A DNA stretch of 62,341 nucleotides, the filler included, from Caldilineae bacterium (lineage in GTDB: Bacteria; Chloroflexota; Anaerolineae; DTLA01): the NCBI GenBank assembly GCA_037446815.1. It is 11 parts of 11 records of this genome, joined end to end, with 100 filler letters (N's around TTAATTAATTAA, not from the genome) between each part and the next. Parts side by side here need not be neighbours in the genome. Positions count along the whole stretch, not along the records: positions 23,171 to 28,778 come from JBBIHX010000184.1; 10 more parts are not named here. The stretch is one strand, 5' to 3'. Numbering within the stretch: position 1 is the stretch's first letter; the number at the start of each line of letters is the position of its first letter. The notes under the pieces were generated by a model. It made no database searches. It was given only the letters and a program-made list of their open reading frames with translations, and was not told the origin of the DNA. The translations under genes were made by a program, and so were the position numbers. Below, in pieces: positions 1-62,341 of this stretch.

Positions 1-72
1 CTACAGTGCCCCGCTCCGCTCGCGGAGGAGGGGGATGCTGAAGACCAGGGGTGAGGTGTGCACGGCGGGTGC

Positions 73-105
73 GAGATTCTTCGGCGCTTCGCGCCTCAGA
101 ATGAC
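73..105. repeat. REP-like palindrome family A (GTCATTCTGAGC...GAAGAATCTC)
   Basis: Near-identical copies at 5679-5711, 7391-7423, 40003-40035, 41811-41842, 45629-45661 and 56917-56949; variants at 5561-5589, 15984-16012 and 39969-39995; often at contig ends. Confidence 0.85.
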
Positions 106-191
106 GGTTCGGGGCGATTGCTTCGGGTGCTCAGCGCCGTCGCGATGACGGGTGCCAACGGACTTCACAATCCAACTCCCCGCTGTTCTAG

Positions 192-220
192 TTGACATTG
201 GCAGAGCAGTCGTGTATAAT
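192..220 (+). promoter_or_regulatory. sigma70-type promoter of the PadR-ECF operon
   Basis: Perfect TTGACA-17 bp-TATAAT. Confidence 0.85.
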
Positions 221-227
221 GACCGTG

Positions 228-244
228 TATTCGGAATTTGAATA
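228..244 (+). promoter_or_regulatory. putative PadR operator
   Basis: Inverted repeat TATTC-N7-GAATA just downstream of +1 and upstream of a PadR gene. Confidence 0.45.
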
Positions 245-265
245 TTCATCTAGCGAGTAGCGCCT

Positions 266-796
266 ATGCCGCGAGAGGGAACACAGTCGGTAGGGCCGGT
301 GTTGCTGGGGCTGCTTCTCCCCGGCCCCAAACACGGCTACGAATTGCATCAGGAGTTCACCGAGTCGCTGGGCGCTGTGTGGCAGGTGGGGTTGAGCCAG
401 ATGTACGCCCACCTGAAGGCGCTGGAGAACGACGGCCTGGTAACGTGTCAGACCGAAGTGCAGGCGAATCGCCCGCCGCGCAAGATCTACAGCATCACGG
501 ATGAGGGCCGGGGGCACTTCTTGCGATGGCTTCACGAACCTACGCCGCAGATTCGCGGCATTCGGCTGGAGTTTCTAAGCCGCTTGTTCTTGTTCCGCCG
601 GTTGGGGCTGCCGGGCCTGCGCGATTTGATTGACCGGCAGAAGGCGCTGTGCCAAGCGCGCGCAGAGGCGCTGTCCCGCCTGGCGGACGACACCGACGAC
701 CCGTTTCTGCGGCTGGTTCACCGATTTCGCATGGGACAGGTGGAAGCAATCATCCACTGGCTGGATACCTGTCGAGAGACCTATGATTCAGATTGA
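266..796 (+). CDS. PadR family transcriptional regulator
   Basis: LLGLL..GPKHGYEL, SQMYAHLKALENDGLV, RKIYSITDEGR motifs. Confidence 0.92.
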   Translation: MPREGTQSVGPVLLGLLLPGPKHGYELHQEFTESLGAVWQVGLSQMYAHLKALENDGLVTCQTEVQANRPPRKIYSITDEGRGHFLRWLHEPTPQIRGIRLEFLSRLFLFRRLGLPGLRDLIDRQKALCQARAEALSRLADDTDDPFLRLVHRFRMGQVEAIIHWLDTCRETYDSD

Positions 797-2264
797 TTCC
801 CTTTCGGTTTCCTACGGTTCCCGCACGGCGCTGCGCGACGTTTCGCTGCGCATTGCCCCGGGCGAGTTCGTGCTCGTCAGCGGGCCGTCGGGATGCGGCA
901 AGAGCACGCTGGCCCTGGCGCTTGCCGGCCTGATTCCCCAGGCAGTACCTGCGCGCGTGTCCGGCAGGGTTGTGGTGGACGGGCTGGACGCCCAGAGCAC
1001 GCCGGTGCACGCGGTCGCCCGCGAGGTCGGCATCGTGTTTCAGAACCCTGCCACCCAACTATTCAATGTTACCGTGGAGGAGGAGGTGGGGTTTGCGCCG
1101 CGAAATGTCGGCTTGACGCCGGCGGAGATTCCCGCCCGAGTGGAGCAGGCGCTGACGGCGATGGGCATCGCGCACCTGCGCGGGCGGCGTCTGCGGACCC
1201 TGTCCGGCGGAGAGCAGCAGCGCGTGGCCATCGCCTCTGTTCTGGCGCTCCGGCCTCGGGTTCTGATTTTGGACGAGCCGACCGCTTATCTGGACTGGCG
1301 CGGGGTGGAGCAGTTGCTGGCGGCGCTGGAGCGCCTTCGCAACGAGCAAGGCGTAACGATCATCTTGATTGAGCATCGCCTGGCCGCTGTCGCCTCGGTG
1401 GCGACGAGGGTCATCCTTATGGATCGCGGCCAGGTCGTGGCCGACGGGGCGCCGTGGGCCCTGCTATCCGATCGCGCGCTTCTCGCAACGCTGGGGCTGC
1501 GCTATCCCTGGTGCGACGTGGGCCGACGGGTGGATCCTGTTGGGCCGGCGCCGCGCCCGCATGGCGACGAGCCGCTCGTGGCGCTGCGCGGAGTGGCGGC
1601 GGGCTATGGGAGGCACCGCGTGCTGGACGGGCTGGACTTGGCGATCTACCCCGGCCAGTTCGTGGCGCTGGTGGGCGAGAACGGCACAGGCAAGAGCACC
1701 GTGGCGCGGGTGCTGGCGGATGTGCTTTGCCCTGCGCGGGGCACCGTGGATTGGCATCCCGCGCTGAAACGGTTGCCATTGGGGCGGCGCGTGGGGCTTC
1801 TGTTCCAAAATCCCCTGAGCCAGTTGGTATGCGACCACGTGGGCGAGGAAGTTGCCTACGGCCCGGAGAACTACGGGGTCAACACCGACCTCACCGCGCT
1901 GCTTGCCGCCGCCGACTTGGCGGAACTGCGCGAGTCGCGCACGCAGAATCTGAGCGCGGGCCAGCAACAGCGCACCGCGCTGGCGGCGACACTGGCGCTT
2001 CGGCCCCGGCTGCTCATTTTGGACGAGCCGACCATGGGGCAGGATTGGGCGCATTTGAGCAAATTGATGGATTATCTCGTGCATTTGAACGATAACGGGC
2101 AGGCGATTTTGCTCATCACGCATGACGATCGCCTGGTGTGCCGCTACGCGCGGCGCATCGTGCGCATGGTCGGGGGGCGCATCGTCGCCGACGGCGCGGT
2201 TCCGGCGACGACACCGGTGGTCAGCCCTCTGGACGTTGTACCCATGCGCCAGCAGATGATATGA
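783..2264 (+). CDS. ECF transporter ATPase with two ABC domains
   Basis: Two Walker A motifs (GPSGCGKST, GENGTGKST), FQNP Q-loops, LSGGEQQR, ILDEPT; ATG at 783. Confidence 0.9.
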   Translation: MIQIDSLSVSYGSRTALRDVSLRIAPGEFVLVSGPSGCGKSTLALALAGLIPQAVPARVSGRVVVDGLDAQSTPVHAVAREVGIVFQNPATQLFNVTVEEEVGFAPRNVGLTPAEIPARVEQALTAMGIAHLRGRRLRTLSGGEQQRVAIASVLALRPRVLILDEPTAYLDWRGVEQLLAALERLRNEQGVTIILIEHRLAAVASVATRVILMDRGQVVADGAPWALLSDRALLATLGLRYPWCDVGRRVDPVGPAPRPHGDEPLVALRGVAAGYGRHRVLDGLDLAIYPGQFVALVGENGTGKSTVARVLADVLCPARGTVDWHPALKRLPLGRRVGLLFQNPLSQLVCDHVGEEVAYGPENYGVNTDLTALLAAADLAELRESRTQNLSAGQQQRTALAATLALRPRLLILDEPTMGQDWAHLSKLMDYLVHLNDNGQAILLITHDDRLVCRYARRIVRMVGGRIVADGAVPATTPVVSPLDVVPMRQQMI

Positions 2265-2275
2265 GGAGGAGCGGG

Positions 2276-3103
2276 ATGGGCAGCATGGATGACATGTACA
2301 AGGCGATCTACGAGTCGGTTCAGAAGGGCGAGGATGTGTGTGTCGCCACGGTTGTGGGGGCGAAAGGCTCCACGCCGCGAAACATCGGCGCGAAGATGGT
2401 GATCTGGCAGGATGGGCGGACACTAGGGAGCGTGGGGGGCGGAGAGTTGGAGCGCCGCGTGCTGGCCGCTGCCCAGGAGGTGTTCGCGACGGGGCAGCCG
2501 ATGCGCTTGGAGTTCTCCCTGCGGAATCCGGGAGACGCGGGGATATGCGGCGGCGATGCCGAGGTTTTCCTGGAGCCGGTCTTCGCCAAACCGAGGCTTG
2601 TCATCATCGGCGGTGGTCATGTGGGGAACGCCCTCAGCCGCTTGGCCGCGCTGTTGGATTTCCGCGTGGTGGTGATGGACACGCGCGAACTGGACTCCTC
2701 CCTGTTTCCGGAATCTGCGGAGTTGGTGCGGCTGGAATCGTACGAGCGCATCCCGAAGGAATGGTTTGATGCCCGAACCTATGCGGTTATCATGACGCCG
2801 AATCACATGGGCGATCGGGAGGCGCTGGCGCAATTGGTGGACCTGCCGCTGGCGTACCTCGGGATGATCGGCAGCCGCCGCAAGGTGCAGCAGACGTTCC
2901 AGAGTCTGCGCGAGCGGGGTATATCCGAGGAGGCCCTGGCGAGGGTTCACGCGCCCATCGGCCTGGACATCGGAGCGGAGACGCCGATGGAGATCGCGGT
3001 GAGCATTGCAGCGGAGATGATTCAGGAGCGCAGTGCGGCGGTCCAAGGGGGAGAGGCGGCAGAGCGCAGGCACGCGAGCCTGAAGCAACTGATTCACGGA
3101 TAA
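2276..3103 (+). CDS. xdhC: XdhC/CoxI family molybdenum cofactor insertion chaperone
   Basis: GSTPRNIGAKM, GSVGGGELE, GICGG, IGGGHVG, GMIGSRRK, APIGLDIGAETPMEIAVSI; SD GAGGAGG. Confidence 0.9.
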   Translation: MGSMDDMYKAIYESVQKGEDVCVATVVGAKGSTPRNIGAKMVIWQDGRTLGSVGGGELERRVLAAAQEVFATGQPMRLEFSLRNPGDAGICGGDAEVFLEPVFAKPRLVIIGGGHVGNALSRLAALLDFRVVVMDTRELDSSLFPESAELVRLESYERIPKEWFDARTYAVIMTPNHMGDREALAQLVDLPLAYLGMIGSRRKVQQTFQSLRERGISEEALARVHAPIGLDIGAETPMEIAVSIAAEMIQERSAAVQGGEAAERRHASLKQLIHG

Positions 3104-3137
3104 TCGGCACAACATAACACTACGAGGAGGAAACGAG

Positions 3138-3749
3138 ATGGCGAAGTCTGGATGGACCGTGCGTGATTGGATTTACGTAGCAGTCTTCGGCGCTTTGTGG
3201 GGCGTGCTGGAGATCACGCTGGGGTCTTACCTGCATGTGCTGTTCCCGCCGCTGGCCGACACGTTCGTCGTGGGGCTCATCATGGCGGGCATCGGCGCCA
3301 TTGTCGCCCTGGTGGGCCGCTGGTTCGTGCCGAAGCGGTGGGCGGTGCTCGCGATCGGCGTGGTTACTACGATTCTGAAGGCGTTCAGCCTGGGCGGGAT
3401 TGTCATCGGGCCGATGGTGGCCATCCTCGCGGAGGCGCTCCTCATGGAGTTCGCGCTGTGGCTGCGGGCTACGCCGACGCGGGGGCTGTACATCCTGGCG
3501 GGCGCGTTGGCGGTCAGTTGGAATTTCTTCCACAAGTTCATCATGATGCGTATCCTGTACGGGCGGAGCATCGTGCAGGTGTATACGCAGATGGTGAAGG
3601 AGGGCAGCAAGGTTCTGGGCATAGACGTGGCGTATGCGGTCGCCATCATCGTGATTCTGTTCGTGTTTCGCCTCGTGGTCGGCGGGGTGGCCGGCTGGAT
3701 TGGCTGGGACTTGGGGCGGCTGGTGGGGCGTCGCCTTGCGCGCGAGTAA
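3138..3749 (+). CDS. putative ECF transporter S component
   Basis: About 200 aa, about 6 TM helices, WTVRDWIYVAVFGALW N-terminus, located in an ECF operon. Confidence 0.7.
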   Translation: MAKSGWTVRDWIYVAVFGALWGVLEITLGSYLHVLFPPLADTFVVGLIMAGIGAIVALVGRWFVPKRWAVLAIGVVTTILKAFSLGGIVIGPMVAILAEALLMEFALWLRATPTRGLYILAGALAVSWNFFHKFIMMRILYGRSIVQVYTQMVKEGSKVLGIDVAYAVAIIVILFVFRLVVGGVAGWIGWDLGRLVGRRLARE

Positions 3750-3753
3750 AGGC

Positions 3754-4455
3754 ATGACCTTGGCAGTGGGTGGATTCCGCCTGAACCCCATCAGTTACCT
3801 GGCGTTTCTGGTGTGGACTTTGGGGCTGGTGGCCCTGTTGCCCGACCGCAGCGTGGGCCTCCTGCTGGTTGCGGTGCTGGGTGTGGGGGCGCTGTCAGGG
3901 GGCGGCGGATTGCGGATTCTGGCGCGGGGCCGCTTCTGGGTTACGGTGGTCTCTATCATCGTGTTGTCGGCCTTGTTGCTGGGGCCGCGCGATGTGAGAT
4001 TGTGGGTTGTACCCGTCTCCCGCGAGGGCTTTCTGATCGGCGTCTGGATGGCGGTTCGCGCCGTGGCGCTGATGCTGGCGTTCGCCATCAGTCTCGGCGC
4101 GCTGTCCATTGTGGAGACGGTGCGGATTTTTGAGGCGGCGAATCTGCGCGGGCTGGGGTTTGCGTTGGGGGTTGCGCTGAATCTCGGGCCGGTGCTGCGG
4201 GATGCTGTGGAGGCGGCCTACCACACGATTCGGCTGCGCGGCGGATTCCGCAGGCCCATCCGGGCGGCGCGGCTGTTCCTGGTTACCGTGATCGCTAACG
4301 CCTTGCGCTACGGCGACGATGTGGTAAAATCGGCCACGGCCCGCGCCTTTGACCTGGAGGCGAAGACCGATGCGGCCATTGCGGTGGGGTGGGCCGACGC
4401 GGTGTTCCTGTGTGTCCTGGTGGCGGGGGGCGCGGCCATTCTCATGCTTGCATAG
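3754..4455 (+). CDS. ECF transporter T component (CbiQ/EcfT-like)
   Basis: Hydrophobic N-terminus, RLRGG and ARAF motifs in the coupling helices. Confidence 0.7.
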   Translation: MTLAVGGFRLNPISYLAFLVWTLGLVALLPDRSVGLLLVAVLGVGALSGGGGLRILARGRFWVTVVSIIVLSALLLGPRDVRLWVVPVSREGFLIGVWMAVRAVALMLAFAISLGALSIVETVRIFEAANLRGLGFALGVALNLGPVLRDAVEAAYHTIRLRGGFRRPIRAARLFLVTVIANALRYGDDVVKSATARAFDLEAKTDAAIAVGWADAVFLCVLVAGGAAILMLA

Positions 4456-4464
4456 GAGGGAGTC

Positions 4465-5487
4465 ATGGCACGATTCAGCAGGCTGGACGTCCTGAATGAA
4501 ACGCTGCGGATCGGCATGGTGCCCACGTTCTACCATCCCGATTTTGAGACGTCCAAGAAGATCGTGGAGGCGTGCGCGGCGGGGGGCGCTCGCGTTGTGG
4601 AGTACATGAACCGAGGGGACAATGCGTTTCGGGTGTTCTCGGACCTGGTGCTGCATTTTGCGGAGGCTGACCCGTCGGTGATTCTGGGCGCGGGGTCTGT
4701 GCTGGACCCAGCAACGGCTGCGCTGTACATCTCCAGCGGCGCGAATTTCATCGTGGGCTCGGTATTCAACCCCGAGGTGGCCAAGGTCTGCAACCGCCGG
4801 AAAGTGGCCTACATGCCCGGCTGCGGCAGCGCCACCGAGATCTCCGAGGCGGAAGAGGCAGGCGTGGAAATCTGCAAGATCTTCCCGGCTGCGGCTGTGG
4901 GCGGCCCGGATTTCGTGAAGGCGCTGCTGGGGCCGACGCCGTGGTCGCGTATCATGCCGACAGGTGCGGCAGTGGATGCCACGCGCGAGAGCATTCAGGC
5001 CTGGTTCAAGGCGGGCGTGGCTGCCGTGGGCATCGGGGGCAATTTGTTGCGGCCCGAATGGATACAGGCGGGCGATTGGGCGGCTATCTCGCGCCTGGCG
5101 TCGCAGGTCATCGGCTGGATTCGCGAAGCGAGGGCCGGCAGCGTGTTCCTGGGCGTGGAGCATCCGGGCCTGTACCCCTACGCCGGAGCCACCGGGCGGG
5201 ACATTGCCGAATGGTACAGCCAAACATTCGGGTTCCGTATGACCGAAGGCTCGGTTGGGTTCTTCTTGGAGGGGCCGGGCGCGGGACGGATAGAGGTCCT
5301 CAAAGAGGGCGGCACCGACCGCAGCCACGTGGCCATTGAGGTTGCCGATTTTGAGGCCGCTATGGCCGACCTTCAGGCGCGGGGCTTTGAGTTTGAAACC
5401 CCGAAGATTTTCCCCGACGTGAAGGCGGTGTTCATGAAGCAGACCGACCCGGCCGGCAATCGGGTGCATCTGATTTGGCGGCGGTAG
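4465..5487 (+). CDS. eda: KDPG/KHG aldolase fused to a C-terminal VOC/glyoxalase domain
   Basis: GAGSVLD, PGCGSATEI, KIFP, IMPTG aldolase motifs; C-terminal EHPG..WY..FG, HVAIEVADFE, DPAGNRVHL. Confidence 0.8.
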   Translation: MARFSRLDVLNETLRIGMVPTFYHPDFETSKKIVEACAAGGARVVEYMNRGDNAFRVFSDLVLHFAEADPSVILGAGSVLDPATAALYISSGANFIVGSVFNPEVAKVCNRRKVAYMPGCGSATEISEAEEAGVEICKIFPAAAVGGPDFVKALLGPTPWSRIMPTGAAVDATRESIQAWFKAGVAAVGIGGNLLRPEWIQAGDWAAISRLASQVIGWIREARAGSVFLGVEHPGLYPYAGATGRDIAEWYSQTFGFRMTEGSVGFFLEGPGAGRIEVLKEGGTDRSHVAIEVADFEAAMADLQARGFEFETPKIFPDVKAVFMKQTDPAGNRVHLIWRR

Positions 5488-5715
5488 GGACAGCACCCCC
5501 GCCGATGGGCAATCGGCGTACAACGGACGGAGGGCAACCGAGTGATTGCCCTCCGTCTGCTGTCATGCCGAGCCGAAGGCGAAGCATCTTTGTGGCCGGT
5601 ATCCACGAATAACACGAATGCGTACGAACAGGGTTCGGCTGTATCCACGGACAGCACGGATTGCGCGGATGGAGGCGCGAGATTCTTCGCGGCTTCGCCG
5701 CTCAGAATGACGGTT

Positions 5716-5815
5716 NNNNNNNNNNNNNNNNNNNNNNNNNNNNNNNNNNNNNNNNNNNNTTAATTAATTAANNNNNNNNNNNNNNNNNNNNNNNNNNNNN
5801 NNNNNNNNNNNNNNN
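5716..5815. other. artificial contig linker N44-TTAATTAATTAA-N44
   Basis: The same linker occurs at 11529-11628, 17334-17433, 23071-23170, 28779-28878, 34424-34523, 40051-40150, 45674-45773, 51259-51358 and 56813-56912; contig lengths fall monotonically from 5713 to 5454. Confidence 0.98.
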
Positions 5816-5886
5816 AGCGCCAACAGACCTTGGAACCGAAGCGTGCGCACGTGTCCACATACATGTCCATGCGTGGGCGCCCGGCC

Positions 5887-7260
5887 TCAATCCAAGAAGA
5901 TCTTCCCCGGGTTCAGGATGCCGTTGGGATCAAACAGGCGCTTGATGTCCCGCATGACCGCCACCGCCGGCCCGTGCTCCAGTTCCAGGAACTCGCGCTT
6001 GCCCAGGCCGATGCCGTGCTCGCCCGTGCATGTCCCGCCCACCTCCACTGCCCAGCGGATGAGTTCGGCGTGCACCTGGTGAGCGCGCTCGGGTTCGCCG
6101 GGGACATCGCGGCGGGCGATGGTGTCGGTGTGGACGTTGCCATCGCCCGCGTGGCCGAAGGTGCACACGCGGATGCCGTACTTCTTGCCCAGCGCGTGGG
6201 CCTGGCGGACGGCCTCGGGGTACTTGGAGATGGGCACGACGATGTCGCCGATGGTAACCACGCAATCGCGGTTGAGTTCCTTGACAGCCATATGCGCCTG
6301 GCTGCGCGCGCGCCAGACGTTCTCCTGCTCCTCGGCGGTGGTGGCGGGCCGGTACAGCGTGCACCCGCACTCGGCGGCAATCTCCTTCACCACCTCCACG
6401 TCCTCGCGCACGCTGGACGGCGTCCCGTGGAACTCCATCACCAGCATGGGCGATTCGGGCAGGTCCAGATTGCAGTAGCGGTTGGCGAAGGCCACCGTCT
6501 CGGCGTCCATGAGTTCCATCGCGCCGGGGATGATGCCGGCGGCGATGATTTGCGATGCCGCGCGCGCCGCGTCCTCCACCGTCGGGAAGACTGCCAGTGC
6601 CGCTGACTTCTCCGGTATGGCCCGCAGTTTCAGCGTAACCTCGGTGATGATGCCCAGCGTGCCCTCGCTGCCCACGAACAGCCGCACCAAGTCGTACCCG
6701 CTGGCCGACTTGGCCGCCTGCGAGCCGATCTTGAGGATGCGCCCGTCGGCCAGCACGACGCGCAGTTGCAGCACGTAGTCGCGGGTAACGCCGTAGCGGA
6801 AGGCGTGCATCCCGCCGGAGCCGTTGTTGACCATGCCTCCGATGGTGGCCACGTCGTGGCTGGCAGGCGCGGGCGGGTACATCAGGCCATAGCGCGCCAG
6901 TTGGCGGTTCAGTTCGTCGTACACGATGCCCGGCTGCACGACACAGAGCATGTCCTCGGGCCGCACCTCCAGGATCTTGTCCCAGCGGTAGAAGCACAGG
7001 ACAATGCCGCCGAACACGGGGATGGGGTTCCCGTCCAGCGACGACCCGCCCGACCGCGCCGTAACGGGAATGCGATGCTCATTGGCGTAGGCGAGGATGC
7101 GGCTGACCTGCTCCTCGTTGTCGGGCCAGACGACGTAATCGGGCAGGTGCGGCGGGTGATGCGACTCGTCCAGCGAGTGGGCCTCGCGGTCGGCCGTCGT
7201 TACGGATACATTCTCATCGCCCACGACGGAACGAAGGAAGTCAAGGGTTGCGTCGGACAT
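5887..7260 (-). CDS. FAD-linked oxidase, GlcD/D-lactate dehydrogenase family
   Basis: [55 protein letters not shown]. Confidence 0.92.
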
Positions 7261-7359
7261 AGTGGCCTCCTGTCAGAGAGATGAACCCGCGCATAGACGC
7301 GAATGCTCGCGAAGGATTGTAGCACGACAAGGGGGAGAGGGCAAAGGGCTGGCGCGCGC

Positions 7360-7534
7360 GACTCGGTTCCAAAGTCTGTTGGCATCCACCGTCATTCTGA
7401 GCGGCGAAGCCGCGAAGAATCTCACCGCTCACCCCGACCCTCTCCCGAAGGGCGAGGGCGTATCGCCTTCGGCTCAGCGTGACAGAGTGGGGAGGCAGCG
7501 CGCGGGACAGACCAACACAGTCTGGAACCGAATC
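7360..7534. mobile_element. MITE-like element carrying REP-like hairpins
   Basis: TIRs GACTCGGTTCCA...TGGAACCGAATC; internal family A and family E hairpins. Confidence 0.7.
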
Positions 7535-7542
7535 CCCGAACA

Positions 7543-7692
7543 GATTCGATTCCAAAGCCTGTTGGTGGCTGTCATTGCGAGGGCGCGGAGCGCCCGAAGC
7601 AATCCCCGGGGCGCGGGGTTGCTTCGCTTCGCTCGCAACGACACACGGGGAGAGTGCCCTTGCGTTTCACCAACACAAGATGGAACCGAATC
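7543..7692. mobile_element. MITE, 150 bp
   Basis: TIRs GATTCGATTCCA...TGGAACCGAATC; flanks CCCGAACA/CCCGAATG; core GTCATTGCGAG...CTCGCAACGAC. Confidence 0.75.
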
Positions 7693-7707
7693 CCCGAATG
7701 CTCGCAC

Positions 7708-7736
7708 TTGCATTTTTGTTCCACGTCGTGTAAACT
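7708..7736 (+). promoter_or_regulatory. recA promoter with overlapping degenerate LexA-type box
   Basis: TTGCAT-17-TAAACT; GCAT-N4-GTTC at 7710-7721 versus the GAAC-N4-GTTC consensus. Confidence 0.55.
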
Positions 7737-7780
7737 ATTGTGCAGGCGCGATAGGCGATTGTGCGCTGGGAGGAGAGAAT

Positions 7781-8857
7781 ATGCCAGAAGCAGGGCGAGA
7801 TAAGGCGCTGGAGACCACGCTACTGGGTCTGCGGAAACGGTTCGGAGATGGGGTCATCATGCGGCTGGGCGAGAGCACCGGCCTCAACGTGGACACGATC
7901 CCCACAGGCTCCCTCGCGTTGGACATTGCCCTGGGCGTCGGGGGCATCCCGCGCGGACGCATCACCGAAATCTACGGCCCAGAAGCATCCGGCAAGACCA
8001 CCCTGTGCCAGCACATCATCGCCGAAGCGCAGAAACGTGGTGGCATTGCAGCATTCATAGACGTGGAGCACGCCCTGGATCCCGCCTATGCCCGTCGGTG
8101 CGGGGTGAACATTGACGAGTTGTACATCTCGCAGCCCGACACCGGCGAGCAGGCGCTAGAGATCGCAGAGGCGCTGGTGCGCAGCGGCGCGGTGGATGTT
8201 GTCGTGATTGACTCCGTTGCCGCGCTGGTGCCCCGCGCCGAGATTGAAGGCGAAATGGGCGACGCTCACATGGGGTTGCAGGCCCGGCTGATGTCGCAGG
8301 CCCTGCGCAAACTCGCGGGGGCCATCAAGCGGTCCAACACAGCCGTCGTGTTCACCAACCAGTTGCGGATGAAAATAGGAGTACTGTTCGGTAACCCGGA
8401 GACCACACCCGGCGGGAATGCCTTGAAGTTCTACGCCTCGGTGCGACTGGACATGCGCCGATTGGAGGCCATCAAACAGGGGGGCGCGGTGGTAGGAAAC
8501 CGCGTCAAGGTCAGCGTCAAGAAAAACAAAGTCGCCCCTCCGTTCCGAGTGGCCGAATTTGAAATCATGTTTGACGAAGGCATCTCCCGCACCGGCGACC
8601 TGCTGGATGTGGCCACGGCCCTGGGCGTCGTGGAAAAGCGCGGCGCCTTCTACTCCTATGGCGACCTCCGACTGGGGCAGGGACGCGATAACGCCAAGGC
8701 GTTTCTGGCCGAGAATCCCGACATGTTCGCCGAAATAGAACAAAAAGTCCGTGACATCGCAGGATTGACACGGCAGGGAGGTGCAGTGTCGGGGCCCTTC
8801 TTCGCGGAAGGGGACGAAGACCTAGAGGACGTAGAAGACATAGAAGGCGACGAGTAG
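7781..8857 (+). CDS. recA: recombinase RecA
   Basis: [53 protein letters not shown]. Confidence 0.99.
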
Positions 8858-9214
8858 ATACCTGGCTGAGTGCATCACAGTTGCTGATTTCCGCTACAAC
8901 GGTACATCGTGCGTTCATGCGGCTGCCCAGACGGGCAGCGGTGTGTGCGAAAGCGCAACGCAGGCTTCACCACGGCGAGATGTGGCGAAGCAAAGAGGTG
9001 TATATGGAAAGCCCTTTGCCCGATTGGTGTGAACGGGGCAAGGTTCTAGGTATAACACGCGAACAGCGCAGCACGGGCAGGGAGAGACCGTAGGCCATAA
9101 CGGAGACGGGTTCCCCTACCCTGCGATTCCATATACTTCTTGTTCCGGATGTCGGTGCGAGAATCAGCCATGGCACTCCGCCATGGCTGTTTGCGTTTGG
9201 GGAGTCGGCAAAGC

Positions 9215-9871
9215 GTGGACGTGCACGAAATCACGGCACTGGAGGCGCAGCAACGCAACAAGGAGCGGGTCAATCTGTACCTGGACGGAGCCTACGCCTT
9301 CAGCATCACGGCGCTGGAAGCGGCCCGCCTGAAGGTTGGCCAACGCCTGTCAGACGCCGACGTCGCCCGCCTGAAGGCCCAGGCCGAAGTGGATCGGGCC
9401 TACGAGCGCACCTTGCGCTTTCTGACCTACCGGCCCCGGAGCGAGGCCGAGGTCGTGAAATACCTGGCATCCAAAGGCGTGGAAGACGGCGTGCAGGCCG
9501 AGATACTGGCCAAACTCCGCCGCCTGAAACTCGTGGATGACGAAGCCTTTGCCCGATTCTGGGTAGAGACCCGCGTCCAGAGCCATCCCTTGGGCCGCAT
9601 GGCGCTCCGCGCCGAACTCAGGCTCAAGGGCGTGCGCGACGAGACGATAGAAAAGGCGTTGCGGGCGCTGGACGAGGAGGAAAGCGCCTACCAGGCCGCG
9701 CGCAAGCAGGCGCGACGCTACGCCGACTTGACCGACAAACAGGCGCAAGACAAACTTGGTGCATTCTTGATTCGTAGAGGTTTTCCCTACTCGGTGGCCA
9801 GGGCCACCGTGAAGCGGCTGGTGGAAGAATCGGCCGCCGAGGGTACATTGAAAAGAGAGGAGACGGAATAG
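9215..9871 (+). CDS. recX: regulatory protein RecX
   Basis: [39 protein letters not shown]; lies between recA and rny. Confidence 0.92.
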
Positions 9872-9873
9872 GT

Positions 9874-11418
9874 ATGGCAAACAGTGGAGGACGACTCATC
9901 TGGCTCGCCCTGGAGGCGATCCTGGTAGCCGTGGTAGGCGGCGCCCTGGGCTACTTCATCGCCCAGTACCTGAACAAGGCGCGCCTGCGCGAGAAAGAGG
10001 AGCGCGCCCAGGTCATCCTCGCCGAGGCCGAGGCCAAGGCGAAAGACATCATCCTGCAGGCCAAAGACACGGCCCTGAAAATCCGCGAGAGTGCCGAGGC
10101 CGAGATGGAGCGGCGGCGCCAAGACCTGCAGCGCCAGGAGGAACGCCTGCAGCAGCGGCGCGAATCGCTGGATCGCCGCATGGAGAACCTGGAAAACCGC
10201 GAGCGGAAACTGGACCAGCGGCAGAGCAAACTGGACAAGATGGAGAACGAACTCCAGCAGATGTACGATCGGCAGATGCAGGAACTGGAACGCATCGCCG
10301 CCATGACCCAGGACGAGGCCAAGCAGTTGCTGCTGGAGATGGTAGAGCAGAGCGCGCGCCAGGACGCCGCCCGCATCATCCGCGAGGTGGAAGCCGAGGC
10401 GCGCGAACAGGCCGAAGAGAAGGCGCGCGAAATCATCACCGTGGCCATCCAGCGCCTGGCTTCCGACCAGGTGTCGGAGACCACGGTCTCGGTGGTGCCG
10501 CTGCCCAACGACGAGATGAAGGGCCGCATCATCGGGCGCGGTGGCCGCAACATCCGCGCCATTGAGAACGCTACCGGCGTTGACCTCATCGTGGACGACA
10601 CGCCCGAAGCCGTTACCATCTCCAGTTTTGACCCCGTGCGGCGGGAAATCGCGCGCGTCGCCCTGAGCAAGTTGATCACCGATGGCCGCATCCACCCCGC
10701 GCGCATTGAGAAACTGGTCAAAAAGGCCGAGCAAGAGGTGGAGGCCATCATAAAAGAGGACGGCGAGCGTGCGGCGCTGGAGGTCGGCGTGCACGGCCTG
10801 CGCCCCGAACTCATCAACCTCATCGGCCGCCTGCGTTACCGCACCAGTTACGGCCAGAACGTGTATCAGCACTCCCTGGAGTCGGCGCACCTGGCGGGGA
10901 TGATGGCCGCCGAACTGGGCGCCAACGTGCGCGTGGCCAAAGAGGGCGCGCTGCTGCATGACATCGGCAAGGCCGTGGATCACGAGGTGGAAGGGCCTCA
11001 CGCCAGCGTCGGAGCTGAAATCGCCCGCCGCTACGGCGTAAGCCCCGAGGTCGTGAACTGCATCGCCAGCCACCACAACGAGGAGGAGCCGCAGACCCTG
11101 GAGGCCATCATCGTGCAGGCCGCCGATGCCATATCGGGCGCTCGGCCCGGGGCGCGCCGCGAAAGCCTTGAGGCTTATGTCAAGCGCATCAAGGCGCTGG
11201 AGGAGGTCGCCAACTCCTTCCCAGGCGTGGCGCAGTCCTTCGCCATCCAGGCTGGCCGCGAAATCCGCATCATCGTGAAGCCGGAAGAGATTGACGACCT
11301 GGCGGCGATAGAACTGTCCAAGAACATCGCCAGGAAGATAGAGGAGAGCCTGGAATACCCAGGCCAGATCAAGATTTCGGTCATCCGCGAGACGCGCGCG
11401 GTGGAGTACGCCAAGTAG
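9874..11418 (+). CDS. rny: ribonuclease Y
   Basis: N-terminal TM, coiled coil, KH domain ([13 protein letters not shown]), HD domain (LLHDIGK). Confidence 0.98.
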
Positions 11419-11470
11419 GCCCACGCCCCGCCGTTCATGATGAGCCGGGGGGACGCTATCCGCGGGTAAC

Positions 11471-11505
11471 AACGTGCGACGCACTTCAGAAGTGCGTCGC
11501 ACGTT
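11471..11505. repeat. 35-bp perfect palindrome, second copy at 16024-16058
   Basis: AACGTGCGACGCACTTC-A-GAAGTGCGTCGCACGTT; may terminate rny transcription. Confidence 0.8.
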
Positions 11506-11646
11506 ATTTTCCCGCGCCTCATCGCGGGNNNNNNNNNNNNNNNNNNNNNNNNNNNNNNNNNNNNNNNNNNNNTTAATTAATTAANNNNNNNNNNNNNNNN
11601 NNNNNNNNNNNNNNNNNNNNNNNNNNNNAGCCCGCCGATGCGAGTC

Positions 11647-12276
11647 TCAGTAGAGAAACGGATTCCCCACCCGCTCGCGGGCAATGGTCGTGGCGGGGCC
11701 GTGGCCCGGATACACCACCGTGTCGGGCGGGAGCGTCAGGAGTTTCGCGCGGATGCTGGCGATAAGCCGATCGTAGTCCCCGCCCGGCAGGTCTGTGCGG
11801 CCGATGCCCATCTGGAACAGGGCGTCGCCGCTGAACACCACGCCCTCGTCCGGCGCGTAGAACGCCACGCCGCCCGGGGAGTGGCCGGGGACATGGAGCA
11901 CCTGAAGGCGCAAGTTGCCCACGCTCAACACGTCGCCGTCGTGCAGGAGCAGGTCGGGCGACGAGCGCGAGCCTTTCATCCCGAACCACGCCGCGCCGCC
12001 CCCCATGGCCAGCATCGGCGCGTCGGCCTCGTGGATGGCGAGCGGCGCGCCCGTCGCGGCCACGATGGCGTCGTTCGCCAGCGTGTGGTCAAAATGGCCG
12101 TGGGTGTTCAGGACGTACACCACGTCCACCCCCATCCGCTTGACGGCGTCCAGAATCTGCTTGGCGTCGCCTCCGGGGTCAATGACCGCGGCCTTGTGGG
12201 TCTCCTCGCAGGCGACGATGTAGCAGTTGGTCATCACAGGCCCGACAACGAGAGTCTCAATCCGCATGTGCCGCAT
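11647..12276 (-). CDS. MBL-fold metallohydrolase (glyoxalase II-like)
   Basis: THGHFDH, PGHSPG, GDALF, YPGHG. Confidence 0.92.
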   Translation of the reverse strand: MRHMRIETLVVGPVMTNCYIVACEETHKAAVIDPGGDAKQILDAVKRMGVDVVYVLNTHGHFDHTLANDAIVAATGAPLAIHEADAPMLAMGGGAAWFGMKGSRSSPDLLLHDGDVLSVGNLRLQVLHVPGHSPGGVAFYAPDEGVVFSGDALFQMGIGRTDLPGGDYDRLIASIRAKLLTLPPDTVVYPGHGPATTIARERVGNPFLY

Positions 12277-12295
12277 GTGCGCTCCTAGCAAGAAG

Positions 12296-12405
12296 TAGCA
12301 ATCAGCCGTTAGCGATCAGCCGCCAGCACTGGGTCCACGGCCTTTAGCCTTTCGCGGCGATCTGCAGCCAGAGGCTAACGGCCAAAGGCTAGAGGTTACC
12401 AATGG
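12296..12405. repeat. inverted heptamer array (YAGCNRT family)
   Basis: TAGCAAT CAGCCGT TAGCGAT CAGCCGC ... AGAGGCT AACGGCC AAAGGCT AGAGGTT. Confidence 0.75.
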
Positions 12406-12470
12406 CTTTTGCGATTCAGGCGAAGAGATTATAATGGGCATAACATGACTGTCAACAAAGGAGCCCCATC

Positions 12471-13364
12471 GTGAATACACCTGCACTTTCTACCATGTGG
12501 ATGCAGCGGCGCCATCGGCATGTCCGCGAGTTCTTGGAGGCGGGCAAGCGCGTTGGATTCACCCGCTTTGAACTGGGCCATGTGGTGCGGCCCGAGATGA
12601 TTGAGGGCATCACCCGCGCCGACGGCGAGTTTCCCAGCATCCACGCGCCTTGCCCCACCACCGTCGGCCTGGGCGGCGCAGCCGGAATCGTGGTCAGCGC
12701 GCTGGACGAGGACAAGCGCCGCGCCGCCGTGGATTTGCACGTGCAGACCATGGACTGGGCGGTGGCGTTGGGTTGTCGCGTCATCGTCATGCACATCGGC
12801 CATGCGGAGATAGACCGCGGCCTGGAGCGCGAGATGCGCCGCCTGTACATCGCCCGCCAGGAGGATTCCCCGCGGTACGCGGCGTTGCGCGCGCAACTGC
12901 AGGCGGCCCGCGCGGCCCACGTCGGGCCTCACCTGGACGCCGTGCGGCGCAGCCTGGAGACCCTCGCGCGGGAGGCCGCCCGTCGGGGGCTGCGCCTGGC
13001 CGTGGAGAACCGCTACTACTACCATGAGATTCCGACCCCCGCCGAAGCGCACGCGCTTCTGGCCGAGTTCGGCGACGTGGAGTTCTGGTACGACACGGGG
13101 CACGCCCACGTGCAGCACAACCTGGGCCTCATCCCGTACCGCGACTGGCTGAACGGGCTGAGCGCGCGGCTGGCGGGCATCCACGTGCACGATGTCATCG
13201 GGACGCGCGATCACCTGGTGTGCGGCCTGGGCGAGGTGGATTGGCCGTGGGTGCGCGAGCACCTGAAACCGGACACCTTCCGCACGTGCGAGTTTGACTG
13301 GTACTTTGAGGCCGAGCACTTATGGCCAGGGGTGGAGTTCCTTCGGAAGGCAGGGTGCCTGTAG
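12471..13364 (+). CDS. sugar phosphate isomerase/epimerase family TIM-barrel protein
   Basis: LAVENR, YDTGHAH, GIHVHD, DHL..GLGEVDW, CE. Confidence 0.85.
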   Translation: MNTPALSTMWMQRRHRHVREFLEAGKRVGFTRFELGHVVRPEMIEGITRADGEFPSIHAPCPTTVGLGGAAGIVVSALDEDKRRAAVDLHVQTMDWAVALGCRVIVMHIGHAEIDRGLEREMRRLYIARQEDSPRYAALRAQLQAARAAHVGPHLDAVRRSLETLAREAARRGLRLAVENRYYYHEIPTPAEAHALLAEFGDVEFWYDTGHAHVQHNLGLIPYRDWLNGLSARLAGIHVHDVIGTRDHLVCGLGEVDWPWVREHLKPDTFRTCEFDWYFEAEHLWPGVEFLRKAGCL

Positions 13365-13372
13365 GCGGCAGC

Positions 13373-13530
13373 AATTCGTGCCGATTCGTGTTGTTCGCGG
13401 AGAATCAGGGGCACAGCGCGGGGCTAAACCCCCGCGCTGAGGGAAGAAGCCCCTTCGGGGCTCGCGCCAGCCCAATTCGTGCCGATTCGCGCTATTCGTG
13501 GATGTTCCTACAATCCGTGTAATCCGCGGA
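13373..13530. repeat. cluster of 9-mer (ATTCGTGCC/ATCCGTG) repeats and a GC-rich hairpin
   Basis: CAATTCGTGCCGATTCG occurs twice; CAGCGCGGGG..CCCCGCGCTG hairpin; related 9-mers at 5603-5670, 15945-16100 and 31490-31540. Confidence 0.6.
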
Positions 13531-13545
13531 TGAGGAGGTAGCGCC

Positions 13546-15234
13546 ATGCGATTGTCCCAACTTTTCGGCAACACGCTGCGCGACGCGCCGTCGGATGCGG
13601 AACTGCCCAGCCACCGCCTGCTCATTCGGGCGGGGATGATCCGCCCCGTGGCCAGCGGCATCTTCGCGCTCCTGCCCCTGGGCTGGCGCGTGCTCAGCAG
13701 GGTTCAGGCCATCATCCGCGAGGAGATGAACCGCATCGGCGGCCAGGAGATGCTCATGCCGCTGGTCAACCCCGCGGACCTGTGGCGCGCCACGGGGCGC
13801 TACGACTCCGTCGGGCCCGAACTGGTGCGCTTCCAGGATCGGGCCGGGCGCGACATGGTGCTCGCCATGACCCACGAGGAGGTCGCCACCCTACTGGCGG
13901 CGGGGGAAATCCGCTCCTACCGGCACCTGCCCGCGCTCATCTACCACTTCCAGACCAAGTTCCGCGACGAGCCGCGCCCCCGTGGGGGACTCATCCGCGT
14001 CCGCGAGTTCATCATGAAGGACTCCTACTCGCTGGACGTGGACGAGGCAGGGCTAGAGGCCCAGTACCAGGCGCACTACGATGCCTACGGGCGCATCTTC
14101 GCCCGCTGCGGGGTCAGGGCCATCGCCGTGCAGGCGTCCACGGGGATGATGGGCGGGGCGGCGTCCCACGAGTGGATGGCAGAGAGTCCCCACGGCGAGG
14201 ACACGCTATTCCTGTGCGACGCCTGCGGATACGCGGCCAACGAGGAGGTCGCCGAATTCGCGCTGCCGCCGCTGCCCGCCGAGGAGCCATTGTCGTTGGA
14301 GGAGGTCGCCACGCCCGACTGCAAGACCATCCAGGCGGTGGCCGATTTCCTGGGCGTGCCCACGCACAAGACCATGAAGGCCGTATTCTACTCCGCGGGC
14401 GAGCGGCTCATCTTCGCCGTCATCCGCGGGGATTTGGAGGTGAACGAGGCCAAGTTGTGCCGCGTTCTGGGCGTGGGCGGCGTCGCGCCGGCGGATGAGG
14501 CAGCGCTGGCGAGGGCCGGCATCGCCGCCGGGTACGCCTCGCCCATCGGCGTGCGCGGCGCGACGGTTGTCGCCGACCCCAGCATCACCACGGGCGCCAA
14601 CTTCGTCGCGGGAGCCAACCGCCCGGGCTACCACGTGCGCAACGCCAACTACCCGCGCGACTTCCGGGCCGACATCTTCGCGGACATTGCCGCGGCCTAC
14701 GATGGCGCGCCCTGCCCGCGATGCGGCGCCCCCCTGCGCTCCACCCGCGCCGTTGAGGTGGGCCACCAGTTCAAACTGGGCACGCGCTACAGCGAGGCCC
14801 TCGGCGCGACGTACCTGGACGCCGACGGCGCCGAGCGGCCCATCGTCATGGGGTCTTACGGCATCGGGCTGGGGCGGCTCATGGCGGTCATCGTGGAGCA
14901 GCACCACGATGAGTGGGGCATCGTGTGGCCCGCGTCCGTCGCGCCGTTTGACGTGCACGTGGTGGGGCTGAACCTGGAGGACGAGGGGGTGCGCGCTGCC
15001 GCCGAGGATGTGTACCGCGAACTGGGCGACGCGGGGCTGGATGTGCTGTATGACGACCGGGCCGAGAGTCCGGGCGTCAAATTCGCCGACGCCGACCTCA
15101 TCGGTGTGCCCGTGCGGGTTACCGTCAGCCGCCGCGCCCTGAAGCAGGGCGGCGTGGAATTCAAGCGGCGCGGCCAGAAGGAGGTCTCGGTGATTCCCCG
15201 CGACCGATTGCTCATCACGTTACGTGGGGGGTGA
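13546..15234 (+). CDS. proS: proline--tRNA ligase with editing domain
   Basis: MTHEE, QTKFRDEPRPRGGLIRVREFIMKDSYS, EVGHQFKLG, MGSYGIG. Confidence 0.98.
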   Translation: MRLSQLFGNTLRDAPSDAELPSHRLLIRAGMIRPVASGIFALLPLGWRVLSRVQAIIREEMNRIGGQEMLMPLVNPADLWRATGRYDSVGPELVRFQDRAGRDMVLAMTHEEVATLLAAGEIRSYRHLPALIYHFQTKFRDEPRPRGGLIRVREFIMKDSYSLDVDEAGLEAQYQAHYDAYGRIFARCGVRAIAVQASTGMMGGAASHEWMAESPHGEDTLFLCDACGYAANEEVAEFALPPLPAEEPLSLEEVATPDCKTIQAVADFLGVPTHKTMKAVFYSAGERLIFAVIRGDLEVNEAKLCRVLGVGGVAPADEAALARAGIAAGYASPIGVRGATVVADPSITTGANFVAGANRPGYHVRNANYPRDFRADIFADIAAAYDGAPCPRCGAPLRSTRAVEVGHQFKLGTRYSEALGATYLDADGAERPIVMGSYGIGLGRLMAVIVEQHHDEWGIVWPASVAPFDVHVVGLNLEDEGVRAAAEDVYRELGDAGLDVLYDDRAESPGVKFADADLIGVPVRVTVSRRALKQGGVEFKRRGQKEVSVIPRDRLLITLRGG

Positions 15235-15235
15235 G

Positions 15236-15571
15236 ATGCAAACCCAGGACATGGTTCAGGTCAAAGTTCTGTATACCGAAGGGTGCGCCAACACGCCGCC
15301 CACCGTGCAGCGGATTCGGGAAGTGGCGGCGGAGTTGGGCATCCACATCGCCCTCACGCAGGTGCTTGTCAGCACGACGGAGGAGGCCGAGGCGCATCGC
15401 TTTCTCGGCAGCCCGACGGTGCAGGTCAACGGGCTGGACCTGGACCCCGCCGTGCGAGGCGTGCGCGACTTCGGCTTCACCTGACGCCGGTACGGGGCAT
15501 CGGCGGTGCCCTCGCGAGAGATGATCGCCGCGGCGCTGCGGGAGGCAATGGGCCCATCGCCATCGGCGTGA
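15236..15571 (+). CDS. thioredoxin-like (DUF2703/DF family-like) selenoprotein with in-frame UGA at 15482-15484
   Basis: LYTEGCAN..FLGSPTVQVNGLDL..FGFT-UGA-RRYGASAVPSREMIAAAL; the UGA sits at the Cys of the family C-R-x-Y motif; SECIS-like hairpin follows. Confidence 0.8.
15494..15512 (+). promoter_or_regulatory. putative bacterial SECIS element
   Basis: GGGGCATC-GGC-GGTGCCCT stem-loop; loop G is 18 nt after the UGA. Confidence 0.65.
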
Positions 15572-15681
15572 GACGTGCATCCGGGAACAGCTGTCTTTGC
15601 CATGTGTGCTTTCATGTGGGCAGGAATACACTGCTGAGGCGCAGAGCAGAGGCAGGCGGGGCAGATCTCGGGCCTACCGCT

Positions 15682-15785
15682 ACTCTGCCTTCCCCGCGGT
15701 GAACCCCTTTTTTCACCGCGGAGGCACAGAGGATCCGGAGGACAGAGAAACAAAATCAATTCCCTCTGCGATCTCAGCGGCTCTG
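15682..15785. repeat. family C repeat (CACCGCRGAGRCGCAGAG / CTCTGCG..CCGCGGTG)
   Basis: Copies also at 18677-18745, 24567-24735 and 31555-31662. Confidence 0.7.
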
Positions 15786-15807
15786 AAGGATTTCGTAGAG
15801 CGAATTG

Positions 15808-15907
15808 NNNNNNNNNNNNNNNNNNNNNNNNNNNNNNNNNNNNNNNNNNNNNNNNNNNNNNNNNNNNNNNNNNNNNNNNNNNNNNNNNNNNNNNNNNNNN
15901 NNNNNNN
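15808..15907. other. 100-N scaffold gap, probably an unmerged overlap
   Basis: TCGTAGAGCGAATTG lies immediately before and immediately after the gap. Confidence 0.7.
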
Positions 15908-16173
15908 TCGTAGAGCGAATTGCCAATGTGCTCTACTTTGCCCCATTCGTGCAGTCTGCGTTATCCGTGGTACACAACCCTGGAGATGCTTCGCCTTCGG
16001 CTCAGCATGACAGATGGGGGCGTAACGTGCGACGCACCTCGGAGGTGCGTCGCACGTTGAGCACATGTCCCTATTCGCGCAGATTCGTGTTATTCGTGGA
16101 TACCGTCCCGCGAAGGTGCTTCGCCCGCAATGACGGGGTGCGGGTCTGTTCCGCATTCGCGCCAGGCCGCGAA

Positions 16174-16201
16174 TTGCATTTCCCGCGCCGCCTGTTATAA
16201 T
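16174..16201 (+). promoter_or_regulatory. promoter of the LysR gene
   Basis: TTGCAT-16-TATAAT with an extended -10 TG. Confidence 0.55.
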
Positions 16202-16233
16202 GTGCACAAATGAATGCATAAGCGAGAGGGCAT

Positions 16234-17160
16234 ATGCTAGACATTCACAGGATCGCGATCTTCCTGAGCGCCGTTGAAGAGCACAGTTTTTCCGGCGCCG
16301 CGAAGCGCCTGAAGATGAGCCAGCCCGCGGTCAGCCTCCAGATTCAGGCCCTGGAACAACAGTTGGGTGTGGAACTGTTCCGCCGGACGGGGCGCGCGGT
16401 TGCCCTCACCGAGGCGGGGCGGGCGCTCGTGCCCCTCGCCCGCCAGATGATGGGCCTCTCCAGGCACATTGAGGAGACCATGTGCGCGCTGCGAGGCAAA
16501 CTCGTCGGGCAACTTCTCATCGGCTGCGCCGCGACCCCTGCACAGTACCTCTTGCCGCGCCTCATCCTTCTCTTCAAGCAGCAGCACCCCGAAGTCATCA
16601 TCCAGATGAAGACCATGGACGCGGAAACGGCTGTGCAGCGCGTGCTGGACCAGGAGATTCACATGGGGGTCGTGGCCTACGAGCCTCACCATCGCAACTT
16701 CTACGTGCGCGAGTTCATGGAGGACGACACCGTGCTCCTAGTCTCGGCCGAGCATCCCTGGGCCGACAGGCGCGAAATCTCGCTTCGGGAACTCGCCGAC
16801 CCTAGCATCCCGCTCCTACGCGAGCACAATCACCCTGCGTCGGACCCGCTGTGGCGCGCACTGGAAAGGGCCGTGGGGTCGCCCGAGCGGATGCAGGCCA
16901 TCTTGGACATCGGGTGCACCGAATCGGCCATCTCCGCTGTGGAGGCGAACCTGGGCGTGGCCGTATTGTCCGGCGTAGCCGCGCGCCAGGCCGAGAAGCG
17001 GGGGCGCACCCGCGCGATTCCCTTCGCCGAGGGCCCCTTCAAGCGAACCCTGTACTTCTTCAGCAACACCGAGAACCCCGAGGTATGCGCCCGCGTCGGC
17101 TTCTGTGACTTCGTGCACACGGCAGAGGCAATGGCGCTGGTGGAGGAATGGATCGCCTGA
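16234..17160 (+). CDS. LysR family transcriptional regulator (CysL-like)
   Basis: SFSGAAKRLKMSQPAVSLQIQALEQQLGVELFRR HTH. Confidence 0.95.
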   Translation: MLDIHRIAIFLSAVEEHSFSGAAKRLKMSQPAVSLQIQALEQQLGVELFRRTGRAVALTEAGRALVPLARQMMGLSRHIEETMCALRGKLVGQLLIGCAATPAQYLLPRLILLFKQQHPEVIIQMKTMDAETAVQRVLDQEIHMGVVAYEPHHRNFYVREFMEDDTVLLVSAEHPWADRREISLRELADPSIPLLREHNHPASDPLWRALERAVGSPERMQAILDIGCTESAISAVEANLGVAVLSGVAARQAEKRGRTRAIPFAEGPFKRTLYFFSNTENPEVCARVGFCDFVHTAEAMALVEEWIA

Positions 17161-17221
17161 GGATGCAGGCAGCGAGGCGAGCGGGGCGCGGCCCTGTCGG
17201 GGCTGCTCGGTTCCGAGTTTG

Positions 17222-17333
17222 GATTCGGTTCCAAAGTGTGTTGGTAGCCGTCATTGCGAGGGCACGCAGTGCCCGAAGCAATCTCCGGGGCGTGGGATTG
17301 CTTCGCTTCGCTCGCAATGACACACGGGCAGTG
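17222..17333. mobile_element. MITE copy truncated by the contig end
   Basis: GATTCGGTTCCA left TIR plus core; other partial copies at 28729-28778, 34332-34423, 45526-45570, 51223-51258, 59735-59855 and 23171-23184. Confidence 0.75.
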
Positions 17334-17433
17334 NNNNNNNNNNNNNNNNNNNNNNNNNNNNNNNNNNNNNNNNNNNNTTAATTAATTAANNNNNNNNNNN
17401 NNNNNNNNNNNNNNNNNNNNNNNNNNNNNNNNN

Positions 17434-18572
17434 AGGCCGGTCCAATGCCCGTGGCGCGGCGACTGCTCCCACAGCACATCCACCGTCCGCCCCACGAACC
17501 GCTCCGCATACGCCGCAGCCAGTTTGGCCCCCAGCGCCCGCAGTTCGGCAGCCCTCCGTAGGATCACATCCTGCGCCACGGCGTTGGGCATGGCGGCTGC
17601 CGCCGTCCCAGGCCGCGCCGAGAACGGGAAGACGTGCATACGGGCGAAGCCCACGTGTTCCGCCAGCGCCAGCGTGGCCCGATGGTCGTCCTCCGTCTCG
17701 CCGGGGAATCCGCAGATGATGTCCGTCGCGATGGCGGCGTCGGGCAGCGCGCGCCGTATCGCCTCCACCAGCGCGGCGAATTCGCCCGCCGCGTAGGGCC
17801 GATTCATGCGCCGCAGCACGGCATCGCTGCCGCTCTGCAGGGGCAGGTGAAAATGCGGGCAGAGGCGCGGGTCGGCCCAGAGGTCCAGCCACTCCGGGCG
17901 GAAACTCCACGGCTCCACCGACGAAAGGCGCACGCGGGCGATCGGCGTCTCGCCGAGGATGCGCCCGAGCAGGCCGCCCAAGTCGGGGCCGGCGGCGTCC
18001 TGCCCGTATGCGCCGATGTTCACGCCGGTCAGTACGACTTCCTTGCGGCACGCGTCGGCGGCGCGCTGCACCTCGGCGACGACCTCATCGGCCGGCACCG
18101 ACCGCGACGCCCCCCGCGCGATGTGCACCACGCAGTAGGCGCAGGCGTTGTCGCAGCCGTCCTGTATCTTGACGAAGGCGCGCGTGCGCGGCCAGGTGGG
18201 CAGCCCCGACTCGCGGCGCTCCGACGGCGCGCCGGGGCCAACCCGCTCCCGCAGGATGTCCGCCAGGCGCGCCTTGTCGCGGTTGCCCACGATGAGGTCG
18301 GGCTGCGCGGCGCCCTCCACCTCCTGCGGCCACAGTTCGGCGTAGCACCCCGTCGCCACCAGGTGCGCGTTGGGGGCCTCGGCGCGCAGGCGGCGCAGGG
18401 CCTGGCGGGACTTGCGGGCGGCCTCGGCGGTAACCGCGCACGTGTTCAGCACCACGACGTCGGCCTCGCCCGCGGGCGACGGTTCCCAGCCCGCCCGCTC
18501 CAGTTGCGCCAGCAGCGCGTCCATCTCGCTCTGATTCAGTTTGCAGCCCAGGGATGCCACATGGACTTTCAT
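17434..18572 (-). CDS. mtaB: tRNA methylthiotransferase MtaB (3' truncated)
   Basis: LGCKLNQSE, NTCAVT, KIQDGCDNACAYC radical SAM motif, HLPLQSGSD. Confidence 0.9.
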
Positions 18573-18871
18573 ACTGTTCCGTAGAGACAAAATCAGGGCC
18601 TCGCGGCGAACGCGGCCCTGACTGACTGTACCACCGGGGGGGAGACCTGTCAAGTTGCCCTGTGGTGCCTGCAATTGCACCGCGGAGACGCAAGAACACA
18701 GGGCCTCCCCTGTATTTCTCCGCGTCCTCTCCGTTCTCCGCGGTGAATTCCAGCCGTCGGCTCAGAACGGCGGCTGGCGGACGCGGAGTTTGATTTTTGC
18801 CCCGACTTCGTATAAGATGAGCGCGCTGCCCGAGCCTGGGCAGCCCACTCTCCCGAAGGAGGCACTTGAAC

Positions 18872-19321
18872 ATGCAGGTACTGCTGCTCAAGGATGTTCC
18901 GAATCTCGGCAAGGCGGGCACGGTCAAGAACGTGGCCGATGGCTACGCGCGTAACTACCTCTTCCCCCAGAAGCTGGCCGTGCCGGCGACGCCGGAAGCC
19001 ATGAAGCAGGCCGAGGCCATCCGCAAGGCCGCCCTGCGCAGGCAGCAACGCATTGAAGAAGAGGCCGAGGCCCTGGCCAAGGAATTGGAGGCGATCACCC
19101 TCACCTTCAGGGCCAAGGCGGGCGAATCGGGTAAACTCTACGGCTCCGTTACCGCCGGCCACATCGCGGAGGCCCTGTCGGCCAAGATGGGCATGGAGTT
19201 TGACAAGCGCAAGATTGACCTGGAGGACTCGCTCAAGGAACTCGGCGAGCACCGGGTGCGCATCAAACTGGCCCCCACCATATCCGGCTTTGTTCGGGTC
19301 GTGATAGAACCCGAGGAATGA
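18872..19321 (+). CDS. rplI: 50S ribosomal protein L9
   Basis: [36 protein letters not shown]. Confidence 0.98.
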
Positions 19322-19337
19322 ATCCCTGCCCGCCCAC

Positions 19338-20105
19338 ATGGATCGGCTGACGATTTTCTGGATACTGATGGCCGCCACGGTCGCGCTGTTTCTGTGGGGC
19401 GTGGCGGCCAATGTCTCCATCTATCGGCGGGGGCGCTTGCCCGATGGCCTGCCCCGCGCCCCGCGCCTGGGTCGCGCTCTGGGCGCGCTGCTGGCCGATG
19501 GGCTGCTCCACCGATCGCTGTTTCGGGAGGCCAAGGCGCGCTGGGCGGCCCATACCCTGTTCGCCGTTGGCTTCCTCCTGCTGTTCGCCCTCAGCACGTT
19601 CACGGGGTTCTTTGAGGAAATCCTGCGCCGCGCCCTGGGCGTGGAGACGCCCTTCGTGCTCGCCGTCGTGAACAAGGACACGCCCATCATGGCGCTGCTC
19701 AATGAGATTCTCGGAGTGCCGCTCCTGGCGGGTTGGCTCGCCCTTGTGGTGCGGCGCTACATCCTGCGCCCCGCCCAACTGCGCAACGAGGCCGACGATG
19801 CCTGGGTGCTGGCGCTCCTGGGCATTGGCCTGCTGACGGGCTATCCCACCGAGGCGCTGCGGCTCCTGGCGGAGGGGACTTCGGCAGCGGCGGGGAGCGT
19901 CTCGTTCATCGGCTACCCGCTGGCCCAGGCGTTGCGCCCGTTGGCGCTGCCGTGGGCGGAGTGGCACTTCGCCCTGTTCTTTGTCCACGTCCTGCCGTTC
20001 ATGGCGCTCCTGGTGTACATGCCGTACAGCAAGTTCTTCCACGCCATGGTCGCGCCGATTGTGGCCACGGTGAACGCGCTCGGGCGGGAGGAGGCGGCCG
20101 CATGA
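19338..20105 (+). CDS. NarI/HdrE-like membrane cytochrome b subunit
   Basis: Several TM helices, RWAAHTLF, HV...YMPYSKFFH motif. Confidence 0.8.
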   Translation: MDRLTIFWILMAATVALFLWGVAANVSIYRRGRLPDGLPRAPRLGRALGALLADGLLHRSLFREAKARWAAHTLFAVGFLLLFALSTFTGFFEEILRRALGVETPFVLAVVNKDTPIMALLNEILGVPLLAGWLALVVRRYILRPAQLRNEADDAWVLALLGIGLLTGYPTEALRLLAEGTSAAAGSVSFIGYPLAQALRPLALPWAEWHFALFFVHVLPFMALLVYMPYSKFFHAMVAPIVATVNALGREEAAA

Positions 20106-21322
20106 GTCGGGTAGACCTCTCCCGCTTCTCTCCGTGGCAGTTGATTCAGATGGACGCCTGCACGCGCTGCGGCGAGTGTATTACGTGGTGCCCGACCTTC
20201 GCGGAGGCGCAGCGCGATGAGATCACCCCGCTGTCCAAACTGACCCGATTCCGCTCATTCGCCAAGGGGCAGCATGGCGGGTTTCTGGCGCGCCTATTCG
20301 GCCACCGCCCGCCGACCGAGTCGGACATCCGCCTGTTCTCCGCGGGCGCATATGATTGCACCCTGTGCGCGCGGTGCCACGTGGTCTGCCCCGTGCACAT
20401 TCAGACGCGGGACATCTGGATTGGGATGCGCGAGGAGATGGTGGCCCTGGGCGCCTATCCGGCGGCGTTTGACACGCTGCGGGCCGCGCTGGCCGAGAAG
20501 CGCAACATCGCGGGCGAGGACAACGCCTTGCGCATGGTGTGGAGCGAGAACCTGGAAACGCCCCTGGGCGACATTGTAGGCCGCGCCCGCGCCGACATGG
20601 TCTACTTCGCGGGATGCGTGTCCTCGTTCTACCCCGCGGTGTACGGCGTAACCCAGGCGTTCGTGGGCATCCTCACGCGCATCGGCGCCGACTTCACCAT
20701 GCTGGGCGGCGAGGAGTGGTGCTGTGGATTCCCGCTGCACATCGCGGGCATGGGCGATGCGGCAGTGGAATTGGCCCGCCACAACGTCCAGGCCGTGCGG
20801 GCGACAGGGGCCAAGCGCTTGGTGGCCACGTGCCCGTCCTGCTACCACACCTGGAAGCACGAGTACCCGCGCTGGCTGGGCGAGCCTCTGGGGTTTGAGG
20901 TGCTCCACGCGGCGGAGGCGCTGGACGAGTGGGTGGCCGAGGGCGCGCTCCCGCTGAAGCCGCTGGAGGCGAAGGTTACCTATCACGACCCGTGCGACCT
21001 GGGGCGCACCAGCGGCATCTACGAGGCCCCGCGTAGGGTCATCTGCGCCATCCCGGGCGTTGCCCTCGTGGAGATGCAGGATCATCATGAGCGGTCGCTG
21101 TGTTGCGGCGGCGGCGGCGACGCGGAGATGGCCAACGCCGAACTCACCGCCGCCGTGGCCAAACGCCGACTGGCCCAGGCCCAGGCGACGGGCGCCGAGT
21201 ACCTGGTCTCGGCGTGTCAGCAGTGCAAGCGAACGCTGGCCACGACTGCGCGCCGCGAGAAGGTGCGAATCCGCACCCTGGACATCACTGAACTGGTCTG
21301 GCAAGCCATGGAGCGAGCGTAA
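20102..21322 (+). CDS. HdrD/GlpC-like Fe-S oxidoreductase with CCG domains
   Basis: CTRCGECITWCP, CTLCARCHVVCP, WCCG, CPSC, YHDPCDLGR, CCGGGG, CQQC. Confidence 0.9.
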   Translation: MSRVDLSRFSPWQLIQMDACTRCGECITWCPTFAEAQRDEITPLSKLTRFRSFAKGQHGGFLARLFGHRPPTESDIRLFSAGAYDCTLCARCHVVCPVHIQTRDIWIGMREEMVALGAYPAAFDTLRAALAEKRNIAGEDNALRMVWSENLETPLGDIVGRARADMVYFAGCVSSFYPAVYGVTQAFVGILTRIGADFTMLGGEEWCCGFPLHIAGMGDAAVELARHNVQAVRATGAKRLVATCPSCYHTWKHEYPRWLGEPLGFEVLHAAEALDEWVAEGALPLKPLEAKVTYHDPCDLGRTSGIYEAPRRVICAIPGVALVEMQDHHERSLCCGGGGDAEMANAELTAAVAKRRLAQAQATGAEYLVSACQQCKRTLATTARREKVRIRTLDITELVWQAMERA

Positions 21323-21335
21323 GGAGGAAGTCGCT

Positions 21336-21764
21336 GTGAAAATCGGCAAGTACGAGTTTCCCGAAGACCGCTACTACGACAGGGATCACAACTGGGCGTT
21401 GGTGCAGGCCGACGGCCTGGTGGTGCAGGGGCTGTCGGACTTTGCGCAGGACATTGCGGGTGAAATCCTGTACACCGAGCCCCCGCGCCAGGGCCGCGAC
21501 CTGGAACAAGGCAAGCCGTTCATGTCCATGGAGTCGGGCAAGTGGGTGGGCCGCATCAAGGCCGTCGTCAGCGGCAGGGTGGCCGAAGCCAACGCCGAAC
21601 TGGAGTGGGAAAGCGCGCTCATCAACAAGGATCCCTATGGCAAGGGGTGGCTGGTGAAGATTCGCCCGTCCAATCTGGAGGCCGAACTGGCGAACCTGAT
21701 GAGGCCCACGTCGCCCGAGTTCGCCGAATTCATGCGCGCCGAGATGGCGAAGTACGGGAAGTGA
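21336..21764 (+). CDS. GcvH/LbpA-like lipoyl carrier protein
   Basis: GLSDFAQDIAG, MESGKWVG lipoyl-Lys, INKDPYGKGWLVKI; SD AAGGAGG. Confidence 0.9.
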   Translation: MKIGKYEFPEDRYYDRDHNWALVQADGLVVQGLSDFAQDIAGEILYTEPPRQGRDLEQGKPFMSMESGKWVGRIKAVVSGRVAEANAELEWESALINKDPYGKGWLVKIRPSNLEAELANLMRPTSPEFAEFMRAEMAKYGK

Positions 21765-21776
21765 ACGGGCGGGCTC

Positions 21777-21868
21777 TAGCCGCTAGCCTTTAGATTTGCT
21801 CGGCACCCACCATCTCAGAGATTGGAGGCTATAGGCCAACGGCTAATGGCTAAAGGCTAGAGGCCAAC
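21777..21868. repeat. inverted heptamer array between the gcvH-like and lplA genes
   Basis: TAGCCGC TAGCCTT TAGATTT ... ATAGGCC AACGGCT AATGGCT AAAGGCT AGAGGCC. Confidence 0.75.
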
Positions 21869-21909
21869 GCGGGGAGACCGCTCACTGCGGGAATCTACAG
21901 GAGGTGTGC

Positions 21910-22953
21910 ATGTACGTATACGACCTGGGCGCGGTGCCCTGGCTTGAGTCGCAATTGCTGTACCACGCGCTGCCGCGGGTGGGCGGCGCGGGTGTGATTC
22001 TGCTCTCGCCCGCCACGCCCTACGTGTGCATCGGCTACCACCAGGACGCGGCGCAGGAGGTGGATTTGGACTTCTGCCGCGAGCACGGCATCCCCGTGTT
22101 CCGGCGGGAGGTGGGCGGCGGCGCCGTGTACCTGGACGGCAACCAACTGTTCTACCAAATCGTGCTGCCCCCCGACCATCCGGCGGCGCAGGGGGACAAG
22201 GAGGCCATCTACCGCCGCCTGCTGGCCCCCGTGGTGCGCACCTATCAGGCCATCGGCATCCCCGCCGAGTACAAGCCCATCAACGACATCATCACCGGCG
22301 GGCGCAAGATTTCGGGCAACGGCGCGGCGGAGATCGCCGGCTGCACCATCCTCGTCGGCAACCTCATCCTGGACTTCAATCACGAGATGATGGCGCGCGT
22401 GCTCCGCGTCCCCGATGAGAAGTTTCGCGATAAGGTGTTCAAGACGCTGAAGGATAACCTGACCACCATCCGCCAGGAGTTGGGCCGCGTGCCGCCCGTG
22501 GAGGAACTGAAGGCCATCCTCGTGCGCGAGTTGGAATCGGTGCTCGGCGCGCTGGAGCCTGCGGCGTTGCCCACGGAGGTGTACCGTGTGGCCGATGACC
22601 TGGCCCCGCGCATGACGAGCGAGGCGTGGCTGCTGGGGCGGAGCAGGCAGGAGCGCGGGCGGGATGTGAAAATCCGCGCCGGCCTGCATGTGGTGCAGCG
22701 CGCCTACAAGGCCCGCGGCGGCCTCATCCGAGTCCTCATGGTCGTGCGGGATGAACGGATTGCCGAACTGGAACTTTCGGGCGATTTCTTCTTCTACCCC
22801 GCCGAGAGCCTTGGCGAACTGGAGCGGGCGCTCATCGGCGCGCGCGTAGCCGAGGCGGAGTCGGTGATCGCCGAGTTCTATCGCGTCCGGGGCGTGGAAT
22901 CCCCGGGCGTTGCTCCCGCCGACTTCGCCGAGGCGCTCCGCGTCCCCGCGTGA
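21910..22953 (+). CDS. lplA: lipoate--protein ligase
   Basis: IGYHQD, RREVGGGAVYLD, NDI...RKISGNG, C-terminal accessory domain with GDFF. Confidence 0.9.
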   Translation: MYVYDLGAVPWLESQLLYHALPRVGGAGVILLSPATPYVCIGYHQDAAQEVDLDFCREHGIPVFRREVGGGAVYLDGNQLFYQIVLPPDHPAAQGDKEAIYRRLLAPVVRTYQAIGIPAEYKPINDIITGGRKISGNGAAEIAGCTILVGNLILDFNHEMMARVLRVPDEKFRDKVFKTLKDNLTTIRQELGRVPPVEELKAILVRELESVLGALEPAALPTEVYRVADDLAPRMTSEAWLLGRSRQERGRDVKIRAGLHVVQRAYKARGGLIRVLMVVRDERIAELELSGDFFFYPAESLGELERALIGARVAEAESVIAEFYRVRGVESPGVAPADFAEALRVPA

Positions 22954-22960
22954 GGCCGCC

Positions 22961-23070
22961 ATGGAGATGCGAACCGTTTCCGCGCAATACATCGGCGACG
23001 AGCGGGCCGCGGTCTGCGTCGGCGACTACGCCTTCGTCGTGGACGAGCGGGTGAACTTGGAGCGCCCGGG
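22961..23070 (+). CDS. partial ORF, possibly OsmC-like (3' truncated)
   Basis: MEMRTVSAQYIGDERAAVCVGDYAFVVDE resembles an OsmC N-terminus. Confidence 0.4.
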
Positions 23071-23263
23071 NNNNNNNNNNNNNNNNNNNNNNNNNNNNNN
23101 NNNNNNNNNNNNNNTTAATTAATTAANNNNNNNNNNNNNNNNNNNNNNNNNNNNNNNNNNNNNNNNNNNNTTTGGAACCGAGTCCGCGACCGCTCCCCCT
23201 AGACAAAACGCAAATCTTATGCTATACTGTGCCTGCCCGATTACCAGAGCGCGGGGTAGGCCC

Positions 23264-23683
23264 ATGATGACGAAGTGGCTCGTGGTTGTCTTGCTGGGTG
23301 CGGCTCCCTGGGGCGGCATCTGGTTCCCATCCACAACGGGCTTGGCAATGGGGCTGGGCCTTCCGGCGGCCATCGGTCTGTCCACCGCCGGGCAGTTCGG
23401 GGGCGTGCTGGCGATCCTCAAGGCCTGCGCCGCCGCGGAAAAGCGCCCCGAACTGGTGCGCCATCTGGCGCGCGTGCGCACCGAGCGCGTCCACTACTTC
23501 CTGCACCGATACGGCGTGCTCGGCATTCCCCTGGCCGTCGTGGTGCTCGGAGCCTACGCGGTAACGGCGGGGCTGGCCGCCCTGGGCATGAGCCACAGGC
23601 GCATCCTCATCTCCGTCTCGGTGTCGCTGGCGCTCATGGCGATCGGTCTGTATGTCCTCATCGCCCTGGCGCCGCTGGGATAG
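23264..23683 (+). CDS. small multidrug-export-like membrane protein
   Basis: LLGAAPWGG.. and RYGVLG motifs, about 4 TM helices. Confidence 0.6.
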   Translation: MMTKWLVVVLLGAAPWGGIWFPSTTGLAMGLGLPAAIGLSTAGQFGGVLAILKACAAAEKRPELVRHLARVRTERVHYFLHRYGVLGIPLAVVVLGAYAVTAGLAALGMSHRRILISVSVSLALMAIGLYVLIALAPLG

Positions 23684-23690
23684 CGACCTC

Positions 23691-24545
23691 TCATCCCTCG
23701 CGTGAAGCGCCGCATGCCCGGCGAGGCGCGTTCCGCATGCGTTCGTAGTGGAACAAGTACTGTTGCGCATACCCCGCGTAAGGCCCTAGCCATGCCCGCG
23801 CAAACTCCGCCGTCTGGCGGTACGACCGAAGCCCGGCCCCGCGCCGCGCCAGGATGCGCTTCATCCACACGTCCACCGGCACCGCTTGCAGGTGGCCCAG
23901 CGCAAACAGGCACACGCAATCGGCTACCTTCGGCCCCACGCCCGGCAGGGCCTGCAAGCGCGCGTGGGCGGCCTCGTAGTCCAGCGACGCCAGCGCGTCC
24001 AGGTCAAACCGCCCCGAATCCACCATCCGCGCCGTCCCGACAACGTAAGCCGCCCTGTAGCCCAGGCCCAGCGCGCGCAGATCACCCTCGGACAGCGCCG
24101 CCAGCACCGACGCGCGCGGCAGGGCGTAGAAGCCATCGGCGACGTGCTCGCCGAAGCGAGCCGCCATCGCCCCAAGCATCTTGTCAATGCGCGGGATGTT
24201 GGCGTTCGTCGCGCAGACAAACGACAGCACCGCGTCCCACAACTCGTAGCGCACCAGCCGCATCCCTCGGTACGTCGCCACTGCCTCGCGCAGCGCGGAC
24301 TCGTCGGGGAACGTCGCGTAGATGGCATCCAGCGGGTCGTCCAGGCGGAAGTAGGCGGCGACGGTCTCCGGCGGGAGCGAGGTCTCGCAGGCCAGCGCGT
24401 CGCCCTGCTGCCAGACGCGCACCAGCGCGCCGCCGATGACGCCCCGCCACGCGCCGCCGGGTTCCGCCCGCCACAGGAACGACTGTCCACACCGAAGGGT
24501 TTCGTCTAGGTTGATTCCGCCGGAAGCGGGAAGGATGTAGGGCAT
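23691..24545 (-). CDS. 8-oxoguanine DNA glycosylase (OGG1-like, HhH-GPD)
   Basis: LDETLRCGQSF, NANIPRI, GLGYRA, LPGVGPKVADC, VPVDVW, AGYAQQYLF. Confidence 0.92.
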   Translation of the reverse strand: MPYILPASGGINLDETLRCGQSFLWRAEPGGAWRGVIGGALVRVWQQGDALACETSLPPETVAAYFRLDDPLDAIYATFPDESALREAVATYRGMRLVRYELWDAVLSFVCATNANIPRIDKMLGAMAARFGEHVADGFYALPRASVLAALSEGDLRALGLGYRAAYVVGTARMVDSGRFDLDALASLDYEAAHARLQALPGVGPKVADCVCLFALGHLQAVPVDVWMKRILARRGAGLRSYRQTAEFARAWLGPYAGYAQQYLFHYERMRNAPRRACGASREG

Positions 24546-24739
24546 TCTCCAGACCTCACATGGCGTTGCACCGCGGAGGACATTATGGGATGTTGCCACG
24601 CCGCGCAGGGGCAGTGAAACCCAATTCACCGCTGAGACGCGGAGACCGCAGAGAACATTCGGATTATTCTTCCCCTCTCTGCGTCCTCTGTGCCTCTCTC
24701 TGCGGTGAAATCCCCTCCCACCGCGGAGACGCAAATGAT

Positions 24740-24768
24740 TTGCCCGGAAACCCCTTTGCCCGTATAAT
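24740..24768 (+). promoter_or_regulatory. tadA promoter, predicting a leaderless mRNA
   Basis: TTGCCC-17-TATAAT; GTG start 7 nt downstream; no SD. Confidence 0.65.
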
Positions 24769-24775
24769 AACCCTA

Positions 24776-25237
24776 GTGAGCGACGACGAACGGTACATGC
24801 GCGAGGCCCTGCAACAGGCGCTTCTCGCCCTTGAGAAGGGCGAGGTGCCGGTGGGCGCGGTGGCGGTGCGCGACGGGGTCATCATCGCGCGCGGGCATAA
24901 CCTGCGCGAGACCCGCCGCGACCCAACCGCCCACGCAGAGATGATCGCGCTGCAACAGGCGAGCCGCGTGCTGGGCGGCTGGCGACTCCTCGGCGTTACG
25001 CTGTACTGCACGCTGGAGCCGTGCGCCATGTGCGCCGCCGCGATGGTACATGCGCGGTTGCCGCGCCTGGTCTACGGCGCGCCCGACCCCAAGGCGGGAG
25101 CCGCCGGCTCGGTGCTCAACCTGACCGCGTCGCCGGCGCTCAACCATCGGGTGGAAGTGATGGGCGGCGTCCTCGCCGAGGAAGCCGCGGCGATTCTCGC
25201 CCGCTTCTTCGCCCGATTGCGTTTCACAACCGAATAG
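24776..25237 (+). CDS. tadA: tRNA adenosine(34) deaminase
   Basis: GEVPVGAV, DPTAHAE, TLEPCAMC, DPKAGAAGS. Confidence 0.95.
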   Translation: MSDDERYMREALQQALLALEKGEVPVGAVAVRDGVIIARGHNLRETRRDPTAHAEMIALQQASRVLGGWRLLGVTLYCTLEPCAMCAAAMVHARLPRLVYGAPDPKAGAAGSVLNLTASPALNHRVEVMGGVLAEEAAAILARFFARLRFTTE

Positions 25238-25247
25238 TCTGGTACGC

Positions 25248-25334
25248 GGAGGGATAGCATAGTCCGGCCGAATGCGCGCGTCTCGAAAACGCGTGGGCAG
25301 AAATGCCCCGTGGGTTCAAATCCCACTCCCTCCG
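25248..25334 (+). tRNA. tRNA-Ser(CGA)
   Basis: Acceptor stem GGAGGGA/TCCCTCC, anticodon arm CGCGT-CTCGAAA-ACGCG, long variable arm, GGTTCAAATCC, discriminator G; CCA not encoded. Confidence 0.95.
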
Positions 25335-25374
25335 CCTCTTCTTGCCCAGCGATGGGGCAGACGCAAGACCCGCC

Positions 25375-26277
25375 CTACTCCTCGGTCTTGGCCGCCTTCT
25401 CCGCGTGGCCGACAAACGGCTCCAAGAGTTTCGTGAACTCCATCGGCAGGATGAACTTGGTGGCCGGGCTGGCCCCCAGGCTCCGCAGCGTGTCCAGGTA
25501 CTGAAGGCTCATGGTCTTGCTGTCCACGCCCTTCGCCACGCTGAACACCTTGTCCAGCGCCAGCGAGAACCCCTCGGCGCGGAGGATGGCCGCCTGGCGT
25601 TCGCCTTCGGCCTGGAGGATGGCCGACTGCTTGGCGCCCTCGGCGCGCAGGATGGCCGCCTGCTTCTCGCCCTCGGCCACCTTGACGGCCGACTCGCGCT
25701 TGCCGTCGGCCTCGGTTACCATAGCGCGGCGCTCGCGCTCGGCGGCCATCTGGCGGTTCATGGCGGTCTGAACCTCGCGCGGCGGCTCAATCTCCCGAAT
25801 CTCCACCGTCGTTACCTTGACGCCCCAGCGCTCGGTTACCTCGTCCAGTTTCACGCGCAGGATGTGATTGATCTCCTCGCGTCGCGCCAGCACGTCGTCC
25901 AGCAGGATGTCGCCGATGACCGCGCGCAGGGTCGTCGTGGCGATACCCGCCGACGCGCCGGCGAAATCCCGCACCTGGAGCACGCTCAACGTCGGGTTGA
26001 TGACCTTCCAGTAGATGAGGAAGTCAATGGAGATGGGCGCATTGTCCTTGGTGATGCACGTCTGGTGGGGAATCGGCAGGTACGATTCGCGCAAGTCCAC
26101 CCTGGTGGGCTGGTCTATGATGGGGATGAGCAGGACGAGCCCCGGCCCCTTCTCGCCGATGCAACGGCCCAGACGGAACACCACAAGCCGCTCGTAGTCG
26201 CGCACGATCTTGATGGCCGACGCCAGCAAGATGATGATGAACACAAGCACCAGGAAAGCGAACACGATGGTTTCCAC
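25375..26277 (-). CDS. SPFH/band 7 domain protein
   Basis: N-terminal TM, VVFRLGR, ITKDNA, TTLRAVIG, QMAAERERRA, AEG repeats. Confidence 0.93.
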   Translation of the reverse strand: METIVFAFLVLVFIIILLASAIKIVRDYERLVVFRLGRCIGEKGPGLVLLIPIIDQPTRVDLRESYLPIPHQTCITKDNAPISIDFLIYWKVINPTLSVLQVRDFAGASAGIATTTLRAVIGDILLDDVLARREEINHILRVKLDEVTERWGVKVTTVEIREIEPPREVQTAMNRQMAAERERRAMVTEADGKRESAVKVAEGEKQAAILRAEGAKQSAILQAEGERQAAILRAEGFSLALDKVFSVAKGVDSKTMSLQYLDTLRSLGASPATKFILPMEFTKLLEPFVGHAEKAAKTEE

Positions 26278-26328
26278 TTTTGCATCCCTCCCAGAGATGG
26301 TGTGGTGTGAGGGTCGCTTGCCGCGCCC

Positions 26329-27075
26329 TCAACGGGTTTGTTTGGCCGCACGCGCGCGGGCAGCCTCCCACTCGCTGTAGAGACAGCCGCAGTAGTGTTG
26401 CTTGTACAGGCCGTATTCGTTGGCCATGCGGCCCCGCTCGGACCAACCGCGCCGAAAATCCTCGTAGAAGAACGGCACGCCGACGGCCGCGCCCACCTCC
26501 TCCCCGATGTTCCGTATCGCCTCCTGATCCTGATGAATGCTGATGAGCAGCGTCGTCGTGAAGGCGTCAAACCCGCCGTCGCGGGCAGCGCGCGCCGTCT
26601 GCTCCAGCCGCATTCGGTAGCAGATGCGGCAGCGTTCGCGGAACGCCTCGTGCCCCGCGACCTGGCGGAAGAACAGCGGCATATCGTAGTCCTCGTGCCA
26701 GATGACGGGCAGGCCCACCCGCTCCACGTACCCGCGCAGGGTCTCGCGCCGCATCTCGTGCTCGGCGAACGGGTGGATGTTCGGATTGTACCAGTAGCCT
26801 GTAACCGCGAACCCCAAATCCCGCAGGCGCTGGATGGTGTACGTCCCGCACGGCCCACAGCAGATGTGCAACAGTATGCGTTTGCCCTCGCCGGGGCGTT
26901 GGGGCTGGGGGCGCTCCTCGCGGGCGGGCAGTTGGACGACGCGGGCGAGGCGGATGGTAAACGGGTCGCGGCTCACCTCAACCGCCTGACCCTCTTGCAG
27001 TAACTTGAGGGCCTTCTTCTCGGACGTGAGGGAGACCCGCTTCCCCTCCGCGTCCAGGACGATGACTTTGTCCAT
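26329..27075 (-). CDS. queH: epoxyqueuosine reductase QueH with an N-terminal PLMP/RRXRR-like domain
   Basis: LLHICCGPC, YNPNIHP, RCRICY..RL, FTTTL, LYKQHYCGCLYS; about 60-aa N-terminal extension. Confidence 0.88.
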   Translation of the reverse strand: MDKVIVLDAEGKRVSLTSEKKALKLLQEGQAVEVSRDPFTIRLARVVQLPAREERPQPQRPGEGKRILLHICCGPCGTYTIQRLRDLGFAVTGYWYNPNIHPFAEHEMRRETLRGYVERVGLPVIWHEDYDMPLFFRQVAGHEAFRERCRICYRMRLEQTARAARDGGFDAFTTTLLISIHQDQEAIRNIGEEVGAAVGVPFFYEDFRRGWSERGRMANEYGLYKQHYCGCLYSEWEAARARAAKQTR

Positions 27076-28100
27076 CAGAACAACCCCGGCTGCTGCGCCG
27101 TGTCGGCGGGGTACGGGATGCCGAGGTGCTCGTAGGCGCGGCGCGTGGCCACCCGCCCCCGTGAAGTGCGCTCCAGGAAGCCCAGTTGCAGCAGGTACGG
27201 CTCGTACACGTCCATGATGGTGTCCGGCTCTTCGCTGATGGACGCCGCGATGGTATCCAGCCCCACCGGCCCCCCGCCGAACTTCTCAATGATGGTGCGG
27301 ATGACCCGTCGGTCCACCTCGTCCAGGCCCAGGTCATCCACATCCAGCAGGCTCAGCGCCTCGCGGGCCACGTCCAGCGTGATGGCTCCCTGGGCGCGCA
27401 CGTCGGCGAAATCGCGCACGCGGCGCAGCAATCGGTTCGCCACGCGGGGCGTCCCGCGGGAGCGGCGGGCGATCTCCCGCGCGCCCTCGGGACTGAGCCG
27501 CACGCCCAGGATGGCAGCGGAGCGGGTAACGATCTGCTCCATCGCGGCCAGGTCGTAGAAGTCCAGCCGGTACACCACGCCGAACCGCCCGCGCAACGGC
27601 GAGGTCATGAGCGCCAGGCGGGTCGTGGCGCCCACGACAGTGAAGCGAGGGAGTTTCAGTCGCACGCTGCGGGCCGACGGGCCTTTGCCGATGATGATGT
27701 CCAGGGCGAAGTCCTCCATCGCGGGGTACAGGACCTCCTCCACAGCCTTGCCCAGGCGGTGAATCTCGTCAATGAAGAGCACATCGCCCTTGCTCATGTT
27801 CGTCAGGATGGAGGCGAGGTCGCCCGGGCGCTCTATGGCGGGGCCGGAGGTGATCTTCAGATTCGTGCCCATCTCATTGGCGATGATGTGCGCGAGGGTC
27901 GTCTTGCCCAGGCCGGGCGGGCCATAGAACAGGACGTGATCCAGCGGCTCGCCGCGCGCTTTGGCCGCCTCCAGGAAGATGCGCAGGTTCTCCTTCAGCC
28001 GCTCCTGGCCGATGTATTCCGACAGGCGTTTGGGCCGCAGGTCGGCGTCCACGGTGCGGTCTTGGGCCTGCGGCTTGCCCGACGTGATGCGCTCACGCAT
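27075..28100 (-). CDS. ruvB: Holliday junction branch migration helicase RuvB
   Basis: [49 protein letters not shown]. Confidence 0.99.
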
Positions 28101-28339
28101 GCCTTCGCTCCTCGCTGATAAGTGACCCCATTATAGCAGAAGGTTCCCTCAAGGTGAAACAGGCGCAAGATGGAGCAAAGGAGAGCAAGTAATTGTTTTG
28201 GAGAGAACACGCGTGGCAAATGTTGTCAAACTGCTGTGATTCGGTTACAATTGCCTTCGCTGCCGATAGACCCGATTGACCCGCCTTGCGAAAGATGCTA
28301 TAAGTATGCACACCTCGCCGCCAGGAAAGGAGTTTGGAT

Positions 28340-28711
28340 ATGACCCATGTACGGGTGAATGTGCAGGAGATTCGCCAAAGACTGCAGCAAGAGCGCGAGG
28401 AAACGCTGACCAATATCGCCCGCCTCCAGGAGGGGATGACCTACGACCTGGAAACGTCCCCCGAGGAAGGCGACCCGGATATTTGGGAGCGCGAGAAGAT
28501 CGCCTCCCTGATTCGCAGCCTGGAAAACAAACTGTCGGAGATAGACCGCGCGCTCCGCATGACGGAGCGGGGCGACTATGGCCTGTGCGAACGGTGCGGC
28601 CAGCCCATTGACCCCGCCCGCCTGAAGGTGATGCCCACCGCCACCCTGTGTCTGAAGTGCAAGCAGGAACTGGAGCGGCAGGCCGCGGCCCGCATCCCGC
28701 CGCGCGAATAG
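28340..28711 (+). CDS. TraR/DksA C4 zinc finger protein
   Basis: IDRAL..GDYGLCERCGQPIDPARL..PTATLCLKC; upstream TTGACC-17-TATAAG at 28276-28304. Confidence 0.92.
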   Translation: MTHVRVNVQEIRQRLQQEREETLTNIARLQEGMTYDLETSPEEGDPDIWEREKIASLIRSLENKLSEIDRALRMTERGDYGLCERCGQPIDPARLKVMPTATLCLKCKQELERQAAARIPPRE

Positions 28712-28910
28712 GCCGCCGCCGTGCTGCGGATTCGGTTCCAAAGTCTGTTGGTATTTGTCATTGCGAGGGCGCGGAGCGNNNNNNNNNNNNNNNNNNNNNN
28801 NNNNNNNNNNNNNNNNNNNNNNTTAATTAATTAANNNNNNNNNNNNNNNNNNNNNNNNNNNNNNNNNNNNNNNNNNNNACGTCTCAGACCTGTCCCTACG
28901 CGGTTGGTTT

Positions 28911-28946
28911 TTCCGCCACAATCAGCCGCACGATGCCCCAGGCCCA
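28911..28946. repeat. 36-bp direct repeat of the methyltransferase 3' end (other copy 29859-29894)
   Basis: TTCCGCCACAATCAGCCGCACGATGCCCCAGGCCCA is identical in both places. Confidence 0.9.
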
Positions 28947-28972
28947 GAGGCCCTGGAACGAGTTTGCGCCCA

Positions 28973-29122
28973 GATTCGGTTCCAAAGTCTGTTGGCATTT
29001 GTCATTGCGAGGGCGCGGAGCGCCCGAAGCAATCTCTGGGGCGTGAGGTTGCTTCGCTTCGCTCGCAACGACACACGAGGAGAGTGTCCTTGCGTTTCAC
29101 CAACACAAGATGAAACCGACTC
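28973..29122. mobile_element. complete MITE with an 8-bp TSD
   Basis: TIRs GATTCGGTTCCA/TGAAACCGACTC; TGCGCCCA at 28965-28972 and 29123-29130. Confidence 0.88.
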
Positions 29123-29137
29123 TGCGCCCAACAGCGT

Positions 29138-29166
29138 TTGACCTGCGCAAGCCCCTGCGCTATACT
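29138..29166 (+). promoter_or_regulatory. promoter of the TA operon
   Basis: TTGACC-17-TATACT. Confidence 0.65.
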
Positions 29167-29203
29167 TTCGGTAGGCCCGTGTGAATCCGTGGGGGTAAGG
29201 ACC

Positions 29204-29503
29204 ATGTCCCGCGATGACGTGGAGCACATTCTGGCGAAACTGCGAGCCTTGAAGCCGGAAATCGCGGCGCGGTATCGGGTCCGCGAACTCGGCGTCTTTG
29301 GCTCGTTCTCGCGGGGCGAGCAGGGAGAAGCCAGCGATATTGATCTTCTCGTGGACTTTGAAGAGGGCGCCGATCTGCTGGACCTGGTGGGACTTGCCCA
29401 GTTCCTGGAAGAGCAGTTCCACAGGCCGATAGATGTTGTCCCCAAGCGTGCGCTGCGGGCGGAAATACGCAAGGCGGTCCTTGAAGAGGTCGTGCCCCTA
29501 TGA
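29204..29503 (+). CDS. MNT minimal nucleotidyltransferase antitoxin
   Basis: FGSFSRGEQGEASDIDLLV (GSX10DXD), IDVV. Confidence 0.93.
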   Translation: MSRDDVEHILAKLRALKPEIAARYRVRELGVFGSFSRGEQGEASDIDLLVDFEEGADLLDLVGLAQFLEEQFHRPIDVVPKRALRAEIRKAVLEEVVPL

Positions 29504-29838
29504 GAGACCATCGGCTCTACATCAAGGACATCCTCGCCGCGATGGAGAGCATAGAGGCCTTCACCGAAGGAATGACGTTGAAAGCGTTCCAAGCCGACGA
29601 CAAGACCGCCAGCGCCGTCATGAGAAAACTGGAGATTATCGGCGAGGCCGCCAAACAGGTGCCCGACGAGGTGCGGGCAGCCTACCCCGACATCCCCTGG
29701 AAGGAGATGGCGGGAATGAGGGACAGGCTCATCCACTCCTACTTTGGCGTGGACTACAGACTGGTATGGGCAACCGTGAAGAAGCGCCTGCCGCAGGTCA
29801 AGCCCCACATCCAGAGGATGCTACGAGACTTGCCCTGA
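29500..29838 (+). CDS. HepT-like HEPN (DUF86) ribonuclease toxin
   Basis: LEIIGEAAK, IPWKEMAGMRDRLIHSYFGVD (RX4HXY); 4-nt overlap with the MNT gene. Confidence 0.93.
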   Translation: MRDHRLYIKDILAAMESIEAFTEGMTLKAFQADDKTASAVMRKLEIIGEAAKQVPDEVRAAYPDIPWKEMAGMRDRLIHSYFGVDYRLVWATVKKRLPQVKPHIQRMLRDLP

Positions 29839-29843
29839 TTGCC

Positions 29844-30461
29844 TCATTCCCCCACCCGTTCCGCCACAATCAGCCGCACGATGCCCCAGGCCCACAGGCT
29901 CTCGTCCTTCACCACGCGTAGCCCCGCCGCGCGCACATTCGCCACCGTGTCGCGGTTGATGTCCTCGCCGATGAGGAGCCACGCCAGTGGGTTCAGCGCG
30001 TCCATGACCCGCGCGATGCATCCCGAGCGAGAGCGCATGTGCTCCAGCAGGACGATGCGCCCACCCGGCCGCACCACACGCGCCAACTCCCGCAACCCCT
30101 GGACGGGATCGGGCACGCCGCAGAAGACCAACGTTGCCACGGCGCAGTCAAACGCGCCGTCGGCGAAGGCCAGATGCTGCACATCCATCTGCGCCAGCGG
30201 CGGAACGGGCATGCCCTTGGCCGCCAGTTTGGCCCGCGTCCGCAGGAGCATGCGCATGCTCACGTCCACCGCCGTAACGCGCCGCGCGGGCGTGTAGTAC
30301 GGCGCATTGAAGCCCGTGCCCACGCCCACCTCCAGCACGTTGCAGCCCGCGACCTCGGCCCAAACGCGGCTGCGCCACGGGCGCATGATTCGGCGCTCCA
30401 ACCGCTCAAAGATCCTGTCGTAGTGCGGCGCGACGCCGTCAAATCGGTCCTGCTGTCCCAC
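29844..30461 (-). CDS. class I SAM-dependent methyltransferase
   Basis: VLEVGVGTG, FADGAFD, VFCGVPDP, RPGG..LLEH. Confidence 0.9.
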   Translation of the reverse strand: MGQQDRFDGVAPHYDRIFERLERRIMRPWRSRVWAEVAGCNVLEVGVGTGFNAPYYTPARRVTAVDVSMRMLLRTRAKLAAKGMPVPPLAQMDVQHLAFADGAFDCAVATLVFCGVPDPVQGLRELARVVRPGGRIVLLEHMRSRSGCIARVMDALNPLAWLLIGEDINRDTVANVRAAGLRVVKDESLWAWGIVRLIVAERVGE

Positions 30462-30472
30462 TGCGCCCCCCG

Positions 30473-31426
30473 CTAGGCGCGCCCCAGCACCGCCGTCAGC
30501 AGCGCCATGCGCACGTACATGCCGTTCTTCATCTGGCGGAAGTAGGACGCGCGCGGGTCGGCATCCACCGCGTAACTAATCTCGCCCACGCGCGGCAGCG
30601 GGTGCATCACCGTCATCGTCTGCTTGGCGCGCTTCATGATCTCCGGCGTGATAACGTAGAAATCCTTCACCGCGTCGTATTGGGCCAAATCGGTGAAGCG
30701 CTCCTTCTGCACGCGCGTTACGTAGAGCACATCGGCCTTGTCAATGACCTGCGACACGTCTTCCAGTTCCTCGTACTCCAGCCCCTTCTGCTTGACCTCT
30801 TGCACCAGTTCGGGCGGCATTCGGAGAATCTCGGGCGAGACGAAGTAGAACTTCACATTGTACAGGCTGAGCAGGCGGGTGAGGGAGTGCACCGTGCGGC
30901 CGTACTTCAGGTCGCCGACCATGGCCACCGACAACCCGTCCACGCGGTTGTGGTCTTCCTCAATGGTGAACAGGTCCAGCAGCGCCTGCGTGGGATGTTC
31001 GCCCACCCCATCGCCCGCGTTGATGATAGGCTTCTCGCAGTAGTGCGCGGCGACGGCCGCAGAGCCCACCTCCGGGTGGCGCAGGACGATGACATCGGCG
31101 TAGGATTCCAGCGTGCGCACGGTGTCGGGCAGCGACTCGCCCTTGGTAACCGAGGAGTACACCACCTCGTTGATGGGAATCACCGCGCCGCCCAGCCGCG
31201 ACATGGCCGCGATGAACGATGAACTGGTGCGGGTGCTCGGTTCGTAGAACAGCGACGCCATCACCTTGCCCTGGAGCAGGTTGGAGTGGCCGACCCGCTC
31301 CACGATGATGCGCATCTCCTCGGCCAGGCCGAACAGATAGCGCAGGTTCTCTCGGTCAAACTGCTTGACCGACAGGATGTCCTGTCCCTTGAACGGATTG
31401 AGTCCCTTGATCGGTTTTGGAGCCAT
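30473..31426 (-). CDS. pyrB: aspartate carbamoyltransferase (CAD-like)
   Basis: [37 protein letters not shown]. Confidence 0.97.
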
Positions 31427-31675
31427 ACTCTCCCCTCCTATAGGTAAACAGGTTCATTCCCAGAGCCGCCCTTCTCGCGAAGGCGTCCTCCACGGATTGC
31501 ACGGATTCTCGCGAAATTCGCGTTCATTCGCGCAGATTCGCGGTTGCCGTAACCCTCTGCGTTTTCTGCGTCTCCGCGGTGAAGCCCTTTTTCACCGCAG
31601 AGACAGAGAGGACGCAGAGATTGAATTGATTTCCTCTGCGCTCTCCGCGTCCCTGCGGTGAACCCCCCGCGCGTC

Positions 31676-32737
31676 CTACCGCGGCGCCGCCCGCTGCCCG
31701 AACCCAGGCGCGACGCGCACCTGCCCATCGGCCCAGGCCCGCGTTCCGCGCACCCACGTCTCCAGCACCCGCGCGCTCACCACCGCGCCCTCAAACGGCG
31801 TCCAGCGGCACCGCGTCTGCATCGCGTCGCCGCGGATGGTGGCGCGCACGTCGGTCTCCACCACGACGAACGAATCGGGCGACGTGGCGATGCCGAACAG
31901 GCGCGCGGGCGTGGTGTGAAACAACTCCACCAGCCGCTCCAGCGTCAGCCGCCCCTCGGCGACGGCGGTCAGCATCAGCGGCAGCGCCGTCTCCAGGCCG
32001 GGCACGCCCGGGGGCGGGTTCGGGCCGCGCTTCTCGGTCAGCGTGTGCGGGGCGTGGTCGGTCGCCAGCACGTCTATCACGTCCAGGTTGTCCCACAACG
32101 CCTGGCGGTCGGCGGCTGTGCCCAGCGGTGGGCGCATCTGGCCCAGGCTGCCCAGCGCCCGCGCGTCGTCTTCCGTCAGGAACAGGTGATGCGGCGTTAC
32201 CTCGCAGGTTACGCGAAAGCCCTGCTCCTTGGCCTGCCGAATCGCCGCGATCTGCCACGCCTCGGACACATGGCACACGTGCAGCCACCGCCCCAGCCGC
32301 TGCGCCAGCGTCAAGGCTGTGAGCATAGCCGCGCCTTCGGCGTGCACGGCGAGGGGGCGGTCGGCGGGCCACGCCCGGAACAGCCGCGCCAGCGACGCCA
32401 CGTTTTCCACCAGCAGCGGGCCGTAGGTGTGGCTCATGTACACCTTCATGCCCACGCATCGCCGCGCCGCCTCGGACGCCAGTTTGGCATTCTTCCTGGT
32501 GCCTCCCCACCAGAACCCGTAATCGCAGACGGCCTTGGCCGCGGCCTGCTCCTTGGCGGCAAGGGTCTTTAGGCTGGTTACAGGCGGCCGGTTGTTGGGC
32601 ATGTCCAGGACGCAGCAGTACCCGCCGGCCAATGCCGCCGCCGTGCCCGTCAGGAACGTCTCCTTGTGCGTCGCCCCCGGGTCGCGCAGGTGAACGTGCG
32701 GATCAATCCCCGCCGGCAACCGAATGCGCTTGCCCAT
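31676..32737 (-). CDS. pyrC: dihydroorotase (CAD-like)
   Basis: IDPHVHLRDPG, DMPN, CEVTPHHL, TDHAPH; upstream of pyrB. Confidence 0.93.
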   Translation of the reverse strand: MGKRIRLPAGIDPHVHLRDPGATHKETFLTGTAAALAGGYCCVLDMPNNRPPVTSLKTLAAKEQAAAKAVCDYGFWWGGTRKNAKLASEAARRCVGMKVYMSHTYGPLLVENVASLARLFRAWPADRPLAVHAEGAAMLTALTLAQRLGRWLHVCHVSEAWQIAAIRQAKEQGFRVTCEVTPHHLFLTEDDARALGSLGQMRPPLGTAADRQALWDNLDVIDVLATDHAPHTLTEKRGPNPPPGVPGLETALPLMLTAVAEGRLTLERLVELFHTTPARLFGIATSPDSFVVVETDVRATIRGDAMQTRCRWTPFEGAVVSARVLETWVRGTRAWADGQVRVAPGFGQRAAPR

Positions 32738-32784
32738 GTCTTACCTCACAAAAACGCCGAAGCGTCTGCTTCGGCGTCGCTGCC

Positions 32785-34212
32785 TTACGTGTTGTAGTAT
32801 AGCACTAGTTCGTATGGATGGGGACGTTTTTGTATCTCCCGAACGTCACTTTCTCGCTTGTATCGCGTCCAGAACGCGAGCAGGTCTTTCGGGAACACGT
32901 CGCCCTCCAGCAGGAAGTCGTGCCCCCTGTCCAGTTCATCCAGCGCCTGCTCCAGGCTGGTCGGCAGCGACCGAATCTTCCGCTTCTCCTCGTCCGACAG
33001 CGAGAAGAAGTTGTCGTCGTAAGGGCCGAACCCCTCGGCGCCCGGGTCTACATTGCGGCGGATGCCGCTGATGCCCGCCATGAGTTGCGCGGCGAGGGCC
33101 AGGTACACGTTGCACGTGGCGTCGGGCGGGCGGTATTCTATGCGCTTGGCCTCGGGCGTTACGGCGTACTCCGGCACGCGGATGGCCGCGCTGCGATTGC
33201 CCAGCGAGAAGAACAGCGACACGGGCGCTTCGTACCCAGGCGTAAGCCGACGGTACGAGTTGCTGCTGGGGTTGACCAGCCCCGACAGTGCCGCGCCGTG
33301 GCTCAGGAGCCCGCCGATGTACGCCAGGGCCAGGCGGCTCAGGCCGGCATACCCGCGCTCGTCGTAGAACAGCGGCCGGCCAGCCTTGAACAGATGTTGG
33401 TGAAAGTGCATCCCATTGCCCGCCTCGCCTACCAGCGGCTTGGGCATGAACGTTACGGTCTTGCCGCGTCGCCGCGCCACGTTGCGCACGAAGTATTTGA
33501 CCATCATCACCACATCGCCGCTGCGCACCAATCCGTCCATGGGCACTTCAATCTCACATTGCCCGGCGCCGCCGACCTCGTGGTGATGGTACTTCACGGG
33601 AACCCCGGCGTCCTCCAGCAGGACGCAGACCTCCGACCGCAGGTCGTTGAGCGCGTCCCGCGGCGGCGCGGCGTGGTACCCGCCGTGCTTCGGGAGTTCC
33701 AGCCCCATCCCATCGCGCCCCATGCGCCAGTGCGCTTCCTCAGCGTCCATGTCAAAGCCGCTGCGGTGAGGCTCGTTGTAGATGCTCACGCGGTCAAAAA
33801 CGTAGAACTCCAGTTCGGGCCCCCAGCGGCTTTCGTCGGCGATGCCCGTCTGCTTCAGGTATGCCTCGGCCTTGGCGGCGATACCACGCGGATCCCAGCG
33901 AAACTCCTGGCGCGTCGTGGCGTCCACGATGTGGCAGATGAAACTCAGCGTCGGAACCTCGCAGAACGCATCCACCCAGCCTGTCGCTAGGTCGGGCACA
34001 AGCACCATATCGCCCGCCTCCACGCTCTTGAACCCGACGCTGGACCCGTCAAACCCCACGCCGTCGCGCATCAGGCGCTCGTTGAACTCCTGAGCCGACA
34101 GGGTTACGTGCCGCCACTGTCCCCACAGATCCGAAAACTTCAAATCCACAAGGCGGATTCCCTTGTGCTGCACAAATTGCACTGCCTCTTGGATGTCGCC
34201 GAAGGCTACCAT
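32785..34212 (-). CDS. glnA: type I glutamine synthetase
   Basis: FDGSS, HHHEVG, TFMPKP, GNGMHFH, PGYEAP, NRSAAIR, RIEYR. Confidence 0.97.
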   Translation of the reverse strand: MVAFGDIQEAVQFVQHKGIRLVDLKFSDLWGQWRHVTLSAQEFNERLMRDGVGFDGSSVGFKSVEAGDMVLVPDLATGWVDAFCEVPTLSFICHIVDATTRQEFRWDPRGIAAKAEAYLKQTGIADESRWGPELEFYVFDRVSIYNEPHRSGFDMDAEEAHWRMGRDGMGLELPKHGGYHAAPPRDALNDLRSEVCVLLEDAGVPVKYHHHEVGGAGQCEIEVPMDGLVRSGDVVMMVKYFVRNVARRRGKTVTFMPKPLVGEAGNGMHFHQHLFKAGRPLFYDERGYAGLSRLALAYIGGLLSHGAALSGLVNPSSNSYRRLTPGYEAPVSLFFSLGNRSAAIRVPEYAVTPEAKRIEYRPPDATCNVYLALAAQLMAGISGIRRNVDPGAEGFGPYDDNFFSLSDEEKRKIRSLPTSLEQALDELDRGHDFLLEGDVFPKDLLAFWTRYKRESDVREIQKRPHPYELVLYYNT

Positions 34213-34523
34213 CTCACCTCCCTGTGATTGCACCTCGCTGTGCTATCGCCTGGGTCGGGCCGCCCGCGCAGGCCGCATGATTATACGTATACCCTCGGCT
34301 TGGGCAAAAAATCCCCCGCGCCGCACACTCGGAGTCGGTTTCATCTCATGTTGGCGAACCGCACGCGCCACTGCCCGTGTGTCATTGCGAGCGAAGCGAA
34401 GCAATCCCACGCCCCGGAGATTGNNNNNNNNNNNNNNNNNNNNNNNNNNNNNNNNNNNNNNNNNNNNTTAATTAATTAANNNNNNNNNNNNNNNNNNNNN
34501 NNNNNNNNNNNNNNNNNNNNNNN

Positions 34524-34795
34524 GGGAGGCGTGCCTGACGTGCCATGCGTCGGCGGTGAAGCCTGTGCCGGCGTCGCATGCGGGGCGCACGGACGAGAGT
34601 TGCACGCTGTGCCACAAGCCGACGGTGGCGGAGAAGCCGGAGACCGACGCGGTGGCGAAGGCGATTCCACACGCGGTGGCGGGGCGGGAGGCGTGCCTGA
34701 CGTGCCATGCGTCGGCGGTGAAGCCTGTGCCGGCGTCGCACGCGGGGCGCACGGACGAGAGTTGCACGCTGTGCCACAAGCCGACGGTCTCGTAG
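34524..34795 (+). CDS. multiheme c-type cytochrome, tandem 54-aa diheme modules (5' truncated)
   Basis: Four CxxCH motifs (CLTCH, CTLCH, each twice); 162-bp near-identical DNA repeat. Confidence 0.85.
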
Positions 34796-34815
34796 CCCCC
34801 GGCGCTCCAATCGCC

Positions 34816-34899
34816 AGCGGCTAACGGCCAAGGGCTAACGGCTAAAGGCTAATGGCTAGCGGCTAATGGCTAATGGCTAGCGGCTGAAGGCTGATCGCC
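34816..34899. repeat. long one-directional heptamer array
   Basis: About 11 units of A(A/G)NGGCT/C, e.g. AACGGCT AAAGGCT AATGGCT AGCGGCT; a short copy at 39940-39964. Confidence 0.85.
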
Positions 34900-34909
34900 A
34901 ATCCCACGC

Positions 34910-35503
34910 CTACCGCGCCAGGTACAGCGCCCGCCGTTCCCGTGCGGGTGCGCGCTCAACGGCGAGACAGTGATAGTTGCAGGCCACATGGGGGAGCAGC
35001 ACGCGGAACGGCAGGAACCCGGGCACGCGCAACCGCGTCCCGGGCGAGTTGGACAGGCACGACCAGTTGAACACCTCGTCCGCAGCGCGAATGCAGAAGT
35101 AGTACGGCCCGCCGTCGTTCTCCAGGCCAAAGACCGCGAAAGACTCGGTGGAGCCTGCGGGCTGCGGTGCTGGGACGCCCGTCAGTGGAATCGCTGCCTC
35201 CCAGTCCTCCTCCGTCAGAATGGGGGCGCGCGCGTAACGGATATCGTAGAGCGTCGCCGTCCCCTCCGTGCCGTCGTCGCCGGGGGCCGTCCAGTACAAG
35301 GTGAGGCTTGTCGCGGAGCCTGATGCCATCTCGCCGATGCGCAAGTCGGTGATGCACGCGGGGGGAGTGGTGTCGTCGGAGCGCACGGTGAACACGCCGC
35401 CCACCGATTGGCGGTCGGGAGAGCGGGCTGACGCCGCGGGCATGCAGAACGTCAGCGCCGCAAATGCGAGTGCGCATGCGATCCGTCGTACAATCGGCGA
35501 CAT
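34910..35503 (-). CDS. secreted FN3-like protein with a C-terminal LP sorting-type motif
   Basis: Signal peptide; DTTPPA.ITDL, LYWTAPGDDG, YDIRY, YYFCIRAADE..NWS.LSN; C-terminal FRVLLPHV. Confidence 0.75.
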   Translation of the reverse strand: MSPIVRRIACALAFAALTFCMPAASARSPDRQSVGGVFTVRSDDTTPPACITDLRIGEMASGSATSLTLYWTAPGDDGTEGTATLYDIRYARAPILTEEDWEAAIPLTGVPAPQPAGSTESFAVFGLENDGGPYYFCIRAADEVFNWSCLSNSPGTRLRVPGFLPFRVLLPHVACNYHCLAVERAPARERRALYLAR

Positions 35504-35542
35504 GACTGCTTCACAACTTTCCGTAAGCCCGACCCATCGGAG

Positions 35543-35693
35543 GAGTCGGTTTCAAACTGTGTTGGTGAACCGTAGACGCACTCTCCTCGTGTGTCATTGC
35601 GAGCGAAGCGAAGCAATCCCGCGCCCGGGAGATTGCTTCGGGCGCTCCGCGCCCTCGCAATGACAAAACACCAACAGAATTTGGAACCGAGTC
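35543..35693. mobile_element. complete MITE with a near-perfect 8-bp TSD
   Basis: GAGTCGGTTTCA...TGGAACCGAGTC; flanks CATCGGAG/CATCCGAG. Confidence 0.85.
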
Positions 35694-35722
35694 CATCCGA
35701 GACGCCGGGCGGATCCAGGTCC

Positions 35723-36931
35723 CTATTGGGCTTGCTGGTCGGGCGGGTTCTTCTTGCGGCGGCGGGCCAGGATGGGCACGATGCCCACCAGCACCGTCCC
35801 GCCCGCTGCCGACAGCATCAGCGTCCAGTTGATGCCCCCGGCGTTGGCGCGAGACTGGGCCGTGCCTGTCTCCTTGCCCGACAGGCTGGCTTCGGCGGCG
35901 GGCTCCACGCGCAGCGTCTCCACGGGGCTGGCCGCGTAGGTTTGGCCGCCGATGGACAGCAGCGCCTGGAAGGCGTACTCGCCCGCAACCCAGCCATCGG
36001 CGGGGATGAAGGCGTAGTGCAGCCCGATGCTTCCCTTCTCCAACGGGGCCAGCGTGGCCATCTGGATTTGGGTCAGGGGCGCGCCGTCGCGATCCACGGT
36101 GAGGATGGTGCTGGCCTCCGGGAACGCTTGGTACAGATTGTTGAGCGTGTACACGATGTCGGCGAAGGCCAGAGCGCCGTTGTCGCTGCGGTAGTTGGGC
36201 ACAACGCCGAACCCCTCAAAGTACACCGTGGCGACGGTGAGGGTAACGGTCTTGGCCTCGCCGTTGGCGACGTCAAAGGTCTCCTCGCCGAGGCGCTGGC
36301 CGCCCATGTAGGCCACGGCGGCGAACCGCCCAGGCGAGACGACGGCTTCCAGCATGCCGGTCTCGGAGTAGGCCACCTCGCGCCGCTCGTCGCCCGCGAG
36401 TTTGTACAGGCGCACGGTGGCGGGAACCGCATCGCCCGACGGGCTGACGGTCCGCGCCTGGACGATGGCCGATTCGCCCAACACCACCAGGCGGGCGCTC
36501 TGCCCGGCCGCGCCCAAGAGTTGGATGCCCTGGGCGTCGGCGCGGTAGGATTCGGCGGTGAGGTTGATGGCGTATTCGCCCGCCGGTGTCTCGCGGCTCA
36601 CGGCCACGCCGACCAGGATCTTCTTCTGCTCGCCGGGCTTCAGCATGAAGTCCGTCTCGGACAGGAGCACCTGGACCCCCGCGGGCGCTTCCCAGGCCAT
36701 GCGCACGCCGAACTCCTCGCTTCCCTGGTTGAACACGATGACGTAAATGCTGGGCGCGTTGACCGAGGAGCCTTGCGGAATCTCAAAGGACTGGCGGTAG
36801 AACGAGCCGGACATGGCCAGCCCGCCCCCTTGCGCGCAGGCCCACGGCGCAAAGACCACCCACGCCATGAGAATGAGGGCCAGCGCCGCAATCCGCCTCC
36901 GTTCGCTTGCGTGCCATGACCTGTTTCCCAT
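35723..36931 (-). CDS. secreted Ig-like multidomain protein with a C-terminal membrane anchor
   Basis: Signal peptide, VFNQG, LKPGEQK, TPAGEY, C-terminal TM followed by RRRKK. Confidence 0.75.
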   Translation of the reverse strand: MGNRSWHASERRRIAALALILMAWVVFAPWACAQGGGLAMSGSFYRQSFEIPQGSSVNAPSIYVIVFNQGSEEFGVRMAWEAPAGVQVLLSETDFMLKPGEQKKILVGVAVSRETPAGEYAINLTAESYRADAQGIQLLGAAGQSARLVVLGESAIVQARTVSPSGDAVPATVRLYKLAGDERREVAYSETGMLEAVVSPGRFAAVAYMGGQRLGEETFDVANGEAKTVTLTVATVYFEGFGVVPNYRSDNGALAFADIVYTLNNLYQAFPEASTILTVDRDGAPLTQIQMATLAPLEKGSIGLHYAFIPADGWVAGEYAFQALLSIGGQTYAASPVETLRVEPAAEASLSGKETGTAQSRANAGGINWTLMLSAAGGTVLVGIVPILARRRKKNPPDQQAQ

Positions 36932-36989
36932 ATCATCCCTCAACTGGGCCTAGGCCCCGCAGCCATCGGCCCGTGATACTGATGGGCGC

Positions 36990-37022
36990 GGCTCCCGCAC
37001 CCGGACTGCGAGCGCGGGAGCC
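36990..37022 (-). terminator. GC-rich hairpin downstream of the major subunit gene
   Basis: GGCTCCCGC-N15-GCGGGAGCC; no U-tract, so a partial terminator or 3' stabiliser. Confidence 0.45.
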
Positions 37023-37054
37023 GATCCCACAATTCTCGCCCCTCTCCCAGGGCC

Positions 37055-38044
37055 TCAGTCGTTGATAATCTGGAAGTACACGGCGCCGCTGTACGTGTCC
37101 TCAAAGAACGGCGAGCCGAGTTTCAGCCAGAGGCTGTTGCCGGTCTCATCGTGGCCGGACTCGCCGGTCTGGGTGCCGGTGTTGAACGTGGTGTAGGCCG
37201 CGCTTAGGACCTGCACCGCGTCAGCGATGGTGCTGTCGTCGTCGGCCATGAGCGAGAATTCGTTGCCCGCCGGCGTGCCCGCGGCGTTCAGCGCAGCCGT
37301 GTGCGACGCGCCGGTCCATGTCCCGCCAGCCTTCACCTGCTGGTTGTAGCCGCCATTGGCCAGGTAGTTGATGCTGATGCCGCTCTGGATGGTGTAGTCG
37401 GTGCCGGGAGCCAGCGTGCCCCAGTCCACCAACGCCGTGCTGACGGTAACCTCGCCGTACCAGTTCATGTCGTAGTCGCTGCCGTCGTAGCGGGTGCCGG
37501 TGGCGCTGTTGTCATCCGTGGCCACCGCGTAGGCGTCCCAGTCGGTGGCCTCGGTGGCAACCTTGCCCGGGCGGAAGTGGAACCACCACGTGCCGCTGCT
37601 GCCGCTCAGGCTGGGCTCCACGCAGTTGGCCGACACGATGGCCCAGGTGGTGGGCGAGCCCGCGCTGATGGTCCACGTGGACGGCGTCCCCTTCGTCCAC
37701 GTCAGGATCGCGGCGGTCTGGGTATCGCCCGTGCCTGGAACATCGCCCGCGTCGTCGTCCCCATCGTTGTCAAAGAATACGGTTACGCGCACGGTGGTCA
37801 GGTCGTTCAGCGTGTTGGCGTCGCTGACGGTAACCTTTACGGCATATTCCGTGCCCGGCGTCATCGCCGTTACGGCGGTCGTGTGATCCGTTTCGTAGAT
37901 GCCCAGGTCGCTGATGTTTGGGGCCGCGTTGGCCGTTGTGAATTGGCCGGTCGTCTGATCCTCATCGGCGAAGACCGCCACCGGCAGCATGGCTACCAGT
38001 ATAGCCAGACCTACCAGAATTGTAAAGAACTTCCGCTTTTCCAT
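37055..38044 (-). CDS. secreted beta-rich protein, putative major filament subunit
   Basis: Strong SD AAGGAGG, signal peptide MEKRKFF..VAVFA, Thr/Gly/Asp-rich, C-terminal TYSGAVYFQI; paralog of 38188-39654. Confidence 0.8.
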   Translation of the reverse strand: MEKRKFFTILVGLAILVAMLPVAVFADEDQTTGQFTTANAAPNISDLGIYETDHTTAVTAMTPGTEYAVKVTVSDANTLNDLTTVRVTVFFDNDGDDDAGDVPGTGDTQTAAILTWTKGTPSTWTISAGSPTTWAIVSANCVEPSLSGSSGTWWFHFRPGKVATEATDWDAYAVATDDNSATGTRYDGSDYDMNWYGEVTVSTALVDWGTLAPGTDYTIQSGISINYLANGGYNQQVKAGGTWTGASHTAALNAAGTPAGNEFSLMADDDSTIADAVQVLSAAYTTFNTGTQTGESGHDETGNSLWLKLGSPFFEDTYSGAVYFQIIND

Positions 38045-38187
38045 TTTGCTATCCTCCTTTAGGGTTGACTGCTCTGCTGCGATGAAGAATGCGTGCACAA
38101 GATTCTCCGAATGACAGGTTCTTGCCGTTTCTACTGCCTCCGATGCCTCCTGTTGTTCCCTCCTTTCTAACTCCTCCTTCATGAGCC

Positions 38188-39654
38188 CTATGGTGCAATG
38201 CGATAATAGATTGTTCCGGCGTAGGTGGTATCGGGTATGCCTGACGGCCCCAAGCGGAGCCACAGGGCGTTGGTTGCCACGGTGGTTCCCCCTTCGGCGG
38301 TGCGGGCGCCGGCGCCGATGGTAACGTATGCGCCGGAACGCACGACGACGGCGCCGGGAAGGTCGTCGGCGCTGTTCGCCTTCAGCGAGAACTGGCCCGG
38401 GCCGGGCACGCCCGTCTCGTTGAGGGCGATCCAGCGGGGGGCGCTGCCCCACGGATTGGACGTGCGCACCTGCTGCTGGTACGGCCCGTTGGCGATGTAG
38501 GTAACCGAGATGCCCGTTCTCGGGTTGGCCGCGTAGTCGGAGCCGAGGACGACGATGCCCCAGTTGACGCTGGGCGTGTTCACATGCACCTCTCCGTACC
38601 AATTCATGTCATAATCGCCTCCATCGTAGAGAGCGGCTTCCGCGCCGCCGCTATCCCGCGCGGAGGCCCAGGCGTCCCAATCGGTGGATTCGGCAGCGAC
38701 CTTGCCAGGCCGGAAGTGGAACCACCACGTGCCGGATGTCCCCGACAGGTCTGGCTGGGCGCAGTTGGCAGTTACCAGCGCCCAGGTGGTGGGCGAGCCG
38801 GCGCTGATGCTCCACGACGGGGGCGAGCCGTTGGCCCAGGTGAGGATGGCGGCGGTCTGGGCGTCGCCCGAGGCAGGTACGTCGGCCGGGTCATCGTCGC
38901 CGTCGGCATCCAGGAACACCACGACGCGCACCTGTTGCAGGCTGGCCAGCCCGTCCGGGTCGGATACGGACACGCGCACGGCGTACTCGGCCTGGGGGTC
39001 CATGGCCGTGGCGGGCGTAACGCGATCCGGCTGGTAGATGCCCACGGCGTTCACCGACGGCGGGGCGTTGGTGGGGGTTGGGGTAGGGGTAGGGGTAGAT
39101 GTCGGCGTATGGGTTGGCGTCGGCGTGGCCGTGGGCGTATGGGTTGGCGTTGGGGTTGCGGCGGAACATGACGGGCCGTCCAGCGAGCCGATCTCGGTGT
39201 CCGGGGGCACGCGCGCCGCCACCCGAACCACCGTTGCGGGATACTGCTCGGACAAGGTGAAGGTGAACGTTTGGGGCGGATCGTTGGGCCGGATGTCCAC
39301 ATCCCACACGATGGCGTAGATGCCGCTGATGGTCCTTACGGAACCGCGCGGATCGCTGGATACGACTGTATGGTCAGAGCAGAGTTCCAGCGCCCACCAG
39401 TGAAGTTTCTTCGTAGCGCCACAGTCGTCCACTGTGTACGTCCAGGTGGACGTGCCATCGTCGTTGAACGTTACGCCGTCAAAATGGAAGCAATAGCCGA
39501 CGAGCGTCTCATCGTCGTCGGGGAGATTCTGCGGCGCGAGGGGGGCCTCGGTGCGGACGTCGCCGTGGACAGCAGGCGCAAAGAGAGCCGCCAGCAGCAC
39601 TGCCGCGGCAATCAGCAGCCCTCGGATGACCGTCTGCCTGTCCAAGCGTTCCAT
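38188..39654 (-). CDS. secreted protein: N-terminal Cys-containing domain, PT linker, filament-subunit-like domain (putative tip adhesin)
   Basis: Signal peptide; shares SGTWWFHFRPGKVA, DWDA, YDG.DYDMNWYGEV and LWL.LG with the downstream paralog. Confidence 0.8.
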   Translation of the reverse strand: MERLDRQTVIRGLLIAAAVLLAALFAPAVHGDVRTEAPLAPQNLPDDDETLVGYCFHFDGVTFNDDGTSTWTYTVDDCGATKKLHWWALELCSDHTVVSSDPRGSVRTISGIYAIVWDVDIRPNDPPQTFTFTLSEQYPATVVRVAARVPPDTEIGSLDGPSCSAATPTPTHTPTATPTPTHTPTSTPTPTPTPTNAPPSVNAVGIYQPDRVTPATAMDPQAEYAVRVSVSDPDGLASLQQVRVVVFLDADGDDDPADVPASGDAQTAAILTWANGSPPSWSISAGSPTTWALVTANCAQPDLSGTSGTWWFHFRPGKVAAESTDWDAWASARDSGGAEAALYDGGDYDMNWYGEVHVNTPSVNWGIVVLGSDYAANPRTGISVTYIANGPYQQQVRTSNPWGSAPRWIALNETGVPGPGQFSLKANSADDLPGAVVVRSGAYVTIGAGARTAEGGTTVATNALWLRLGPSGIPDTTYAGTIYYRIAP

Positions 39655-39683
39655 GCCATCAAGCCTTCCATACGCCACAGTTG

Positions 39684-39847
39684 CGTGAACAATCCGTGCA
39701 GGTAGCGTGAACGTAGCGTGAATTTGGCTCCATTGTACGGCGGCGAGGGCCTCGCTCCAATGGGAAAATGGTACTATCCGTGAAATTTGCGTGAAGGGAA
39801 GAAGGGTTGAAAGGCGGGCCGTCGGCGCGGCGTGAACCGAACGTGAA
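39684..39847 (-). promoter_or_regulatory. promoter with 11-bp-phased TTCACG repeats
   Basis: CGTG(A/C)A at 39684, 39695, 39706, 39717, 39779, 39790, 39831 and 39842; minus-strand TTGGAG-17-TACAAT at 39760-39732. Confidence 0.6.
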
Positions 39848-39889
39848 GGGGCCGCGCGGGGCTGAAGCCGCCGGGCTGAGGCGGGCGTA

Positions 39890-39925
39890 GCCCTCACCCC
39901 AGCCCTCTCCCGGTGGGCGAGGGGG
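39890..39925. repeat. family E hairpin (CCCTCACCCC.RCCCTCTCCC...GGGCGAGGG)
   Basis: Copies at 7428-7458, 51240-51258 (partial) and 8-57 (degenerate). Confidence 0.65.
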
Positions 39926-40150
39926 CGGGGCCGCGCGGGGCTAATGGCTAGCGGCTAATGGCCGGCCTGTCACCCTGAGCGGAGCGAAGGGTCTCGGTTG
40001 GCGAGATTCTTCCCGGCTGCGCCGCTCAGAATGACGGATTGCCGCGGGCGNNNNNNNNNNNNNNNNNNNNNNNNNNNNNNNNNNNNNNNNNNNNTTAATT
40101 AATTAANNNNNNNNNNNNNNNNNNNNNNNNNNNNNNNNNNNNNNNNNNNN

Positions 40151-41428
40151 GGGCGGCAGACCACCCCGCCGTCGGGCTTCGCAGAGGCCCGCGATGCGGC
40201 GATGGCCTATCTGAAGACCGCCTACCCAAGCCTGGAGTGGCCCGCGTCGCCCAAGTGGACGGCGGAGGACGTTACCGGCGGCAGGCTTGGCGCGACGACC
40301 TGGAAGTTCTCGGACGCGAGCGGCCTTTCCGTCCTGGTCTCGCTGCCGGTCGTGCCCGATGCCTTGTACAACGTGGAGGTGGCCTTCGGCGACTTCACCT
40401 GGGCCGGCAAGGTGGATTCGGCGGGGAAGGTCGCCCAGGAGCCGACGCCCTTGCCCCCGCTCACGGCCGAGGCGGCCCGCGATGCGGCCATGGCCCACGT
40501 CGCCAGCCTGTACCCCGACCTGGCGCTGCCCGGCGAGTGGGTTGACGTAGACGTGGCGGGCGGGCTGCTCGGCATCAACGCCCGGCGCTACATCGGCGGC
40601 GACTGGACGGTGGACGTGCAGGCCCCCGTCGTGCCCAAGCCGGAATACGCCGTCCGCGTGGCCCATGCCTCGGGCAAGGGCTGGACTGGCCGCATTCTCG
40701 CCGACGGCACGCCCGCCCTGGGCGAGGGCACCGCATTCCTCGCCGATGACGAGCGCCCCACCCGCGTCCTGGAAGCCGTGCGCGCCGACCCCAAAGGCTG
40801 GGAAGGCCGGTACATCCGCGTGGTCGGCTACTACGAGGGATGGGACCTGTTCGGCTCGGTCGGCACCGGCCCCGCCGTTACGCGGAGCGACTGGGTCATC
40901 CGCGACGACGGCGGCGCCATCTACGTGCATCCAGGGAGCGCAGCCGTGGAGGGCCTGGACATCCCGCCCTCGCAGAAGGTGGAAGGCGTGCTCCTGCGCC
41001 TCTTCGCCCAGGTGCGCCTGAACGAAGCCGGCCAGCCCTACCTGTGGGTCGTGCAGGGCGAACGCATCGGCCCCGCGCGCCAGGTCTGGCTGGAGTACGA
41101 GCGTTCCGGCGGGATTGCCGGTTTCCAGGATCGGCTCACCATCTACGCCGACGGGCAGGCGGTGCTCAACCGCAAGGGTGTGGAGACCGCCTTTCAGTTG
41201 ACGACCGAGGAGATGGAACAACTGAAGGGCGCGCTGGCCGCGGCGGACTTCGCCAATCTCAACGAGTCCTACCTGCCCGCCGACCCCTGCTGCGATCGGT
41301 TCACCTACATCATCCGCTCCTACGGGGCGACGGGCGGAGAACCGCACACGGTAACGACCATGGACGGGACGGTGCCGCCGCAACTGACGCCGGTACTAGA
41401 AGCATTGAACCATCTCGTCAGCCGGTAG
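40151..41428 (+). CDS. multidomain hypothetical protein (5' truncated) with a C-terminal emfourin-like domain
   Basis: Repeated AARDAAMA units; C-terminal RSGGIAG...CCDRFTY...HTV...P..L. Confidence 0.65.
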   Translation, partial: GRQTTPPSGFAEARDAAMAYLKTAYPSLEWPASPKWTAEDVTGGRLGATTWKFSDASGLSVLVSLPVVPDALYNVEVAFGDFTWAGKVDSAGKVAQEPTPLPPLTAEAARDAAMAHVASLYPDLALPGEWVDVDVAGGLLGINARRYIGGDWTVDVQAPVVPKPEYAVRVAHASGKGWTGRILADGTPALGEGTAFLADDERPTRVLEAVRADPKGWEGRYIRVVGYYEGWDLFGSVGTGPAVTRSDWVIRDDGGAIYVHPGSAAVEGLDIPPSQKVEGVLLRLFAQVRLNEAGQPYLWVVQGERIGPARQVWLEYERSGGIAGFQDRLTIYADGQAVLNRKGVETAFQLTTEEMEQLKGALAAADFANLNESYLPADPCCDRFTYIIRSYGATGGEPHTVTTMDGTVPPQLTPVLEALNHLVSR

Positions 41429-41489
41429 GGGCGGCCCTTGCGTTCGCCCGAACCCTGCGCGACGCCTATTGAATCCCGTTACTCCGATA

Positions 41490-41681
41490 GCAGGGGCAGG
41501 TCGTAGGGGCAGGTCGTAGGGGCAGGTCNNNNNNNNNNNNNNNNNNNNNNNNNNNNNNNNNNNNNNNNNNNNNNNNNNNNNNNNNNNNNNNNNNNNNNNN
41601 NNNNNNNNNNNNNNNNNNNNNNNNNNNNAGGGGCAGGTCGTAGGGGCAGGTCGTAGGGGCAGGTCTCAGACCTGCCCCTAC
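41490..41681 (+). repeat. 13-bp tandem array of a GTAG-REP left arm ending in a full REP
   Basis: (GTAGGGGCAGGTC)n across a 100-N gap, ending GTAGGGGCAGGTCTCAGACCTGCCCCTAC; related REP end at 28879-28899. Confidence 0.85.
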
Positions 41682-41840
41682 GTCAATTACACGGCGTGGC
41701 AACCTCCATGATGCCCTCTACGTTCTCTCCGCAGCCTGATCCGAACATCGCTTCTGCGAGGCTCTCCTGCGCCACCTTCAGATTTCATGCCACCATAACG
41801 CCGCACAGTTGTCAGTCTGAGCGGCGAAGCCGCGAAGGAT

Positions 41841-44800
41841 CTAGTACGCCGTGTCCGTGGCCAGCACCGCTGCCGTGAGGCTCAGGAGCCGACCCGCGCG
41901 GCCTATCTTCGCGGGATCAACCGCCTCGGGAGCGTCCCCCGGCAGGTGCGAATGCGCATCCGCGCCCGGCCACGACAGGGTAATCATCGGGTAATTCGTC
42001 TGCAACCGCTGGGACAGGTAGAACGCGGAGTGGAGTCCCAGGCCCGCCGTCTTGACGGAGATGCCCAGCCGCCGCGCGCCCGTCTGCACCATCTCGGTGA
42101 TGCGGTCGCTGCTGGAACGCCAGGCCAGCACTGCGTCGCCGTCGCCCGCGCCCACGCCCTCAACCTGGAAGACCGCGACGACCTTGAGGTCCGAGAGGCC
42201 CGACCGCGTGCTCAAGTACTGGTACAGCGCGGGCGTCTGGTGCAGTTCTCCGCCCGCCCACGCCACGAAAAGCACCGTGCGCTTGGGCTTGAAGTTCCAC
42301 GCCTTCCACGAGCGGATGATTTCCAACATGGTGGCCACGCCGCTGGCATTGTCGTTCGCGCCCGGGTACAGCACGCCATTGGCCGATCCCAGCCCGTCGT
42401 AGTGGGCCAGGATCACCACCATCTCCGAATCCAGCGCGACATCCTCGCCCGGCCACATGGCCATCACATTCCTGTACGTGATGTCCTGCTGCGCGATGGG
42501 GGCGAAGGCCGCCTGCACGCGCGCGTCGGTCTGCACCCAGAACCCCTCACCCTCCGCCAGCGCCGCCCGACGCTCCCGCAGCGCCGCTAGGTTGTATCCA
42601 GAGCCATTGAGAATGCGGTCGGCGGCCTGCGGCGTGATGAACAGCACCGGCATGGCCTGCATGGTCCGCGCCGTGCCGGGCGTGGATGAGCCGGGCAACT
42701 CCCGACGGAACATGACGCTCGGATCGTCGGCGATGACGAGCGCCGCCCGCGCGCCCACGTACATCGGCAAACTCCCCGGCCCGTAGAACCAGGGGTACGA
42801 GGCCAGCCACTGGTTGTCATACTCCACCAGCAGGATGCGGTCCGTCCGGGTCGCGTCGGCCTCCGACAGCCCCAGAGCAGCCCTGACCGCGCTCACATTG
42901 CCCTCGGGCGCGGCGTTCACGGCCACATACGCGATGGGGCCCTCCGCCACGAGCGCCTGCCTGGACAAGAGTTCGGTCGTCTCGGAGAAGTCCACGCCCA
43001 TGCGGAGCGTTAGGCGCTGGCCCGTAGCGTCCCAGGCCTCAACGGCCGTCTTGCCCTGGAGCGCCACGATGCGGCTCTGGATCGTCTGGAAGTAGGTCCA
43101 GTCCTCCCCGGCCGTAACCAGCCCCAACTCCTCAAACTGCCGGGCAATCCAATCCGCGGCGGCCTCGGCGCCCGGCGTGCCAATTTGCCGCCCGCCGAAC
43201 TCCGGCCCGGCGAGGATGGCCACATCCTCCATGGCTCGGCTTGCGTCAAACGTCTCGCCCAACGGCTTGTACCGCGCCCAGATGCCAGTGCTCTGCATCG
43301 TCCAGACGCCCACGCCAAGAACGACACAGGCCGCCAGCAGCGTGTAGCGGTTGAACAGCGCCTTCATGCTCAAGGTCAGTTCCTCGCAAAGCCGCCGCAG
43401 CCCCTCTCCCAGCAGGGTGAAGGTTACGATGGCAACCAGGAACGCCAGCGCCGGGTACACCGTGGCCCAGGGGAAACTGCGGAAGGAGCGCCACGAGTTG
43501 GCGAGCATCACGCCCCATTCCGGGATGTCGTAGTACGTGAGGAGCGGCGGCCCGCCCTCGCCTTCCGCCGCGAACCCGCCGCCGATGAACACGCCCAGGA
43601 ACCCCAACTCGCCCAGAATCATCAGCGCGCCGCCCATCTCCAAGAAGGCCAGGCTCACCATGGTGGGCCAGATGTTGGGCAGAACGTGGCGCGTCAGGAT
43701 TTGCCCCTGGCCCGCGCCCGTGGCCACCGCGCCCTCTATGTACGCCATGGGGCGCACCGAGATGACCTGGGCGCGGATGTTCTGCATGACCTCGGGCCAG
43801 CCGATGACCAGCAGGCCGAACACGAAGGCATACAGCCCCTGGCGAATGCCGGCGGCATAGACCACCAGCGTCGCCAACAGGAGCGCGGGGAACGAGTTGA
43901 CCATCTCGCCCAAGGCCATAAGCGCGCGGTCCAGCAGGGTGTCGTGGAACCACCCCGCCAGAAACCCAAAGATGCCCCCAATGACCAGTCGGCCCGCCAC
44001 GGCCAGGAAAGCCAGCATCATGGTGCGGCGCGCGCCCGCCAGGAGCAGGCTCAAGATGTCGCGCCCCTGGGCATCGCTGCCGAGCGGGAACACATCCGAA
44101 GGCCGAAACGGCGGCGTGTACGTAATGCCCTCAACCTCAAGGCGACTGGCCGTGGCGTAGGGGTTGTGGGGAGCCACCTGCGGCCCGGCCAGGACCACCA
44201 GCAGCAGCGCAATGCCCAGGACGGCCCCCAGCGCCAGGGCGGGATTCCCCACAGTCGCCTTGCGCCACGCCCGAAGCCGCCCCCACCGCATGGACTGCGC
44301 CAGGCGCGACATCTCCTGCCTGGACTCCTCGGTGATGCGCGCGTCCACCGGCAGCGGGGCCAGGTCGCGCGCCTGTTTGCGCCGTTCGCGCAGCCCCCGC
44401 AGCGTGATGGCCCGCACGAACCCCGTCCAGGCCAGTTCCAGCCAGTTGCCGATCTCCATCTGCGCGGAACCTGCATCCTCGGCCTGCCGCAGCCGCGGAT
44501 CCAGCACCCGATAGGCCAGGTCCAGGATGCCGTTGACCAGGACGAAGAAGAACCCCGTCGCCAGCACCAGCGCCGAAGCCGCGTCTATGTCATAACCCTG
44601 GAGCCGCTCCAGCAGATGCTTGCCCAGGCCCGGCCAGCCGAAGAACACCTCCACCACCGGCAGGCTGCTGAGCGCGAACCGCAGCGAGGACACGATGGCA
44701 GTGAGCACGGTCCCCGCGGCGTTGGGCAGGATGTGCCCGAACCAAATCTCGGAGTTGGGCAGCCCTTTGGCGCGGGCGGTGCGCACGAAATCCTCGCTGA

Positions 44801-45404
44801 TGAGATTCTCCATGTACACCGACGTGAGCCGCGCAACCTGGGCCACCGGCCTCGCCGCCAAGACCAGCACGGGCAGCACCAGGTGCGAATCCCAGCCGAA
44901 CCCGCCGACGGGCACCAGGCGCATTCCCGTGCGCTTGTAGAACTCAATGGCGCCCAGTTGCAGGAGCACAGCGAGGAAGAAACTGGGCGTGGAGACGCCG
45001 ATGATGGACAACAGGAGCATAGAGAGCGACGCGGCGCGGCGGCGAATCGCGGCGAAGGCGATGCCCAGGAGGCCGCCAATGACCCCGCCCAACGCCATCG
45101 CCAGCAACAGCAGCACCGAACTGTTCCAGAGAGACGTCCCGACCAACTGGGTCATCGGCAGGCGCTCACCCTGGCGGAGCATGTAGCCGCTAACCCGCGT
45201 GTATTCGCCCAGGTCTCCGCGCGGGATGCCATCCCACAGCGCGAGCGTCTGTCCCCATGCCTGCTGCGCGACCTCGCCGATGGGCGCGGGCTGGAGCAGG
45301 CGCTGGCGCATGGCCAGGTCTTGGGTGAAGTAGGCCACGTAGGTGATGGCGAACAGCACCACGATTGCGGCAACGATGCGGCGCAGGACGAACCGTGTGA
45401 GCAT
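41841..45404 (-). CDS. fusion protein: DppB-like permease, DppC-like permease, PA domain, M28 peptidase-like domain
   Basis: DFVRTARAKGL and YIEGAVATGA EAA motifs, LGSDAQGRD, PEWG; AHYD, GANDNASG, PKRTVLF. Confidence 0.9.
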   Translation of the reverse strand: MLTRFVLRRIVAAIVVLFAITYVAYFTQDLAMRQRLLQPAPIGEVAQQAWGQTLALWDGIPRGDLGEYTRVSGYMLRQGERLPMTQLVGTSLWNSSVLLLLAMALGGVIGGLLGIAFAAIRRRAASLSMLLLSIIGVSTPSFFLAVLLQLGAIEFYKRTGMRLVPVGGFGWDSHLVLPVLVLAARPVAQVARLTSVYMENLISEDFVRTARAKGLPNSEIWFGHILPNAAGTVLTAIVSSLRFALSSLPVVEVFFGWPGLGKHLLERLQGYDIDAASALVLATGFFFVLVNGILDLAYRVLDPRLRQAEDAGSAQMEIGNWLELAWTGFVRAITLRGLRERRKQARDLAPLPVDARITEESRQEMSRLAQSMRWGRLRAWRKATVGNPALALGAVLGIALLLVVLAGPQVAPHNPYATASRLEVEGITYTPPFRPSDVFPLGSDAQGRDILSLLLAGARRTMMLAFLAVAGRLVIGGIFGFLAGWFHDTLLDRALMALGEMVNSFPALLLATLVVYAAGIRQGLYAFVFGLLVIGWPEVMQNIRAQVISVRPMAYIEGAVATGAGQGQILTRHVLPNIWPTMVSLAFLEMGGALMILGELGFLGVFIGGGFAAEGEGGPPLLTYYDIPEWGVMLANSWRSFRSFPWATVYPALAFLVAIVTFTLLGEGLRRLCEELTLSMKALFNRYTLLAACVVLGVGVWTMQSTGIWARYKPLGETFDASRAMEDVAILAGPEFGGRQIGTPGAEAAADWIARQFEELGLVTAGEDWTYFQTIQSRIVALQGKTAVEAWDATGQRLTLRMGVDFSETTELLSRQALVAEGPIAYVAVNAAPEGNVSAVRAALGLSEADATRTDRILLVEYDNQWLASYPWFYGPGSLPMYVGARAALVIADDPSVMFRRELPGSSTPGTARTMQAMPVLFITPQAADRILNGSGYNLAALRERRAALAEGEGFWVQTDARVQAAFAPIAQQDITYRNVMAMWPGEDVALDSEMVVILAHYDGLGSANGVLYPGANDNASGVATMLEIIRSWKAWNFKPKRTVLFVAWAGGELHQTPALYQYLSTRSGLSDLKVVAVFQVEGVGAGDGDAVLAWRSSSDRITEMVQTGARRLGISVKTAGLGLHSAFYLSQRLQTNYPMITLSWPGADAHSHLPGDAPEAVDPAKIGRAGRLLSLTAAVLATDTAY

Positions 45405-45773
45405 ACGCGTATCTCCGACGGGCAGCAGGGTTGTGGCAGCGCACCTGCGAGGGCCCTAACAGTATAGACCCGTGTAGTTTGCCACAGGTTCACCGTTCCC
45501 GCAAGAACGCGCCTGCGGGCCGCCACTCGGTTCCAAAGCCTCTTGCTAACCGTCATTGCGAGGGCGCGAGCGGGAATACCACACCTAGCGCGGCGGCCTT
45601 AGCCCCGCGCGACCATCCCTCCCCAACTGTCATTCTGAGCCGCGAAGCGGCGAAGAATCTCGCGCCATCGGGCNNNNNNNNNNNNNNNNNNNNNNNNNNN
45701 NNNNNNNNNNNNNNNNNTTAATTAATTAANNNNNNNNNNNNNNNNNNNNNNNNNNNNNNNNNNNNNNNNNNNN

Positions 45774-46424
45774 CTGATTGATCACACGCTACTCAAACCC
45801 GAGGCCACACCCGAACAGATCGCGCAACTGTGCAGCGAGGCGCGCGAATATCGCTTCGCGTCGGTCTGCGTCAACCCTGTTTATGTCAAACTCGCTTGGG
45901 ACCTGCTCAAAGGCAGCCCGGTGAAGGTGTGCTCGGTCGTCGGCTTTCCCCTCGGCGCGACGCCCTCCGAAGTGAAAGCCTTTGAGGCGCGGCGCGCCAT
46001 CCGAGACGGCGCCTCGGAGATTGACATGGTGATCCATGTCGGGAGCCTGAAGGCAGGCGCGGACGACCTTGTGCAGGAAGACATCGCCACGGTCGTGGAA
46101 GCCTGCCACTCCGGCGGGGCCATCTGTAAGGTCATCCTGGAGACCTGCTTCTTGACCGAGGAAGAGAAGGTTCGCGGTTGTCTTCTCGCCAAGCGGGCCG
46201 GCGCCGATTTCGTCAAGACCTCCACAGGGTTTGGGCCTGGTGGCGCAACCGTGGAAGACGTGGCGCTCATGCGCCGCACCGTCGGGCCAGACATGGGCGT
46301 GAAAGCCGCGGGCGGAATCCGCACGCTGGAGGCCCTTCGGCAAATGGTGGCCGCAGGCGCAACCCGCATCGGCGCCAGCGCAAGCGTCAAAATCATGCAG
46401 GAGGCGCAGAGTGTCCAAGGATGA
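45774..46424 (+). CDS. deoC: deoxyribose-phosphate aldolase (5' truncated)
   Basis: [45 protein letters not shown]. Confidence 0.97.
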
Positions 46425-46674
46425 TTCTGCTCCCGAACCCAAACGCATCTGCCCTATCTGCCACATCGGACAGATTCGCACGCGCCGAACATCCCATGCC
46501 GAATGGCATGAGGACCAACTCATCGTCGTGTCCAATGTTACCGCCGATGTCTGCGACTTCTGCGGCGAGACGGTATCCCGCGACGACCAACTGTGGCGGC
46601 TAGACCAGTTGCTGCGGTATGGGACAGACGTCCACCACGCGCCCCGCGTGCACCGCAGCCACCGAATTATGTAA
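46411..46674 (+). CDS. YgiT-type zinc finger protein
   Basis: CPICHIG...[14 protein letters not shown]. Confidence 0.75.
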
Positions 46675-46695
46675 ACCACATCGGGGGCAGCCGAC

Positions 46696-47379
46696 ATGGA
46701 GATCGCGCCGAACGTCCACCAGGTGGAAGGCATCCCCTTCATCAGCAACGTCTACCTCATCGTCGGCGATGACGGCCTGGTGCTCATAGACTCGGGCGTG
46801 GCGTGGGCCGCCAAGGGCGTGCTCCGCTACATCCGTCGCCTGGGCTTTGACCCGTCCGCGGTGAAAGCCGTACTCATCACCCACGGCGATGCCGATCACA
46901 TCGGCGGGCTTGACGCCATCGTGCGGGCAACCGGCGCCGCTGTGGTAGCGCACCGCGCCGAGGTTGGCTTGGTGAACGGGACTCAGACGCGCCGCCCGAC
47001 CAGCGCGCGCGTTCTTGATTACTTCATGGATCCCATCGTTCGGCTCATCATGCCGTACAAACCGGTGGCCGTGTCCCGTCCCGTCGCGGATGGCGAGTCG
47101 CTCTTCGGCCTGGAGGTAATCCACGCGCCGGGACATTCGCCCGGGAGCGCATGCTATCTCCTCCCAGCCCAGAAGGTGCTCTTCGCCGGCGACGCCCTCA
47201 CCCATTGGGGCGGGCGCCTGGCCCTGCCCATGAGGGCCTACACAACCGACATGGCCCAGGCGATGGAGTCCGTGAGACGCATCGCGCAGCGCGAGTTCGC
47301 GGTGTGCGCTTTCGGGCATGGGCCGGCGATTGTGAACGATGCACGGGCAGCCATCGCGGCCTTTGCAGCAAGCCTTTGA
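46696..47379 (+). CDS. MBL-fold metallohydrolase
   Basis: LIDSG, THGDADHIGG, PGHSPG, GDAL, FGHG. Confidence 0.9.
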   Translation: MEIAPNVHQVEGIPFISNVYLIVGDDGLVLIDSGVAWAAKGVLRYIRRLGFDPSAVKAVLITHGDADHIGGLDAIVRATGAAVVAHRAEVGLVNGTQTRRPTSARVLDYFMDPIVRLIMPYKPVAVSRPVADGESLFGLEVIHAPGHSPGSACYLLPAQKVLFAGDALTHWGGRLALPMRAYTTDMAQAMESVRRIAQREFAVCAFGHGPAIVNDARAAIAAFAASL

Positions 47380-47455
47380 GCCGCCGGGGCGCACGCCCGC
47401 ACCGTCATGTTGAAAGGCTCGCGAGAGCCTGGCAGACATCCGCAAGGAGGATGAG

Positions 47456-47866
47456 ATGACCGAAGAAACGCCCGAACCCATCCGACGTTGTGCCAATTGC
47501 GGCGCCGAGTTGCGCCCCACCGACCGCTATTGTGGCGAATGTGGCCTGCCCACCTTTATCCCTGCGCCGCCCGCCGAAGCGCCAGCCGCAGCAGCTCCGG
47601 CCGCCGCGCCGGCTCCCGCCCCTGCGCCCGCCGCCGAGTCCGACAACCGCACATGGGCCATCGTTGCGGGGATACTTCTTCTCCTCATCGGCGCGGTGGC
47701 GTGCATCGTGGGCGCCCTATTGATGCTAGGGGCCTCTTGGATCGCCACCGATACGGACGCGGACTGGATTGTAGCGGCCAGTGGCCTCTGCTGCGTCCTG
47801 CCGGCCCTGGTGCTGATGATCGGGGGCGGCCTCGTCTGGTATGTGTGGGGCCGGAAGAAGCCCTAG
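47456..47866 (+). CDS. zinc-ribbon membrane protein
   Basis: CANCG..YCGECG, Pro/Ala linker, 2 TM helices. Confidence 0.8.
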   Translation: MTEETPEPIRRCANCGAELRPTDRYCGECGLPTFIPAPPAEAPAAAAPAAAPAPAPAPAAESDNRTWAIVAGILLLLIGAVACIVGALLMLGASWIATDTDADWIVAASGLCCVLPALVLMIGGGLVWYVWGRKKP

Positions 47867-47891
47867 CGACATCGTTGTCGTCCCATCACTC

Positions 47892-47920
47892 TTGACAGAG
47901 GCACAAGAACGTCCTAGAAT
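47892..47920 (+). promoter_or_regulatory. promoter of the K+ uptake operon
   Basis: TTGACA-17-TAGAAT. Confidence 0.75.
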
Positions 47921-47924
47921 AGGG

Positions 47925-47968
47925 TACCCCGTAGGCGCATCGCACACCGATTCCTACGGGGTATTTCT
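47925..47968 (+). terminator. leader hairpin, possible attenuator
   Basis: TACCCCGTAGG-N17-CCTACGGGGTA followed by TTTCT. Confidence 0.5.
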
Positions 47969-47994
47969 GTGAGCGGAAAGCAGGTGAATTCCAT

Positions 47995-49836
47995 ATGGCC
48001 CGGTCCTTTAGCCTGCGGCGCATCCTCATCGGGCGGCCGCTGGCGACCGCACAAATGAAGCATGAGCGCCTGACCAAGGTCAAGGCGCTGGCGGTATTCT
48101 CCTCGGACGCGTTGTCCTCCGTTGCCTACGCAACCGAGGAAATCATGCTCATGCTCATCGTCGCGGGGAGCGCCGCCCTTGGGCTAGCGTGGCCCGTCGC
48201 GCTTGGCATTGCCGCGCTTCTGGTCATCGTCGCCTTCTCCTACTATCAGACCGTTCACGCATACCCGAAAGGCGGCGGCTCCTACATCGTGGCCCATGAA
48301 AACCTGGGCCAGTTGCCTGGACTTACGGCAGCCGCGGCCATCCTCACCGACTACGTGCTCACCGTTGCGGTGAGCATCACTGCGGGCGTGGCGGCCATCA
48401 CCTCGGCATTCCCGGTCTTGTACCCGCACAGGATTTTGCTGGCGCTGTTTTTCGTGGCGCTTATCATGACCCTGAACCTGCGCGGCGTGCGCGAGTCGGG
48501 CACCATCTTCTCGATCCCGACGTACCTATTCCTTGCGATCATGCTCGCCATGCTCGCCGTGGGGCTTTTCCGTTGGATCGTTGCCGGCATGCCCCCCGCG
48601 CAGCCCCCGCGCATAGATTACCCGGCAATGCAGGGACTCACCTTGTTCCTCATTCTGCGTGCTTTCTCCAGCGGGTGCGCCGCCCTGACGGGCATTGAGG
48701 CCATCGCCGATGGCGTGCCCGTTTTCAAGCCACCAGAGTCTGACAACGCGGGCAAGACGCTGATTGCCATGGCGACTTTGCTCGTTACCATGTTCCTAGG
48801 AATCACGTTTCTGGCGCACCAGTTTGGCATCGTCCCGGACGAGGCGACCCACGAGACGCTGGTCTCGCAACTGGGGCGATATGTGCTCGGCTCGGGTTCA
48901 CCCCTGTACTTTGCACTGCAAATCGCAACCATGCTGATTCTCATCCTGGCGGCCAACACCAGTTTCGCCGACTTCCCGCGCCTCTCGTCCATCCTGGCCC
49001 GCGACCGCTACATGCCGCACCAATTTGCCAACCTCGGCGACCGGCTGGTGTTCTCCAACGGAATCATCACGCTGGCGCTGGCTTCGTCGGCCCTGATTGT
49101 GATCTTCGGAGGCGTTACAACGCGGCTTATCCCGCTCTACGCCATCGGCGTATTCCTGTCCTTCACCCTTTCGCAGAGCGGCATGGTCGCCCGATGGTGG
49201 CGTCTGCGGACCCCGCACTGGCAGGTGAAAGCCGCCATCAACGGCCTGGGCGCCCTGGCAACCGGCGTGGTCCTTGTGGTCATCGCCGTTACCAAGTTTG
49301 CCCTGGGCGCCTGGATCGTGCTGCTATGGATTCCCATATTCATATCATTCTTCAGAGCGGTGCACCGCCATTACGAGAGAGTGGCCAAGCAACTGTCGCT
49401 GGAGAATCGCGGCAGCCTTCCACCGATACGTCGGCACCGCGTCATCGTGCCAGTGGCCGACGTCCACCGCGGCGTCATCGCCGCGCTCAACTACGCTCGC
49501 TCCATCTCCGACGACGTTACGGCGGTGTACGTGGAGGTGGACCCCGCCGAGACGCCGAAGATACAGCGAAAGTGGGCCGACTGGGGCGAAGGCGTCCGCT
49601 TGATTACGCTCAAGTCCGAATACCGCTCCATCATCGGGCCTTTGATTGACTATGTGGACAAGGTGGATGAGCCGAATCGCCGCGACCAGGTTGTAACCAT
49701 TGTCCTGCCACAGTTTGTTCCTGCGCGCCCCTGGCACAACCTCCTCCACAACCAGACGGCGATTCTCATTCACCTGGCCTTTGTATTCCGACGCGACGTC
49801 ATGGTAACCGACGTCCCATTCCATCTAGAAGAATAG
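47995..49836 (+). CDS. APC family permease, KimA/YdaO-like K+ importer
   Basis: LIGRPL, SSDALSSVAYATEE, YPKGGGSY, DYVLTVAVS, ALTGIEAI, LLHNQT; followed by two TrkA genes. Confidence 0.88.
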   Translation: MARSFSLRRILIGRPLATAQMKHERLTKVKALAVFSSDALSSVAYATEEIMLMLIVAGSAALGLAWPVALGIAALLVIVAFSYYQTVHAYPKGGGSYIVAHENLGQLPGLTAAAAILTDYVLTVAVSITAGVAAITSAFPVLYPHRILLALFFVALIMTLNLRGVRESGTIFSIPTYLFLAIMLAMLAVGLFRWIVAGMPPAQPPRIDYPAMQGLTLFLILRAFSSGCAALTGIEAIADGVPVFKPPESDNAGKTLIAMATLLVTMFLGITFLAHQFGIVPDEATHETLVSQLGRYVLGSGSPLYFALQIATMLILILAANTSFADFPRLSSILARDRYMPHQFANLGDRLVFSNGIITLALASSALIVIFGGVTTRLIPLYAIGVFLSFTLSQSGMVARWWRLRTPHWQVKAAINGLGALATGVVLVVIAVTKFALGAWIVLLWIPIFISFFRAVHRHYERVAKQLSLENRGSLPPIRRHRVIVPVADVHRGVIAALNYARSISDDVTAVYVEVDPAETPKIQRKWADWGEGVRLITLKSEYRSIIGPLIDYVDKVDEPNRRDQVVTIVLPQFVPARPWHNLLHNQTAILIHLAFVFRRDVMVTDVPFHLEE

Positions 49837-49849
49837 CGAGGCTGACTTC

Positions 49850-50518
49850 ATGAAGTTTATCGTTGTAGGATGTGGGCGCACCGGCGCTACCTTAGCCCAG
49901 TCGCTCTGTCGCAAGGGGCACACGGTCGCAGTCATTGACAAGGACGAGAGCGCCTTCTCCCGCTTGGGCCCAGGCTTCCGAGGACGCACGTATGAAGGCC
50001 TGGCGTTTGATCAAGGCGTCCTCCTGCGCGCAGGAATCCAGGAAGCCCACGGGCTTGCCGCCCTCACCAACGACGAGGCGGCCAATCTCATCGTATGCCG
50101 CATCGCCAAGCACTTCTTCCATGTGCCCCAAGTCGTTGCGCGGCTCTACGAACCGGAGCGGGCTGCCCTGTACAAGAGCATGGATGTCGCAACGGTGTCG
50201 TCGGTTACGTGGCGCGTGCTGCGAATAGAACAACTGTTGTGCCAGCCAACGCTCAGCATTGTGGGAACGCTGGGCAATGGCGAGGTGCAGGTTGTGGAGG
50301 TCCAGGCGACCGAAGGACTCATCGGGCGCACGGTGCGAGAATTCGTGCACCCAGGCCAAACCACGGATGTGGCCGTGCTCCACGGCGGCGCCGCGTCGCT
50401 GCCCACCATGGATACGCGGCTTGAGGAAGGCGATCGGTTGCGTCTCGCCGTCGTGTCCGAGTACCTGGACGAGTTTCAAGCCTGGCTGGAGCAGTTGAAG
50501 AAAGAGGGACTGTCATGA
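49850..50518 (+). CDS. TrkA family RCK potassium uptake protein
   Basis: VVGCGRTG Rossmann fold, TrkA_C domain. Confidence 0.9.
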   Translation: MKFIVVGCGRTGATLAQSLCRKGHTVAVIDKDESAFSRLGPGFRGRTYEGLAFDQGVLLRAGIQEAHGLAALTNDEAANLIVCRIAKHFFHVPQVVARLYEPERAALYKSMDVATVSSVTWRVLRIEQLLCQPTLSIVGTLGNGEVQVVEVQATEGLIGRTVREFVHPGQTTDVAVLHGGAASLPTMDTRLEEGDRLRLAVVSEYLDEFQAWLEQLKKEGLS

Positions 50519-51195
50519 ACGTTGTCATCATAGGCGGAGGCAAAGTAGGATCCTACCTGGCTTCATTGCTCCTGGAGGGGAAACACGACGTGCATATCGT
50601 GGAGAACCGTTCCCACGTGCTGGCCCGCCTGCACCGCGAACTCCCGACAGAGGTCATCGTGGATGGAGACGGGACGCGTCGCGAGACCTTGGCCCTGGCC
50701 CATGCCGAACGCGCCGATGTCCTCGTAACCGTTACCGGCGACGATGAGGTGAATCTCTTCATCGCCCTGATGGCAAAGACCCACTTCAAGGTCCCGCGCG
50801 TCATCGGGCGCATCAACAACCCACGAAACGCATGGCTGTTCACGCCCGATATGGGCGTGGATGTGGCCGTGAACCAGACAGACCTCCTGGCGAAACTCAT
50901 CCTGGAAGAGATGTCGCTGGGCGACATGATGATTCTCCTTCGGCTCCGCAAGGGCGAGATCTCGCTCGTTACGGAGAAACTGGAACCTGGCGCGCCCGCG
51001 GAGGGCAAGCGGGTGGCCGATTTGCCGCTGCCCAACGATTGCCTCTTGGTAGGCGCCATCCGCGGCGACGACATCCTGATGCCACGGGGCCACACCGTGC
51101 TCCAGGCCCACGATGAGATTCTCGCGCTGGTCCGCACGGAATCGTACACGGTATTTCGCAACCTGTTGGCCAGTCCATCCCGCGCCGAGGCATAG
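50515..51195 (+). CDS. TrkA family RCK potassium uptake protein
   Basis: IIGGGKVG, GDGT, TGDDEVN, RINNPRN. Confidence 0.92.
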   Translation: MNVVIIGGGKVGSYLASLLLEGKHDVHIVENRSHVLARLHRELPTEVIVDGDGTRRETLALAHAERADVLVTVTGDDEVNLFIALMAKTHFKVPRVIGRINNPRNAWLFTPDMGVDVAVNQTDLLAKLILEEMSLGDMMILLRLRKGEISLVTEKLEPGAPAEGKRVADLPLPNDCLLVGAIRGDDILMPRGHTVLQAHDEILALVRTESYTVFRNLLASPSRAEA

Positions 51196-51358
51196 CGGCA
51201 TTGCGTTTTGGCGGGATTCGTAACTCGGTTCCAAACTGTGAGGGCTGGGGTGAGGGCGNNNNNNNNNNNNNNNNNNNNNNNNNNNNNNNNNNNNNNNNNN
51301 NNTTAATTAATTAANNNNNNNNNNNNNNNNNNNNNNNNNNNNNNNNNNNNNNNNNNNN

Positions 51359-51523
51359 GGCGGTGGGGCGCGGGCGCCCGGCAACAGGCGTGGGCGCGGC
51401 AACCAGCGCGGCCTCGCGCTGCAGCGCCCGCGCGCCCGCCCAAATCAGCCCGGCCTCCACGACGAGCAGCACGGCGATGAGGGCGATGAGTACGTTTCGG
51501 TTGAGGTTGCGTAGTTTGGTCAT
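51359..51523 (-). CDS. membrane-anchored or secreted protein, N-terminal fragment
   Basis: MTKLRNLNRNVLIALIAVLLVVEAGLIW.., cut by the contig end. Confidence 0.55.
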
Positions 51524-51525
51524 TG

Positions 51526-51628
51526 TAGCAGCCTTTGGCCGTTAGCAATCAGCGATCAGCGGTCAGCGATCAGCAGTCAGCGGTCAGCGGATTACCGCTG
51601 GTGGCTGAACGCTGAATGCTGACCGCTA
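51526..51628. repeat. inverted heptamer array spanning TAG stop to the next start
   Basis: About 9 YAGCNRT units, a spacer, then about 4 inverted units; begins on the TAG stop of the TolB-like gene. Confidence 0.9.
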
Positions 51629-52813
51629 CTGTGTTGGCCTCCACACGGCAAGCCCCTCCATGCCCGGGTTGTCCGGGAATGCGAACAGCGCGCCGGTCTT
51701 CGTGTCCAGAATCCACAGGTTGCCGTCCGGCAGGTAGCCCTGCCCTTGCCAGACGAGCGTGTAGGACAAGTAATGCCCATCGGGCGACCACGCCAGGAAC
51801 TGCGGCGAGGACTCCGGGCTGCCGCCGATGGGGAACGCCGTGGCCGCTCCATCCTCCAGCGTGTGGATGTACAGGGTGTGCGCGCCTTCGCTCTCGCTCC
51901 ATACGATGCTGGCCAGCCGCGCGCCATCCGGCGACCAGGCCAAGTCCATGACGTAGCCCCGGTCCAGGAGCGCATAGCCGCCTGTCCCATCGGGCCGCAC
52001 CAGCCGCACGCCGTTGCCTTTCTCCACGTCCGTGTACGCCAGCCACTCGCCCGTCGGCGACCAGCGAACTGTCGTGGCTTCGGGGATGAGCAGGGACAGC
52101 GCCCGCTCGCTCACGTTGTACAGCCAGGCGGCCGTCGGCACTTGCTCCGGCAGGGTCGGCGCGCGACCTGCGGGCGCATAGGCCACCGCGTTGGGAGCGA
52201 CGAAAGCCAACGAGGTGCCATCGGGCGACCAACTTATCGCCACGGCGCTGACGGTTAGCGTGAGCGGGTGGGTTTCGGTGGCCAGCGTCGCGACGTTGGC
52301 GATGATGAGTTCGCCGGTAATGGGGCCGCCTTCCCGGCCGGGGAACACGGTGCGCAGCCACGCGACGCGCCGCCCGTCGGGAGACCAGGCCGGCTCGGCC
52401 CATCCGAAGCCCGACGCCTCGCCCAATTGTCGCTCCACCGGCTTGTCGCCCTCCAGGGTCATCAGATACACGCCGCCGACAGAAGCCCGGCCGCCCCTTG
52501 TGGAAACCTGCGTCGCCAGCCGCACGAAGGCCAGCATCTTGCCGTCGGGCGACCAAGTTGCGAAAGCCTCGTTCTCGGGCGTCTGGGTCAGCGGCTTGAT
52601 GCGCTGGCCCGCGGCGTCGGACAGGAACAGATCCAGTTGGCCCTCGGTGCCGACGGCAACGTAGGCGATTTGCCGCGTGGCCTGCCCACCCGACGGCGGC
52701 CGCAGCCACAGGTACGCCACGCCCGCGGCCGTGAGGATCACGCACACGCCCAGCGCCACGACGATGCGGGCGAGGAGGGTGTTCAGTTTCTCTGGCGTAA
52801 CATCACTGCTCAT
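51626..52813 (-). CDS. membrane-anchored TolB-like (PD40) beta-propeller protein
   Basis: N-terminal TM; six WSPDG/WSPTG repeats. Confidence 0.9.
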   Translation of the reverse strand: MSSDVTPEKLNTLLARIVVALGVCVILTAAGVAYLWLRPPSGGQATRQIAYVAVGTEGQLDLFLSDAAGQRIKPLTQTPENEAFATWSPDGKMLAFVRLATQVSTRGGRASVGGVYLMTLEGDKPVERQLGEASGFGWAEPAWSPDGRRVAWLRTVFPGREGGPITGELIIANVATLATETHPLTLTVSAVAISWSPDGTSLAFVAPNAVAYAPAGRAPTLPEQVPTAAWLYNVSERALSLLIPEATTVRWSPTGEWLAYTDVEKGNGVRLVRPDGTGGYALLDRGYVMDLAWSPDGARLASIVWSESEGAHTLYIHTLEDGAATAFPIGGSPESSPQFLAWSPDGHYLSYTLVWQGQGYLPDGNLWILDTKTGALFAFPDNPGMEGLAVWRPTQ

Positions 52814-52838
52814 AGCCGTCAGCAATCAGCAATCGGCA
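52813..52838. repeat. heptamer array, 3' arm flanking the four-helix-bundle gene
   Basis: Plus strand TAGCCGT CAGCAAT CAGCAAT CGGCA. Confidence 0.8.
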
Positions 52839-53221
52839 TCAATGTTCACTTGCCCACGGTCTTCTTTCATGCCTCTCAGCGTTTGCAGAAATGACGTGAG
52901 CATGCGCTTGACCTCTATGACTCGCTCCTCAAGTTGCTTGTGTTCCGATTCACCCAGAAGACCCAGGTCGCGTGCGAGCAGAAAGTGGTACTCCGTTTCG
53001 CTCGCCGAGCCCATCGCGATTTGGACAAAGCGGGCAAGCTCGGCATCGCCGCTTCTGCCGCAACCCTCCGCCAGATTGGCGGCGATTGAAGCAGAGGCCC
53101 GCCTGATCTGACTGGTCAGTCCATAGGTCTCTGTCTTCGGGAACTCTGCTGTCGCTCTGTAAACCGCTATCGTCAATTCGTGCGCCTTGTGCCACACCTT
53201 CAGCGTCCGGAAATCTCGCAC
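52826..53221 (-). CDS. four helix bundle protein (23S rRNA IVS protein / Avd-like)
   Basis: DFRTLKVWHKAH, FPKTETYGLTSQIRRASASIAANLAEGCGR, IAMGSASETEY; SD AAGGAGGT. Confidence 0.95.
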   Translation of the reverse strand: MRDFRTLKVWHKAHELTIAVYRATAEFPKTETYGLTSQIRRASASIAANLAEGCGRSGDAELARFVQIAMGSASETEYHFLLARDLGLLGESEHKQLEERVIEVKRMLTSFLQTLRGMKEDRGQVNIDADC

Positions 53222-53267
53222 ACCCACCTCCTTGAGCAATTCACTGCCGGCCCTCATCCATCCGGGT

Positions 53268-53313
53268 GCTGATTGCTGATGGCTGACGGCTGATGGCTGA
53301 CCGCTGACTGCTA
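53268..53313. repeat. heptamer array, 5' arm flanking the four-helix-bundle gene
   Basis: Minus strand TAGCAGT CAGCGGT CAGCCAT CAGCCGT CAGCCAT CAGCAAT CAGC. Confidence 0.9.
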
Positions 53314-55758
53314 GTAGTGATACTGCCTGCTCGCCGTGATGAGCGCCAGGTTGACGATTTGGCCGACTTTGCCGATGTGGCTTGCCTGGGCGTCGTCGGG
53401 CGAGCCGCCGCGGAACGCGCTGGGCGCCTGATGCCATGCCAGCGTCGCCGACTTGTCGGCCAGTTCGGCGCAATAGGCGTGGGCGCAGGCCGTGCCCCTG
53501 AGCACCGAAGCGCCGGTAACTTGCGCGCTGCGCTTGAGCAATTCGCTCAACGTGTTGCTCTTGGCCTCGGCGAGGAGCGGGTCTTCACCGCTGCCCACGC
53601 TGCCTAGGTGAATCACCGCGTTGCGCTCCAACGAGCGATAGGGCGTGAACTCGGCCAGATATGTCTGCGCGCCGCTGGTCTCCGAATAGCCCGCGGCCCA
53701 GATGTTGAACAGCACGGTGCGGCGCGGCTTGAACTGCTCGGCGTGCCACAGGCGGGCGATCTCCAGCAGGATGCCCACGCCGGCGGGGCCGTCGCTTGCG
53801 GACACGAACGGGTGGCCCGGATTCGGCTCGGGCATGTCGTAGTGCGTGGACACGACCAGCGCCTCCTTGTCCAGCGACGTGTCGTTTCCGGGCAGGATGC
53901 CGAGGACGTTGTATCCCGTGCGCTCCTGCGGCTCGCCCAGTTCCACCCGAACGCGCACCTGCATCGGCAGCGGCTGGGCGAACCACGGCTTGTCGGGCGA
54001 GGCCGCCCCGAACGCGTCCGCCTGCGCCTGCAAGTCGGCCACGGTATAGCCCGCCGGTTGCAGCAGGCGGTCGGCGGCCTCGGGGCGGACGTGCAGGATG
54101 GGGAACGTCGGCTTTTCCATGAAGCCGAATTCGCCCGCGGCCCAGTCGGTGTGCGGCGCGGCGTCCTCGGTAACGATGAGGATGGCCTGCGCGCCGCGGA
54201 TTAGGGCCTCGGTGTCAAAGGCCGCGGGCATGTTCTGGCCCAGCACAAGGACGATTTGCCCGCGCAGGTCTAGCCCGCGGAATTCGGGATACCGCACGTT
54301 CTGGCGCGCGAAGCCGACAAAGGTCAGCGGCGCCTGGGCGCTGCCGGAACCGCCGTGCCGATACACCTGCTCGCCAAAGTCCGCGCCGTGCGCCAGGGCG
54401 ACGGTATGCCCGGCTGTCTGGGCCTCCAGAATCGGCACGCTGAGGCGCGGGGCCACCATGCGGACAAGCGGCTGCAGGAATTCCTGGCCGCCTGCCGCGG
54501 GCAACACACCGTAGGCTTCCATCTGCTCGGCGATGTACTCGGCGGCGGCGCGCGCTCCCTCGGTGCCGAAGCCGGGGTCGCCCTGCTGAAGTTCCACGAT
54601 GCGCGCCGCGTGTTCCAGCGCGTGCTCCGCGCTGAACTGGCTTGCCAGTTTCGCGTAGGACACGCCCGGACTGATTTGGCTGACAATGTACCAAGTGAGT
54701 AGGGTGATGGCCGCGACGACCACGACCATGCGCTTGGAGATGATGGCCGCAGTGTTCACCCCGGCCTCGCGCACGATTCTGCGCAGGCCCTCGCCCGTGA
54801 GGTTGAACCCCAGGACGGCCACGAAGAAGGCCATGGCCGGCCAGAACACCATCCACGGCGATGTGCGGATGTAGGCGCGGGCGCCCGCCAGCATGGCGCC
54901 CCATTCGGGCACGTCGGCGATGGCCACCGTCCCGCCGAACCCCTCGGTCTGCGCGCCGCCGCCGATGAACACGCCCACGAATCCCAGTTCGCCCAGGATC
55001 ATCAGCACGGCGCCCATCTCCAGGAGCGCCAGCACCACCAACGCGGGCAGGACATTGGGCAAGATGTGCCGCACGATGATGCCCGTCTCGGTCAGGCCGA
55101 TGACCCGCGCCCCCTCCACAAAGGGCTTCTGGCGCAGGCTCACGAACTCGCTGCGGATGTACTGGGCGATCTCGCCCCAGCCCACCAGACACAACGCGAT
55201 GAGGAACGCCGACAGCCCCTTGCGGATGTCCAGCGCCAGGATGAGAATCATGCCGGTCAGCAGCATGGGCAGCGACGACAGAATCTCCACCATCCCCATG
55301 ATGACGCGATCCGCCAGGCCGCCGGCGCGCCATCCGGCGATGGCCCCCAACCCGAATCCTAGCAGCAGCCGCGCCATCGCCACGAACAGGCACGCCACCA
55401 GGGTGTTGCGCGCGCCGTACAGGAGCAGGCTCAGCACGTCGCGCCCCCACTGGTCTGACCCCAGCGGGAACTCCGCGGAGGGCGGGAACGGCGGGAAGAC
55501 CAATTGGCCGTTGATCATCTCGGACGAGCGCTGGGCCGAGAGGTACGGGTTCTGCGACGCGAAGCGCGGCCCGACGACGGCCACGGCCAGCAGGAACAGC
55601 ACGATGAGCATGCCCGCCACGAACGGGAAGTTCATCGTGATGAGCCGCCAGCGGAACCGCCCCGTGCGGATGGTGGTGTCGGGCGCGGTGCTGTTGCGCC
55701 TCTTGCGTATACGTTCCAGAGCGTCCGAAAGTCGTAACATACCGAAGCCTTCAGCCAT
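53311..55758 (-). CDS. fusion protein: DppC-like permease, PA domain, degenerate M28 domain (start may be 55740)
   Basis: LGSDQWGRD, FVEGARVIG, PEWGAM; LDLRGQIVL PA motif; STHYD, PRRTVLF. Confidence 0.88.
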   Translation of the reverse strand: MAEGFGMLRLSDALERIRKRRNSTAPDTTIRTGRFRWRLITMNFPFVAGMLIVLFLLAVAVVGPRFASQNPYLSAQRSSEMINGQLVFPPFPPSAEFPLGSDQWGRDVLSLLLYGARNTLVACLFVAMARLLLGFGLGAIAGWRAGGLADRVIMGMVEILSSLPMLLTGMILILALDIRKGLSAFLIALCLVGWGEIAQYIRSEFVSLRQKPFVEGARVIGLTETGIIVRHILPNVLPALVVLALLEMGAVLMILGELGFVGVFIGGGAQTEGFGGTVAIADVPEWGAMLAGARAYIRTSPWMVFWPAMAFFVAVLGFNLTGEGLRRIVREAGVNTAAIISKRMVVVVAAITLLTWYIVSQISPGVSYAKLASQFSAEHALEHAARIVELQQGDPGFGTEGARAAAEYIAEQMEAYGVLPAAGGQEFLQPLVRMVAPRLSVPILEAQTAGHTVALAHGADFGEQVYRHGGSGSAQAPLTFVGFARQNVRYPEFRGLDLRGQIVLVLGQNMPAAFDTEALIRGAQAILIVTEDAAPHTDWAAGEFGFMEKPTFPILHVRPEAADRLLQPAGYTVADLQAQADAFGAASPDKPWFAQPLPMQVRVRVELGEPQERTGYNVLGILPGNDTSLDKEALVVSTHYDMPEPNPGHPFVSASDGPAGVGILLEIARLWHAEQFKPRRTVLFNIWAAGYSETSGAQTYLAEFTPYRSLERNAVIHLGSVGSGEDPLLAEAKSNTLSELLKRSAQVTGASVLRGTACAHAYCAELADKSATLAWHQAPSAFRGGSPDDAQASHIGKVGQIVNLALITASRQYHY

Positions 55759-55816
55759 CAGCCTTCAGCCGTCAGCAAAAGTTTCCTGATCGCTGACCGC
55801 TGATGGCTGACCGCTA
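55746..55816. repeat. inverted heptamer array between dppB and dppC-M28
   Basis: Minus strand TAGCGGT CAGCCAT CAGCGGT CAGCGAT CAG...GCTGACG GCTGAAG GCTGATG GCTGAAG GCT. Confidence 0.9.
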
Positions 55817-56737
55817 AATCTCTCGTTGCTTCAATCGTGGATCCACATACCGATATGAAATATCCAGCAGTACGTTCACGAGCATAAACGTTAGCCCGAT
55901 GACCAGCGCCATGCCCGCCACGCCGATGTCCTGGCGGTTGCGGATGGCGTCCAACAGGGCCGCGCCAATGCCCGGCCAGCCCAGGAAGTACTCCACCACG
56001 GGCAGGCTTCCCAGCGAGAATCGCAGCGACACTCCCAGCGCCGTCAGGACGGGAACGGCGGCGTTCGGATAGGCGTGGCCGCGCGTTACCATGGTATCGT
56101 ACAGGCCCTTGGCGTGGGCGGTGCGGATGTAGTCCTGCTCCAGAATCTCCGAGAAGGTCATGTAGGCGATGCGGGCGAGATGCGCGAGGGGCCGGGCCGC
56201 CAGCACCAGCGTCGGGATGACGAGATGCGCGTCCCACCCGAATCCCCCGACCGGAACCAACCGCACGCCCGTGGCCCGGAACCAGTAGATTTCCGCAATC
56301 TGGAGCAGGGCCGCGGCGAAGAAACTGGGCACCGACACGCCGATGAGCGTGGCCGTCATCGTGCCGAGCGACACCGGCGAGCGGCGATGGATGGCGGCGA
56401 ACACGCCCACAGGGATGCCGATGAGCCCGGCCACGAGGAGGGAGATGAGCAGTAGCCCCATGCTCTTCGGGTAGGCATCGCCGATCATCTGGGCCACGCT
56501 CACCTGCCGCGAGGAGCGCCCCGAGCGCACGGTGATGGTGCCCATGTCGCCGCGCAGGAGGTTGCCCACGTAGTCCACCGTGGATGTCCAGGCGTATTCG
56601 GCGGCCGGGAGCGGGTTGTACGAAGGCGCGGGCGATGTGGAATTGCGCGCCATGCGCATCCCGAAGAACGCGAAGAACACGATCCCAAGGCTGACCGCTA
56701 GGGTGAACGCCAGACGTCTGATCGCGAATCGGAGCAT
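55814..56737 (-). CDS. DppB/OppB-like ABC permease
   Basis: DYIRTAHAKGL EAA motif, VVEYFLGWPGIG, YRYVDPRL. Confidence 0.93.
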   Translation of the reverse strand: MLRFAIRRLAFTLAVSLGIVFFAFFGMRMARNSTSPAPSYNPLPAAEYAWTSTVDYVGNLLRGDMGTITVRSGRSSRQVSVAQMIGDAYPKSMGLLLISLLVAGLIGIPVGVFAAIHRRSPVSLGTMTATLIGVSVPSFFAAALLQIAEIYWFRATGVRLVPVGGFGWDAHLVIPTLVLAARPLAHLARIAYMTFSEILEQDYIRTAHAKGLYDTMVTRGHAYPNAAVPVLTALGVSLRFSLGSLPVVEYFLGWPGIGAALLDAIRNRQDIGVAGMALVIGLTFMLVNVLLDISYRYVDPRLKQREI

Positions 56738-56767
56738 TGGCTTCTCTTCTGGACTGACCTTTCGCCT

Positions 56768-56796
56768 AGTATACGCCGAACGGCGTCTGTGGGCAA
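56768..56796 (-). promoter_or_regulatory. promoter directly upstream of dppB
   Basis: Minus strand TTGCCC-17-TATACT. Confidence 0.55.
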
Positions 56797-56974
56797 AGGC
56801 GGTTACAACAAGNNNNNNNNNNNNNNNNNNNNNNNNNNNNNNNNNNNNNNNNNNNNTTAATTAATTAANNNNNNNNNNNNNNNNNNNNNNNNNNNNNNNN
56901 NNNNNNNNNNNNTTGCGAGATTCTTCGCGGCTGCGCCGCTCAGAATGACAGTTCACGGGGCGGTTCGCGGCGAT

Positions 56975-57003
56975 TTGACCCGACGCCGCCCTTTGCCTAC
57001 AAT
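56975..57003 (+). promoter_or_regulatory. promoter of the amidohydrolase gene
   Basis: TTGACC-17-TACAAT. Confidence 0.6.
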
Positions 57004-57047
57004 GGCCCTAACCGCTTGCAGACCCGCACACCCAACGGAGGGGGACC

Positions 57048-58430
57048 ATGCTCTTTGAACACGGCATGTTGATCACCGTGGATAAGGCCCGGCGCATTGT
57101 TCAGGATGGCGCCATCCTGGTGCGGGACGGGCGCATTGCCGCGGTGGGCAAGTCCTACGACCTGGCCCACGCCTTCCCCAACGAACCCCGCGAAGACCTG
57201 CGCGGCGATGTGGTGCTGCCCGGCCTGGTGGATACCCACGTGCACCTGGCCCAGGCCATGATTCGGGGCTGCGCCGACGACCTGGAACTGATTGAGTGGC
57301 TGGGCAAGCGGGTCTGGGTGCTCCAGGGCAACTACGATGAGGCCGACGGCCGCGCCAGCGCCGAACTCTGCATGGTGGAGATGCTCAAGTCCGGCACGAC
57401 GGCTTTTCTGGAGTGCATGATTGCGGGGCGCTACGGGCTGGACGGGATCGCCGAGGCGCTTGTCCAGTCGGGGATGCGCGGCGTCCTGTCCAAGATCGTC
57501 ATGGACACCGCCACCTACGCGTCCAAGGACGACTGGATGTACCCAGGGATGCGCGAGGATCGCGATACGACCCTCCGTCAGGCGCTGGACGCCTTTGACC
57601 GATGGAATGGTGCGGGCGACGGGCGGGTGCAGGTGTGGTTTGGCCCGCGGACGCCGGGCGGAGTGAGTCCGGAACTGTACCGCGAGATCGCGCGCCTGGC
57701 CGACGAGCGCGGGATGGGTATCACCGTGCACCTGGCCGAGGTGCGCGCCGACCGAGAGTTCCTGCTGGGCACCTACGGGCGCAAGCCGGTGGAGTTTGCC
57801 CAGGACGTGGGCTTGCTGGGGCCGCGCCGCGTGTTGGCCCATGTCATCTGGGTGGATGACGACGAGATTCGGGTGCTGGCCGAGACCGGCACCCACGTAA
57901 CCCACAACCCTGCGTCCAACTCCAAACTGGCGTCGGGGTTTGCCCGCATCGCCGAGATGGTGGGGGCGGGCGTCAACGTTACCGTGGGGTGCGATGGCGG
58001 GCCGAGCAACAACACCTACGACCTGTTGCGCGACCTGCGCTGGGTGTGCTATCTCCAGAAGGCGCGGCTGCTAGATCCCGAAACGGTGCCCGCCGAGACG
58101 GCCTTGGAGATGGCCACCATCAACGGGGCCAGGGCGCTGGGCTGGGAAGATGAAATCGGCTCGCTGGAGGTTGGCAAGAAGGCCGACTTCGTGGTGCTGG
58201 ACATGAACAAGCCGCACCTGACGCCATCGCCGAACCCCGTGTCCACGGTGGTGCACTGCGCGACGGGCGCCGATGTGCGCCTGGTGGTGATTGACGGCAA
58301 GGCGGTGGTGCGGGACGGGCGCGTGCTCACACTAGACGAGGAGCGGGTGATGCGGACGGCGCGGGCGCGGGCCGAGGCGCTGTACGAGCGGGCGGGGGTG
58401 CACGTGAGGCCGCGCTGGCCGGTGGAATAG
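57048..58430 (+). CDS. amidohydrolase, MtaD/SsnA/AtzA deaminase family
   Basis: PGLVDTHVH, HLAE, LAHVI, HNPASN.KLASG, GCDG..SNN, GSLEVGKKAD. Confidence 0.92.
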   Translation: MLFEHGMLITVDKARRIVQDGAILVRDGRIAAVGKSYDLAHAFPNEPREDLRGDVVLPGLVDTHVHLAQAMIRGCADDLELIEWLGKRVWVLQGNYDEADGRASAELCMVEMLKSGTTAFLECMIAGRYGLDGIAEALVQSGMRGVLSKIVMDTATYASKDDWMYPGMREDRDTTLRQALDAFDRWNGAGDGRVQVWFGPRTPGGVSPELYREIARLADERGMGITVHLAEVRADREFLLGTYGRKPVEFAQDVGLLGPRRVLAHVIWVDDDEIRVLAETGTHVTHNPASNSKLASGFARIAEMVGAGVNVTVGCDGGPSNNTYDLLRDLRWVCYLQKARLLDPETVPAETALEMATINGARALGWEDEIGSLEVGKKADFVVLDMNKPHLTPSPNPVSTVVHCATGADVRLVVIDGKAVVRDGRVLTLDEERVMRTARARAEALYERAGVHVRPRWPVE

Positions 58431-58519
58431 GACACGCGTCCGCAACCCTGGCGGCTTGGGCGGGTTTTCGTCAGTAAGCGGAGGAGGCTCCGCAGACGAT
58501 ACTGCTTTGGGGGAGGAAA

Positions 58520-59698
58520 ATGGACATCTTTGCGAAGTGTGAGCAGTTTACGCAGGCGGCAGATGCGCGAAAGGCGGGGTATTATCCGTACTTCATTCCG
58601 CTGCAGGACACCGAAGGGACGGAGGTGGTCATCAACGGCCACCGACTGATTATGATTGGCTCCAACAACTACCTGGGCCTGACGACACATCCCAAGGTGC
58701 GCGAGGCGGCGCTGGATGCCGTGCGACGCTATGGGACATCGTGCACGGGGTCGCGGTTCTTGAACGGGACGCTGGAACTGCACGAGGAACTGGAGCGACG
58801 GCTGGCGGCCTTCATGCGCAAGGAGGCCGCGCTCGTCTTCAGCACCGGCTACCAGACCAACGTGGGCACCATCTCGTCGCTGGTGGGGCGCGGCGATTTC
58901 GTCATCACCGACCGCGACGATCACGCCAGCATTGTGGACGGCTGCCGCTTGGCCTTCGGCGAGATGAAGCGGTTCCGCCACAACGACGTGGCCGATTTGG
59001 AGCGAGTCCTGGCGTCGCTGCCCGAGGACGCGGGCAAACTGGTCATCGTGGACGGCGTCTTCAGCATGGGCGGCGACATCGCCCCGCTGCCAGAGATCGT
59101 GCCGGTGTGCAAGAAGTACGGCGCGCGCCTGATGGTGGACGATGCCCATTCCGTCGGCGTCCTGGGCGAGGGGCGGGGGACAGCGGCCCATTTCGGCATG
59201 GACGACGACGCCGATTTGGTCATGGGGACGTTCAGCAAGTCGTTTGCGTCGCTGGGCGGGTTCATTGCGGGCAAGGCGAAGGTGATTGACTACATCAAGC
59301 ACACGGCGCGGTCGCTCATCTTCAGCGCTAGCATTCCTGCGGCGAACGCGGCGGCGGCCATGGCGGCCCTGGAGATTATGCAGACGGAACCCGAGCGCCG
59401 CCAGCGACTTATGGCCATCGCCGACAAGATGCGCAAAGGGTACAAGGCGCTGGGGTTCAACATCGGCGAGAGCCAGACGCCCATCATTCCCATCATCATC
59501 GGCGACGACACCAAAACGTTCATGACATGGAAGGCGCTGTTCGCCGCGGGCGTGTACACGAACCCGGTGATCTCGCCGGCGGTTCCGCCAGGCATGGCGC
59601 TCTTGCGCACCAGTTACATGGCCACCCACACCGACGAGCAGATGGATCGCGTGCTGGACATCTTCGCGAAGGTGGGCAAGGAGATGGGCATCATCTAG
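58520..59698 (+). CDS. PLP-dependent alpha-oxoamine synthase, serine palmitoyltransferase-like
   Basis: [45 protein letters not shown]. Confidence 0.85.
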
Positions 59699-59874
59699 GG
59701 TGGCGCGCCCCGCCCGAACTGTCGTCGCGATGTTTGATTGCGAGGGCGCGGAGCGCCCGAAGCAGTCTTCGGGGCGTGCGATTGCTTCGCTTCGCTCGCA
59801 ATGACAGACGAGGGGAGTGTGCCTGCGGTTCACCAACACAAGATGAGACCGACTCAGCGACGGGGCCGTTCCCT

Positions 59875-61389
59875 CTACGGCCCCGTCGCGTAGACCCGTA
59901 TCGCGGCCTCGCCGTTCAGTGGGCACTTGTACTCGCAGATGCCGCACCCGATGCACCGCTCGCGGATGACGCGGGGGCGGCGCACCTCGGCGGACGCGCC
60001 ATCCGGACGGGTTACCGTTTGCACGTCCAGGACGATGGCCTTCTCGGGCACGGGGCACATCTCCTCGCACACGATGCAGTCCACGCCGTCGGCCCAGGGG
60101 ATGCAACGGTTCGCGTCTATGTAGGCCAGGCCGATGACCGCCCGCCGCTTGTCGTCCAGCGCGAGGGGCGGGATGGCGCCGGTCGGGCACGCCTGGCCGC
60201 AGGAGTTGCAGGAGTAGTCGCAGTAGCCCAGGCGCGGCACCAGCACGGGCGTCCACAGCCCCTCCAACCCCGCCGTGAAGAGGCTCGGCTGCAACCCCGA
60301 CGTGGGACAGACCTTCATGCATTCGCCGCAGCGGATGCACTTGTCCAGCAGGCCGTTTTCCCGCGCGCCTGGCGGTCGGATGAGGCGCGAGTCGTCGCGT
60401 TTGGCGGCGGGAGCGGCGCGCAGCAGGCCCACGCCTGCGACGGCAATCCCAAGCGATGCCAACGCCTGCCGCCGCGATGGGTCGTATTCGCGCCACGCGG
60501 CAGGCGCGAGGTGCGCACGGAATGCAATGGCGCCCGTGGGGCAGACGGCCGCGCAGTCCAGACACAGGGTGCACTCGGCGGGGTCGGCGGCATACCCGCG
60601 CGCGGCGTCTATCGTTCCGGTGGGGCAAGCGCGGGCGCACTTGCCGCAGGCGATGCACGCGCCGGCGTCCACCCGATGGCGCACGAACGCGACCTTGGAC
60701 ATGATGCCCAGCAGCGCGCCCAGCGGGCACAGGTAGCGGCACCAGAACCGCGGTCGGATTGCGTTCAAGGCCACAATCGCGACGAAGACCAGCGCTAGTA
60801 GGATGCCCTGCTGAAACACCGGCTCGCCGCCCACCAGCCCCGCGCTACGCAGCGCGCGGTCCAGCCACTCCAGCGGCCTTTGCAGCGGCGCGATGCCGTA
60901 CAGCGCCGATGTCGCAGCCGTCAGGAGGGCGTTGACGGCCGGCAGGACCGACGCGCCCATCGTGCGGAACAGGATGGTGAGCGGGTCCAGCACGAGCAGG
61001 GTGAGGTTGCCCAGGAGCGCGGCGAACAGGATGATGAGCAGCACCCCGTGTTTCACCTTACGCCAGCCGCCGCGCGGGTCGGCCTGGGTTGGGGAGTTGC
61101 GCGGGCGCGTCCAATCCAGCAGCGCGCCGAGGGGACACAGCCACCCGCACCACGCTCGCCCCACGGCGATCGCCAGGGCCACGGTCGCCAGCCCCAGCGC
61201 CAGCGCCGGAATCCACCGCCTGCCTGCCAGCATGGCGGCGAGCCCCGCCAGCGGGTCCAGGCGGAAGAACAGGTCGTGGGGCACGATCGTGGGCAGTCCC
61301 TGCCGCGTGCCCAGGAGTAGGTATACGAACAGTAGCAGCGCGACAACCTGCACTGCCTGTCGGATTCGGCGCCATGCGTTTGCGGTCAT
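59875..61389 (-). CDS. membrane polyferredoxin (NapH/MauN plus NapG/MauM-like)
   Basis: GRAWCGWLCPLG, RFWCRYLCPLG, IRPPGA, multiple CxxCxxCxxxCP motifs. Confidence 0.9.
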   Translation of the reverse strand: MTANAWRRIRQAVQVVALLLFVYLLLGTRQGLPTIVPHDLFFRLDPLAGLAAMLAGRRWIPALALGLATVALAIAVGRAWCGWLCPLGALLDWTRPRNSPTQADPRGGWRKVKHGVLLIILFAALLGNLTLLVLDPLTILFRTMGASVLPAVNALLTAATSALYGIAPLQRPLEWLDRALRSAGLVGGEPVFQQGILLALVFVAIVALNAIRPRFWCRYLCPLGALLGIMSKVAFVRHRVDAGACIACGKCARACPTGTIDAARGYAADPAECTLCLDCAAVCPTGAIAFRAHLAPAAWREYDPSRRQALASLGIAVAGVGLLRAAPAAKRDDSRLIRPPGARENGLLDKCIRCGECMKVCPTSGLQPSLFTAGLEGLWTPVLVPRLGYCDYSCNSCGQACPTGAIPPLALDDKRRAVIGLAYIDANRCIPWADGVDCIVCEEMCPVPEKAIVLDVQTVTRPDGASAEVRRPRVIRERCIGCGICEYKCPLNGEAAIRVYATGP

Positions 61390-61401
61390 CGGTTTCTCTC
61401 C

Positions 61402-61469
61402 GGGCCATTAGCCGTTAGCCTTTCGCCGTTGGCCGTTCGCCTTTGGCTGCTGGCTAAAGGCGGGTGCTA
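61402..61469. repeat. inverted heptamer array beginning at the DUF362 TAG stop
   Basis: Minus strand TAGCACC..TAGCCAG CAGCC / AAAGGCG AACGGCC AACGGCG AAAGGCT AACGGCT AATGGCC. Confidence 0.75.
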
Positions 61470-62341
61470 GATGCGGATTTCCTCCACCTTCACCCCCGCC
61501 AGGTCCATGGTGCCCAGGCCCATCTTGGCGGCGGCGGGGATGTAGGACACGTCGGCCGGCGTCAGCCCGAACAGCGAGGTCGCGTAGGCGTCGGCGGCGA
61601 CGATGTCGGCGCTGGCGATGACCGTGTTCGCCTGCTTGACGTCGGCCAGGTTGCCGCCGGTGGGGCCGTTGGCCATCAGGATGCGCACGGCGTCCACGAC
61701 CGTCAACGTTGGGCGCACTAGGCTGGTGAGTTCGGCGATGCGCTGGCCCATGTTGCGGTGCATGGCGGGCCGATCCCAGATGACGCCGAGCAGGTTCTTC
61801 ATCCCCAGGGTCAGCCGCGCCAGGCCGTGGTCCTTGGCGATGGGCACGTTGATGAACACGTCGGCATCCAGCGCATCGCGGTAGATGCGAATCTGCTTGA
61901 GGTCTCGGCCCTGGGGGATGGGCACCGTCGCGTACTTCATCTCGGACATGATTTCCATCTGGCCGCCGGCGGCTTTCACGGCGTCGGCGATGCCGCTGCG
62001 GGCGTAGGCGGCCTCCGGAGTCCCGCCGAAGGGGTTGTCCATCACCCGCACGCGCTTGGCGCCCGCCCCCAGGCACAAGGCCACCAGCGCCGCCACGACG
62101 TCGGGGTTGGTGGTGGCTGCGTACTCCGGGCCGTGATAGGCCACGCAGATGTTGGGCTTGATGATGACGTCGGCGCCGGGCTTCACGAATTGTTCTATGC
62201 CGCCGATGGCGCGGAGGGCCGCCTGCACCAGGGCTGTGGGATTATCGCCGCGTGCGACGGCCAGGTAGGCATCGCCAGTGGCGGGTGTCGGCGTGGGGGG
62301 CTGGGCGGTCGTTGCGGTCGCGGGGGTCGGAGCCTGGGTGG
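61467..62341 (-). CDS. DUF362 domain protein (5' end outside the window)
   Basis: IIKPNI, ATTNPDVV, INVPIAKDH, TLGMKNL, DIVAADA; frame stays open to the window end through a Pro/Thr linker. Confidence 0.9.
   Translation of the reverse strand, partial: TQAPTPATATTAQPPTPTPATGDAYLAVARGDNPTALVQAALRAIGGIEQFVKPGADVIIKPNICVAYHGPEYAATTNPDVVAALVALCLGAGAKRVRVMDNPFGGTPEAAYARSGIADAVKAAGGQMEIMSEMKYATVPIPQGRDLKQIRIYRDALDADVFINVPIAKDHGLARLTLGMKNLLGVIWDRPAMHRNMGQRIAELTSLVRPTLTVVDAVRILMANGPTGGNLADVKQANTVIASADIVAADAYATSLFGLTPADVSYIPAAAKMGLGTMDLAGVKVEEIRI

Follow-up and report, generated by a model that had tools for sequence, protein, structure and literature searches.

The window analysed here, i.e., the whole stretch of 62,341 nucleotides joined from parts of a Caldilineae bacterium genome (GCA_037446815.1), carries a queH gene on the minus strand at positions 26329..27075. 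The gene consists of 248 codons and a stop, and its 248 aa product combines a PLMP-type N-terminal domain (N-domain), a linker and a QueH catalytic domain in one frame. The N-domain covers residues 4-48 (26932..27066, minus strand), as delimited by RRXRR and guided_IscB matches, AF2 models, Foldseek and VIA-align. It runs into a Pro/Glu-rich linker, residues 44-65 (26881..26946, minus strand), which is both the part of the protein modelled with the lowest confidence and the part that is least conserved, and the remainder is the catalytic domain, residues 66-248 (26332..26880, minus strand), identified by Pfam QueH, by the match to PDB entry 7lc5 and by invariant cysteines. ruvB lies directly upstream (27075..28100, minus strand) and its stop overlaps the start of queH by one base: the queH ATG is found at 27075-27073 and the ruvB TGA at 27077-27075, which gives a minus-strand junction reading TGATG. 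The coupling of the two genes had been pointed out in the original prediction and is present as described there. In most of the loci fetched ruvB is found directly upstream of queH, in several phyla and irrespective of whether the N-domain is present or absent; the translational coupling is therefore older than the fusion and independent of it. The region from ~15.3 to 39.9 kb of the window contains other ordinary cellular genes as well, namely a MiaB-like radical-SAM protein, a tadA-like deaminase, a tRNA gene, an SPFH protein, a DksA-type zinc-finger protein, an MNT/HepT pair, an aspartate/ornithine carbamoyltransferase-family gene and glnA. No transposon or nuclease gene was found near queH in the ~15.3 to 39.9 kb scanned, and no omega/HEARO RNA was detected; the sole Rfam match in the whole 62 kb is a tRNA.

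QueH (Pfam PF02677, formerly DUF208) is the epoxyqueuosine reductase that completes queuosine synthesis on tRNA. The Pfam model matches residues 67-235 over profile positions 1-173 of 175 with 206.2 bits (cut-off 23.5), leaving residues 1-65 (nt 26881-27075) ahead of the catalytic domain, in agreement with the N-terminal extension and Pro-rich linker that had been proposed for this protein. The catalytic domain resembles that of T. maritima QueH (7lc5/7lc7/9deu), as 7lc5 is matched by the family profile with an E-value of 1.4e-45 and a Foldseek comparison of the catalytic domain with the same structure gives E 2.2e-16, a TM of 0.86 on the target and an rmsd of 2.5 Å over 180 columns. The T. 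maritima enzyme, however, has only 192 aa, begins at the catalytic domain and aligns only from position 67 of the family profile onward, which indicates that residues 1-65 have been added to the canonical enzyme; a PLMP-type domain and linker are seen only in the fusion. Seven cysteines (C72, C73, C76, C149, C152, C229, and C231) are invariant in the 121 sequences of the family alignment and are all present in the window protein, where they presumably serve the Fe-S cluster and the metal site. Five relatives carrying the fusion were checked for the pathway and for the presence of IscB. QueA was found in 5/5 and TGT in 5/5 of these genomes and a QueG-DUF1730 match in 0/5, counts that are subject to the incompleteness of metagenome-assembled genomes (MAGs), and in three of them queA shares contig and strand with the QueH match and lies 0.05 to 1.9 kb past it. 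Judged by sequence and model the catalytic domain looks fully functional, and the protein is predicted to be an epoxyqueuosine reductase. It would thus be a working reductase that has acquired an N-domain of ~45 residues, joined to it via a proline-rich linker of ~20 residues.

The extension is in frame in 121/121 aligned family members, with A22 and P38 invariant and V6, L7, D8, G11, S15, K21, L25, G29, A31, I41, and L43 each at least 90% conserved. As an extension conserved in frame in 121 family members is not compatible with a queH start downstream of it, a concern raised in the original prediction, the start is placed ahead of the extension. The conservation pattern thus indicates that the extension is translated and constrained. 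The extension had been proposed to follow the N-terminal pattern of IscB and IsrB, and this is borne out by profile methods. The Pfam RRXRR model (PF14239), which represents the IscB N-terminus and has a curated cut-off of 25 bits, matches residues 4-48 with its positions 1-45 (model length 174). The score is 26.9 bits for the full protein and 30.7 bits for the 64-aa N-terminal piece by itself, i.e., above the cut-off in both cases. Similarly, positions 1-45 of NCBIfam guided_IscB (NF040563) match the same N-terminal stretch with an E-value of 3.6e-7. A profile of the 121 family sequences matches the N-termini of 8 distinct solved IscB sequences in the PDB (E 1.9e-5 to 1.4e-3), and in that search the N-domain region was matched by nothing other than IscB. 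When the N-domains of the 121 sequences were aligned by hhalign to 30 IscB PLMP domains drawn from Chloroflexota genomes, the alignment spanned 44 of 45 columns with a probability of 99.1% and an E-value of 5.8e-19.

Searches with the single sequence were less sensitive. When the PDB was searched by phmmer with the 64-aa N-terminus, E-values were no better than about 1 and an engineered IscB ranked second, and this weak result means that the family profile is needed to detect IscB. An exhaustive search with the single sequence through 1.84 billion representatives yielded 9 matches and revealed no new PLMP architectures; six were QueH fusions, or fragments of them with a QueH match, one was a 62-aa fragment with RRXRR only and one an IscB-like fragment of 73 aa, and P0126 and P0130 were rejected as repeat-protein false positives. 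A word-indexed search with residues 1-64 returned only 4 close relatives among 16 candidates. With residues 1-50 in the ESM Atlas, and QueH clusters skipped, the best scores (0.87-0.88) belonged to short RRXRR fragments and fall below the lead threshold of 0.9.

The predicted fold points in the same direction. In the AF2 model the N-domain has strands at residues 4-7 and 13-17, a helix at 19-27 and strands at 31-36 and 39-43, with pLDDT values of 86-95 within the full-length protein and of 82-87 for the domain by itself; the linker blocks of the full-length model reach 84 and 60. This topology agrees with the published description of the DtIsrB PLMP domain as a four-stranded antiparallel sheet plus a helix (PMC9581776). 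When the domain-only model was compared with 350,542 PDB chains by Foldseek, ranks 1-9 were all IscB or IsrB (E 2.5e-3 to 4.4e-2, rmsd 0.6-2.1 Å over 41-47 columns, 29-42% identity), and in an exhaustive comparison with 48,161 representative chains by VIA-align the top 5 were again all IscB or IsrB with Z 5.0-7.0, the first unrelated chain following at Z 3.6. The superposition suggested in the original prediction was in this way answered by two independent PDB structure searches with a predicted model as query, both headed by IscB/IsrB chains. The N-terminal domains of IF3, which have a small alpha/beta topology in common with the QueH N-domain, come next after IscB/IsrB in Foldseek (E 0.09-0.2, TM about 0.43) and reach Z 2.8-2.9 in VIA-align. 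A kinship between PLMP and IF3-N has been proposed by Hirano et al. 2022 (PMC9581776). At the sequence level hhalign places the two in the structurally expected register over 33 columns with a probability of 22%, which is not significant, and Pfam IF3_N (PF05198) has no match in the fusion protein at E up to 10.

It could be argued that the resemblance to IscB PLMP is due to chance, or that the extension is a leader that has been mis-called or is not translated, given the E-value of about 1 with phmmer and the lack of both PLMP prolines in the window copy. This is contradicted by two curated profile libraries, a profile-profile alignment, two structure searches and the in-frame conservation in 121/121 sequences, and we count it as already refuted. 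Sequence and modelled structure together identify the extension as a true homologue of the IscB/IsrB PLMP domain, a claim that is carried by the agreement of four methods, the absolute scores being modest because the domain is small.

The QueH N-domain has the fold of the PLMP domains of OgeuIscB (7utn/7xht/8csz), TbaIscB (9k30), HfmIscB (9k2z), and DtIsrB (8dmb), and core residues in common with IscB/IsrB, namely V-x-V-L-D, L-x-P, K/R-A-R-x-L-L, G-K-A, and P-F-T-I-x-L. The motif that gave the domain its name has diverged. Among the 30 IscB domains it reads P (87%), L (97%), M (30%), and P (93%), whereas the QueH family consensus is x-L-S-P (L 79%, S 92%, P 78%), i.e., without the conserved first proline and the methionine, and the window protein has V-S-L-T with neither proline kept; the predicted loss of the PLMP residues is thus correct. 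The two also differ in what follows and surrounds the domain. RuvC (I-III), the arginine-rich bridge helix, HNH, and TI of IscB/IsrB are absent after the QueH N-domain and are replaced by QueH, and in the window the fusion has neither an omega RNA nor an IS200/IS605 context. A parallel is seen in small proteins such as those of loci L135 and L136 (169 aa), which also have a PLMP-like N-domain before a different catalytic domain. RRXRR positions 1-43 match these at 23 bits and are followed by HNH; the OMEGA literature calls such proteins IshB. Their partner domain is a nuclease domain of the IscB repertoire, whereas QueH is a housekeeping tRNA-modification enzyme.

At E <= 1e-10 a search with the full-length protein returned 2372 proteins, and the 120 best of these were examined. 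Within these best 120 of 2372 homologues the N-domain was in frame in 120/120 and precomputed annotation with PF14239 plus PF02677 existed for 116/120; their public names are 'epoxyqueuosine reductase QueH', 'AANH superfamily ATPase' or 'hypothetical', and where a taxon is named it is Anaerolineae/Chloroflexota. Among 80 species-representative loci fetched by QueH motifs the N-domain was present in 11, all of them Anaerolineae/Chloroflexota MAGs. QueH of Dehalococcoidia, Bacillota, Thermodesulfobacteriota, and others starts 5-20 residues before the first cysteine motif, and an N-domain was found neither in the non-Anaerolineae QueH loci examined nor in T. maritima QueH. In a sample of 300 genomes of the class, 83 have QueH and 54 have an RRXRR match limited to profile positions 1-59; a cross-check by hand placed each of these 54 matches immediately ahead of a QueH match, with contig and strand in common, so that the fused form is present in 54 of the 83 QueH-bearing genomes. 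From the remaining 29 QueH loci 20 were fetched, comprising 18 without the domain, one with a truncated remnant and one with a divergent copy that scores 43.7 bits to the family HMM. The fusion is therefore a trait of a large family within Anaerolineae/Chloroflexota and not a one-off, which addresses the question of its distribution raised in the original prediction.

The history of the fusion was approached from both of its parts. In a tree of the catalytic domain 44/44 fused rows fell in one clade (SH-aLRT 98), the sister of which consists of 13 plain Chloroflexota rows. After the addition of 20 class members plain forms were scattered inside the fused clade, with poor backbone support, and the starred branches of this enlarged tree force only 2 changes. 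Fused members are hence found in one Chloroflexota QueH clade, mixed with forms without the domain. On these sequence data one gain followed by several losses is the simplest reading, in which the fusion would have arisen once and then been inherited vertically, with secondary loss in several sublineages. The PLMP domains were compared in an unrooted tree of 45 columns with 41 QueH N-domains and 30 IscB PLMP domains. A branch with 100/93 support separated all QueH N-domains from the IscB domains, and their nearest neighbours were three IscBs of a minor subclade (L114, L123, and L088). These are RRXRR-type frames, with HNH in L114, HNH in a separate adjacent frame in L088 and a frame running past the contig end in L123. 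Full-length IscB-type matches are infrequent, being found in only 2/300 genomes of the class and in 25/401 sampled Chloroflexota genomes, and none of the five fusion genomes (0/5) has another RRXRR match. Homology to IscB ends where RuvC-I begins, in line with queH having received the 5' end of an IscB-like gene. As to direction, such a transfer from an IscB-like gene to queH, with the junction exactly where PLMP gives way to RuvC-I, is probable.

The same branch can be read the other way, as it is unrooted, with the QueH N-domains and IscB each on one side, so that either could be ancestral. The QueH N-domain may then be the survivor of a cellular, IF3-N-like lineage from which IscB/IsrB took the PLMP domain via a host protein, or both may derive from a shared free-standing domain now lost. 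Two comparisons with IF3-N lean in this direction: hhalign aligns the QueH N-domain with IF3-N over 33 columns and IscB over 19 columns only (5.9% probability), and in a PLMP tree rooted with IF3-N (five sequences) the outgroup was attached inside the QueH N-domains, beside the subclade of the window. Both hhalign values are, however, insignificant, and the rooting was rejected; the alignment was poor, with a visibly misaligned C-terminal end, and the position of the outgroup is likely to reflect long-branch attraction because the subclade in question nests deep in the catalytic-domain tree. Furthermore, the QueH N-domain is seen only in one clade of one phylum, whereas IscB-type matches extend to the 25 sampled Chloroflexota genomes mentioned above and IscB is known widely outside Chloroflexota. 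An origin in this reverse or common sense is therefore improbable. If true it would make PLMP an autonomous portable module functioning outside RNA-guided nucleases.

What the domain does in QueH can be approached from what it does in its probable source and from how it has changed. In IscB and IsrB, as described in PMC9640706 and PMC9581776, the PLMP domain contacts the terminal hairpins of the omega RNA, mainly in a sequence-independent manner, and is packed against RuvC and TI as well. Much of its charge is gone in QueH: the mean net charge is +0.38 (sd 1.69, n=121) for the QueH N-domain vs. +5.77 (sd 1.56, n=30) for IscB PLMP, i.e., about 5 units lower, K+R count 5.5 vs. 8.5, and the arginine pair before the P-F-T-I strand (R80/R73 in IscB) has become S75/E75 in the QueH family. 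The family has at the same time conserved positions of its own, such as G at alignment position 8 (96%), S12 (92%), Y42 (91%), and V44 (96%). These changes suggest that the RNA-contact character of PLMP has been weakened in the QueH family, which keeps the PLMP core. Mean pairwise identity is 62% in the N-domain, 72% in the catalytic domain and 48% in the linker, and relative to the nearest genome (L001) there are 7 synonymous and 8 nonsynonymous codon differences in the N-domain vs. 44 and 20, respectively, in the catalytic domain. The N-domain thus appears to be under constraint, less tightly so than the enzyme. It is nevertheless dispensable, being missing from T. maritima QueH and other plain QueHs and lost several times within the fused clade.

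It is conceivable that the N-domain serves as a tethered accessory module that helps to hold the tRNA through sequence-independent contacts with RNA helices, by analogy with the PLMP contacts to omega RNA. Such a module would improve the enzyme without being needed for catalysis. A similar design is found in ThiI (2c5s, which the fold search with the QueH catalytic domain also returned), where a catalytic core of the PP-loop/AANH-like type is combined with a small accessory nucleic-acid-binding domain, THUMP; THUMP and the QueH N-domain are unrelated, and tRNA binding is for the latter a function that we only infer. We give the tRNA-holding role slightly less than an even chance, because the positive charge is mostly lost and the domain has been lost repeatedly. 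Moreover, as PLMP packs against RuvC and TI in IscB/IsrB, a role in protein contacts is equally consistent with its ancestry.

The main rival is accordingly a protein-contact module that docks on the QueH catalytic domain or brings in a partner, for instance an electron donor or a further enzyme of the queuosine pathway, and that would reuse the surface which packs against RuvC and TI. The loss of most of the positive charge of PLMP together with the gain of family-specific conserved positions speaks for such a module, and the higher pLDDT of the N-domain in the full-length model than alone is in keeping with it. The long, proline-rich and poorly conserved linker, on the other hand, suits a tether better than a fixed dock, and we regard the protein-contact role as rather unlikely.

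A regulatory role, in which the N-domain binds the ribosome, or else the ruvB-queH junction of the mRNA that encodes it, has a precedent in IsrB, the PLMP domain of which is described as touching a terminal hairpin that contains the Shine-Dalgarno sequence just upstream of its own ORF (PMC9581776). The overlap of the queH start with the ruvB stop could be taken in its favour, as could the next-best fold matches, which are IF3-N entries on 30S complexes. The junction is, however, just as tight in loci without the N-domain, and positions 25000-29000 of the window contain no structured RNA family except a tRNA, so that this role is very improbable. When origin and function are considered as a whole, the explanation that we somewhat favour is that a captured PLMP domain was placed on a working QueH as a tethered accessory module.

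The architecture of PLMP-QueH is visible in automatic Pfam annotation, where the proteins carry public names that are simply QueH or hypothetical. In our searches no paper was found that combines QueH with RRXRR, PLMP or PF14239, or PLMP with queuosine; a known enzyme and a known domain are thus present in a combination and context that we have not found described. The PLMP domain is described as unique to IscB and IsrB in PMC9581776. Its role in these proteins is hard to separate from the RuvC/TI scaffold that it packs against. In the QueH fusion the domain is found alone on a flexible linker, attached to an unrelated housekeeping enzyme, and its conservation extends over much of a bacterial class; the fusion may therefore be regarded as a natural experiment on what a PLMP domain can do by itself. 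It is also probable that a host enzyme has here co-opted part of an RNA-guided nuclease encoded by a transposon. For the Anaerolineae that carry it, the fusion defines a subtype of QueH, which may handle its substrate differently from the T. maritima enzyme that has been studied.

In most of the fetched loci ruvB lies directly 5' of queH (window positions 27075-28100 and loci L001-L096). This adjacency was seen both with and without the QueH N-domain, in phyla that include Chloroflexota, Bacillota, Thermodesulfobacteriota, Verrucomicrobiota and Zixibacteria. In three genomes with the fusion, i.e., a PLMP-type N-domain joined to QueH, queA shares its contig and strand with queH and is located 0.05 to 1.9 kb past the QueH match. 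Approximately 1 kb from queH in the window, on the opposite strand, are a tadA-like tRNA adenosine deaminase ORF (24560-25234, plus strand) and, just after it, a tRNA gene (25248-25334, plus strand; Rfam, 55 bits). The overlapping ORFs for an MNT-type nucleotidyltransferase and a HepT-like RNase (29138-29838, plus strand) are a typical toxin-antitoxin pair.

Between positions 5716 and 56912 the window holds 22 N runs (1080 N in total), i.e., ten pairs of 44-N runs, with 12 bases between the members and spaced every 5.55-5.8 kb, and two 100-N runs at 15808-15907 and 41529-41628. A near-identical peptide is common to the ORF translations on both sides of the 44-N pair at 28779-28878, and this suggests that a repeated element adjoins that masked stretch.

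When five IF3-N sequences were included in the PLMP-domain tree as outgroup, they joined the subclade of the window's own QueH N-domain with starred support of 97/93. This is the subclade without the PLMP prolines, and in the separate catalytic-domain tree the window's QueH subclade is nested deep. The attachment of IF3-N to these N-domains is probably the result of convergence or long-branch attraction. A partial N-domain was found in the QueH gene of locus L144 (G058:C2), where the frame begins mid-domain, downstream of a stop, and only positions 27-48 of the family HMM are retained (20 bits). The locus may have captured the domain in the course of being lost, or the assembly may be in error here.

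PLMP-like domains were also found in other proteins. Two proteins of 169 aa, from L135 (G397:C124) and L136 (G493:C346), have a PLMP-like N-domain that matches RRXRR at positions 1-43 and 1-40, respectively, with about 23 bits, and after it an HNH domain; RuvC is absent from both, and they resemble the proteins named IshB in the OMEGA literature. In the frames of approximately 267 aa in L137 (G650:C38) and L138 (G660:C61) an IscB-type PLMP domain is joined directly to the C-terminal part of IscB, and these look like IscB copies with an internal deletion. Finally, a 263-aa frame in L134 (G401:C102; 528-1316, minus strand) has a PLMP-like domain at its N-terminus (23.3 bits to RRXRR positions 3-54), and the approximately 200 alanine-rich residues that follow gave no Pfam match. 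This frame could be a degenerate IscB, or it could represent a further non-nuclease context of the PLMP domain.

Follow-up and report, generated by a model that had tools for sequence, protein, structure and literature searches.

An anaerolinean membrane protein carries, in a single chain, both halves of a peptide-type ABC importer and an outward-facing dead-aminopeptidase domain, and this fusion is real and conserved. Its gene, P0001, is a 1187-aa open reading frame with an ATG start (41841..45404, minus strand, as are all parts of this gene and of the split paralogue described below). It lies in a window of 62,341 nucleotides from a Caldilineae bacterium (GCA_037446815.1), which consists of ~5.5-kb contigs strung together with 100-nt N blocks between them. 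The order DppB-DppC-TM13-PA/M28 is given by the reading frame, Pfam and AlphaFold2. In Pfam, two stretches match BPD_transp_1 (PF00528; E 1.5e-46), and residues 979-1175 match Peptidase_M28 (PF04389) with E 9e-20 and 71.7 bits, the cut-off being 21.3. By NCBIfam, residues 83-306 resemble OppB/NikB-type and residues 393-671 OppC/NikC-type permeases. Neither module has equivalog status there (best 150 bits, with cut-offs of 300-590), and the top matches include nickel/cobalt-type permease models, every one under its cut-off. The AlphaFold2 model, built with 52 homologues (pLDDT 82.6, pTM 0.74), contains six plus six TM helices, an extra helix at residues 686-706 and a folded ectodomain. The initial annotation, made from the sequence alone, was thus right about the single-chain fusion of two permeases, the two EAA motifs and the additional TM helix.

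The DppB/OppB-like module (residues 1-305; 44490..45404) has six TM helices and a periplasmic TM1-TM2 'scoop' at residues 36-83, as delimited by Pfam, NCBIfam, AlphaFold2 and alignment. It aligns over its whole length with OppB of M. tuberculosis (8j5q_B) and of E. coli (8z21_A). Topology and AlphaFold2 place a basic, low-confidence linker (residues 306-385; 44250..44489) in the cytoplasm, with 18 K+R in the loop 291-388. The DppC/OppC-like module (residues 386-680; 43365..44249), recognised by Pfam, NCBIfam and fold match, superposes on E. coli DppC (8z1x_B) over 275 residues with Z 28.3 and rmsd 2.1, and its fold also matches OppC chains. The EAA coupling loops of both modules are unchanged at key positions across the 52 homologues, namely R208 and G214 in the B module (residues 203-232; 44709..44798) and E557, A559 and G563 in the C module (residues 551-580; 43665..43754). 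From these invariant loops and the DppC superposition, the permease modules look functional. The scoop region of the B module is of normal length, which is equally compatible with a classical SBP partner. Confidence in the scoop helix is independent of the ectodomain, which makes this control uninformative: the blocks of residues 31-80 score 83, 92, 92, 81 and 53 when residues 1-706 are modelled alone and 77, 90, 92, 83 and 52 in the full-length model. The pTM is 0.83 for residues 1-706 and 0.74 for the full length, and the latter value seems higher than expected for two bodies that lack defined packing.

TM13 (residues 686-706; 43287..43364, from topology and AlphaFold2) leads the chain outward from the cytoplasmic end of the C module. 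The M28 ectodomain is predicted to be extracytoplasmic because the C-terminus of an importer module is cytoplasmic, as judged from the EAA loop and the two helices after it, and one further helix follows. On this topology a cytoplasmic M28 domain, which had been named as a possible refutation, was rejected. The ectodomain begins with the N-terminal part of the M28 fold (about residues 707-790; 43035..43286), delimited by the model, the fold match and the domain order of PaAP. Then come a PA insert (about residues 791-950; 42555..43034), which is placed by fold match and is the most variable part by dN/dS, and the M28 core (residues 951-1187; 41844..42554), which is defined by Pfam, alignment and fold match and ends in a C-terminal Tyr that is a hallmark of the family. 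The PA and M28 domains named in the initial annotation did not fare alike: M28 is supported by PF04389 and by fold, whereas PA is supported by fold and its PF02225 profile gives no match on P0001 at E<=0.1. The PA insert is deduced from the length of the structural alignments. Aminopeptidases that contain a PA domain align over 370-384 residues (BSAP 6hc6, Z 29.6; 2ek8, Z 28.8) and the transferrin receptor over about 410, while the PA-less AAP (1amp) aligns over only 262 residues (Z 30.9, rmsd 2.3).

The vestigial metal site spans 41946..42404. HMMER alignment to AAP places H1001 on H97, D1003 on D99, D1018 on D117, G1052 on E151 and E1053 on E152, and the alignment of G1052 with E151 is free of gaps. 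In a MAFFT alignment with canonical relatives, E1082 (in QVEG) matches the Asp of their NLDM motif, and H1153 matches their last His. The codons of the metal-ligand positions H1001 and D1018 are at 42402-42404 and 42351-42353, those of G1052 and E1053 at 42249-42251 and 42246-42248, and those of E1082 and H1153 at 42159-42161 and 41946-41948. In AAP, Glu151 is the general base and stands beside the ligand Glu. Hence P0001 retains four metal ligands unchanged (H1001, D1018, E1053 and H1153), has Asp replaced by Glu at the fifth (the fourth in order, E1082) and bears Gly at the place of the base. The loss of the catalytic Glu by a change of GEE to GGE, the change of NxDM to QVEG and the survival of the His and Asp motifs and of the last His had all been read correctly beforehand. 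By sequence and fold comparison, the ectodomain is a pseudo-enzyme that has kept the fold and, in P0001, the putative metal ligands (one with Glu for Asp) and lost the general base. General-base mutants of the M28 fold serve as inactive, substrate-holding forms, and a PDB entry title names GCPII E424A as an 'inactive mutant' complexed with an N-acetyl-aspartyl compound.

Dozens of 50%-identity clusters contain the fusion, and within the same bacterial class it also turns up on long contigs. Permease-linked proteins make up 95 of the 210 collected, and all 20 of the best genome matches fetched in the class are fused genes. These three observations rule out an assembly chimera, which had been named as a possible refutation. 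Of 300 genomes sampled from the class, 96 encode relatives of the ectodomain. A search for related loci with a single protein yielded only five loci, all from close relatives.

The dead site appears to accompany the permease fusion. Among 96 permease-linked M28 domains, the Glu-Glu pair is retained in five and the complete canonical site in three (it is kept by three to four permease-linked relatives). Gly occupies the general-base position in 49 and Ala in 13, the Asp-Glu-His triad is retained in 57 and the second site in 11. None of 25 genome-derived fused genes has a canonical site, and among permease-less relatives of at least 1300 aa, 47 of 92 domains are canonical. Of 49 entries of less than 1000 aa in which no permease was detected, all those with a GGE/GAE- or GEG-type site are fragments. 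No signal peptide or membrane anchor stands at the start of any of these fragments, and P0118, P0138 and P0165 start within the DppC module. The Glu-Glu pair is retained in most of the ~500-aa proteins that do have a signal peptide or anchor at their start. Close orthologues (78-83% identity in the ectodomain) have Tyr instead of His1001, and entire subfamilies carry Arg at metal-ligand positions. Since the metal site is not constant in the family, metal-dependent recognition of the peptide N-terminus cannot be the shared mechanism. In the one pair for which it was computed, the window gene against the orthologue in locus L001, dN/dS is 0.09 for the B module, 0.05 for the C module, 0.08 for the M28 core and 0.24 for residues 707-960. 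By this measure, purifying selection on the M28 core is as strong as on the permease.

As the window consists of joined contigs, the absence of an adjacent SBP or ATPase gene, which the initial annotation had reported, is not readable from it. The claim holds on the 64.8-kb contig of an 84%-identical orthologue, where no SBP or ABC ATPase was identified within 10 kb on each side. The gene neighbourhood was surveyed at 20 homologous loci on real contigs (177 of 220 neighbouring ORFs scanned). An SBP_bac_5 gene is absent from 19 of them; at the remaining locus it lies in a separate SBP-OppC-OppB cluster on the opposite strand. The expectation that homologues always come with an SBP and an intact GEE motif fails on both counts. 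No oligo_HPY (DppD/F-type) ATPase gene is near any of the 20 scanned loci. The single-chain form is monocistronic, and no peptidase neighbour is conserved in the scanned flanks. Related genomes contain 13-14 SBP_bac_5 matches, some of them remote from any permease, which leaves room for an SBP in trans. The related genome G001 has six DppD/F-type pairs (ABC_tran plus oligo_HPY) elsewhere, and three of its nine canonical OppC loci are without an oligo_HPY ATPase on their own contig, which makes ATPases in trans plausible. An ECF-type double ATPase (630-2264) was rejected as a partner, since it serves an ECF transporter and is encoded on a different piece of the window.

A split paralogue is encoded on another piece of the window. 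It comprises a separate DppB-like permease (P0062, 307 aa; 55814..56737), a DppC-like permease with a TM helix and a fully degenerate M28 ectodomain whose site reads H, D, AAGY, G, G (P0061, 815 aa; 53311..55758), and, as third gene of the operon, a membrane-anchored PD40/TolB-like beta-propeller (P0063; 51626..52825). The end of the window piece truncates the fourth gene, which encodes a giant double PA-M28 peptidase. The order B, C-M28, PD40 propeller and giant double PA-M28 plus MA_2 peptidase recurs in 6/6 genomes examined. The operon contains no SBP or DppD/F gene, and its composition points to a link between the split system and extracellular proteolysis and peptides. The nearest permease-less relatives are likewise double PA-M28 proteins of giant size (1600-2100 aa), anchored in the membrane and with canonical sites, and in some members of the family (P0065) a dead M28 domain precedes a canonical one within a single chain. 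Relatives with an N-terminal LolD/MacB-type ATPase domain occur at 5/20 loci. All five adjoin a MacB_PCD/FtsX permease gene, and four also adjoin an HlyD gene. Where an ATPase domain is fused, it is degenerate (signature and H-loop lost in 17/17, Walker A in 12/17), and for this reason such a domain is unlikely to be the motor of the family. P0001 has neither a LolD/MacB-type ATPase domain nor such a neighbour.

We tentatively favour the reading that the ectodomain of P0001 is a tethered pseudo-aminopeptidase receptor in place of a binding protein, and rate its chance at a little under even. The single chain of P0001 makes up the whole membrane part of a type I ABC importer of the Dpp/Opp/Nik type, with TM13 predicted to set the PA and M28 domains outside the cell. 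In this reading, the two-lobed PA/M28 clamp would hold a peptide uncut and hand it to the DppB/DppC pore, doing the job of a separate SBP_bac_5 protein, while DppD/F-like ATPases from other loci would hydrolyse the ATP. A receptor is proposed because the canonical translocator needs one and the receptor gene is mostly missing at the loci; according to excerpts of PMC12136057, E. coli DppBCDF has no activity by itself and needs DppA as well as ATP, and the TM1-TM2 scoop region of DppB engages DppA. The fuller proposal, that a dead PA/M28 clamp fused to a permease captures peptides uncut and activates the translocator instead of any SBP of periplasmic-binding-protein fold, is possible, with a chance that we put clearly below even. 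We know of no PA-M28 domain that feeds a transporter.

Several known systems share features with P0001. The DppBCDF and OppBCDF importers (E. coli 8z1v-8z1x and 8z21; M. tuberculosis 8j5q and 8wd9) have the same six-TM B and C modules and EAA loops, but P0001 fuses B and C and adds a thirteenth helix and a 480-residue PA/M28 ectodomain. At the scanned P0001-type loci, DppD/F genes are missing and an SBP is almost always absent, and the scores of P0001 are far below every equivalog cut-off. The type I importers GlnPQ and OpuA, according to abstracts, have an extracytoplasmic receptor domain that is covalently joined to their membrane domain. Their receptors have a periplasmic-binding-protein fold, whereas the candidate receptor of P0001 has a peptidase fold and would bind its ligand with that. 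The aminopeptidases PaAP (8acr), B. subtilis BSAP/YwaD (6hc6) and Aneurinibacillus AM-1 (2ek8) share the two-lobed PA and M28 arrangement (370-384 residues, Z 27-30). They are secreted, active di-zinc enzymes with a Glu-Glu pair, while P0001 is permease-anchored, with Gly at the base and a conserved end Tyr. The PA domain of PaAP moves through ~40 degrees, the groove between PA and M28 accommodates peptides, and the peptide carboxy-terminus is held by a PA arginine (excerpts of PMC10449631). The same PA and M28 ectodomain stands on a single membrane helix in the transferrin receptor, GCPII/PSMA-like proteins and nicastrin. TfR1 aligns with the P0001 ectodomain over about 410 residues (Z 26-27), and in TfR the fold is a receptor and not an enzyme. 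Nicastrin is another non-catalytic, receptor-type use of it. Proteins of the TfR type are eukaryotic and have an extra helical dimerisation domain but no joined transporter, and the metal ligands lost in TfR are kept in P0001 apart from the change of the fifth Asp to Glu. The C39-like domain of HlyB-type exporters, which tethers substrate, is likewise a degenerate peptidase fused to an ABC transporter. It differs in being cytoplasmic, of cysteine-peptidase fold and part of a type IV exporter, whereas the M28 domain of P0001 is an ectodomain on an importer. Its catalytic Cys is replaced by Tyr and its cargo is left uncleaved (excerpts of PMC8277102).

Other roles for the ectodomain have to be weighed against the tethered receptor. 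One rather unlikely alternative is that the dead M28 domain binds no substrate itself and, as a pseudo-enzyme paired with an enzyme, keeps active peptidases of its own fold docked outside the cell by the permease entrance, which would let the products be imported at their site of release. The giant canonical double PA-M28 proteins among the closest permease-less relatives, the P0065-like chains that pair dead and canonical M28 domains, and the conserved operon of the split paralogue with a giant peptidase and a PD40 propeller all favour such docking. However, P0001-type genes are monocistronic and are without a conserved peptidase neighbour at the 20 loci, and docking leaves activation of the translocator unexplained. 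An ordinary importer, served by SBP_bac_5 and DppD/F proteins encoded elsewhere, is similarly unlikely; the ectodomain would then be auxiliary, as a nicastrin-like size filter or lid, an envelope anchor or a stabilising element. The SBP_bac_5 matches in related genomes do exceed the canonical permease sets, the scoop that engages the SBP in E. coli DppB (excerpts of PMC12136057) is retained in length, and the ATPase-less OppC loci of G001 indicate that sharing in trans seems usual. Against this, the 480-residue domain, starting few residues after TM13, would sit at the SBP docking face, nearly all loci are without a nearby SBP, and an M28 core constrained like the permease is much for a mere accessory.

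Catalysis may be the least promising role. The initial annotation had suggested that the domain trims peptides at the pore, which is now disfavoured by the rarity of the Glu-Glu pair and by the loss of metal ligands in many relatives, and we regard it as very improbable. Trimming would have to use the retained ligands (four identical, one Asp changed to Glu) and another base. The title of PDB entry 2anp does call a Glu151 to His change in AAP 'functional', and a few permease-linked relatives keep a complete site. Gly, however, has no side chain for the role of a base, Gly or Ala is frequent at this position, and the loss of His1001 in close orthologues and Arg at ligand positions in whole subfamilies also speak against an enzyme. 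It is also quite improbable that P0001 is something other than a nutrient importer, either a MacB/FtsX-linked envelope machine in which the dead peptidase is a mechanically driven or regulatory outer domain, or a Nik/Cnt-like importer of metals or metallophores that uses the Asp-Glu-His site. The LolD/MacB-type fusions beside MacB_PCD/FtsX and mostly HlyD genes, and the sub-threshold nickel/cobalt-type matches, lend some weight to these variants. The membrane modules nevertheless show a type I importer fold in which the EAA loops are intact, the ATPase domains of the fusions are degenerate and P0001 has no such domain or neighbour, and the paralogue operon points to peptides.

In the usual view, ABC importers of the peptide family need a separate binding protein, which gives them specificity and switches on the ATPase. 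If the tethered-receptor reading is true, a widespread family may have swapped this protein for a fused pseudo-peptidase, which would be a new receptor class in ABC transport; in the fuller version, its members would be the first peptide-family importers to work without an SBP. They would also show how the PA/M28 fold can turn from enzyme into receptor in bacteria, a counterpart of its reuse in the transferrin receptor and nicastrin, and would help to explain how outside proteolysis is coupled to uptake in the abundant, protein-degrading Anaerolineae.

A literature search found no published description of a permease-M28 fusion; the available passages of PMC8129789 do not describe one, and a search of a protein atlas returned generic M28 clusters only. 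In public databases, these proteins go by no other name than 'ABC transporter permease subunit' or 'hypothetical protein'. On a FastTree phylogeny of 235 M28 domains, the label 'permease-linked' has to change eight times.

The gene at 41841-45404 on the minus strand has an ATG start and encodes a protein of 1187 aa (P0001). The two fused permeases and the M28 domain described in the initial annotation are present, as the ORF, Pfam and fold comparisons confirm. In Pfam, BPD_transp_1 covers two stretches (E 1.5e-46), and residues 979-1175 match Peptidase_M28 (E 9e-20). A weak OppC_N match falls under its cut-off, and no PA profile matches at E<=0.1. In NCBIfam, OppB/NikB-type permease models match residues 83-306 and OppC/NikC-type models match residues 393-671. 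All of these scores lie far under the equivalog cut-offs, and P0001 is therefore not regarded as an orthologue of any named permease. The AlphaFold2 model, built from 52 full-length homologues (pLDDT 82.6, pTM 0.74), has six helices in each permease module, a basic, low-confidence cytoplasmic linker (~306-385), and a 13th helix at 686-706 that is followed by a well-folded ectodomain. The C module resembles E. coli DppC (8z1x_B; Z 28.3, rmsd 2.1, 275 residues superposed), and the ectodomain core resembles the Aeromonas/Vibrio aminopeptidase AAP (1amp; Z 30.9, rmsd 2.3, 262 residues). The ectodomain aligns over 370-384 residues with the PA-containing aminopeptidases 6hc6 and 2ek8 and over ~410 residues with transferrin receptor, so the PA insert is considered real, though missed by Pfam.

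By fold and motifs, the membrane part reads as a peptide-family type I importer without orthology to any named system. E. coli DppB and DppC each have six TM helices, with cytoplasmic EAA coupling helices (PMC12136057). The coupling loops are intact in both permease modules of P0001. With two helices after the EAA loop, the C module would end in the cytoplasm, and one helix more would put the PA/M28 domain outside. Homology and the model thus predict an extracytoplasmic ectodomain.

A gap-free HMMER alignment to AAP pairs H1001 with H97, D1003 with D99, D1018 with D117, G1052 with E151 and E1053 with E152. We take E151 of AAP to be the general base and the remaining aligned AAP residues to be zinc ligands. 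MAFFT alignment with canonical relatives sets E1082 (in QVEG) opposite the Asp of NLDM and H1153 opposite the final His; it opened a gap of 6 residues, compensated nearby, at the Glu-Glu pair, and the site was read gap-free from the conserved Trp, in agreement with HMMER. Read in this way, the P0001 site retains four ligands, exchanges one Asp for Glu and has Gly as the general base. On these residues the ectodomain is an M28 fold with a failing catalytic site, and hence a predicted non-peptidase homologue. Four orthologues with 78-83% ectodomain identity (P0003, P0004, P0006, and P0007) have Tyr at the position of His1001.

Judged from the aligned residues, a dead site is the rule among permease-fused M28 domains. 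The general-base position is Gly in 49 of 96 permease-linked domains, Ala in 13/96 and Glu in 25/96, with Gly as the next residue in 20 of these 25. The Glu-Glu pair is retained in 5/96 and the fully canonical site in 3/96, while none of the 25 genome-derived fused genes has a canonical site (locus L046 left out of scoring). The Asp-Glu-His triad of one metal site is retained in 57/96 and the His-Asp-Asp/Glu triad of the second in 11/96. In one subfamily Arg takes the place of ligands, at the Asp179 position in 17 domains and at the His256 position in 14. Permease-less relatives of at least 1300 aa have a fully canonical site in 47 of 92 M28 domains. Among 49 rows under 1000 aa with no permease detected, all sites of the GGE/GAE or GEG type occur in fragments; these fragments all lack a signal peptide or membrane anchor at their start, and P0118, P0138, and P0165 are fragments that start within the DppC module. 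Proteins of ~500 aa that have one of these at the N-terminus mostly retain the Glu-Glu pair. In double PA-M28 giants that lack a permease (e.g., P0022 and L050:886-5745), degeneracy often affects one of the two modules itself. Of 92 domains in the permease-less giants, 21 have Gln as the general base and 26 have Asn for the last His, and pseudo-M28 modules therefore seem common in this lineage.

The ectodomain query matched 60 proteins in the length band, nearly all with PF00528 and PF04389. They come from Anaerolineae/Chloroflexi MAGs and are named "ABC transporter permease subunit" or "hypothetical protein" at source. At E<=1e-30, an exhaustive ectodomain search retrieved 156 representative clusters, and the M28 domain is linked to a permease module in 95 of 210 collected proteins. 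Three fused forms exist: B-C-M28 (~1150-1310 aa), C-M28 (~780-990 aa) and a type in which an ATPase or CoaE domain lies at the N-terminus. The query matches 4/4 genomes of the order, 96/300 of the class and 4/301 of a phylum-wide sample, counts that take in PA-M28 proteins not fused to a permease. All 20 of the best full-length genome matches fetched are fused genes. For one pair, the window gene and its orthologue on a 64.8-kb contig (L001), dN/dS is 0.09 for B, 0.05 for C, 0.08 for the M28 core, and 0.24 for the M28 N-part together with PA. An assembly chimera or chance fusion is rejected, as the fusion recurs across clusters and genomes with low dN/dS. Two clusters (P0045 and P0047) carry the dephospho-CoA kinase (CoaE) domain N-terminal to B-C-M28. 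In the 1679-aa P0065, the permease modules, a dead M28 domain and then a canonical M28 domain lie in one chain; the 1697-aa gene L036:5476-10569 is similar in length and was scored for its dead M28 domain only. The last residue (P0001 residue 1187, window 41844-41846) is Tyr in 80/94 permease-linked proteins and aromatic in 85/94. It is Tyr in 23/25 genome-derived fused genes and mostly Arg in relatives without a permease. The cleft could have this Tyr as a self-ligand, by analogy with the C-terminus in PaAP.

The window (1-62341) is interrupted every ~5.6 kb by a block of 100 N, at 5716, 11529, 15808, 17334, 23071, 28779, 34424, 40051, 41529, 45674, 51259, and 56813, which leave pieces of ~5.5 kb; the piece with P0001, 40151-45673, agrees exactly with the 5523 nt given in the database as the longest contig for P0001. 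The long contigs of a related genome (G001) match the window only as far as the N blocks, over 40151-45511 for L001 and 51363-56810 for L050. Gene adjacency across the blocks is therefore meaningless and the order is not genomic. The initial annotation's view that no SBP or ATPase gene is adjacent thus had only 5.5 kb as its basis in the window, but it is borne out on the orthologue's contig. There the gene stands alone, and no SBP or ABC ATPase was identified within 10 kb. Its upstream neighbours are a divergent 269-aa ORF with no PDB relative and a gene for a radical-SAM protein; on the downstream side, a convergent ORF that has an Emfourin-like domain is followed by genes for GDPD, enoyl-CoA hydratase, and 3-hydroxyacyl-CoA dehydrogenase. 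In the window, the ORF convergent to P0001 (40202-41428, plus strand) ends in this Emfourin-like domain, of a metalloprotease-inhibitor family (E 1.6e-7). Its L001 counterpart is at 13685-15052 on the minus strand (E 6.7e-7), and DNA with this ORF next to the target gene is common to the window, L001, and L017.

Neighbours were surveyed at 20 diverse loci, where the scan covered 177 of 220 ORFs and left out the 43 most distant from the target in L040-L049. SBP_bac_5 occurs near 1/20 loci (L041), in a separate SBP-SBP-OppC-OppB cluster on the opposite strand, and oligo_HPY ATPases occur near 0/20 among the 177 ORFs. Elsewhere, SBP_bac_5 has 14 matches in G001 and 13 in a second related genome, G002, and G001 has six DppD/F pairs. 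In G001, an oligo_HPY ATPase is missing from the contigs of three of nine canonical OppC loci. With such parts encoded elsewhere and OppC loci that lack an ATPase, supply of an ATPase in trans to the fused permease is plausible. Forms with an N-terminal LolD/MacB-type domain are found at 5/20 loci (L030, L031, L033, L034, and L039; targets located at ~7-11.5 kb in each). A duplicated MacB_PCD/FtsX permease gene adjoins all five and an HlyD gene adjoins 4/5; at L034 no ORF was called in the 1.1-kb interval between under the ORF filter used. The LolD/MacB-type domain is degenerate, with the ABC signature and H-loop His lost in 17/17 sequences and Walker A lost in 12/17, which makes it an improbable motor for the family.

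E. coli DppBCDF is described as inactive alone and as needing DppA and ATP, with a DppB scoop motif that enters the DppA cleft (PMC12136057). P0001 has intact coupling loops and no receptor gene at its locus, but it has a constrained, two-lobed peptidase-fold domain. In the active relative PaAP, peptides lie in the PA-M28 groove and the PA lobe swings ~40 degrees (PMC10449631). PDB titles indicate that general-base mutants of the M28 fold are standard inactive, substrate-holding forms. The simplest reading of P0001, held tentatively, is that the fused PA/M28 pseudo-peptidase would act as a tethered receptor in place of an SBP. The initial annotation had proposed SBP replacement or peptide trimming at the pore. 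That interpretation is partly supported, in that the ectodomain's general base is lost and SBP genes lie near only 1/20 loci; SBP replacement itself is a proposal. Against a receptor role, the metal site is no family constant, SBPs are encoded elsewhere in related genomes, the DppB scoop region is retained in P0001 and no partner ATPase was found at the scanned loci or in the orthologue flanks.

The main rival is that the dead M28 domain docks active peptidases, and it draws on the split paralogue at 51626-56737 (minus strand). This comprises P0062 (DppB-like), P0061 (DppC-like with a fully degenerate M28), and P0063 (a PD40/TolB-like propeller). A conserved four-gene operon of B, C-M28, PD40 propeller, and giant peptidase is found in 6/6 genomes examined (L050-L055). 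The fourth gene encodes a membrane-anchored double PA-M28 and Peptidase_MA_2 protein of ~1620-1650 aa, and in the window it is cut off by the piece end. Through this operon the family is linked to proteolysis outside the cell. Neither SBP nor DppD/F genes lie in or flanking the operon in the six genomes.

No description of this permease-M28 fusion turned up in the literature searched. GlnPQ and OpuA also have fused receptor domains, but of classical fold. HlyB also carries a degenerate peptidase domain on an ABC transporter, but that domain is cytoplasmic and on an exporter (PMC8277102). Two further genes in the window were noted. The 544-aa protein encoded at 630-2264 (plus strand) has two ABC ATPase domains, matches TIGR04520 (ECF-transporter ATPase) above cut-off at 364 bits and appears by sequence to be a fused EcfA1-EcfA2. 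The 531-aa ORF at 7262-8857 (plus strand) has a RecA domain only from residue 181, and either its start is called too early or it has a long N-terminal RecA extension.
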